NCBI GenBank assembly: GCA_965649765.1
Contig: OZ287751.1
Location: 61,752,001 to 61,816,000 of the forward strand
Direction of reading: 5' to 3'
DNA length: 64,000 bases
Source: Bispira polyomma
Lineage: Eukaryota
Below, one piece after another: positions 1 to 64,000 of this stretch; position 1 is the stretch's first letter; every line of letters starts with the position of its first letter. The notes under the pieces are model-generated. The model searched no databases. It had not been told where the DNA came from and saw only the letters and a list, made by a program, of their open reading frames with translations. The position numbers and the translations under genes were made by a program.

Positions 1-713
1 TCGTTCCCAAAGCAGACATCCTGAAGACGTTGCCAGACGTACAGGCAAGGGTCAACGAGAGGCTAGCCGAGTACAACCTCCAGGCCCAGGCCGTATTTAC
101 CCAAGGTAAGGCTGCTCTCAGACAGAAGTCAGGGAGATTTAATACTACAGACATACCGAACAGCAACCCGAAGACTAGGTGGGCAAACGAGGGGTGGACG
201 GGTACTTCTTCGCGTAAACAACCACCTTATGATGAGTTGTCGCTTCCTCAGTGGGCATCTGGCCAGTTGGCCAATACTCTCCAGGTCACGGACCCTCTGG
301 TCTCGAGAGAAATTATACAGCAGGTCATTCTATCCCTCAGGGACGCCGCGTCACTACCATGGGAGGTCGTCCGAACGGCCTGGGCATTAAACATGACCGA
401 GATTGAAGAAGATAGATTGTCCTGGGGGGACACAACGCAGTGGGCCCTCAACAGGCTCAGTGCGTCACAGCTAGCTATGGTGAATTCTAAAACCACCAAT
501 GCTTCATCTACTCATGTCGGATCAACAGCCAAGGTCATTTGCAAATTGTATAACTCCGGAAAGTGTTCGCATAAAGCAGATCATAGCCAGTATAAGCATG
601 TGTGTTGGCACTGTGCTACCGTGCTTCACAAAGACGTATACCACCCAGAATTTAAGTGTTATAAGTCCAACTCAGCTAAACAGGCAGAATCAAGCTCTTC
701 TTCTACCCACTAG
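1..713 (+). CDS. gag: Gag-like protein of E1 (5'-partial)
   Basis: YDELSLPQW...W..MTEIEEDRLSW core and C-terminal CKLYNSGKC..H..YKHVCWHC..H Cys/His finger, homologous to gag of E2/E3/E5. Confidence 0.85.
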   Translation, partial: VPKADILKTLPDVQARVNERLAEYNLQAQAVFTQGKAALRQKSGRFNTTDIPNSNPKTRWANEGWTGTSSRKQPPYDELSLPQWASGQLANTLQVTDPLVSREIIQQVILSLRDAASLPWEVVRTAWALNMTEIEEDRLSWGDTTQWALNRLSASQLAMVNSKTTNASSTHVGSTAKVICKLYNSGKCSHKADHSQYKHVCWHCATVLHKDVYHPEFKCYKSNSAKQAESSSSSTH

Positions 714-1832
714 GACATTGACCAACTACCAGGACTAGGGACATCTTGTCATAACAGTGAAAGTAAGAATAAGTTAGAAGTATATGTAAAACAGAATTAT
801 GAAGACCAAGACATAACTAAAGCAGATAAGCATATGGTTTCATTGTTAAATAAGATGGAAAGTAATAATTCGTATATTTTTTCAAACAAACCTAAAAATG
901 TTAATGTGAATGTATTGTCACATGAAAGTGAAAATGTAAAAAATGTACACACTGTTAAACCGGAAATGTGTAAACCTAGCTTGTCAATTAGTACTGACAA
1001 AAAGAGCATTGATGATAGCCATATTGCAGTTAAAAATTATAATGTCATTAGATTGCCTAACAAGTTTGGAAAGGTGAAAAATTCATGCACTGCTAAAACG
1101 GCAATGTGTGATCCTAGCTTAACAGTTAGTATCGCCAAGAAGGTTAATAATAGTGAACCCATTGGGGTCAAGAAATGGAATGTTCAGCAATATATCAGGG
1201 CCAGTGTACTGGACTCGAGTACCAGTACTAGAATGTATACAGATGACAGTTGTGGTCAATTCACCAAATTTGGGGGCTTTTCTAAAAATAAAGATGATAT
1301 TAGGATAAATGGTCTAGATAATTCACACAGCGAAGTCCCTGTATTTTGGAGAAACAGAAATATTGGTGAACATTTAGAAAGAGAGAATAATAGAAATTTT
1401 ACAGTTAATGCTGATTTAATGCCAGGTATGGTACCCCAAATGAGGCAAAAGTAAAAGTTACCATCTCTACTACTAATTGGTTGTTTTACATGCCTCACAT
1501 TACACAAGGAATGCCTGTGGTTTTTGTGCAGTCTGAGCTGGCACATGTTTCTGGTTTTTACACCTCATGGGATGAGGACTTTGGGAAAAATTTCTACAGA
1601 TGTAAGAACCCACCAACTGGGGTAATGTCAGTGACCAGCATAGTCACAACTCAAATAGCTTTGGCTAATTTTAGGGATGATTTTCAAAACAGGAACAAGG
1701 TTGTAACAGTTACTGATGGTGACAAATGTAAAGCTAAGGATGCTTGGCATGATTTTCAAAAAGAAAAAAATGTATTGCAAAAACAATTTTTAAAAAGGTT
1801 ATACAGAATATGTAACAAATATCATTGACGAA
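714..1832 (+). pseudogene. Poorly conserved gag-pol linker coding region of E1 (ORF pieces 834-1454, 1481-1828)
   Basis: Frame stays open from the gag TAG to 1454 in the gag/pol frame; apparent frame breaks near 1454 and 1830. Confidence 0.5.
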
Positions 1833-3746
1833 ATGTTGTTAGACATAAATGTAAATAAAACATGTGTTGTCAGTAATGACAGACCAATGGAGGTTCAAAC
1901 CTGCCATAAAGGTAAAGTAGCGTCGTGCGATCTCTTCTTCCAAACTTTTGAACATTTCTCACAAATTACCACAAGTGCCACCATAGTGGATAAGGATATT
2001 AATTTCCCCAACAAAACTAAGGGTTTCTTGGCAATGTCAGAAACCAAGTTTAGTTTTATAGGACCTGACAGGGCCCCCATACACATTACTTCAATTAAGG
2101 AAATGTCTGAAATAGCACAAACCATTAGGGATACGGGATGTCCCAATTATAAGGGAGCAAGGATCCCCCTGGTATCAGGTCTTAACACCAAAGCATGGGA
2201 GGAAGTCCTTTTAAATTACCCAGATGAACTCTTACTACAGTATATCAAGTTTGGTTTTCCCCTCTCACTTACCTGTCCAAAGGATTTAAAGGTCAAGGAT
2301 ACCACCAATCACCATTCTGCACTTCAATTTAAGGACCACATAAGGCAATATTTAGAAAAAGAGAAACAGTGTGGGGCCATGTTAGGACCTAGTTTAGACA
2401 TTAAGGATGAATTATTTCACTGTTCTCCACTGCTCACCAGACCTAAGGACAATTCCAAAAGGCGTGTAATTTTAAACTTGTCTCACCCCAGTGGGGAATC
2501 ACTTAGTGACAATGTAAATAGGAAACAATTCGATGGAGTGGACTTCACCTTAAAATTTCCCACGATAGACGATATAGTAGAACAGATTCGTAAAACACAC
2601 ACTCCAAGTATCTTTAAACTGGACGTCGCGCGCGCTTTTAGAAATTTGAGGGTGGACCCAGTCGATGCCATGAAATTAGGAATCAAATTTGACGACCAAA
2701 AGTACATTGATCCGGCGATTGCGTTCGGCTGGGTCCACGGCTCGGCTGCTTTTCAGCGTTGCTTGGACGTTATAGCACACACCATGGAGAAGCACAACCA
2801 TAAGATCTTCTGTTATATCGACGATTATGTAGGCGTTTCTCCAGACTCGGAAGCAGAAGAAGCTTTTAACCAATTATATGAACTGGTTACCAAACTCGGT
2901 TTTCCGTTAAACCCAGAAAAAATTTCAAAACCAAGTTCAAAAGTCACCTGTCTTGGCATAGATATCGATATTCAGGCAGGCACTATAAGTATTACTCCCG
3001 AAAAAATACAGGAAACATATAACCTCTGTTTAGAAATAGTTAACAAAGTTTGGATATATAGAACTAAAATTCAATCAATATTGGGAAAATTGCTTTACAT
3101 CCATAAATGTGTAAAGCCTGCTCGAATGTTAATAAACAGACTTCTTATGGTGTTTCGGAATAACAGTCAAGCTAAACGATTTAAAACTTCGCATGACATG
3201 AAGGCTGACTTATTATGGTTCGTACAATTTCTACCACGCTATAATGGTATTACGTTCATCGATCCGGTAATTGCTAAGTATAAGGACGAGGTTTTTATTG
3301 ATGCATGCCTCACTGGCCTAGGGGCCATCTACACCAATGAGGTTTTCGCTACCCCATTATACAATATCCATAATAGGGCTTTATCTATCGTGCATATCGA
3401 AATGCTTAACATTCTATTAGCTTTAAGGGTCTGGGGTGAGCAGTGGAGTCATAGACGTATAATCATGAATTGTGACAACATGTCCGTTGTCCTGGTAGTT
3501 AGGTCCAATAAGACAAAAGACGATTTTCTTGCTTTATGTTTAAGGAATATCTGGCTAATCTCGGCTGTACATGATATTACAATCGAGATTCAGCACATTA
3601 AAGGTAAAGACAATGTAATTGCTGACCTCCTTTCAAGACTTTTTTCTGAGCAAGCCCCCCATAAGGGACAGTTGGAAATATTAAGGGATTCCTGTAAGTG
3701 GCACACCATTCCACTCCAGTACTTTAACCTAGACTTAAATATATGA
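1833..3746 (+). CDS. pol: Reverse transcriptase + RNase H of E1
   Basis: YIKFGFPL, RRVILNLS, KLDVARAFR, FGWVHGS, YIDD; RNase H DAC...E...CDN...ADLLSR. Confidence 0.95.
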   Translation: MLLDINVNKTCVVSNDRPMEVQTCHKGKVASCDLFFQTFEHFSQITTSATIVDKDINFPNKTKGFLAMSETKFSFIGPDRAPIHITSIKEMSEIAQTIRDTGCPNYKGARIPLVSGLNTKAWEEVLLNYPDELLLQYIKFGFPLSLTCPKDLKVKDTTNHHSALQFKDHIRQYLEKEKQCGAMLGPSLDIKDELFHCSPLLTRPKDNSKRRVILNLSHPSGESLSDNVNRKQFDGVDFTLKFPTIDDIVEQIRKTHTPSIFKLDVARAFRNLRVDPVDAMKLGIKFDDQKYIDPAIAFGWVHGSAAFQRCLDVIAHTMEKHNHKIFCYIDDYVGVSPDSEAEEAFNQLYELVTKLGFPLNPEKISKPSSKVTCLGIDIDIQAGTISITPEKIQETYNLCLEIVNKVWIYRTKIQSILGKLLYIHKCVKPARMLINRLLMVFRNNSQAKRFKTSHDMKADLLWFVQFLPRYNGITFIDPVIAKYKDEVFIDACLTGLGAIYTNEVFATPLYNIHNRALSIVHIEMLNILLALRVWGEQWSHRRIIMNCDNMSVVLVVRSNKTKDDFLALCLRNIWLISAVHDITIEIQHIKGKDNVIADLLSRLFSEQAPHKGQLEILRDSCKWHTIPLQYFNLDLNI

Positions 3747-4727
3747 TTTCAGGATCAAACCACATCACACAAAGATTCACAGACTCAGCATGGCAGAGGA
3801 TCGACTGTGCTTTGCGTCCAAAGACTACACAGACTTACAATAGCCAGTTTAGAACCTTCATCTCATTTACTTGCTATGCTGGGATAGAAGAAATTACCAC
3901 ACACTCATTGATTGCATTTCTAAAATACTTGGTACAAACAGGGGCGTCACCCAACATGGTTAATAACCATCTTGCAGTCATTAAACATATGGCCAAGAAG
4001 TTGTACTGGGATACAAAAATTTTTGAAAACAATACAGTGTCTATGTTTACTAGAAGCTTGACACATACATCACCATTTAGACCTTCACCTAAAGGAATTT
4101 TCCACATTGAACACTTATTACTGATCTCCAAAGCTTGTGATATTTTAAGAGACCCACCTCTATATAGGGCCAGTTTCATGCTAGCTTTCTTTGGATTCTT
4201 GAGAATATCCAATATAGTCCCTCATTCCAGATCCAAATTTGATCCAACTCGTCACTTTCTAAGGAAAGATATAATCTTTGGCCACCCAGGTGCACACTTC
4301 ATCTTGAAGTGGGCAAAGAATTTACAAATTAGATCACAGTTTCACATTATACAGATACCTTTATTGGACAACGTTTTACTATGTCCAGTCAAGGCCATAC
4401 AGACATTATTGAAATCTAGACCTCTGTCACCTGATGCCCCACTTTTCGTCAGTAGTACTTACCCACACCATCCAATTGTAGAAACACATGTGCGTTCTGC
4501 ACTAGCTTCAATACTTACACATGTGGGAATTCCCACCAAATAGTTTCCACACATTTAGAAGATCAGGGGCAACATATGCCTTTAATAATAACGTGTCACT
4601 TCAAAACATCATGGCACACGGCCTCTGGAGGTCATCTGCAGTCTGGTCATATTTGCATCAGAATTCTCAAGCAACTTCTGCTGTCCCTCTCACTTTCGCC
4701 TCCTCTATACCTAAACTTCCTTCCTAG
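3743..4727 (+). pseudogene. Tyrosine recombinase of E1, one frameshift near 4540
   Basis: FFGFLRISN (R), KWAK, CPV in ORF 3743-4543; FHTFRRSGAT, HGLWRSSAVWSY in ORF 4521-4727. Confidence 0.92.
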
Positions 4728-4924
4728 TTTGGCTTGGGTGATTTTAAATTACCTTGTATTTTAATAATTTATACCTATTTTACACCTACCTGTATATAGA
4801 TTTACTAACATGTACAGAATTTAAATAAATTCCTCAAACCATAGTTTCACTGTTTTCTGCTATACTTACCAGACTATCTTTCCACTACAACTTACCTTCT
4901 TTCCATTATACCAAGTAGAACTGC

Positions 4925-5028
4925 ATGTTGCCTAAGGATGTTATCCTACCTTAGCAGCCGGGACCGGGGATAGAACCGGAGACCTTCTGATCATCAGACC
5001 AACACCTTAACCACTATACCACGGGGGA
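4925..5028 (-). mobile_element. tRNA-derived SINE fragment
   Basis: Minus strand: A box TGGTATAGTGG, B-box-like GGTTCTATCCC, then TCCTTAGGCAA (CORE-like); acceptor stem does not pair. Confidence 0.65.
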
Positions 5029-6799
5029 TCACATATTAATGTAACTGTACATTATCCTACTGTGTCAATTAAAGATATTTTATTTATTTAGCTGGCTCAC
5101 TGAATTAATATTTTATCTTCTAAAGCATTTGTTCTCACAGAAGGGATCATCCTACAGGATGTCATTACTAACTATCGACAGGCAATGGCATGTTTACATA
5201 TTTTCCAAGGTTGTTTTCCCCAAGTTGAACCAGGAACTTTTTGATCACCAGATCAATTAACAACTACTTTATGGAATACCGAAGCTTTATTTAAAAAGTA
5301 CTTTATATGAGGCCGGTGTTCCCCACCTAAATTGTGTAAATACTATTAAAGAATGTATATATAACTCATTAGTGTTCACCAATGTATATATTGTGTATAT
5401 ATTTAAACTATCTTTTACTTGTGTTAAAATTGTCAGCTTAATAAACTGGCCATTTGAATCTATCACAGTTGTTTACTTTTGTATTAATATACATAAACAG
5501 CTAAAAAAGCTTTTGGTTGCACTGTTCAATCTAATAAATTTGATCAATAAATAATTTTACACAACATTGATCTGATTTGTTGTTTATTATATATCTAGAA
5601 AATGTGATGAAGCAAAATTACTGAAGACAATGACTTTCGCTTGTCAGGTGGATATTATCATCACAGATGTGCCTAGATTAGATTAATCATAGATTGCAAT
5701 ACTGAGGAGCAGCATCTTTGTCAGGGAAAAAATCCATTCATTGCTTCTTAACTATTTTTTTCCATCTGATTTTCTTCACAAGTAAAACTTGCAAACAAAA
5801 CCTAGAATATTTTGAGGGGGAGGGGGGGCAGATTTTTTGTAAAAGTTAAAATATCTGTTGCCACATGCGAGAACATTTTACATTTGGATTTTTTTGGGGA
5901 AAGGGAAATTACTACTTCTGAAATCTCTCAGGAACCTCAAGAGAAAACATTTTTATTAGCAAGAAAATAAAAAGTTTCCAAACATTTCAGATTAGGATTC
6001 TTTTCAGTTTAATATCACTTCAAAATAAATTTGTATTTTATCACACTTGAAAGTTTATTAGTAGAGGTAAGCAATACAGGGTAGATGGTCAATGTTTTAT
6101 GTACTGCACACAACAAGCCTTCAGCAAGTCTACTGCAAACTTTCCGACATGCAATTCTTGACCAAGATTTAAACCTACAACTATTGCTACAACGATTACG
6201 ATTAAAACAACGAGTACAAAAAAATCCCTACCTTTTACAAAATATACAAGATATATATATAATGCCTATATTAAAGAAAACATTGCGGACTGTGGATCTC
6301 ACACAAATGAGATCTCATTCTTTGCGCGATCTGGACAAGACTTAGTGTATTGACAAAACGCACCCGAAACAAGAGTAAACTTGTGCATTTCCTGCTGAAC
6401 AGGCATATTATTATAACGGCTATTAATATGATATGATGTAGTCTTTAGTTAGACTGAATCTTACTTAATTTTGTTTTTACTATTTTTCTTTTTCCTAAAA
6501 CAAATGGCTTATCAATTAAATATTAGATCATTTATATAGTTAAGCAACTACTCATTTCCAATTATCAGCAGTTTTTATGTTGGAAAATACATCTTAAACC
6601 ATTTTATTGACAGAGTGCTTGACATTAAGTTGAAACATCACACTTGTGGACAAGTTTCACTGGTAGCTGAAAAAAACCTTAGACTACTAGCTAACCATGG
6701 ATTTCAATGAAAACAGTGAAAGATAGAGATAAAAAGACAAAAATGATTATTGTAAAAAAGGCAAAAAAGACAATATAAAAGTTCATCTAATGTCCAAAT

Positions 6800-7900
6800 T
6801 TCAACCATAAAGAGACATGCATGTAGTGCTGATCATATTGAGTGTAAAAAACTTGTGATCTGCTTGCGAGGGTCAAAAAATTCTGAAAATTTGACATTTC
6901 TGATTTAGATGAACCAAAGCTAAAAGTATCTAAACAAGATATGAATCTCTGATAAAGGTGACCTCCTAAGTATTAAGAGAATAGCTTGGGATAGTGCCAC
7001 TAATATAGCACAGCCAGAAGTCTAAAGAAGGTCATAGCTCAGGATGTTACAGCATCAGAATTTTTCAGGGGATAATGATCGATGAATCCCAAGGACTCAC
7101 AGTAGATAAAAATAAATTGTGCTTGCATCAGATATGTCAAAGTTGGAGAACTATTTACCAAGAATCTTAAACGTATCAAAATTGACGACGGAAAGGCAAA
7201 CACAATTATGCCAATTTTAGCAGATATCATTTCTAAAGCCAACTTAGAAGATATCATTTCTGAAGACAACTTAAGAGTTGAGTGATATGGTTAGACTGGG
7301 CTACAGATGGTGCTGCAACTATGACAAGCTGCAAAAACTGCGTTGGGATACAGTGCAAAACTAAATATTCTCCATTTGTTGTGATAACATACTGTTTTGA
7401 CTAAATATAGCTTGTTTAGATGCAGTTAAAGGTATAAAAACACTTGAAACATTAAAATCCAGATTTAACACTCTATTTTATCACTTTCATAGTTCAGCAG
7501 TTTATATTGCCAAATTAAAAAACCCACACTTTTAAACAATGCTGGAATATTTAGAACTTAAAATAATTTAAGAGCCTCATTTTATCAGATGGCTTGGGTT
7601 AAAAACGCAGTTGAAGTACTGCATAAATCATATCCTTCTGTTACGCCTGCTGAGATTATGGGATTTAAATCCAACTGCCCTAGTGTTTGCACTCCTTTTT
7701 TGTAAAGGAGAAAAATGCCCTGCGGACAGCTTTTATTTATGATGTGCATTTAAGCCTCACAATACTCAGCCATCAGCTCCAAAATGAATACATTGGTTTC
7801 TTTGAGGTCAAACTATAGATAGATGCTACTATTACTGCACTCAAAAGCTTTGCCAATGGTGGTAAAAATTTTAAAGGCTTATTAAATTATCTCTGTAGTC
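6800..7900 (+). pseudogene. Decayed hAT (ZNF862-like) transposase
   Basis: Translated patches IMIDES (~7072), ATDGAATMTSCKN (~7300) and RWLG (~7587), in hAT order, with many stops and frameshifts. Confidence 0.7.
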
Positions 7901-9409
7901 TTTAGCTCCCCAAGCAACAGAATCCTGAAGCTATTAGTAATTTGTAAGTCAATTTACATTGACATATTTCCTTTCGTCTAAACTAATGTTGTTTATAATT
8001 AATTTTGGCGACCTTGGTTGGTGACTGTTCCCCCCCCCACCCCACCCCCTCCCACCCCACCCCCCCCACCCCCAGCCCACCTGGGTTTTTATTTTGTGTG
8101 TGACTGTGTTTTATAGAAGAAGTTTTGTTTTCAGGTATAACAATAGGCGGTGTGTTACAAATCTACTCTCCTCATTGACTCTACCAATAAACTTAGCCAT
8201 TGTGATATGACCTAAGTAAGCTGTTGTAAGACCACTGTCATCTGGAGCACTGTGTACTGTGTATTTATTTGTTCATTATACCAATACATTTACAAACTAC
8301 ATGCTTATAGTTTATATTGCACTATACTTCATGTGGTTACAACACATGCTTTTTAAATGGTCTTTCTTAATGACTATCTAGAAAAGGGTGACATGGGAAT
8401 TACTAATAAAAGAAATGGAAGCTAGAGCAAATCATCCTATAATTTGCTAATAAAAAGGTTTTCAGCTAAGAAAAAAAAAGTCAATTTGGTAGTTTTTTTC
8501 TTCAAATTACTAGTCACTGCAGCATGTCACACAAAGGGCATCGAATTATTTAACCTCCAGTAATACCCTTTGCTTTTAAGGCTTTTTTTTTAGGGTTTCT
8601 CGATTTCATGAAATTGAAGAATATAAAATATAAAATTTCAGTTTGCAAATAACTCTAACCTACTATCCTTATAATATTGATTGCATGGTCTTTGGGAAGA
8701 AGTCTGGGATGAGGTAATAGGTGTATATATATATATAGAGAGATATGATCACTGAATGTTAAGGGTGAACTTAGAATACTATAAATATGAAAGTATAACT
8801 TCAGTTTTTATTGTGGCGTAACACGTCCAGATTCCACGTCACGTGGCTACTTTAGCAGGCTTCCCTCATTCTCGTGATCAGAATAATGAAGCTATCTATT
8901 TTTAAAAGTTCACTGGGGATACTGCACTAGGTGAAACTTTACAACATACGATCAACTAAATAATCGTTTAACTGGCTGAAGTACTATCGATAGGGGGATT
9001 TGTTTTCCTGATTAAAGAGGGGTGTACATCAACTCTATCTGTTGTTTTATTTTGATTTATTATCACAATTGTCCCATCGGATTCCTTATTTATGGTAACA
9101 TAAGGATTTGACATAGGCTCCAGTTTAAGCTTAGGTTTTATTACAATTTGTGTACACAGATCTGCCTCTAATTGATTGACGTCCCCAAAAGTAAAGCATA
9201 GGAAATAACATGCCTCTCACAGGACCTCCCCCCTCCCCCTCGAAATTGTCTCCATTTATTTTCGCACTCATCTAACATTCAAAAATAAACTTATTCAATC
9301 AATTTACACGGACGATGAATATATATATCCAACTTTACATATAACATTTACAAACTATTAATGGAAGTGATTAAATACAGCCTTCCACCATCTTATCCTT
9401 AGATGGGTG

Positions 9410-9586
9410 CTCGGGAAAAAACATGGTGGAAAAAGTTATGTTGAAAAAAAAGGCATGATGGATAAAGGCAGAGTCTGTTTTTAAAGAATTAGAAAAAAGC
9501 ATGGTGCTTTATAACTTAATATATCAACATCCACATGCCTTATTTCCACCATGCCTTTTTTCTACCATACCTTTTTCCCCGAATTC
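9410..9586. mobile_element. Palindromic MITE-like element
   Basis: Left arm repeats of GGCATG(G/A)TGGA-like units after CGGGAAAAAA; right arm TCCACCATGCC-like units ending TTTTTCCCCGA. Confidence 0.6.
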
Positions 9587-10154
9587 CCTTAAATGATAGC
9601 GGTTCAAATTTATATTCAATACACCTACATTCAATCTACCCACATCTTAAACTGAGTTTTCTGTCGTTGTTAACCTAACACAGCAGTTTACAATATGCTA
9701 GACAAGGGGAAATAGAAGTCAATATTTTAAAATAATGATTAATTAATTATTTTTAGGTTGGCCATAAGTTCAAATCATGTGTACGGCTATTGTATTAATC
9801 ATTATAACCACAAACTACATGGAAAAATGATTCATTTTGTCTGTTATATGTGTCGTTACACAGTTACAATGATGTGCTCTCGGTCCCTCTCCATGCATAC
9901 ATCACTTCAGCAAAGCATTTTCGAGGACAGAAACCTCGGTCTACCTATATCTGGTATCCAAAACATTAATTAACATTTTAGTCAACGTCTAGATGTCTGT
10001 CTGGGATGCTTGGATGGCTTTTAAATCAAATTATGCAAAAGGGTTAAATATGTTTTATAATTGCTTCAAATATATAACCAAAGCACACCAAACCAAAGGA
10101 TTTATGTTGATTGCACTACATAGAAAGTGATGCCTATAAACACACAAACAATAA

Positions 10155-10385
10155 TCTATACTCTTTTTTCATTGTTTTTACTACAACGAAAGACCGCAAC
10201 CAAGAGTATGAATCTATGATTAATTATCTAAAGGATTAAGGAAAAAATTTGTATGCATAATAGACGGCAAATATTTACACTATCTAGGGTAGATAAATCC
10301 CTCTGTTTACAAAATAGAGCATATCTATATAGGGCCACTAAATGACGGAAAATGAAACTTAAATTCTGTTACAGGTAGCTCTGGA
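10155..10385 (+). repeat. Dispersed ~230-bp repeat, inverted partner at 13290-13512
   Basis: TGTATGCATAATAGACGGCAAATATTT...GATAAATCCCTCTGT...TATAGGGCCACT matches the reverse complement of 13330-13415. Confidence 0.75.
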
Positions 10386-11542
10386 TGAGTTTATACCCAC
10401 AGGTATGTTTCAAAGTAAACATTTTTAATGATTTAATGTAAATGTTTACGAATTGCTACATCCCAGGGAAAAAATATTTATTAATAATAACATCATCAGT
10501 TTACTGTAAATGGCTACACAAATACTAAAAAATTGCAATAAATGTGTCCAGAGATGACTGAAATGAAGTATAATAATGTTGGACCGACATAGGACTATAA
10601 ATCAGTAGAACTAAATTTTACTCCACGAAAAAAATAGTTACTTTTTGTTATTCTTTTTTTATAATATTTGTGGCATTCTTATGAGTAAGTTCTGTTTCTT
10701 CAACCAAATACTCCGATGGGACATGTTACTATACAGCAGTAATACCCTTCAGAATTAGGCTGTGGGATATTATTAGCAACACTTATGTGTTATGTATGTA
10801 TAATTCATTATTAAGTTGATTTCTCCTGAGATGAATATGATCACAGAACAAACATCTTATAACTGACTGTATTAAGAAAGACAGACATGTACTTTCTTTG
10901 TAAAAATGAATAAAAACCTATTCACCTGACCTGGATAAAAAAAATGATTTGGATTAGTTCACTCTATCAGGTTGTTGGATCTTATCTCTCCTCAAACTGA
11001 CTCAGCAAATGCTCTAAACCGGAGTTCTATCACAAAAGTACATAGTTGCCCATGAATACCAATATCTTGCACAAAATACAAAAAAATGTGTAGAAAATTA
11101 AGGAAAATAATGAAATGGTGGCTATTGGCAGGCATAAAAACCAAGGCCATTTTCTATTTTTTTATTTTCTTCTTTCAATAAATATTTGCCAGACATTTAG
11201 AGATAGGGTAAACTAGTCATATGATTTTGGTTGTTTTCGACCTTATCTCGCCACTAGCCAGAGCTATGTAAGCAGATGGTCTATCATTGATGTAAATAGT
11301 ATAGTAGTTGTTACCCATGGAACTCCATGCAGGGCTAGAACAGATCTAGGGATGCATAGCTATACTAACTGATGTAATTTGATACAGGAGTAGCAGAAAC
11401 CTTTTACACAAGACCTTTGGTTCTTTAACTCTATCTTTTTGATCATTGCTCTGCCAAATACTCTGGTCAAAGATTTTTATTTTAAAAGGAATTGAGTGGA
11501 AAGACATATACTTTTTCTATCTCTGCCAAAAAAACATTATTG

Positions 11543-12075
11543 CACTGTCTAAGTTCTCGCCATGTTTATACCAGTTTACTCCCGATAATTAGAACTTGGA
11601 ATGAATGGCGGGGAAAATGTTTATTTGCATTTGCATATTCTTTGCACCCCCCCCCCCCCCTTTATGCCCAGTATTGACCAGATCTCTCCAGTTTATGACG
11701 AATTTATGCTCAAACCTGACCAGATCTAAGCAGTTCATCACACGTTCATGTAACGTTTGCTCCAGATTACACCAAATTACTCTAGTTCTGGCCATATCAC
11801 ACAAGTTCTAAGCAGTTTAAGCCCCTTTCACACAAGTTCTGAGCAGTTTTAGCCCCGTTTATGCCCTGTTTATGTCCTGGTCAAACTCTTTTCTCCAGTT
11901 TTCTCAAGATGTGCTTTTAGGACAGACCACCAAGGGAAGTTTAGAACATGTTCAAAATTTCTGGCTCTGCCTCGTGTTTTTGCCGATATCACCTGTTTAT
12001 GCCTAGTTTATGCCCAGATGTTAAACGTTTAATCCAGTTCACACAGGTTCTCAGAATGGGGCTCGAATGGTCCAA
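11543..12075 (+). mobile_element. Non-autonomous DNA-element family copy (partners 31735-32265 and 29905-29978, inverted)
   Basis: Collinear reverse-complement similarity over ~530 bp, e.g. CCAGTTTACTCCCGAT(A/C)ATTAGAACTTGG; parallel ORF-track peptides FKI.GSAS..CR.H.FMPSLCPD. Confidence 0.75.
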
Positions 12076-13289
12076 AGAACGTGGACTATCTGATTGCCGT
12101 TTAACAAGGATAAATTCCTTGGGCAAGATGTGAACATACCATTACCTACTGATGACAATCAATGGTATGTTGTAGGGGCTAATCCTTATGTGAGAACAAT
12201 CGCCTTTGACGATGAAATATCCATCAGTGACTATAGAAGTGCTTCAAATAAATCAATAAAATAAATATATTATAGTTTATTTCTTTTGTTTTATATACAA
12301 AAACTTACTTTCTTAAAATTTGCATACTTTTTTTCAACAAAAAGCCGAGATCAATTGGTCTGCATTCCAAGACATGGCTCCAGTCTGAAGTTGCCATGGA
12401 TGCAAAATCAGTTGCATTATCATTTTATGCAAATTAATTTATGTGTAGAAGATTTTTTAACATCACAAGAGGAAGCAGCTGTCAGACTCAAGACTAATAG
12501 TAAGCTAAAGAGATCTCCAGAAATTGGACTATCTTGACATTTTCATGAGAGAAGAAGATGTAGGAAATTGCTGACATGCGTGTCAGATAAAGAAGGAATG
12601 ACAAGGAGTAGTAAAAAAGAGACTCAAATCAATAAGACATACAACAACAATATATTTTTTTAGAGATAGTAGAACTTGATCTGTATGATTATCTACCGGT
12701 GTCGATGCCAGAAGTAGTCTGTGGTGTGTGTTTTAGTGACTCAAGCTATCTGTAACCTAGTACACAAGACATTTCCTTCAGTTCTCGGCGATAGTTTTAT
12801 CTTGGGGTTGCAAGGGTTAAGAATCTTTACTTTAAAACATACCTATGGGTTTACACCCATTCAAGACCACTGTATTGAGGCTCGTGTTGGTACAGCCATA
12901 TGAAACTGTGAATCATATATAAACAACCTTAATTTTAGGAGGACAGTCCTCTTTTTCTGTTAAATTAGTGTATTGTTATAGTTTTAATTGCTAGTTATGG
13001 TTTTACTAGCGTAATTTTGTGTTTAAACTTTTACATATAGGGCTAGTCCCGTACGAGTTATAAATTATTAACTTGAATATTTCTTAGTATTTTAGGTCCG
13101 CTTCAGTAGGCTTTATCATTGTTTCATGTAACAGTGGGGTTATTTTAACATGCTAATATCTTACAATTTTAACCTACTTTTGTTACTACAAATTGTGATA
13201 CTGTATATATTACTATTCTCGTAAAAAGAAATCTGCAAACTATATCTTTTACTACCTTCAAGGTCACCTTTTACCAAAGTAGATATATT

Positions 13290-27369: not shown

Positions 27370-27990
27370 CCCTTTAGAGTGTCTGCTCAATGTTAGATCC
27401 ATAAGGAACAAGTCTGTTGCTTTCCTGGATTTTGTGAAGGATAGTAAAGCTGATCTCATTGATTAACTCACCTACACACATTCATGGCCATATCCCTGAT
27501 GCAGCTGTTAGTTCAAAATTTATAGACGGTTTATCAGATCACCTGGCAATTACCTTCACTGTTGCCATCCCAGGTAAAGAGTCCTGTACTTTCCGACAGG
27601 TCAACTTTCGGAGAATTCAAAAAATAAATATTTCAGACGTTAGGTCAGACATCCTTCGTTCTGATCTAATTAGATGTCCCTACAAAACAGCTAATCTGCT
27701 CAGCCATCAATATTATACTATCCTGCGTAACCTCTTTGACAAGCATATCCCCATAAAGAGGAAGAGCTTACCAAAGCATCAGGAGACTGGATTCATCAAC
27801 AGCAACATTCGTACTGCAAAACATGTCAAACATAACTCTGTGAGTAATCGTAGCAGATACCGTGCTGCGGTTAATCACTACAATTACCTTCTGGAGAGAT
27901 CCAAATGTAGCTACGACTCAACCATTGTTGCTAAAAATCAGGGAAACCCAAACCCATTATGAAAATGTTTAAAAACACCAGTAGCCATCT
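27370..27990 (+). mobile_element. LINE fragment (APE endonuclease/tether region), internally deleted
   Basis: LLNVRSIRNK at ~27384, INSPTHIHGH, GLSDHLAITF, FRRIQKIN. Confidence 0.8.
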
Positions 27991-28084
27991 TCGCTAATAT
28001 CTAATAATAAAGTCTCCCTGCAAAGTATCAATGGACCTGATTGCAGTTAAGCCTTCAGCCTTTTTGCAACACTCAGTCATTGCA

Positions 28085-28440
28085 AGACTGTGTATTTTAC
28101 TGTATTTCAGTTGTTTACGGCCTAATAATTTTATATTTTTAGTCTTTTACTTTTCTTTTACATAGTTAGCATAGGCAATGGCATACATTAAGGCAAGCTT
28201 AAGGAAAACTTTAAGGTAACCTTAAAATTAAATGTGCAAAGGAATGAACAGGTTAAGGATAACATAAAAGTTAAGGCAAACTTAAGGATAAATGTCATGC
28301 CAACAAGTGCATTTGTTAAGGTTACCTTAAGTACACAGGTTAGTAGTGTTTTAATATTTATGTTTGTGTATAAATAAAAACCCAAAATGTGTTGTGTTAC
28401 AAACTTGTTTGCTTCTAATTGACTCCAATCCAAAACATCT
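28085..28440 (+). repeat. Orphan YR-element 3'-terminus-like sequence with AAGGTNACCTT motifs
   Basis: TTAAGGTAACCTTAA and TTAAGGTTACCTTAA, then TAGTAGT, AATAAA and a GT-rich tract, as in E2 repeat B. Confidence 0.5.
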
Positions 28441-29239
28441 TTCAATGGTCACACTTCGACCAACCAACCTTTCCACGGGTGAGAGGCTGAGTTTGGAGGT
28501 CAGAGTAAAGGCTGATGTCTTCGTATGTAATAATATTTTAATCAATTTTATTGTCTTTTATAGTTTTAAACATTACAGCATATTCGTATAGAGAATGCTG
28601 TAATGTTTGTGTTGCCAACGTCTCACATACTAATTTGTCCTTCTATAGTTTTGAGGGTTTTCAGTGTTGCACAGTTGTGTTTAAAGTGAAAATCTTTATT
28701 TATCTTGGTGTACCACTAATACATTTTATATCCGCATTTATATTGTTTGCCTCAGTTTTGCCTCAGACTTGGGAGGTGCCACTGAAAAGAATTGGAAGTA
28801 TAATGGTGTTTGAGGCACGTATCAATTACATCCATGATTACATCCATGATTACATGATGTAGTTAGAGGGTTTTAGTTGTAATTCAATATCCGTTATTCT
28901 GTGATATATCTGTTGTCTGTTTTCTCTTCATCAGTTTTATTTAAATATAATATTAAGGGACCTAGCATATGGCCCGGTTTTTTTGACGTGTGGATTTCAT
29001 GTGATAACAAATACCTTTTTATGTTTTTAACTTTTCCAAAGTTTTAGGTTATTGCAACATAAATCTTTTGTGGAAAATCGATATTAAGGAATCTTCAACC
29101 AGGCCATATTTAGGGCAATATTTAGATCTTTGTGGCTGGACTATTGTCTATTATTTTTTGCGACAACCCAGAATATATATGTGTTACATTGTATTGTATT
29201 ACGACAAAGTCATAAGGAATGATATCACACATGACCACC

Positions 29240-29980
29240 AAACAACCTGGAGTGGCTAATGTCCTGGCCGCACCTTTCCGTTCTAGGACTACGTTTGTGT
29301 CACGTTCTGATTTTTTGAAAGCTAGTATAAACGTTATAGAAGGTAATGGCAAAGTGAGGATCCCCAATGCTTTCGTTCTAGGACGGTGCTTAAGGGATGA
29401 TATTGACCCGGAAACGTCTCCATTTGGTCTGCTGCCATGATTGTTTCAAACTGTTTGAAACAATCATGATAAAGCTCCCGTTTCTCCACGTTTTTCTGTT
29501 CGTCCCGGAACATTTCTGAAAGTAGCATAGATGTATCAGTAAGTAGCTCTACGTAGTAGTAGGTAGCTAGGAAGTCCCAGTAAGTAGTGGTATTCTCCAC
29601 TCGTTGTATTCGTCGTGAAACGTTTCACTAAGCATCATAACGCAGCAGAACGCAACAGTAAGTAGCAGTAAGTAGATCTAAATAGTAGTAGGTAGTGGTA
29701 TCCTACCAGTAAAGTGTTCGATTTTTGCCCCCGCTCCATGTGTATAAGTACCAACATTATCACGAAACGTCACAAAACGTCACAATTGAATACCCCTTTA
29801 TGGAAATGACGTCACTTTGACACAAAACTACCACTTTTTTAGTTTATATTGCTTTGCTACGTAGGGGGACGTTAACATATGACATTTTCCCGCCATTCTC
29901 TCCCGACCAGCCAAGTTCTATTGATAGAGAGTAAACTGGTATAAATGTGGCGAGAACTTAGACAATGTGACTGCCACTCC
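29240..29980. mobile_element. Non-autonomous DNA-element fragments with internal short repeats
   Basis: AGTAG/GTAGC and AAACGTCAC repeats; 29905-29978 matches the end of the 31735-32265 family. Confidence 0.5.
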
Positions 29981-30169
29981 TGATATTTTAATTTTTGGTT
30001 TAGGTTTATGGCATATTTATGCTTAGTATACCATTAGATGCCCTATTTTCTTCGTCACTGCCATGAAGTAGCATGGCTAGTCAGCCGCGGAAATGCTATA
30101 CTTTACTGTATTTCTATTTTCAAAACTACTTGCTTATCACAGTCACTTCTCACCCCAATGCTGCATTTA

Positions 30170-30980
30170 GATAACACCTCCACTCTCCTCGGCGTTTCCC
30201 GCCCTTTCTTATAATCTCACTGATAAGTCAGAAGACAAATCTCTCTTACTCTCCCCAGCGCTTTCACGCCTTTTCTATGATAAGCTCATTATTAAGTCAG
30301 AAATCAAACTAACAACATCAAAAATCTTAAGATATCAGTGGCCAAATTGGAAATTTTGATACATTATCACTAAAAATCCAATTGCCTGCTTAAGTGTTTA
30401 TTATTTTACAAAATTACAACAAGTTTCACACAGAGGATAATATTGTGCATCTTTTAAGTTAATTTGTGTGGATATTACTTAAAAATGGGTTGAGGAAAAA
30501 AGAAAAACTCTATTGAAACAGCCTCATGTACTAGATATGAAATCTTCCACACACAACCAGTAGGAAATCGCTGCAAACGAACCGCAGACACAAGAGATGA
30601 TGATCTTCTCCAGCCTAGCTTTGATAGTGATGATCAAAGCAGTGTTTCTGAAGCAAGTGGTCAAGTTAGCAGTGAAAAATTCTATCGTGAGGCATACTCC
30701 ACACAGCAGAATATGATGGAAACCCTGTTATCTACAGTCTCCAAGCTACAAGAAGACGTTTCAGATTTCAAATTTGAAAAGATGGAGACCAACTGTGTGT
30801 CGCCTCATAACGTCATTTCATTCGACTGTGTATTATTATCATGGAACACCTCCCAGTTGATATGTGGACGGCCACTGAGAAAGCCTGGATATGTGCATTG
30901 TCTACTATTGCCAGTCCCTATCAGTTAAGGTCATGCATAGGTCAAAGGTTGAGGTAAGAAGGAGATGTTTGGAGTATTTG
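30170..30980 (+). pseudogene. gag: Decayed YR-retrotransposon 5' remnant R2 (A-like leader + gag N-terminus 30485-30978)
   Basis: From ATG 30485: MG*GKKK...CTRYEIFHTQPVGNRC (cf. CAKCMGKHARPVGNKC of E2), in frame with coiled-coil-like ORF 30713; upstream duplicated CCCGCCCTTT...GTCAGAA resembles the 3' part of repeat A. Confidence 0.7.
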
Positions 30981-31734
30981 ATTTTGATTGTAAATATGAA
31001 CATCTGTACAAAAAAAAAAAGATTTTATAAAAACATTTGACTGGCATATACCATCACCATAATAATAACAATCGATACATTAGAATAACATAATAAAATA
31101 AAGCACGATAGCATATATACCCCATAAATTTAGGCTAACGTAAAATGTATGTTAGGCATAAATATGCCATAAACCTAAAAACAATTAAAATACCAGTAAT
31201 CTTTATACTTACTAATCTCTGTAATACACCCCGTAATAAGGCGGTGAAGCCCTAGTAAGCTACAATTTGATTGGTAGCCAAATGAATAAACAAATATTTT
31301 TCTTAAGTTCTACCGTAAACCTATAAACAATGATACTTCAGTGACTGACTTGTTATGCGCTTTGACCCAGCAGTGACTTACACAGTAGTATTATATTGAG
31401 TTAAAATTGAAAAGTAACAAAGCATTGATAAGGAAGTACCTAGCTGCCAGGGCAACTTCCAGGCAATTATATGTAAATGGCAGAGATGCAAAAATGTATA
31501 TATATATATCCATACACTACATATTTACTGAAAAAATCCATAGTTTCTAATTGTAGCAAAAAGTTTGGTTAGTTCCTATATGCTATATGCTTAAATTGCA
31601 AGAAAACTGCTTTATATTAGAAACATATGTGCCAAATATTACTTATCTGGGGTGCTCTATGGACTGATATGTGGAGGAATACAAAGTTTTATTTTGGAAG
31701 TATCAATGAAATGAATTACATTAATGTAGCGTTC

Positions 31735-32265
31735 ACATTGTCCACATTGTCGAGACTGTTCGAGTCCCGTTCTAAAAACGTTTGTGAACTGCAATATACT
31801 TCTATCATCTGGGCATAAACTGGGCATAAACCGGTGAGATCGGCAAGAATGGGAGGCAGAGCCAAAAATTTTGAATATATTCAAAACTTCTGTGGATGGT
31901 CGGCTCTGAAAGCACATCTTGGGAGAACTGGGGAAAAGTGACGTAAATGGGGCTTAAACGGGGGTCAAACTGCTCATAACGTGTCTAAACGGGGCTTAAA
32001 CTGCTTAGAACTTGTGTGGTCTGACCAGAACTGTAATAATTTGGTGTAATATAATGAACTGCTTTGATTTGGGAATACATTTGTTATAAACTGGTGAGAT
32101 CTGCTTAAAACTGGGATAAAACGAGGCATAAACGAGGCATGAACTGGGGATGCAAAGATATGCAAATGAACATATTTGTGCCATTCTTTCCCAACGAGCC
32201 AAGTTCTAATGATCGGGAGTAAACTGCTAGAAATGTCGCCAGAACTTGGACAGTGTGACTGCCAC
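31735..32265 (-). mobile_element. Non-autonomous DNA-element family copy (partner of 11543-12075)
   Basis: Reverse-complement similarity to 11543-12075. Confidence 0.75.
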
Positions 32266-32469
32266 GTAAGGTTAAACAAGGAAGCAGTACACACACCTAA
32301 CTAGACACAGGATTAAAGGTGAAAAAACTGAAATATCTGAAGTTGAATTATAAAAAAATAATTAGCATCTGCTGATGTTTTAGACCAAATACAGTTTTGC
32401 ATATTTCCGGCAGCTCCATTTCATCAGAAATAAGTTATTTGATGTTATGTAAACATTTAGTTTTTACAA

Positions 32470-32607
32470 TACAAGGCAACGCCCCAGCGTTGGTGGGTTC
32501 AGTTCGGGGAACCAGACTGTTCGTCACGCCTGGCTGCGTTTCACTATAAAAGGCAGGAAAATTTAAATCTCCCTCCTTTTCGTCAACCGTCAGCAGAAGA
32601 ACAACTT
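32470..32607 (+). repeat. Terminal repeat A1 of E2 (contains TATAAAAG 32545-32552)
   Basis: 138 bp, 5 mismatches to A2 by eye. Confidence 0.95.
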
Positions 32608-32647
32608 TTACAATTTTAGATTTTTAGTGTAATGGACTTCTCTCATA

Positions 32648-33675
32648 ATGCCACGAATTAAGGTTTACAGTTGTGCAAAATGTATGGGGAAACACGCTAG
32701 GCCAGTTGGTAATAAATGTACTCGGGTATTGCATGAAGAGTCTGCTTCCGAGGACGAAATCGAAGGGGCAGCTTCAGAAGCTCCTGATAATCTGGCTGCT
32801 GTTTCTAGTAAAATATTGCTGAAATTAGAAAGCATGGGACAAATGATGGAACGATTAGATAAACGTGTTTTCGTCATGGAGGCGGCTCTGAGCACGGACT
32901 CTACTAAAACTCAGGTCAGTGCGATTCTCGATGTTAGTCCAGTGACTGCTTCGCTTGAAAAGGTCAATACTGTAAGTGATGATAATGTGATTCCTAGCAT
33001 TGAGTTCTTGAAGAAAAATACCTGCATATAGACCCAGGTCGAGCAACGGCTAGTTGAGCTTAAAGAAATTAATGAAAACCCGAAAAGAGGTAAGATCAAG
33101 TCTCAGAGAGGGGGGGGGGGGGTCGACGTGCTTGTCAAGAGGGTAGTCGAATGGCCCCAAATCATGTTCTGTTGGACAATTTTGAGACACGTCCAAGTTA
33201 CGATGACCTGTCCCTCAGCCAGTGGGTCTGTGGCTTTACCAGAATAATTCAAGACGAGCAAAAGCCGGAAATTAAGGAAATCATGTTAGATTACATGGCA
33301 GGTTTAATGGAGGACTCCCAGGATTTTTCGTGGGAGGCAGCCAAAGCCTGCCATGCGGTCGTGTTGACCATAATGGAGATGGACAAACTTCAATGGACGG
33401 AAGTCGATAAATTAGACCGGTTTAGGCGAGCCCACGCCCAGAGACACATCTCTAGTAGTAGCAGTAGCTATAACAATACTCGTAGTGGCAGTAGTAGTAA
33501 CAAGACTGTGGGGATGGGGAAACAGGGCTCGGCTAAATGTAAGTTTTATCAGGAAGGCACATGTAAATTTCCATCTAGCCATAAAAGTGGAAATACATTT
33601 TTCAAACATGTTTGTGAAACTTGTGCTGGAGCACACAAGAGTAATAACTGTAACCGAAAATTGGCAAAAAACTAG
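32648..33675 (+). pseudogene. gag: gag of E2 (premature TAG 33029-33031, frameshift in poly-G ~33110-33122)
   Basis: N-terminal CxxCxxxHxxPVGxxC, core MLDYMAGLMEDSQDFSWEAAKACHAVVL, C-terminal CKFYQEGTC...KHVCETCAGAH. Confidence 0.9.
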
Positions 33676-33701
33676 GAGCCCACTGCAGAAATGCAGTGGG
33701 C
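33666..33701 (+). promoter_or_regulatory. Putative -1 ribosomal frameshift signal (E2)
   Basis: A AAA AAC, 5-nt spacer, perfect stem GCCCACTGCA-GAAA-TGCAGTGGGC. Confidence 0.8.
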
Positions 33702-36077
33702 GACAAAAAAGGTTCTGGTAGATATTTCTACAGGACAGGTTTTAAAAACTTTGAACTATTTGACAAAAATATTGCTTCCAAGATGTGTCAGTATAACAGA
33801 GGTCTACTGAGAAATACTGAGTTATAGTGAAATGGTTAAAAAACCTCGGCAAGGCATTTCTCGGGACGTAAAGCAAATTGACCCTAGTTTTGTGTACAAC
33901 ACAAATGAACAATTTGTTTCTATTGGCAGAAGTCGCACCTTTTATAGAAACAAAAGGAAGCACCCTGTGACCAATCTCGGGCCAGACCCCTGTGGTACCA
34001 CCCCCCACAAGGGCAAAACTAGTGGGGGGAGGAAAAGCACTACTGAGGGCGAGGCTTAGTATAGGTAGAGAAGGGGAGTCAAAAATTGTAGAAAAATTAA
34101 AATGTGTGACCCCAGTCCAGTATCTGTACACAATAGGTTCAAGGTATTAGATTTTTCGGAATTGATCGACTCTGTTGACACAGATAGGGCAATGCAAAAA
34201 AATCACACAGCTACCAAAAATAGTAGCTCGGTGTGACGCAATACTGTTTATACACGTGCTGGTAGCGCGGATAAAGCGAAATCAGTGGATATTGAGGACA
34301 CTGTAGTCGGTGATAAATACTCTTTTGAACTAAAGCAAAAACTCAACAAAAAAGAACTGTTAAACAGGGCAAAAAATAACCCTACATATTGTGAATGGCG
34401 CAGCCAGAATAAAGTCTAGCATGGCTTTACCCCAGTGTCCGGTTTGGGTTGTAGAATCTGGGATAGGCAGGCCAACAATTATAGTTCAGATATTTTACAA
34501 ATGCACAAGGCATTGAGAACTGATGGTAGACAAAATTTTAAGGGCTTGCAGATACCTGTTAAGTCACAATTAAACCCTGAAAAATGGTCGCATTATTTAA
34601 AGTCATATTGGGACTGGCAACTGCCGTTATTAATTAAATATGGTTTTCCCCTCGATGTGATTCGTGAAAACATTAGCCAATCGGATGGCTCCAATCACAG
34701 CTCAGCCAATGACTATCCAGAGCACATAGATCTTTATTTAAAAGAAGAATGTAACCATGGTGCCATATTGGGCCCATTTTCTAGCCCACCAATAGAAAAA
34801 ATGCATTTTTCCCCCATGATGACGCGAAATAAATCCAGCTCAAGTAATAGGCGGGTCATTGTTGACCTTAGCTGGCCAATTGGCGAGTCGGTAAATTCGG
34901 GGGCTTCTTCCAGCAAATATTAGGGTACAAAATTCATACTATCTTATCCTTCAGTTGATAATCTCACTAATGAAGTTCAAAAATTAGGCAGAGGTTCTCA
35001 GATATTCAAGGTCGACATAAGTCGCGCATTCAGGCATGTGCCTATTGATCCAGGCGACGTAGATTTGTTGGGCTTAAAGTGGGATTCCTATTACCTGGAC
35101 AGATCTCTCCCCTTCGGATTTCAGAACGGATCCACTATTTTTCAGAGAATTTTGGACGCGGTTCGAGTTATCATCTTACAGGAGGGGTTTCACATTCATG
35201 CCTACATCGACAATTTTTTATGTGTAGCTCTTCCCAGTAAAATCACTGTTATATATGACAGACTCCAAGCTCTGTTGGGTGAATTAGGTGTTACTGTCAG
35301 TCCTAAAAAATTGGTCCCTCCTGACACAAAGGTAGTATGCCTGGGCGTTTTGATAAACACAGTGGATTTTACCACTTCAATTCCTGGGGAAAAAATGGAC
35401 GAAATCAAAAAACTATGTCAAGTATGGGATCCCTCTTATATGTCTCGAAGTGCATCAAATATGCTCGGGTATACCTTAGCAGAATGCTACAGTTTTTACG
35501 GGATAACCACAGCAAGAAAAAATTCTCAATTACTACCGCCTTTAAGAGAGATCTTAACTGGTTTAGTACATTTATGCAACAATTCAATGGTACTAGCTTC
35601 TTTGCCCACAGACCTATTAATGCCCAGGTGGAACTGGACGCTTGTCTGACTGGCATGGGGGGTATATATGATGGGCAAGTTTATAAGTTAACTGTCCCCC
35701 AAAATATGTCCAAAGATAATATTGCATATTTAGGAATGATTAATATCCTTGTGGTTATTACGTTATGGGCCAATGATTGGCAAGGTAAAAGAGTATTATT
35801 TAAATGCGACAATCAAGCCGTCGTCAGCGTTCTGACCAGTGGTCGCACCCAGGACCCGGTGTTGGCTACATACACTAGGAATATTTACATGTGGGCCAGC
35901 CGGTTCGACATAGATATTAAAGTCATTCACATTCTTGGTGTTAAAAATAAGGTGGCTGACCTCCTATCCAGGTGGGATAAGATGAAAAATAATGTGCAGT
36001 TGTTGCATGAATGGGTAGGCCCTGTAAAATGGCTTCTGGCGGATGAAGCATTGTTGCAAGTAGATACTGATATTTAA
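33672..36077 (+). pseudogene. pol: pol (linker + RT + RNase H) of E2, several stops and frameshifts
   Basis: YWDWQLPLLIKYGFPLD, RRVIVDLSWP, FKVDISRAFRH, LPFG, YIDN, DACLTG, CDNQAVV, ADLLSRW. Confidence 0.93.
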
Positions 36078-36102
36078 TGGAATTTTTATGTTTTATCTTC
36101 AG

Positions 36103-37088
36103 GAAGCAATCCCATTGAGAACTTGCTGACAAGTCAGGCCTGCAAGAGGATGCACACTGCTCTAGCTGCCTCTACCTCTGCTGCCTACGACAGCATGTTC
36201 AGGCTCTTCCTAGCTTTCAGCATTTTTATGGCTTGGCCAGCCTCTCAGGTGAATGTGTTCCATATTCTTACTTTTCTAGAATTTTTAAGCTATAACAGTG
36301 TGTCTTCCTCCCAAGTGGCTAATTACTTGTCGGCTTTAAAAGCTAAATGTATTCTTTTTCATATGGATATTCAGGCTTTTTCTGACCCTAGGATTTCCTA
36401 CTACACTAGGGCTCTTCTGGTTAATAGACCTCTTCAGGTCAAGTTAAAAAGTGTCTTTGACATTCCTCTCATGCTAAATTTAGTACAAAAATGTGAAGCC
36501 ACCTGCATGGGTCTTATTTTTAAAGCTATGTATGTAACACATTTTTTCAGTTTCCTTCGTTTATCTAATTTGTGCCCCCACTCTAGGGCGGCTTTTTCAC
36601 CCCTTAAGCATCTGGCCAGGGGGGACGTTTTATTTAAACCTGGATATGTTATTCATTTGGTTAAATGGACCAAGACTTTGCAAACTAATGATGCTGTGAG
36701 GCTCTTATCTTTACCAGTCCTTCCCTCTTCGGAATTGTGCCCAGTGAGGGCCTTAAAAGCAGTACTGGCTGTGTCTCCCCCTGGCAAGAATGCCCCTATA
36801 TTTCAGTATAAAATGAATAATTCCTGGGTTCCAATGACGGATAATCGGGTAAGACGCCACCATAAAAATGTCCTGGCTTTGATGGGTATGCAGCATTCAA
36901 ATCTGACTTTCCATGCTTTCCGGCGTTTAGGGGCCACGTTCGCGTTTAATAATAATGTTCGTCTCCAGGACATTCAGCGACATGGCACCTGGACGTCAGA
37001 TTGCATGTGGCGATATATCACCGATTCTGCTCAAGTAGGTACTCAGGTGGCTGATTCTTTTGCTATGGCCCTACGAACTACCTCCTAG
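36103..37088 (+). CDS. Tyrosine recombinase of E2 (open frame; probably a spliced second exon)
   Basis: FLRLSN, KWTKT, CPV, FHAFRR, HGTW..D..WRY catalytic set; TTTTATCTTCAG acceptor ends at 36102. Confidence 0.93.
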
Positions 37089-37103
37089 GAAAATTTGGGT
37101 TTG

Positions 37104-37622
37104 GTGGTTTGGGACATTTCTTCTCACCTCAAACTTTAAAAGTTTATCTGTGAAATAATAAAGAATATCAAAGGTCAATAAATAAATAAAGAATCACAGT
37201 ACTTGGGGCATAAGGTCACCTTATTTTGGGGAGTACATTATGTACTCTTACACATCACTTAGTAAAAATTCTAAATTCTAATCTTTATTCAAAATCTTAA
37301 ATGCATCGACTTTAATTCAAATTTTTCAATTCTTAAACTGAACTTTTTAAATTCAAGTTAGGGTCACCTCTTTCCTTTTCGAAATTATGGTCACCTTAAC
37401 TCCAGTTTAAGAATTTAATTTATGGTAACCTTACTTTCTTAACTTATACTCACTTTAGGGTTACCCCAACTTATCTTAACTTAAGGTCACCTTATGCCCC
37501 TTCATTAACTGTATATAGTAGTTGTCTAACATGCTAGTATACTAATAAACTTGTGAACCACAGTCTTTTTCTTGTATTATAATTTTAAATCTCATAGTTT
37601 CTGCTATGGTTTCTGGGAACTG
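37104..37622 (+). repeat. Repeat B1 of E2
   Basis: ~519 bp, near-identical to 38448-38965; abuts A2. Confidence 0.95.
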
Positions 37623-37760
37623 TACAAGGCAACGCCCTAGCGTTGGTGGGTTCAGTTCGGGGTACCAGACTGTTCGTCACACCTGGCTGCGTTTCACTAT
37701 AAAAGGCATGAAAATTTAAATCTCCCTCCTTTTCGTCAACCATCAGCAGAAGAACAACTT
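37623..37760 (+). repeat. Repeat A2 of E2 (TATAAAAG 37698-37705)
   Basis: Copy of 32470-32607. Confidence 0.95.
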
Positions 37761-38447
37761 CAAAATACCCACCCCCTTCTGCCCTGTTTAATTTTTGGTG
37801 TATTAGTTTCAGATGCTCACAATATCAGTCACGGAGCAGCAGTGATCCTGTCATGCCCTGTTGTGCTAGTATAAGCCGCAGGCTCGTTCGGACCTTGTGT
37901 CTGGGCTCATCACCACAGTACTCCCGGTCGGGTGCAAGATGCGATGTATGGTTTAACATTCTAGACTCCTTGTTCTTGGGGCTATGACAAACTTTAGACA
38001 GCTTGTGACCTGGAGACTTCTGCTGTGGTGTATTATGTGAATGCCTGGATCCTGCTGTTGTGTTAAAATGTTTAATTTAGTAATTAATTATTTCCTCCAA
38101 CTGTATAATGTTATTAAGGGGTTGTATTGCTCAACCATGTAAGACTGTTGCGGTAGAGCTAGAGAGGGGAAATTCTGAGTTTAATAAACTTTACAAGATG
38201 GCTGCCTTACCATCTACCCGGGTTGGTTACCATAGACTGAAAGACTTGTGGTGGAATAAAAGTTATTAAAATATTCCGTTATACCACTCTAACCATGACA
38301 AGTTCTGCCTGTTGGCCGCTGTTCTTTTCCTTTTGCTGATGGTTCGACATAAAACTGTATTATTAATGTTTCTTTTAAATTTCTTTCAAACTTTTTACAT
38401 TTTTACATCGAATTTACACAAGTTATATGTTTTATTTACTGTGATAT

Positions 38448-38965
38448 GTGGTTTGGGACATTTGTTCTCACCTCAAACTTTAAAAGTTTATCTGTGAAAT
38501 AATAAAGAATACCAAAGGTCAATAAATAAATAAAGAATCACAGTACTTGGGGCATAAGGTCACCTTATTTTGGGGAGTACATTATGTACTCTTAAACATC
38601 ATTTAGCAAAATTCTAAATTCTAATCTTTATTCAAAATCTTAAATGCATCGACTTTAATTCAAATTTTTCAATTTTTAAACTGAACTTTTTAAATTCAAG
38701 TTAGGGTCACCTCTTTCCTTTTCAAAATTATGGTCACCTTAACTCCAGTTTAAGAATTTAATTTATGGTAACCTTACTTTCTTAACTTATACTCACTTTA
38801 GGGTTACCCCAACTTATCTTAACTTCAGGTCACCTTATGCCCCTTCATTAACTGTATATAGTAGTTGTCTAACATGCTAGTTTACTAATAAACTTGTGAA
38901 CCGCAGTCTTTTTCCTGTATTATAATTTTAAATCTCATAGTTTCTGCTCTGGTTCCTGGGAACTG
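38448..38965 (+). repeat. Repeat B2 of E2 (3' terminus)
   Basis: Copy of 37104-37622. Confidence 0.95.
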
Positions 38966-39239
38966 GAACAAATATAAGCTTACTGCATAGGTTCATTCTA
39001 AAAGGAGTTGTGAGTGTTCCTTGAAATTACACTTTAAGGAAACCTAATTTCAAAACCATCTCTCCAAACTCTGTATACTTTTAAGCTAAGGCCAACAGAC
39101 CAATTTACTTTAAGGCCGCCAGGAAAGTTTAACATCTCAGCTGAAATACTACGGTGTATTGAACTGGTTTATTTTAAATCATTTTTGCTGCAATAACCAT
39201 TAATTTCAATAGAGATTTAAACCCTGAATTCAAATAACC

Positions 39240-39660
39240 TACACTACTAACCTAAAACTGTTAAGGTGACCTTACGTCACCCTTAAAATAGTAGTAGTAT
39301 GTAGGTGGCTTTAAGTGAGCATATTTACCTTATTTTAAGTTAACCTTAAAGTGAAAACACTTTGCCTAATTAAATGTCACCTTAAACTCTTAACAATTTT
39401 ATGGTGACCTTAAGTCACCTTTGTCATTTTAGTAAATGTAAATTGTAATAGTAAAGGTGACCTTAAGTCACTCTTTAAATCTAAGTTAAAGGTTAACTTA
39501 AGTATATAAGTTGACCATAACTTCTTGGGTCACCTTATGTTGTGCGTATTAGTATTAGTGAATGTTTTAACAAAAATAACCTGTTAGTATTATATGTTAA
39601 AGTATGTATAGAAAATAAAAATGCCCAAAATGTGCTCGTGCTATTTTTCATTCGTAATAT
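39240..39660 (+). repeat. Orphan B-like terminus with dense AAGGT(G/C/T)ACCTT array
   Basis: About 9 motif copies then AATAAA; collinear similarity to 45095-45300. Confidence 0.6.
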
Positions 39661-40555
39661 TTCTCCATTCTGAGGTTGCCCTGTGGACTGATGGAATTAG
39701 GCCTTACTCACTTTCATCCTCACAAAAAGGTCCCTTGAGACATGCAAGTTTTGTAACACCACTATTAATTATCATAAAGAAAGTAATTTAAAATGGATCT
39801 TTTTCACACCAATCTGTAAGTCACAGGGGAAAGGCTTCGCAAAGTTTAATTTTTTTTTTCTCAGGCAGTGCCTTACATTCTTAACCTTCAACAGCAATTG
39901 TTCTTTGACAAATTTCATTTAAACAATGTATCATAACATATGTTTAGTGAGGTTTCTGCAAAGTCTCCTGTTATTCCATTCCATATATAGGTAGTATTTG
40001 CAAACATGATGTACATAAAGCACATAGCATGGTATCAAAAGTCTTTATATAGTAATGATGCTTATATGAGTACATTGTACTTATGCACTCCCAAACTATT
40101 ATCATCTATGTAAACATTCAATGTGTAAATAATAGTAAACATTATGCAATATTTTTTTTTTACATAATTACACTACATAATTATGTGGGTATATATTTAT
40201 ATTTAATATAGTATGGGTAATCCCCGAAAGCATGGGATTTGCCACCTGTCAACTAGGATAAAAATAGTTTAATTAGTTATGTGTAATCCCTAAAAGGGTG
40301 GGATCTATAACCGTTATGCTACAGAGCTAATGAGAATATAAATAGTTACACAAGTTATTTAGTAAACAAAGGTTTTGGTCTTGCTTGAAAAGACTTGCAC
40401 TCTCCAACCAGGCAACCAGTGGTCACAAACGTAGAGCCATCATCGTACCCCAAGGGACCTAGACGTGCCCACTCAAATAACACACCAAGGTTCAACTGAT
40501 TCACGCAGATGAAAACACTTTACCAAAAAACACAACATGTTGAACACGAGACTGA

Positions 40556-41236
40556 TGGGCCAGTCCCACCGGATTGACGTTAGTCTATGTTAACCACGCA
40601 GAGCTCTCGCAAATATTTGTTGCAAAAGTCCATGCACAAGTTGAAAACCCTATGCAGAAGTCTATTTATTTACATCAAAGGCTTTAAGTTACGCAGAGAT
40701 CCACATATTTGTACGTCAATACCTGTAAAGACACACAGCTGATGCAAAAATTCAGGTAAATGTGAACGCAAAGGCACGCAAATACCTGTAAGACGACGCA
40801 AATAGAGAGGTCAAAGGCCGTAATATCATGTTAAACCACGTCATTTATTATGTTAAATATACATTTTTCTATGTAATCTGTCGCAAGGTTACGTTTTTTA
40901 TGTTAATATAGGTAAAGCTACGTCAATTTGTATGTAACCTTACGCTGTATTACGTGTATTACATAAACACTCGTTTGGTTACATCAAACCATGTTAGACT
41001 GTGCAAACTATTGCAATGCTCACGCGAAAGTTCACGTTTCAGTATGTCACAGTTTTACATCTCTTGCGTGTCCAAATTTCAAACGGTTTGAAATTACAAA
41101 TTTCCTGCATCTCATCTCTCACGCCACGTTATTTACCTTGATGTATGTCACGTGAGCTCTCGCCAATACCACGCAAACCCTACGCAAAATCAATTTCCTA
41201 ACGACTGCTTACGTGAAAGCCGATGGGACAGGCCCA
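40556..41236. mobile_element. PIF/Harbinger-type MITE
   Basis: TIRs TGGGCCAGTCCCACCGGATTGACGT / ACGTGAAAGCCGATGGGACAGGCCCA; flanks TGA/TTA resemble a TWA TSD; internal ACGC/ACGT repeats. Confidence 0.75.
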
Positions 41237-41759
41237 TTAGGGGCGTGAAGGTAACACTGATGTGATGCATCGGCAAGGCAGGCGTTTATAACATGACATT
41301 GTAGTTAGTGGGGTGAAATTCATCATCAAACATTAGAAAAAGGTGATGTAAGATAGCCTGAAAACTTCAAAATCTTATTGGTTGTCATTAACCTAATTAA
41401 ACAAATACTCCCACCAAATAGCCTCAGGGGTTCACTTATCAAACTAAAGTCAATAAGGCAGTATGCCATTTTTAATATATTTAATTTGGTATTTTTATAA
41501 GGCCAGGCCCCCTTAATGAGGGCACTGTAACTTCTTTAAATAGCTCTACTACAGGAGAGGATAAAGCATTATTATCAATTGTATATTTTATAATTTGTCT
41601 TCAAACTAGTGTATTGAATCTATAAATGTTAGAAATTGTTGTCAAAATTGTGTATGATGAACATAAATTTTTCACAAAAATATAAACCAACTGGATAATA
41701 TGCACAATTTGCTGCCGTTTCCGTGATTATCAATTACATTTACATAATTATATAAAATA

Positions 41760-42400
41760 CTGCCAAAATCATGTCTCTCTACTTATAGCTTTCTGATAAT
41801 ATTTTTTAGGTTGATACGAAATTCTCTTTCAATGTTCTCAGGGCACAAAAGACTTCTTTCATATGACTCCAATTTTAACTTCACCAATCTTAAAAAATTT
41901 ATAAAGATTATTGTATTACTGTTAGTCCTAGTTTTATCAATATACCATTTGCCCAACAATATAATCAGATTTTGTATTTCATTAGTTATACTTAATTGTT
42001 TATCCTTTACCTCAATTCCAAATAAAATTTCACAGACAGAATATTCGCAAAAGTTATTTATATTCCTGACCTTATTGATCCACCTCGTTGTTTCACCCCA
42101 AAAGACTTTAGAATTTTTGCAGTAATACAGATGATGTTCAATTGTATCAATTCATCCGCAGTAGTTGCATAGTGAGCTTTCTTTAATCTTCCACTTTTAT
42201 AATTATAATTACAGTTAAGAATTCTGTTTTGAATCTTGTATTGGAAAGATTGAAAATAAGGTTCTTTTATAAATAAATGTATTGACCCAAAACTTTTGTG
42301 CCATGGGGCTACTTCCAAAAAGGGGTACATATCTAACCATTTATCTATTGCTGTTGGTTGTTGCAATTTATTATTAACCACTGCCCTATGTATGTATAAC
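41760..42400 (-). mobile_element. LINE (L1/Tx1-like) ORF2 C-terminal zinc-finger fragment
   Basis: FQSFQYKIQNRILNCN followed by frameshifted C..C...H...C and FW. Confidence 0.75.
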
Positions 42401-42769
42401 ATGTAATATAGTATTATCATGTGATTGAAATATACCAAACATGTCTTAACCGAAAGTGTGTAGTTTTAGATCACATGGAGCAAGTGGTCAATATTCAAGG
42501 CTCTGCCTCAACCAGCAAGTCAAGCTTCACTAGTCATGACAATTACAACATCAAATTCCAACCAATACCTTACTGTACCATTGTAACTCGATTTCCTCTA
42601 AATGCAACCTCTGTTGTATGTAACAAGAGCTTGTATTAGGCAAGCATGCAAGACTTAAGTAAGTTTGTGGTGAGGTTTACACGAGACATTAACTCAGATG
42701 TGCTTTGATGTATTTAGTCTTTTAGCTAAAGCAGGGTTGCTTATTATTTGATATTTATATTTGTTCATG

Positions 42770-43150
42770 TTGTTGTTTTTACTCAATCATATACTTAAAC
42801 TCGTATATTCATATTACCTCAGACTAAGGTCACCCTACTTGTAAACTCAAACTCAAATAATACCTAAACTCAACTTAAGGTTACCCTAACTTAAAACACC
42901 ATCTTAAATTTAAGATGGCCTACAACCAAGTTCAATTGGCATCTTAAATTAAGATGAACTCAAACTCAAAATCTTAACTCAACTTAAGGGGTGACTTTAC
43001 GACCACCTTAAACCCTTTGGTGGTCTTAGTCTTAAAGTGTGTATATAAAACTAGTATAATAAAATAGAATAAACTAATTATCCCAATGGCTATTTTTACT
43101 GTATTAAACCATCAACTTTAAGGTCACCGTAGGGCACTGTATTAACAACT
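42770..43150 (+). repeat. Orphan B-like terminus with AAGGTCACC/AAGGTTACC motifs
   Basis: TAAGGTCACCCTA, TTAAGGTTACCCTAA, TTAAGGTCACCG; CTAGTATAATAAA resembles E2 B CTAGTATACTAATAAA. Confidence 0.5.
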
Positions 43151-43933
43151 GCTTAGTATTATTCAAGGTCAAATGGGTTTATTGACACCTACACAACAAA
43201 TCATATGAACTTAAAGGGCACATATGTTTCATTTAAGAATTGGATGTTAGAAGTTTGACATTACCTTAAACTGATATAAAAGGCATTATATGTTACTGAG
43301 TGATGGAGATAAGGTTATTAAAAAAACTGATTAATATCGACTAGTTAAGAGAAATAAATTCAATCAACCACATCTTACTGTAAAATACTTTTTCAAAAAA
43401 AAAAATGGAATGAAATTGGCAAATTATACCACTATAATATTTATGCCACAGAAAACTCCACACTTTAACGATAATAAATGCTTTCAAATCAGCCAAAGGA
43501 AAATATTGAACAACAACAAAAGTCAGAAATGTGTCTTTTGTCATTGAATTAATGACACTAGAAAGAACCAATATAAAAGCCATGCATTGACTAGCAAGCA
43601 TGTATATAGTTTACACAATACCAGTTAATATATCTCAATAATTTCTAGACAAATTTTTCCTGTAGTGCTTATTCAAGCAGTTTTACACTGGTAACCCTTT
43701 ACTTATTATCTTTATTCTGTATTATTGAGGTTTCAAAGGCAATTGTGTTCCTTTGGAATCAACATGTCTAAAAAGGTGGAATTTTTCAACGTTTTGCTTG
43801 CTTTGCTTTACTTTGTATAACTCATATATATGGAAATAACCTTTACTTGTCACCTCTTATTTTAGTAGAGCTTTCATCTCTGAATTCAAATATTGCAGTC
43901 ACATTTTATGTATCATATCCCCAGGAAGACATA

Positions 43934-44153
43934 GGGCCCAAGGTGGCTCAGTGGTTAGAATCGCCTGCTACACAATCACTGGCCTCTCACAAATGTGCGT
44001 TCAAATCTGTATGTTTCTTCGTGTGGAAAAGTTTGTCAGGTACTTACCATAGTTCAAGGGTTTACAGCTTTACAGCACTGGCTTCTTCCACGATTGAATC
44101 TGACCGTTGTGATGTGACCTAAGCTGTTGAAAGCGATGTAAAACCCAACTAAC
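43934..44153 (+). mobile_element. tRNA-derived SINE (Meta-domain-like tail)
   Basis: A box TGGCTCAGTGG, B-box-like GTTCAAATC, tail CTGACCGTTGTGATGTGACCTAAGCTGTTGAAAGCGATGTAAAACCCAAC. Confidence 0.8.
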
Positions 44154-45094
44154 TTCGAATAAATTGTGTAGAAGATGCTTGTTTAAGATAACCTTAAGGC
44201 TTTAGTAACGTAAACACAAAAAACGGTCGCCCCTAAACTACGTTGTGAAAGAATCACTGTCAAGAAACATACACTACATCGTTGTGAAGTCCATTTTAAA
44301 TACAACTTTTGCTTTATGAGTTGCCAAAATGATAGAAAACAGAATAAATAACAATTCAAGCTAAATTTTTTCAATTGTAAAATTGATTTTAACAATTTAT
44401 CAGCAACAATTACAACGTATAAGTAGGTGTAAAATTATAAGAAAAACATGAATATTTGTCCAAGTACACCCTTCACAAACGTGACACAATACACATACCA
44501 AGAAGGTATCAATGCTGAAATATTCTACATGACCAGAAAAAGGGAAACATCAGCAATATTTTGAATGAATTCGTTTTGTAATAAAAGCATAAAAACGGGG
44601 ATTTTTTTAGAAAAACATAAAAGTTACACTCTTCTAGACAGAAAGATATTTTGTATTCTTCGTTTATATAACTTAAGAAAACATATTTAAAAATGTAATT
44701 CATTAAAAACAATATACATGTTTTTTAAAGTTGTGAAGCCTGCACAATATCTTTATATATGCTGGATCAATACTCGTATTGTGTCACAACAGAAGGGCTC
44801 TCTGTGAGAATTGTTTACAAATATGACGTTTCACCATAGACTTCAAATTGTGTGACGTCACAATACAAGAATCGTTGTATGGGTGGGTATATAGTTTTTT
44901 AGCAAAATATTATAGTTTTAAATTGTCTGGCCATATGAAAATAGTTCAATACCTTGCTAAAGAATCGTTTCATGGCTGCTATAGTGTGTTTTTGAGAAAA
45001 AAAGACCAGCGCAAATGCAGTATGATTAATCAGCAACGTATTTGTGTGTTTACGTTACTAAAACCTTAAATATCCAGCTAAAGTTAAATTCAGT

Positions 45095-45350
45095 AATTAA
45101 GTTAAGGTGACCTTAAGTCACCAGGTCAATTTTAGTAAAAGTCATCATCAATTTAAGGTGACCTTAATTAAGGTCACCAATGGTTTTCAATTTAAAGGTA
45201 AACTTAAGATGTAATTCAGGTGACCTTGACCTTTGAGTTCAACTCTTTTATGTAAATTAGTAGTAGATGTTTGATGTTTTAACACATTAACATTGCATGT
45301 TAGATAGATGTAATCAATGCTTAAAGTGCTATACGCTTGGGTTTCTCACA
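45095..45350 (+). repeat. Orphan B-like terminus with TTAAGGTGACCTTAA array
   Basis: Similar to 39395-39580. Confidence 0.55.
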
Positions 45351-47507
45351 ATTGTTCCCATATCACTTTGTCCCTAATCTGGGACTGCTGTAAGAGATAG
45401 AAATCGTTTGCAGCAACATTGACTGACAAATGAAATAACTTTGCTCTGGACTTTCAAAAGATATATTACACATACATTTGAGAATTTGTTCAAAAATGTT
45501 AAAACGAAGCATCTTGTAACTAAAATAAATAAGAAAAAAATGCATTTTACAAACATGCAAAATTTTTACACAAAAACATATTTTTATTGTAACATAGATA
45601 AAACCTTGACAAATTACATTTGCTGTTACTCGCCCTACTTCTGGATTCTAATGTGAAATATTAAATTACTTTGAATGAATTGGCTGGTTGCAAGATAAAC
45701 GAATCATTTTATCTAATTTTAAAATAGAGCTAGCTCTTTGTAAACAAAATCCTGCAGATACCCATGATGACACTCTGCTCCAATGTTTAAAAAAATAAGG
45801 CCTACAAACTTCGTTACCCTCTAGTTTGGTGTTCTATGTTGCTGACAGTTCTTGCCTATGAAGTATAGTGTATGCTAGTAAAGATTCTATAGCTGGCACA
45901 ACACATAGAAACATGCTTCTAAGCATTTCCCTTAGATACATTAGTGATTGAGTGCATGGTGAAATTATTTTTTTTTTCATAAAGTTTAGTTGTTAGACTA
46001 TTTTCTACAGCTCAACAAATAAAGGGGAGGGATCCGGACCTACTGGATCTACCTATATGATTACAATTCTAATGTGTCTCTATTAAATATGGTAAGGTGG
46101 ATATAAATTAACATTTCCTAATTACAAATAATATAATAATGAGATAACTTTTATGAATCAAAGTGAATAAATATTTAGGATTATTCACACATCAGTGCTT
46201 TAGGTAATGAAACCAGCTATCTGAACTAAAGATCCAACTGAACAGCCAACAACTAACCTCCAAAATATTTCCATGGAAAAAAAACACCCCCAAAAATTCC
46301 CCTTAATAGAACTAGAGGTCCAAATCTTATGGCCAAAGATCATCCATAAATAATCCCTACAAAAGCAAAAGATCATGGAAAGAACAATAAATCACTACCA
46401 AGAAGGGTAGTCGGTAGAACGCATACCTCAGTCAAGGCAGCAAACTGCTACAATGACAACAAAATCCTGGACCCACCCTTTTATATCCTGATCTAATGCA
46501 AATTTAACACATTTTTTGTTGTCCCATGTCCCATCCTTCTAATTAATTTCATTTAAATCAGTTCAGTAGTTTTGGGGTGTTAATCCTGCTGACAAACAAA
46601 CAGACAAATAAACATAATAACCGGCCAAAAACATGCTGAGATAATAATCTAAAGTGTACCAGCCATCATAGACTTGGTTTCACTAGAAAAGCTGGATTAT
46701 CGACTTTATCTTTCACTAATAAACATTATTCTTAGTATGTGAAAAGCTATTGGTTCTTTTAAGTTATAATTGATAACTAAGCTAAAAGTCAAGCCCTTAG
46801 GCTTTACAAATTAAACCATAAATTTGTCAAGTTTTCTTCTCTCAAAGATCAACACATTGCATGTGAGACATGACATGATAAAAATAGCGATCAATCTACT
46901 TTTTTAAACAAACGTTTACCCAGTTACTTCTATGTTTGAAAGTAGTTTTATTACCGCTTGTGGGTCATTGTGACGTCAGAATACTGTCATATTGACTTAC
47001 ACAACTATGAAATTATAAAAGCTCCAGAAATGACTTAAATATAGAGATCTTAAGCGGAAACATCATACTATGGTGTTGAAAAATATGGTACTGTTTTTTA
47101 TTTTCCTTTTAATGTGTATTTAAACAGTTACTAATACACAAATTTTGCTATTGAAGCATTTATATAAACTGTCTTTGTTACATATCACTCAAAGTTTAAT
47201 ACACCTTTTTTATGTATATGCTGAAATACTGAATTGTTTATAATATCTGTATTTTCATGGACTTAGATCCAAGGCAAAATGGTGTATAATTGTAATTTTT
47301 ACTGGGAATCAGTTTTAGCTATGTTTTTGCAAATGAAATTTGACAGTGAACCTTTTAAGTGAAATTAAATGTTGTGAATTTATCAAATTTATTTTAGCTA
47401 AAGTTTGCTTTGATACAGTATCCTGTCGCCTTTGGGTAAAAAAATCTGTCTGACCATATTCTCTAAACAATCTGGAGTTCAACTCAGACTCAAGTACTCA
47501 AATATCA

Positions 47508-47745
47508 GGGCTAGTATTAACGAATGTATACTCAGCTCAAAGTCATACTCAAATCAAATCTGGATTCTCTATAACTCTGGATATGGTGAATATACCTAAA
47601 ATCTGACTTGATATTTGAATTCAGTGTTGAAAGCTCTATTAAAATGAACAAGTATAGGTTATTTCCAAGAACAAAGATTTCCACGTGGCCTGTATTTGAG
47701 TTGAGTATGAGTTTAAGCAGAGGATACGTTGGAGAATACGGGCCC
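47508..47745. mobile_element. MITE with ~45-bp imperfect TIRs
   Basis: GGGCTAGTATTAACGAATGTAT..CATACTCAA versus TTGAGTATG..ATACGTTGGAGAATACGGGCCC. Confidence 0.6.
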
Positions 47746-49184
47746 AGGTCTCTTTATGTCTGGGGAGAGGGAAGATACATCAATTCTGACTTCATATTAG
47801 AGTTCAGTGGTGAAAGCTCTATTAGAATCTGTGGTCGCAACTATAGGTCATTTCCTTATAAAAGACAGACTGATAGCTTTCAGCTGAGTTAAGCGTCTCA
47901 ATATGAGTTACTCTAATTTACTGTGGCTGTAAATCAAAGCCTTCAGTAAAAGTTCAACAGCAGAAATAGGAGACTGTAACTAGAAGATGCCAGTGGGTAA
48001 ATGGAAATCACTTGTTGTACGATCGTTGGGCTTAGCCCTAACAAATGGCTAACTGATGTGCTCATATTATATCATGTGACATAAATGTGGTAATTATGTT
48101 CCATTTAAGATCGAGCAATCTATTAGATGTACTATACAGAGTTGATAATCCATGAAGTGTAAGGTGAAGTAATGGGATATTGCTTTGCAATAGACATAAA
48201 ACACAGTGCACCCATACACATCTCCCAACCAAATGATATGACAGATAGAATGACAAATTTGTACGAGTGCATTGGGGACTGTGGGCCTCGCCCTGTGAAA
48301 ATAGAAACTGTAGGTGTTATTTACCAAAGAACAAAAACATTCCACAAAGATTAAGCTGGAAATAACAAAGCTTATTTTTTGTGTGTCAGGGGTGGCTATA
48401 TGATGAGGGTGTAAAAGTTACTTGTTATCAAACTTGAAGTAATGTATTACACTGTTACACTGGGGTTTGATTTTCGTTTTACCTTTAAATTGTATAATCA
48501 ACAGCAATCACTCAGCCACATGTTGAATCGAGCTAGTTGCAGAATACACGGAGAAAACACCCCAAATTAGTACAAATGATGAACTATGACAGGTTGAACA
48601 AGTCAACAGGCAATCACCACTCGTCCAGAAAGATTTAGGATTTTTCCTTTGAAAGATTTAATTAACTTAGAGCATGGGAAAACAACTAACAGAAACCACC
48701 ACCACTTTAGTTCTGGTCATCAGTTTTGAGTGATTGCAATTTTAGCATTTTTTTTCTCCCATTCTGTTACGTATAGAAATTTCATTAGATTAAAATAATA
48801 AACAACTCCGATTGGAACTATTTCTAGGAACATGTAATAATTTGTAATATTGATTTTACAGAATATTTAATTTAAAAAAAATTTAGATAAAAAATCACAT
48901 AAATTTTCCTATATTTCCATTTGACCCTCTTTTCACCTCTCGCTTCAGTGTGTTAAAGAAACGTTCTTCTCACTCCAACCAGACTAAGTTCAGCAAAAGA
49001 TTGAACCTTCACAGTAATCTCAGCGTTTCTAGTTCCTGATATGAGATTGGTCAGTTTGAATGAATTCTACAAAGCATGTGGACTTAATATTTACAATGTC
49101 AGTTTAAATTTGACACTAGAAAGGATGAGATGTGTTCCTTCCTACCCAACACTAGTAATTAATATCAAGTTATTGTTTTCATTC

Positions 49185-49582
49185 ACACTAAGTACTACTA
49201 CAATATATGTAGATATCCAAGAGGTTATACACGGTTATACAACATTAAAGTTTACCATTTTAGTTACACATTACAGTGACCCGAGTTACAGGTCACTTTT
49301 AAGTTACATTTTAATACACACATTGTCAGTTGACCTTACCTAAAGGTCAATTAGTGATCTTTTGCGGTGACCTTACCTAGAGGTGAATTAATAGTTTTTA
49401 AGGTGACCTTAACTGGAGGTCATACTAATTTATAATTTAAATACATATGTAGTGACCTTAAAATCATTAATTGAGCTTGATATACACTTTAAGTCAGGGG
49501 GCAGGGGTCTCTAGAGTTACCCCATTGAATTAAAGTATACGAGTACATTATGTAAAGATATAAATTACATATACAAGACCCT
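49185..49582. repeat. ~400-bp direct repeat, copy 1 (partner 55528-55951); B-like terminus, probably minus strand
   Basis: ACACTAAGTACTACTACAATATATGTA...ATACAAGACCCT shared; GGTGACCTTA array. Confidence 0.9.
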
Positions 49583-50217
49583 CATACAAGACCCTCTGAC
49601 AGATAAAACCTAAAATGTAAAGATAAAACAATTGTAAAATACAAGTTACCAGACTAAAACAATTTTAAAACTAAAACATCGTACAATTAACTACTTAACA
49701 GGTGTGGGTGGGTGGGAAATTTCAGTGTTTCCAGTTTGTGTGTGTAATTTAAATTGAGACAGGTGAGGCCAAGTAAGTGGCTTCTAGGAGAGCTTAACCA
49801 CTGATTGGTGGTAAACACTTTCCAGGGGTTGGCAACCAGGGGGGATTCCGTGACATCATTACCTTTTTACCTGTGAAATTTAAGCTAGTACTTTAAGAAT
49901 TTTGAGGGGTTTAGAGGACTGACCCCCGTGATGCCTTAACACCACATCCTACAGTCCCCAATTCACCCAGTCCAAAGAAACACATATGTGCGGATACTTG
50001 TATTTATTTGGGGGGCTGACGCCCAGGCTCTCAGTTCTGTACCAGACTAGAAGTGGCAATTAGGACACGAAAGTTCAGGGAGGGCAGTATAAAAGAAATT
50101 GCCGCCAACTGGCAGCCATCATTAAACTAAGAATCTTACTAGGAGTAACACTGTTTTTATAAGTTTGGGGCTTTTTACTACCCTACTTTTAAGTGTTTTA
50201 GATTTTTACGTGTCATT

Positions 50218-51276
50218 ATGCCAGTGTATCATTTTGTCGTGTGTAATGTAATGCACGAGAAACCTGTGGGGAGAAACTGTCGAGCACAACAAATACAGGA
50301 GCCAGTGGCTGGTGCTGAGGGGAGTGAGACGGGCGTCGCCAGTGACTCGGACTCAGGTGACCAGGTATCATCCATTGCCGATCATGCTAGTGCTAATGTC
50401 TCAAATCAAATACTCATACAGTTGCAAGCCATGAACCAGAAGCTCGACAATATGGACCAACGAGTCCGAGTCACGGAGACGGCGCTATGCTCACCCAGTG
50501 CCTCACCGACACGTAAGACCGATTCAGTTAACATTTCCAGTACTGTGAATAGTGTTACCCCAGCTTCAGATACTGTAATTCCCACGTTAGATTTCCTTAA
50601 AACAAACTCTGATCTACAACTACAAGTAGACCAACGATTACTTCAGTTACAACAGTTGGGTCAGTTAACCGGGACAGGTAAACTCAAATATCAAAGGGGG
50701 GGTACTTCTGATGTACATATTAAAAAGAATGTTGATTGGCCACAAAATTTTGTACTCTCGGGTACCAAGAAAGTCCGACCTTCTTTTGACGACTTGTCTC
50801 TGATCCAATTTGTTGGGGGATTTACCCAGTGTATTCAAGAGCAGAGAGCTCCAGAAATTAGGGATGCCATGCTAGATTACTTAGGAAATTTGATGGACGA
50901 TGCCCATGATTTTTCATGGGAAGCAGCAAAAGCATGTCATGCTGTTATTCTCACAAATATGGAGCTAGATAAACTTAAATGGACAGACGTAGAAAAGGTA
51001 GACAGGATTCGGCGAGCACATGCTCAGCGTCAAATGCCTCCCACAAGTTCAGGTTCTGGCCAAAGCAAATCAAGCACATTCCAAAAGAGTAAAGTTAAAA
51101 CAACGGATGTAAATTGTAAATTCTTTCAGGAGGGTACATGCAATTCAACTCAAGTCATAGGACTGCTGGGCAGTACTTTAAACACGCATGTGAAAATTGT
51201 GAGGGCACTCACCAAACAAAATTATGTCGGGAAAACTGCTTCAAAAAACGGGGTAGTCACTGCAGGGATGCAGTGA
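50218..51276 (+). pseudogene. gag: gag of E3 (compensating frameshifts ~51140 and ~51230)
   Basis: VCNVMHEKPVGRNC, MLDYLGNLMDDAHDFSWEAAKACHAVIL; finger HRTAGQYFKHACENCEGTH lies in the shifted frame. Confidence 0.9.
51243..51276 (+). promoter_or_regulatory. Putative -1 ribosomal frameshift signal (E3)
   Basis: A AAA AAC, 7-nt spacer, stem TCACTGCA-GGGA-TGCAGTGA. Confidence 0.75.
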
Positions 51277-53773
51277 AAGAATTTACATGTAAACAAGATA
51301 CTGTGTATTCTAGTGAACATGTTGTATATAATACTAAGTTTAGGGAGTACTACCTATTTGATAGTAATTATATAACCAAATGTTTAAGGGTAAAAAATAT
51401 GTCAAAACTAATGTGTCTTACAAAGACGCGCTGTGTCAGGGTCAAACTAGTGTGAAAAATTGTGTGCCTGTGCCACCAGTTAACAATAAGACCCGAGCAA
51501 ACAAACTTCACACTAATGGTGTGAACACTGCTGGGTGTACAGATGAACGTGTATGCAAGAGAATAAAAACGGGTTGTCATGTCACCACAAAACTTGATTG
51601 CCATCAAAACAACCTCGAGTGTTAAAGGGGTAAACAACTTTTGACAAGTGTGGTAAAGGCGAGTTCCCCATATTGTGTGGGCACTTATAACGTGTTACGG
51701 GTTAACAAAGAAGACTTGGGGGGTTTCCCCCTTCTCATTTCAAACTCACAACAGGTTTGACACCTTGTGCACAAACACTGAAGACAATAACGACTTAGAG
51801 AAACAGAGTCCCATTGAGGGGACTTTTACCATGTGTAAACATGGTGACACTGCAATTAAAGACATTGCTCCAATTAGTGTAAATCCCAAAAACAACTCTG
51901 AGGGTAAACATTTTGTTCATAGTAAAACAATTGAAGGTGATATAATACCCCAGGACACGTATGCATTGGGTCTTAACCAAATAACTAACAAAAGACAGAA
52001 ACTGACTGAAGCAAAACATTGTGACACCTACAAACTGTGGGACGTTCAGAACTATTTAAAAGTGGGATATATTCTACTTACCAACTTGGGACAAAGAGTT
52101 ATAGACAATTCAGTGACTGGGGGCGATGTAAACATATTTACCCTACATAGACAGCTTAGGCAAGATGGTCACCCTAATTATAGGGGTTTACAAATTCCAG
52201 TAAAGTCGCAACTTAATGCTGAGGTTTTGGCAAACTATTTAACCAAATACTGGGACTGGGAACTCCCCCTACTGATTAAATTCGGATTCCCCTTAGATTA
52301 TAACCGACAATGTAGTCCTGACTCGGATCCCATCAACCATACTTCAGCTAAAAAATTTCCTACTCATGTGCACCATTATTTAAAGGAAGAGTGCAAATTT
52401 GGGGCAATATATGGCCCCTTTAAAGAAAAACCTATTTCCAATCTTCACACATCCCCATTCATGACAAGGGACAAATCCAGTTCAGACAAACACCGTGTTA
52501 TTGTAGATCTAAGCTGACCAATAGGCAAATCTGTCAATTCGGGCGTTACTCCTAACATCTATTTGAATAATGAATTTTTACTAACTTACCCCTCTATTGA
52601 TAATATCACTAGTCAAGTCCTTCTCCATGGCAGGGGTTCTTTACTATTTAAAGCTGATGTGAGTCACGCTTTTCGTCATGTGACCATTGATCCTGGAGAT
52701 ATAGACTTGTTAGGTCTTTTCTGGAAAAAATATTATGTAGATGGATCTCTCCCCTCTGGGTACAAGCATGGATCCGCCATATTTCAAAGAATTTCAGATG
52801 GAATCCGGCATATTATGCAGACTGTGGTGCTGAACTACATAGACGACATCTTATGTTGTTCAACTCCTAAGAAAATATATGCTACTTATAAACATTTACA
52901 GGTACTGCTGTCTGAGCTTGGTCTCACCCTCAGCAACAAAAAATTGGTCCCACCAAATACTTGTGTTACATGCCTTGGCATAGTCATTGACACTGTCGCA
53001 TTTACAACCTCCATTCCTGAAGAAAAATTGCAAAATATTAAGTACATATGTGCTCAGTGGAATAACAAAACACATTGTAGTAAAAGGGAACTCCAATGTT
53101 TACTTGGATCATTACTTTATGTATCAAAGTGTGTAAAATATGCACGTTTTTTCCTAAATAGGATGCTTCAGCTACTCAGGGATAACCACCAGTGTAAGCA
53201 CATAAAAATACCTATTTAAAAATACCTACATAAAAATTCAGAAAAGATCTTATTTGGTTCCAGGTATTTCTGGACAAATTTAATTGGGTAACCTTTTTCT
53301 ACCATAAACCCATTTCAGCTGTCATTGAGATGGACGCTTGTCTTACAGGCATGGGGGGAGTGTATGGCAGTCAGGTTTATACTTTAACCATCCGCCACAA
53401 ATTACAACACCTGAACATTGCTTCTATTGAGATACTGAACATCTTAGTAGCCCTTAAAGTATGGGGTGTCCAATGGCACGCCCAATGTGTGTTAACAAAA
53501 TGTGATAATCAGGCAGTTGTCAGTGTCCTAACCACAGGCCGTACCAAGGATCCTATTTTAGCATTGTATGCGCATAACATTTTTATGTTGGCAAGTCATT
53601 TTGATGTGGAATTAAAAGTCATACATATTTTAGGCCAGAACAACACGTGTGCTGATCTGTTATCCCGCTGGACCAACACCCCGGATAATTACAAAAATTT
53701 ATCCCGAATGTTGGGACATGTAGTATGGTGTAATGTTAATGTACAGTATTTGGCAGTCAATGAGCAAATATAA
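51249..53773 (+). pseudogene. pol: pol (linker + RT + RNase H) of E3, disrupted
   Basis: YWDWELPLLIKFGFPLD, RVIVDLS*P, YIDD, DACLTG, CDNQAVV, ADLLSRW. Confidence 0.93.
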
Positions 53774-53805
53774 CATGCATACTTCCTCCAGTTATTATGT
53801 TTCAG

Positions 53806-54771
53806 ATAGCAAACCTCTTCACCACTTGCTCTATAGAAATGCAACTAAACTGCACCTAGCCTTCACCAGGTCTACCAGCAGAGCCTATGCTGCCATGTAT
53901 AGGATCTACTTAGCTTATAATGCTTTCATGGAACGACCTTACAATCAGGTGACTGTATTTGACCTTCTTTGTTTTCTCGAAGCATTACATTTTAACTCTG
54001 TAAAACCAGGCCAAATGGCTAATTACCTCTCTGCTATTAAAGCTCAATCAATACTGCATGGTATTAATGTCTTGGCTTTCAGTGACCCTAAAGTTGCATA
54101 TTATCAAAAGGCTGTAAAATTGTCAGCTCCCTTAAATGTAAAATTGAAAAAAATTATAGATACCGTTATCTAACATTATTGCTGCTTCTGAAAACACCTA
54201 CCTGGGGGTAATATTCCAAGCTGTCTATTTGCTCAGCTATTTCTCTTTTCTGAGACTATCAAACTTAGTGCCACATTCGGCTAACCAGTACTCTCCCCTT
54301 AAACACCTAGTTAAGGGGGATGTCATGTTTCGACAGAACAAAGCTGTCATACTTGAAAAATGGTCAAAGACCATGCAAACCAACAACCAAATTAAACTAA
54401 TTACTATACCATGCCTTCCCGGATCTCCATTGTGCCCGGTTGGTGCCTTAAAAGCAGCAATGTCGATTACCCTGGGTGGGGAAAATGAAGCTTTATTTCA
54501 ATTCAGAACTAATCAAACATGGCTCCCCTTGACAGACACAAAGGTACAACATCATTTTTCTGACATATTAAAAATGTTACAATTACACACCTCAGGACTT
54601 ACCTTCCACGCTTTCCGTCGTTCAGGTGCCACGTTTGCTTTCAATCATAATGTAAGTATTCAAAATATACAACAACACGGCACTTGGACCTCGGACTGCA
54701 TGTGGAGGTACGTCACCGTTGACGCTGGCCAGCAAGTTGCAAATACATTCAGACATCATCTGGCTCCCTAG
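53806..54771 (+). pseudogene. Tyrosine recombinase of E3 (frameshift near 54170)
   Basis: FLRLSN, KWSKT, CPV, FHAFRRSGAT, HGTWTSDCMWRY. Confidence 0.92.
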
Positions 54772-55527
54772 CTCTACTCCTACTAAGTTGGGATTTGGGT
54801 GATTCGATCTAATGCTTGCTTGCCTACAACTGTTTTATACTTAAAGTAGTTTTACTTTCAACTGGTTTTACGTAAACTTGTTTTAGTTAAAACGTAATGT
54901 ACCAGACTTAATATCAAAAGCCACTTAATTAAAGCGTAACTTTCTATTTTAAGTTAAAGCGTAATTTCTTATACTTAATATGACTTAACTAAGAGCGTAA
55001 CTTCTTAGCTTAGTTAAAGCATAACTTCTTATACTTAGTATGTACTAACACTTAATTAAAGGTAACTTTCTCTCTTAACATATGTTGCTAGTAATTGTGT
55101 TAACAATAGCAAATAATGTAGCATGCACATATGCATGTTCAAGTGTATATAAGTGTGTGTAAACTTAACTTCTAATGTACATAGTCTAACCTCTGTTGTC
55201 TAAAGTGCATGAAATTAAATCTTAAAACATTTCTACTGTGTCTGGCCTTAAGTCTTGTTATTTAGAAAATTGATTCAATTAATGGCCACCTTAGCCCGTC
55301 TATACCATGTAAAACTGTCTGGGGTTAAGGTGACCTTAACTATCGTAAATAAAACATTTATTCAGTAAGGTGACCTTAAGCCACCTAAAAATATTAAAAC
55401 ATTAATAATGATTTTAGCAATTAAATATGTATATAGACTTGTACTTAGAATAAATGTTTTAAACCGCATTCTGAACTTGTTCATACCTGCCTTCATCTGA
55501 CCTCTGGTAATCAAGGAACTGTAATAT

Positions 55528-55951
55528 ACACTAAGTACTACTACAATATATGTACATATCCAAGCGGTTATACATGGTTACGGTTATACAACATTAAAGT
55601 TTACCAATTTAGTTACACATTACAGTGACCCGAGTTACAGGTCACTTTTTAATACAGGTCACATTTTCAGTTGACCTTAGCTAAAGGTCAATTAGTGTGC
55701 TTTTACGGTGACCTTACCTAGAGGGGAATTAATAATTTTTAAGGTGACCTCAATTTGAGGTCATACTAATTTATTATTTAAATACATATGAGGTGACCTT
55801 AAAATCAGGCCTACATTAACCGTAACTTGATATACGTTTTAAGTCTTGAAAACCCTGCCCCCTGTGGGCAGGGATCCCCCATTGAGTTACCCCATTGAAT
55901 TAAAGTATACGAGTGCATTATGTAAAGATATAAAATACATATACAAGACCC
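55528..55951. repeat. ~400-bp direct repeat, copy 2 (partner 49185-49582)
   Basis: Collinear match with small indels. Confidence 0.9.
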
Positions 55952-56771
55952 TAACCCATCACCCCTCTCCCCTCTGAGTAAAAGTGGCTCAGTCCAGTGA
56001 TGGACGGAGCCTGGCTGGGAGTATAAATATCCTTGTAAGGGGGTTGATAGGTGTCATTAAAGTGTGCTGGGAGAGAGTGTCACTTCAAATTGCGCACCCA
56101 CCTCACCCTTTTAATAACTTAAAAAGTGTTGTATATGCATATGGTAATACTTCATATATGCATGATATGTGCCCATTGACATTAATAATAATAGTGGCAT
56201 TGAGAATTATTCAAGTGTTTAAATGGTTTATCCAACTGGCTTATACGCACCAGAACGTAGTAACTGCCAATAATTGTACGTTAATACCATAGGTACAATC
56301 AATATTAAAATATATGTTAACACCATAGGTGAGACATTATAAAAATATACATTATTACCATAGGTGAGGACATTATGAAAATAGTCCAACATCAGGACAT
56401 TGTGGATATGCCAGAGACGTACATTATCAAATATATGTAATGATGATAATGACATTATTTATAGTGCACACATATATATGATGTCACATTTCATGATGAC
56501 AGATTCTCGGTTAATAATATCTATGGTATTATAAATGGTACAAATGATAGTTTTCATGATACCAGTAGTAATAATAAGCCTGGCTTATATCAGGATTTTG
56601 AACCCCATTGTGAAAATAATATTTATCATGATGGTTTTATACAAAATAATTTTTTTTTTCTTTTTTATTTGGATATTTAACGTCCACTCTAGTACCTGTT
56701 TAGGTTATATTGGGACGGGTAGTTGGAAATGCTGGAGGAAACACTGGATACAGTTGATCAAGGTTCTGCAC

Positions 56772-56927
56772 TGAAACCAGCGGCCCACAGTAAGGAACTA
56801 CTACCTTTCCCACATAGGCATCGACGGGACTCGAACTCACGCCGGCCAGAGGTGAGAGACCAGTGATTGTGAAGCGCAATGCTTGCTACCTACCTACCTA
56901 CCTGCTTTACTAGGCCACCGCGGCCCC
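56772..56927 (-). mobile_element. Short tRNA-derived SINE copy
   Basis: Minus strand GGGGCCGCGGTGGCCTAGT..., B box GAGTTCGAGTCCC; matches 59669-59808. Confidence 0.85.
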
Positions 56928-56929
56928 TT

Positions 56930-59600
56930 TATACAAAATAAACATGATATAACAGATTTAAGTATGGGCATTGATAATATTGATAGTGTTCACCCTGTAT
57001 GTAACATTATGACTATAGAAAGCAGGGGCTTTGGATTTATTCCTCACATACTGCCCCTGGCTGTGTTAGAAACTTTATGTAATAATATCGCTTTTTAGCC
57101 AAATGTCAAATGGCTTAAGGAAATTCATCATGAAGTAGAAAAACATGGTGTCCCCAATAAAAAAGGTGCTCGGTTGGCGGCACCGTCAGGTTTAAATATA
57201 CCTGTGTGGAGTCGTCTCCTAAAGAGCTACCACTTAGAAATTCTTGGTCAATATATCCAGTTTGGATTTCTGTTAAATATTGATATTATGATATTTTTTA
57301 ATTTAGTTCTGTTGATAACCTAAAATGAGCATTATGTAGTCCTGAGGGTGTTAATTAATATTTTAAGGTTGAAGTTGGCCATGAAGCAATGATTAATCCT
57401 AAAATCTATTTGATAAAATAAATTTTTCACCCCTGATGGCACGTCCTAATCTGGATGGTGGTACTCGGGTAATTTTTGATTTATCCCTGCCACTTGGCCA
57501 TAGTGTTATTAGTTGTGTATCAGCTGTGATGGCATTCCATTCACTTTAAAATATCCTACAATAGACCAGGTTGTTGAAAAAGTGCAACAATATGAACCTA
57601 ATACGTTATTATATAAAATTGATCTTCAGCAGGAATTTCGTAAGTTACGCATTGACCCCAGAGATAACCTGGTCTTGGGTCTGCGTTAGCAAGGTAATGC
57701 ATATATATATAGACGTTGGGCTTCCGTTCAGATTTTAGATGGGAGTGGCTGCCTGCCAGCTTTGTACGGATGCAGTGATGTCCACGTTAAGAGAACGCAA
57801 TATTTGGGTTATCAATTGTTTAGATGATTATATCGGGGCAAGTTCCCCCCAGTAATGCTGCAAGTTATTTTCTGTCATAAAAAAAATTGTTTCTTGATGA
57901 AAACCTTTCTATTATTATGAAAAAGCTCGAGCCTCTGGCTCCAGAAATTAATTGTCTAGGAATTATTATTAATGCCCATACTGGTAAATTAATAATTTCT
58001 AAAAAGAAATTAAATGGAGTTAAAAAGTTATGTTATAGTTAGGTAATTCCAGAATTTATAAAAAAATCGTCATTCTTGATGAAAACCTTTCTATTATTAT
58101 GAAAAAGCTCGAGCCTCTGGCTCCAGAAATTAATTGTCTAGGAATTATTATTAATGCCCATACTGGTAAATTAATAATTTCTAAAAAGAAATTAAATGGA
58201 GTTAAAAAGTTATGTTATAGTTAGGTAATTCCAGAATTTATAAAAAAATTGTCATTCTATCGTTTATTTTGAAGCAGCTAATATTCTAATTGCATTAAAA
58301 TTGTGATGTCACTGATAGAAAAATTCAATAGTGCTAGTATGATAATTAAGCAGTAGTAAACACCTTTACTTTAGACAAAGCTTGTGATCCATGGTTAATG
58401 GGCACGCATTAGAACTGCCTGGTATTATTTGGTTGCGCATAACATTGAGCTCAAAGCACAACATATAAGGTGTGTTGACAATAAATTGGCCGATATTCTG
58501 TCAAGATGGCATATATACCATGGTATGAAAATGAATAAAATAGTAGAAATACTTAAAAATTGTCAATGGCTAGACACAAAGTAATGTTAATTCCAATTTT
58601 TACATTTAAAATGCTATGCTACAGAAGCCCCAAGGAGTCATGGCTAGAAAAAGCAAATACTTATAATTTTGGAAAATGTTATACTTATGGAAACCCTAAT
58701 AGATTATGGCTAATAAACATAAAATATTTCTAAATTTAAACAAATTATATGGAAACGCCATGGAGTCAGCACCATGAAAAACAAATGTGGTACTGCTCTA
58801 AAAATAATTTAGCATCTACTACGGCGGCCATCTTGGAACGGGATGCCCTTCAGCGTGTTTCTACTCCTCTATGACTTCGTACACAGATGTCTTACAACTT
58901 CTCCTTCAGACTGTTCGTCTCTTTTATGGTGTTCATGCAATTCCCCATACCTTATTGCTCAAGAACTGTAAAGTGCTTTGTCGAGTAACTTATACAAAAT
59001 GGTCTCAAAGCTGCTTCTATTACTAACCACTTGTCTGTGCTGTTTCACTTCTCCAACGTTATATAAATTGATTAATGCTTCTTCTTCTTTTACAAATGCT
59101 GATACTTTGATAGCTTTATTTCTCTGTGCTTTTTTCGGGTTTTTCCAATTTGCTTCTCCAGTACCTTTGGCTATTAAAGAATTCGACAGAAATTGGTTTC
59201 CCACTAGGGCGGATTTGATATGGGGTTCTCCAGGTGTACACATAGTGATGACCTGTGCCAAGAACATGCAAGGGTCTGGTCAATATCAAATGGTACAGCT
59301 GCCAAGTTTACCTGGTAATATACTTTGTCCAGTGACTGCTTTAAAAATATGATTAAAACAATTCTAGCTGAGAATGAATCTCCTTTATGTTTTATTAAAA
59401 CTAAACAAGGTGTTACCCCCTCACTACCTTTAAAGCTAGGTCATTTCTTAAATTGATGCTTACCAATATTGGGTTGTCACCCAAAGATTTTGGTTTCCAT
59501 ACTTGTAGGTGAAGCAGAGCTTCTTTTGCATTTGACAAAATAACTTTTATCTGAGTTGTGTCTGATTTTGAGCTTGGGTTTATGCTGAGAATAAGGGCCC
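56930..59600 (+). mobile_element. Heavily decayed YR retrotransposon E4 (RT, RNase H, YR remnants; E1-like subgroup)
   Basis: GVPNKKGARLAAPSGLNIPVW...QYIQFGF (~57145), CLDDYIG (~57817), ADILSRW (~58489), LCAFFGF...RADLIWGSPG...LCPVTALK, GFHT (~59491). Confidence 0.85.
57891..58254. repeat. 182-bp near-perfect tandem duplication
   Basis: 57891-58072 repeated at 58073-58254. Confidence 0.92.
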
Positions 59601-59668
59601 TGCAATACATTTGAAACTTACAACTTCGAAACGTCTGGTTGTCTTCTGCCCTAACATTTACTAACATA

Positions 59669-59808
59669 TGAAACCAGCCGCCCACAGTAAGGAACTACCA
59701 CCTTTCCCACATAGGCATCGACAGGAGTCGAACTCTCGCTGCCCATAGGTGAGAGAACAGTGATTGTGAAGCGCAATGCTTGCTAACCACTAGGCCACCG
59801 TGGCCCCC
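59669..59808 (-). mobile_element. Short tRNA-derived SINE copy
   Basis: A box TGGCCTAGTGG, B box GAGTTCGACTCC on minus strand; matches 56772-56927. Confidence 0.85.
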
Positions 59809-60089
59809 GGGACAAGCTATGAAGTAAATTTTTAATTTATGTGACATTTGATAAGACACACTGTAAACGAACGCCCTCAGCGTTCGTGGCCTCAGTTCTG
59901 GGGTACCAGCCTGTTCTACTATTATGGGATGGTGTACGACTATATAAGGCTCTCCTTTTTCAAATTCTCCCGCCTTTATCGTTTCGTCAGCAGAGCAACA
60001 ACTAGTTTAAAATTTGTTTGGGTGACATTTTGTTTATGGTGTTTACGGTTTTATAATTTACAATATTTTAGTTGAAACACCATCTAGTC

Positions 60090-61160
60090 ATGCCTGTCTT
60101 TGATTGTAGTCAATGCTTAACCAAGCATGAGCGTCCTGTCGGGCGAAATTGTGTTAATGAAAAAATTGTTGACTCTGTCTCTGGGGAGGAGATCGATGCT
60201 GCCTCAGACACTGAACCCGCAAACGGTGAGTCCGGCGATGCAGTTACCAATGCTATACTACTTCAACTGCACTCGATGAACGAATTAATGGTGAAAATGG
60301 ACCAGCGGGTTCAGAGGAATGAGGCAGCATTGGCGACGAACCTTACCAGTAGTCAGGCGAGTCATCAGGTCCCCGTTCAGGCAAGTAGTAGTTTGATTAG
60401 TCCTAGTGTTGTCAGGCCTGCTAGTTGCTCTGCTGACGTAGGTAAGAGCCCATCTATCGCTACGTCCGACAGTATAATTCCTGGCATAGATTTTTTAAAC
60501 CGGAATGCCCTAATACAGCTCCAAGTGGAGCAGAGATTGAAAGATCTCAAAACGTTGAATGAGACCACCTCGCAAGGTAAACTGAAGTCCCAGCGTAGTG
60601 GGGCGAATGAGGTATTGGTAAAGAAGGTCACCGCCTGGCCTCAAAATTACGTGCTGACGGGTAGTTCTAAGTCTCGGCCAAGCTACGATGAGTTAACCGT
60701 GTTGCAATGGGTGTGTGGTTTCGCTCGGATCGCCCAAGAGGAGAAGTCGATCGAAGTGAAGAATGCCATGCTGGATTACATGGGGGGTCTTATGGAGGAT
60801 GCCCAGGATTTTTCTTGGGAGTCAGCTAAGGCCTGCCATGCAGTCGTATTGACAAGTATGGAGATGGATAAGTTAGGCTGGCTAGAGGTAGATAAGATGG
60901 ATCGAATCCGAAGAGCCCATGCTCAGTGCCATGTGTCGAACAGTAGAAATTCCTCTGGGGCGAATGGACGGCTAGGTAACTCTAGTAGCAGTAAATCTGG
61001 CAGTCGTAAAGGTGCAATGTTTTGTCGCTTTTATCAGGAAGGAAATTGTAGATTTCCCAGCTCGCACAATACTGGAGGTCAGTTATATAAACATCGTTGT
61101 GAGACGTGTGAGGGTAGCCACAAGACTAGTGAATGTCATAAGAAAGGGGCAAAAAACTAA
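60090..61160 (+). CDS. gag: Gag-like protein of E5 (intact)
   Basis: ATG 60090; CSQCLTKHERPVGRNC, coiled coil, conserved core, C-terminal Cys/His fingers. Confidence 0.9.
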   Translation: MPVFDCSQCLTKHERPVGRNCVNEKIVDSVSGEEIDAASDTEPANGESGDAVTNAILLQLHSMNELMVKMDQRVQRNEAALATNLTSSQASHQVPVQASSSLISPSVVRPASCSADVGKSPSIATSDSIIPGIDFLNRNALIQLQVEQRLKDLKTLNETTSQGKLKSQRSGANEVLVKKVTAWPQNYVLTGSSKSRPSYDELTVLQWVCGFARIAQEEKSIEVKNAMLDYMGGLMEDAQDFSWESAKACHAVVLTSMEMDKLGWLEVDKMDRIRRAHAQCHVSNSRNSSGANGRLGNSSSSKSGSRKGAMFCRFYQEGNCRFPSSHNTGGQLYKHRCETCEGSHKTSECHKKGAKN

Positions 61161-61186
61161 GGGGCCACTGCATTGGTGCAGTGGCT
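61151..61186 (+). promoter_or_regulatory. Putative -1 ribosomal frameshift signal (E5)
   Basis: A AAA AAC TAA then stem GCCACTGCA-TTGG-TGCAGTGGC; -1 frame is open into ORF 61181. Confidence 0.8.
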
Positions 61187-63541
61187 AAAAGGGGTGAGCA
61201 AAAAAGTAGGTTCGTCTATAATACTAAATTTAAGGATGTACAATTATTTGAGAGGTCTGTGTGTCAGAAAATGTGTAAATATATGAAGGGCACCAGACCA
61301 GGTTTGAGCTATAGCCAGGCGTTGCAAAAGAATGACCCAGTTCAAAAGTATGGGTGTGTAAATAGAAGTGTTGATAATGTACAGGTAAAACAGGCAAGGT
61401 TTGACAAGAGTAAGGTGAAGATAGTACGTAACAAAAGTGACACCTTGGTGAGGCCCCTTGGTACCTCTGTGAGCCAATTGACACCCATTGTGAAGCCTGA
61501 CTCGGGTGCGAAACAAGACAAGGGGATAACAAAGGAGGTCAATTGTTCGAGATTGAATGGGGGCGAAGAGAGGCGGGTCAATGGGGGTGTGGCTGTCCTC
61601 CACTCTTGCTAACAGGTATACCGCTCTAATGTCGTTGCCGGTCGATGACAGTGAAAATGTTGACGAGCCCGTTCGATTCCTTTCTGTTACTAGTGACAAA
61701 CCCGTTAACCGAGGCAAGGCCAGGAGTAAAACTGCTTCCGAAGACAGCCCGGGAAGTTCCGAATGTTCCGATAAATACGCTCGTGCTTTGAAACAGAAAG
61801 TAAATAAGAAAGGCATGTTAGCTAAGGCTGCCTCAAATCCTACTTACAGAAAATGGCAAGCTCAAAGTCAATATGCATATGGATTCACTCCTCTCTCTGC
61901 TCTGGGCTGTGAGATTGCAGATCATGGTGGGGGAGGGCCCGAACTTTCCATATTGGAAATGCATGACTTAATTCGGGCTGATGGGAGACACAATTATGAA
62001 GGGTTGCAAATCCCTGTTCCCTCTCAATTAAGACCAGAGAGTTGGAGAAAATACCTTAAAGATTACTGGGATTGGCAATTGCCTCTCCTCATAAAATATG
62101 GATTCCCCCTAGACGTGGATCATTCAGTTCAACTGGAATCCAGTGAGATTAACCATAAATCGGCTGGGGAATATCCACAGCATGTAGAAGCTTATATGCA
62201 AGAAGAATGTGAGTTAGGAGCCATGTTGGGGCCATTTGACAAACCTCCCATTCCGGGCTTGCATTGTTCTCCCCTTATGACTAGACACAAACCGAATTCA
62301 ATTAACCGGAGAGTAATTGTAGACTTAAGTTGGCCTCAAGGGGGGTCGGTTAATGCGGGGGCATCTCCTTCCTCTTACTTGGGTGTTGAATTTTTGCTGT
62401 CTTACCCATCTATTGATAATCTCACTAGTGAGGTGGTAAAATTGGGTAGAGGATGCGAGATATTCAAGGTCGACATAAGTAGGGCATTCCGTCACGTACC
62501 CATTGACCCTGGCGACGTTGACCTCCTAGGTCTAAAGTGGAAGTCCTATTATGTGGACAGATCTCTGCCGTTCGGATATCGTAATGGTAGCACGATTTTT
62601 CGGATGGCGTGCGTTTCATAATGCACTCTGAAAATCATAATGTCCACAACTATATCGACGATTTCTTGGCGATTTCTGTTCCCAGCAAAATTCAAAAAAC
62701 TTACCTGAGATTGCAAGAACTGCTACAAGAATTGGGGTTGACAGTAAGTCAGAAAAAATTGGTTCCTCCCAGCACACAGGTTGTCTGCTTGGGCATAGTG
62801 GTGGATACTATTCGTGGTACTACTTCCATCCCGGTTGAGAAATTAAGTGAAATTAAGGATAAGTGTCAGGAATGGAAATCCAAAAAATTCTGCACTAAGA
62901 GGGAGCTCCAGTCTTTACTTGGCTTGTTATTGTATATTTCTAAATGTGTAAAGTATGCTCGTGTCTTTTTGAATAGGATGCTGGAACTATTAAGAGATAA
63001 TTACACCAGAAAGTATATTACCATCAACCCTGAATTCAGGCATGACTTAAATTGGTTTACGGCTTTTGCAGAACAGTTCAATGGAGTCTCTTTCTTCATG
63101 CCTAAGCCCATAACTGGTGAGATTGAATTAGATGCCTGTCTTACGGGAATGGGGGGTATTTTTGAGAAACAAGTGTACCAAATTAACATTCCTCCGGAGA
63201 TGCTTAACATCCTGGTAGCTTTAAAATTGTGGGTTCATAAATGGAAAAGTCGTAGAATATTGGTCAGATGTGATAATCAGGCAGTTGTAAGTGTCTTACA
63301 GACAGGGCGCACCAGAGATCCGGACTTAGCCACGTATTCTAGGAATATATACATGTTAGCTAGCAAGTTTAATATTGATATTGTTGTCATACATATTTTG
63401 GGTAAAGAAAATAAAATTGCAGATCTGCTATCAAGATGGACTGAAACTGAAGCCAACCATTTGTTGTTATTTAGGTTAGCTGGGCCTGTCCAGTGGCTGC
63501 CTGCTTGCCACAGTTTATTAAACGTTAACTCACTTATATAG
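61157..63541 (+). pseudogene. pol: pol (linker + RT + RNase H) of E5, frameshifts near 61570 and 62605
   Basis: ORFs 61181-61612, 61557-62621, 62609-63541 with FKVDISRAFRH, LPFG, YIDD, DACLTG, CDNQ, ADLLSRW. Confidence 0.93.
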
Positions 63542-63564
63542 CACGTGTTAGTCATGTTTTCCAG

Positions 63565-64000
63565 ATATACAACCTGTCGCCATCTCCTTGATGCAGAAAG
63601 CTTGTGACAGACTTGAACTTGCCTTCACCCCTGCCACTAACAGAGCCTACAACAGAATGTTCAGGCTGTTCTTGGCGTTTGGAGCCTTTATGTCATGGCC
63701 TCCTAAAAAGGTGACTGTGTTATATCTCCTAGCATATTTAGAGTTTTTAACGTTTAATGGTGTGTCGGCGAGTCAAGTTCTTAATCATCTTTCTGCCATT
63801 AAGGCTAAGTGTGTCCTCTTCCATATATCTGTAGACGCTTTCTCTGATAAGAGAATCACCTATTATAATAGAGCTTTGGCAATGCATAGACCATTGCAAG
63901 TAAAACTTAAGTCAATTTTCGACGTCCAGTTGTTGAGGTCTCTTATTATAAAGTGTGACAGCACTTACATGGGTCAAATTTTTAAAGCAGTTTATCTTAC
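63565..64000 (+). CDS. Tyrosine recombinase of E5, N-terminal part (3'-partial)
   Basis: Translates LMQKACDRLELAFTPATNRAYNRMFRLFLAF..., homologous to E2 YR; absent from ORF track because no stop is reached. Confidence 0.88.

Follow-up and report, generated by a model that had tools for sequence, protein, structure and literature searches.

A candidate −1 frameshift cassette at the gag/pol junction of Ngaro-like tyrosine-recombinase retrotransposons

According to the portions available of two published sources, heptamers of the form X XXY YYZ with a structure 5–8 nt downstream drive −1 ribosomal frameshifts (PMC12789967; PMC3835772), A AAA AAC is the gag-pro site of MMTV and HTLV (PMC12789967), and the spacers tabulated for such viruses are 6–9 nt long (PMC3835772). 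For tyrosine-recombinase (YR) retrotransposons, the available sections of the Ngaro descriptions give overlapping ORFs and mention no slippery site or hairpin (PMC3783388, PMC8547959, PMC9210276). A review, as quoted in the accessible part of PMC13003380, proposed frameshifting at the overlap between the reverse transcriptase (RT) and YR genes, and a frameshift has been suggested for DIRS-1, where the excerpts at hand describe it as experimentally undetermined (PMC5006619, PMC7192593). As far as these texts were available, the frameshift suggestions for YR elements concern RT/YR and are made without testing (PMC13003380, PMC5006619, PMC7192593). No gag-pol slippery site or hairpin in YR elements was described in the parts of the literature searched, which also included PMC3266345, PMC6681497, PMC2632668, PMC1965478 and PMC9341512; Goodwin and Poulter (2004), Poulter and Butler (2015) or Repbase may mention a gag/RT −1 overlap. 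The mechanism is textbook, and its signal seems, from these partial sources, not to have been described in the YR retrotransposons, the enzyme expression of which has so far been guessed from ORF overlaps and never measured in the portions of the literature searched.

Host elements and their gag/pol junctions

The window (the whole 64-kb stretch of DNA analysed) contains elements with similarity to RT, RNase H and tyrosine recombinase, of which four are recognisable and at least two more are decayed. Judged by their ORFs, repeats and domains, the three elements hosting the cassette described below (E2, E3 and E5) are broken copies of Ngaro-like retrotransposons. They represent different families, with RT identities of 56–65% and saturated wobble positions. 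The elements matched RVT_1, RVT_3 and phage integrase in Pfam, the integrase scores being slightly below the cut-off, and Gag was called from its position and knuckle only. RT and RNase H were found in all seven Pol relatives scanned against Pfam, and a methyltransferase or protease family in none of the seven, the sensitivity for methyltransferases being uncontrolled.

All three elements lie on the + strand. E2 comprises a broken gag-like gene (32648–33675) with a C-terminal Cys/His knuckle and the ending KN*, a pol gene (linker, RT and RNase H; 33666–36077) that begins in the −1 frame and contains several breaks, and a YR ORF (36078–37088) with 48–55% identity to the YR pieces of E3 and E5. 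Its split direct repeats, A (A1 32470–32607, A2 37623–37760) and B (B1 37104–37622, B2 38448–38965), are ordered A1-ORFs-B1-A2-B2, and the extra sequence of about 690 nt between A2 and B2 (37761–38447) sets E2 apart from textbook Ngaro elements, where A2 and B2 adjoin. The gag, pol and YR genes of E3 (50218–54771) are all broken, and a single repeat pair is visible (49185–49582, again at 55528–55952). E5 is cut by the window edge; it has an unbroken gag-like ORF of 356 codons ending KN* (60090–61160), a pol gene with two frame breaks (61151–63541; −1 frame open to 61612, RT frame 61557–62621, RT/RNase H frame 62591–63541) and a YR ORF (63552–64000) that runs past the window end. In every window copy the frame is interrupted somewhere between the junction and the RT domain; that the −1 frame extends to RT thus cannot be established from the window by itself.

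Several other features were observed in the window. Its AT richness and load of repeats suggest an animal as the host. Decayed RT/YR remnants occur at 57000–59050 (+ strand) and 18700–24600 (− strand), and the cassette was found in none of them. The segment 56772–56888 is repeated at 59669–59785, 5′ of E5, and a 182-nt tandem duplication lies at 57879–58242. A palindromic GGTGACC/GGTCACC motif recurs at 39196–39491, 45100–45141 and 55345–55384 and in repeat B of E2; its occurrences in the B repeats and in nearby AT-rich DNA are possibly solo repeats or recombinase sites.

A pattern scan for exact AAAAAAC placed the heptamers of the three junctions at 33666–33672 (E2), 51243–51249 (E3) and 61151–61157 (E5). 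Each is followed by a hairpin with the core CACTGCA-N4-TGCAGTG, starting at 33681, 51258 and 61166 with the loops GAAA, GGGA and TTGG, respectively; this pattern is its own reverse complement, and no further occurrence was found on either strand of the window (three in total). The stems are perfect over 10 bp (33678–33701), 8 bp (51257–51276) and 9 bp (61164–61185; 10 bp with a G-U pair), with spacers of 5, 7 and 6 nt. These positions, loops and stems reproduce those of the preliminary description, which had claimed a spacer of 5–7 nt and a perfect hairpin with a common core, and the −1-frame peptides that it quoted for the three elements were found as stated.

Folding of 75-nt windows gave z-scores of −8.1 (E2), −3.1 (E3) and −3.6 (E5), and none of 200 shuffles was as stable as the native sequence in any of the three. 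The 40 nt downstream of the cassette heptamers have energies of −22.8, −12.3 and −17.9 kcal/mol in the same order, compared with 0 to −8.8 kcal/mol at the other 31 of the 34 AAAAAAC sites on both strands, where no comparable stem was found. Only 7 of 928 XXXYYYZ-type heptamers on the two strands have a perfect stem of at least 7 bp at a spacer of 3–10 nt: the E2, E3 and E5 cassettes, three matches that overlap within a single run of T, and the E5 stem as it appears on the opposite strand, the last four all with a spacer of 3. The association of heptamer and stem in the window is not due to chance. A pseudoknot as stimulator was ruled out, since the 4-nt loops are variable and second downstream hairpins are not common to the elements, and no Rfam family reached its gathering score in the window.

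The heptamers of E2 and E5 are in gag phase, each with the gag stop (33673–33675 and 61158–61160) directly behind it; the −1 frame opens 12 nt (E2) and 9 nt (E5) upstream of the heptamer, without an ATG. The heptamer had been assigned to the gag frame in all three elements, and this assignment stands for E2 and E5, and for E3 only with respect to the Gag core. There, the heptamer shares its phase with the long ORF 50149–51276 and the core, and the zinc-knuckle peptide (tblastn match 51132–51227) is in a different frame, flanked by two offsetting breaks: one near 51132–51150 and a second length difference, of one extra column, before the heptamer. As written, the knuckle frame of E3 runs on into the pol peptide. 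With its knuckle off-frame and no stop directly 3′ of the heptamer, E3 taken by itself says less about phase than the preliminary description implied.

The frameshift signal is not universal in the group, as the E1 element of the same window (3–4709) lacks the cassette. Its gag ends with TAG at the gag/pol junction (711–714), and the next ORF (714–1454) continues in the same frame. There is no slippery site at this junction, the structure is weak (−5.6 kcal/mol) and 14 of the 18 nt before the TAG are pyrimidines, which suggests readthrough or a splice acceptor in place of a frameshift.

Conservation in protein relatives and in other copies

A search yielded 70 Gag relatives (34–55% identity to E5 Gag), with a complete knuckle in 48; the remaining 22, truncated or with a broken frame, were set aside. 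The C-terminus is KN* (16 proteins) or KNx* (25, with KNE in 23) in 41 of these 48, against a background of 0.7% for the KN dipeptide, the tail beyond the last Cys being anywhere from 4 to 13 residues long. The residue preceding the terminal KN is S, A, T or P in 40 of 41, compared with 74 of 311 for internal KN, as expected under nucleotide constraint (the window codons are GCA, TCA and GCA). A profile search of 50%-identity representatives added 144 proteins, with a knuckle in 69; 27 of these 69 end with KN* or KNx*, 14 have KN within a longer tail and 28 lack KN near the end, the inclusion of the KN end in the profile having slightly biased the search toward KN-ending matches. None of 13 E1-type Gags ends with KN. 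In this protein set, the KN-tail signal marks a broad clade and not the whole Ngaro-like group.

Of 210 Pol relatives found, 120 were listed, and among these six carry [HY]CxxAV within the first 150 residues, with a single further match in their remaining 75,631 residues. Four proteins (P0139, P0141, P0145 and P0146; 870–914 aa, unbroken through RT and RNase H) start with M..KKL(G/S)xHCxNAV, two more of the listed relatives carry HCxxAV and six begin with KKR. Read in −1, A AAA AAC gives KKL when a stop codon comes next and KKR when a Glu codon does, as in the KNE tails; for KKR, the Asn codon must be AAC. Three of the four KKL-type Pols align to the window from the slippery A itself (33666 and 61151). 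The remaining Pol relatives mostly begin at Met residues further along, without a common position, the first Met lying 110–478 residues from the GFP anchor, as a gene caller would give for a gene without its own start codon. These relatives are known as proteins only and have no common record for gag and pol, which were paired by dual-coding fit and by equal lengths of their longest contigs: the Gag tails of ten P0002-cluster members, read in −1, give the first ten residues of P0146, and the P0013 Gag tail likewise gives the start of P0145, the only two +1 matches both involving Gags with a shifted tail. The preliminary description had raised the possibility that intact relatives place pol in another frame or lack the stem; the unbroken Pols open with the −1-frame peptide, and the stem core can be recognised among the relatives in each of the three reading frames. 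Its proposal that Pol is a Gag-Pol fusion gains support from these −1 starts, which read into RT and RNase H.

The stem core is exposed in the −1 frame of eight proteins, in the gag frame of two frame-broken relatives (P0128 and P0284) and in the +1 frame in three of four matches (the frame-broken P0049, P0062 and P0173), the remaining one being a chance match. Readability of the core in the gag and +1 frames is not expected from constraint on a single protein frame. The core also encodes the protein motif HCxxAV, and its five wobble positions are all identical across E2, E3 and E5 (rough product probability 2e-4), RT wobble identity among the three elements being 52–56% at twofold and 23–31% at fourfold sites. 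Two of ten stem pairs have changed on both sides in the three sequences, a value reached by 128 of 500 shuffles; covariation is thin, as the stem core does not vary. In two relatives the motif reads HCL, a change that affects the innermost stem pair. Five KKR-type Pols (P0180, P0187, P0190, P0195 and P0208) continue with AASCS, VTGC, SGSC or VGSC, without HCxxAV. The stem core is therefore clade-limited, and these five Pols have the same heptamer and likely a different hairpin.

Contigs of runs X1–X3 (one study with two samples, possibly the source of the window) were placed on E5 and E2 at 80% likeness. One high-depth contig covers 61129–61273 of E5 without gaps. The single length difference among the variants listed in 60700–62100 is one base at the E5 break near 61600, carried by all covering depth of the three runs, and it brings the −1 frame into register with RT in those copies. 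A similar one-base difference was seen in contigs at the first pol break of E2. In X1, 25 contigs have a loop variant at the E5 cassette and 12 diverge right 3′ of the stem; in four of seven listed joints, the gag core is matched, a stretch is skipped and the match resumes at 61139–61157, short-sided joints being weak evidence. The E5 cassette is an island of similarity among copies. The bin containing the E2 cassette is a local depth peak in X1 (1194 vs 502 and 228), and several contigs at 83–86% span it without gaps. From a fourth run, X4, of which a small share was used, three contigs were placed, and none covers the cassette core. The absence of cassette variants among those listed does not amount to proof of invariance.

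Searches for DNA of the relatives gave 175 candidates for Gag among metagenome contigs and 28 among viral contigs, none of which was confirmed, and Pol P0146 found no match among prokaryote genomes and viral contigs. One viral and 119 metagenome loci matching the DNA pattern were rejected as chance matches, since none of the 120 encodes a Gag, RT or YR relative, although the same queries match the window.

A probable Gag-Pol fusion and the competing explanations

The cassette is real and, on the sequence evidence, likely to be functional, very probably as a programmed −1 ribosomal frameshift signal yielding RT as a Gag-Pol fusion. The pol gene is in the −1 frame, and no start codon of pol precedes its conserved N-terminal motif. 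Most ribosomes would terminate at the gag stop next to the heptamer, with Gag as their product. In a minority, held up by the hairpin while the Lys and Asn tRNAs occupy AAA AAC, these tRNAs would re-pair one base back, and reading would go on in the −1 frame across a long, variable linker to RT and RNase H, giving a minor Gag-linker-RT-RNase H product. Since no protease domain was detected, this fusion would stay uncut or rely on a host protease. A fixed excess of Gag over RT, and RT tethered to Gag, would be implied, with a bearing on particle building.

Production of Pol as a separate protein, either from a subgenomic RNA or by ribosomes that reinitiate at a downstream AUG once past the gag stop, with the hairpin as a reinitiation aid or a packaging/replication signal, is improbable. 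An in-frame Met lies 39–40 codons 3′ of the heptamer in E2 and E5, in which the gag stop abuts the hairpin, as this explanation would have it; however, the first Met of E3 comes only at codon 52, the first Met positions are scattered in the Pol relatives (the 110–478 residues given above), and the frame is open and conserved 5′ of those Mets. The conserved in-phase heptamer would also be left unexplained.

The lack of significant covariation, the conservation of HCxxAV as a peptide and the broken state of every window copy are compatible with conservation at the protein level (Gag ending with KN and Pol needing HCxxAV) or with a relic cassette, the hairpin being incidental. We consider this quite improbable, because the core wobble positions are kept where RT wobble is saturated, and KN is fixed at the stop despite a variable distance from the knuckle, with an NCN-type residue before it. 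Pol would, moreover, still need an entry route. A splice from the conserved phase-1 donor within gag to an acceptor near the junction would offer one, but it is very unlikely: there is no common acceptor, and of the 18 nt preceding the AG sites near the three junctions, 2–11 are pyrimidines, with the highest value (11) in E2 only, compared with 12–14 at the YR acceptors of E2, E3 and E5. Slippage during transcription of the A6 run, or a Gag-Pol that is natively in one frame, as in the literal reading of E3, is hardly credible, even though the knuckle frame of E3 extends into pol and the single-member proteins P0051, P0070 and P0197 read across the junction, as these three are one-off clusters or otherwise broken, multi-member clusters stop at KN, the A run is only six long and polymerase slippage requires no downstream hairpin at ribosome spacing.

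With the −1 frameshift as the preferred route to Pol, there remains that to YR. The GT donor lies at a Gly that is invariant in 27 aligned Gags and is in phase 1 at 105, 33089, 50677 and 60576 in the four elements, and CAG acceptors at 3752, 36102, 53805 and 63564 enter YR in the phase matching these donors. From such phase-matched sites, a gag-to-YR splice is plausible. The frame relation of RT to YR is −1, 0, +1 and +1 in the four copies, that of gag to pol being fixed; as far as broken copies can tell, this speaks against an RT/YR frameshift of the kind put forward in the review quoted by PMC13003380. We lean slightly toward a one-transcript programme in a large Ngaro-like clade, in which Gag would be the default product, a protease-free Gag-Pol would arise by frameshift and Gag(N)-YR by splicing rather than by an RT/YR frameshift, a sister clade represented by E1 handling the junction otherwise. 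The signal is delimited to 36 nt and directly usable in a reporter, and annotation would have Pol begin at the slip site and not at the first Met.

Comparison with retroviral and tyrosine-recombinase systems

In the available portions of the retroviral literature, the gag-pro junctions of MMTV, HTLV-1/2 and BLV have the same heptamer just 5′ of the gag stop (PMC12789967; PMC3835772), and a downstream structure and an enzyme frame at −1 are common to both systems. The spacer is 5–7 nt here, compared with the 6–9 nt tabulated for retroviruses (PMC3835772). The MMTV comparison made in the preliminary description holds for the heptamer, as far as the source extends (PMC12789967), and fails for the stimulator, which is here a plain hairpin with a loop of 4 nt and a pseudoknot in MMTV. 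Unlike in retroviruses, the host is a YR retrotransposon, and one shift would lead to RT/RNase H, no protease or DDE integrase having been detected, unlike in retroviral gag-pro.

With Ngaro-like elements of the order DIRS, as presented in the sections available, the elements of the window share the order gag, RT/RNase H and YR (PMC3783388, PMC8547959, PMC9210276), and E2 also shares the A1-ORFs-B1-A2-B2 repeats (PMC3783388, PMC8547959), differing in the separation of A2 and B2. No methyltransferase domain was detected 3′ of RNase H here, which separates these elements from PAT and DIRS1-like elements. According to the excerpts consulted, DIRS-1 of Dictyostelium is likewise a YR retrotransposon in which expression of the downstream ORFs calls for a non-canonical route; the shift suggested for it is +1 and lies between RT and YR, and its repeats are inverted (PMC5006619, PMC7192593).
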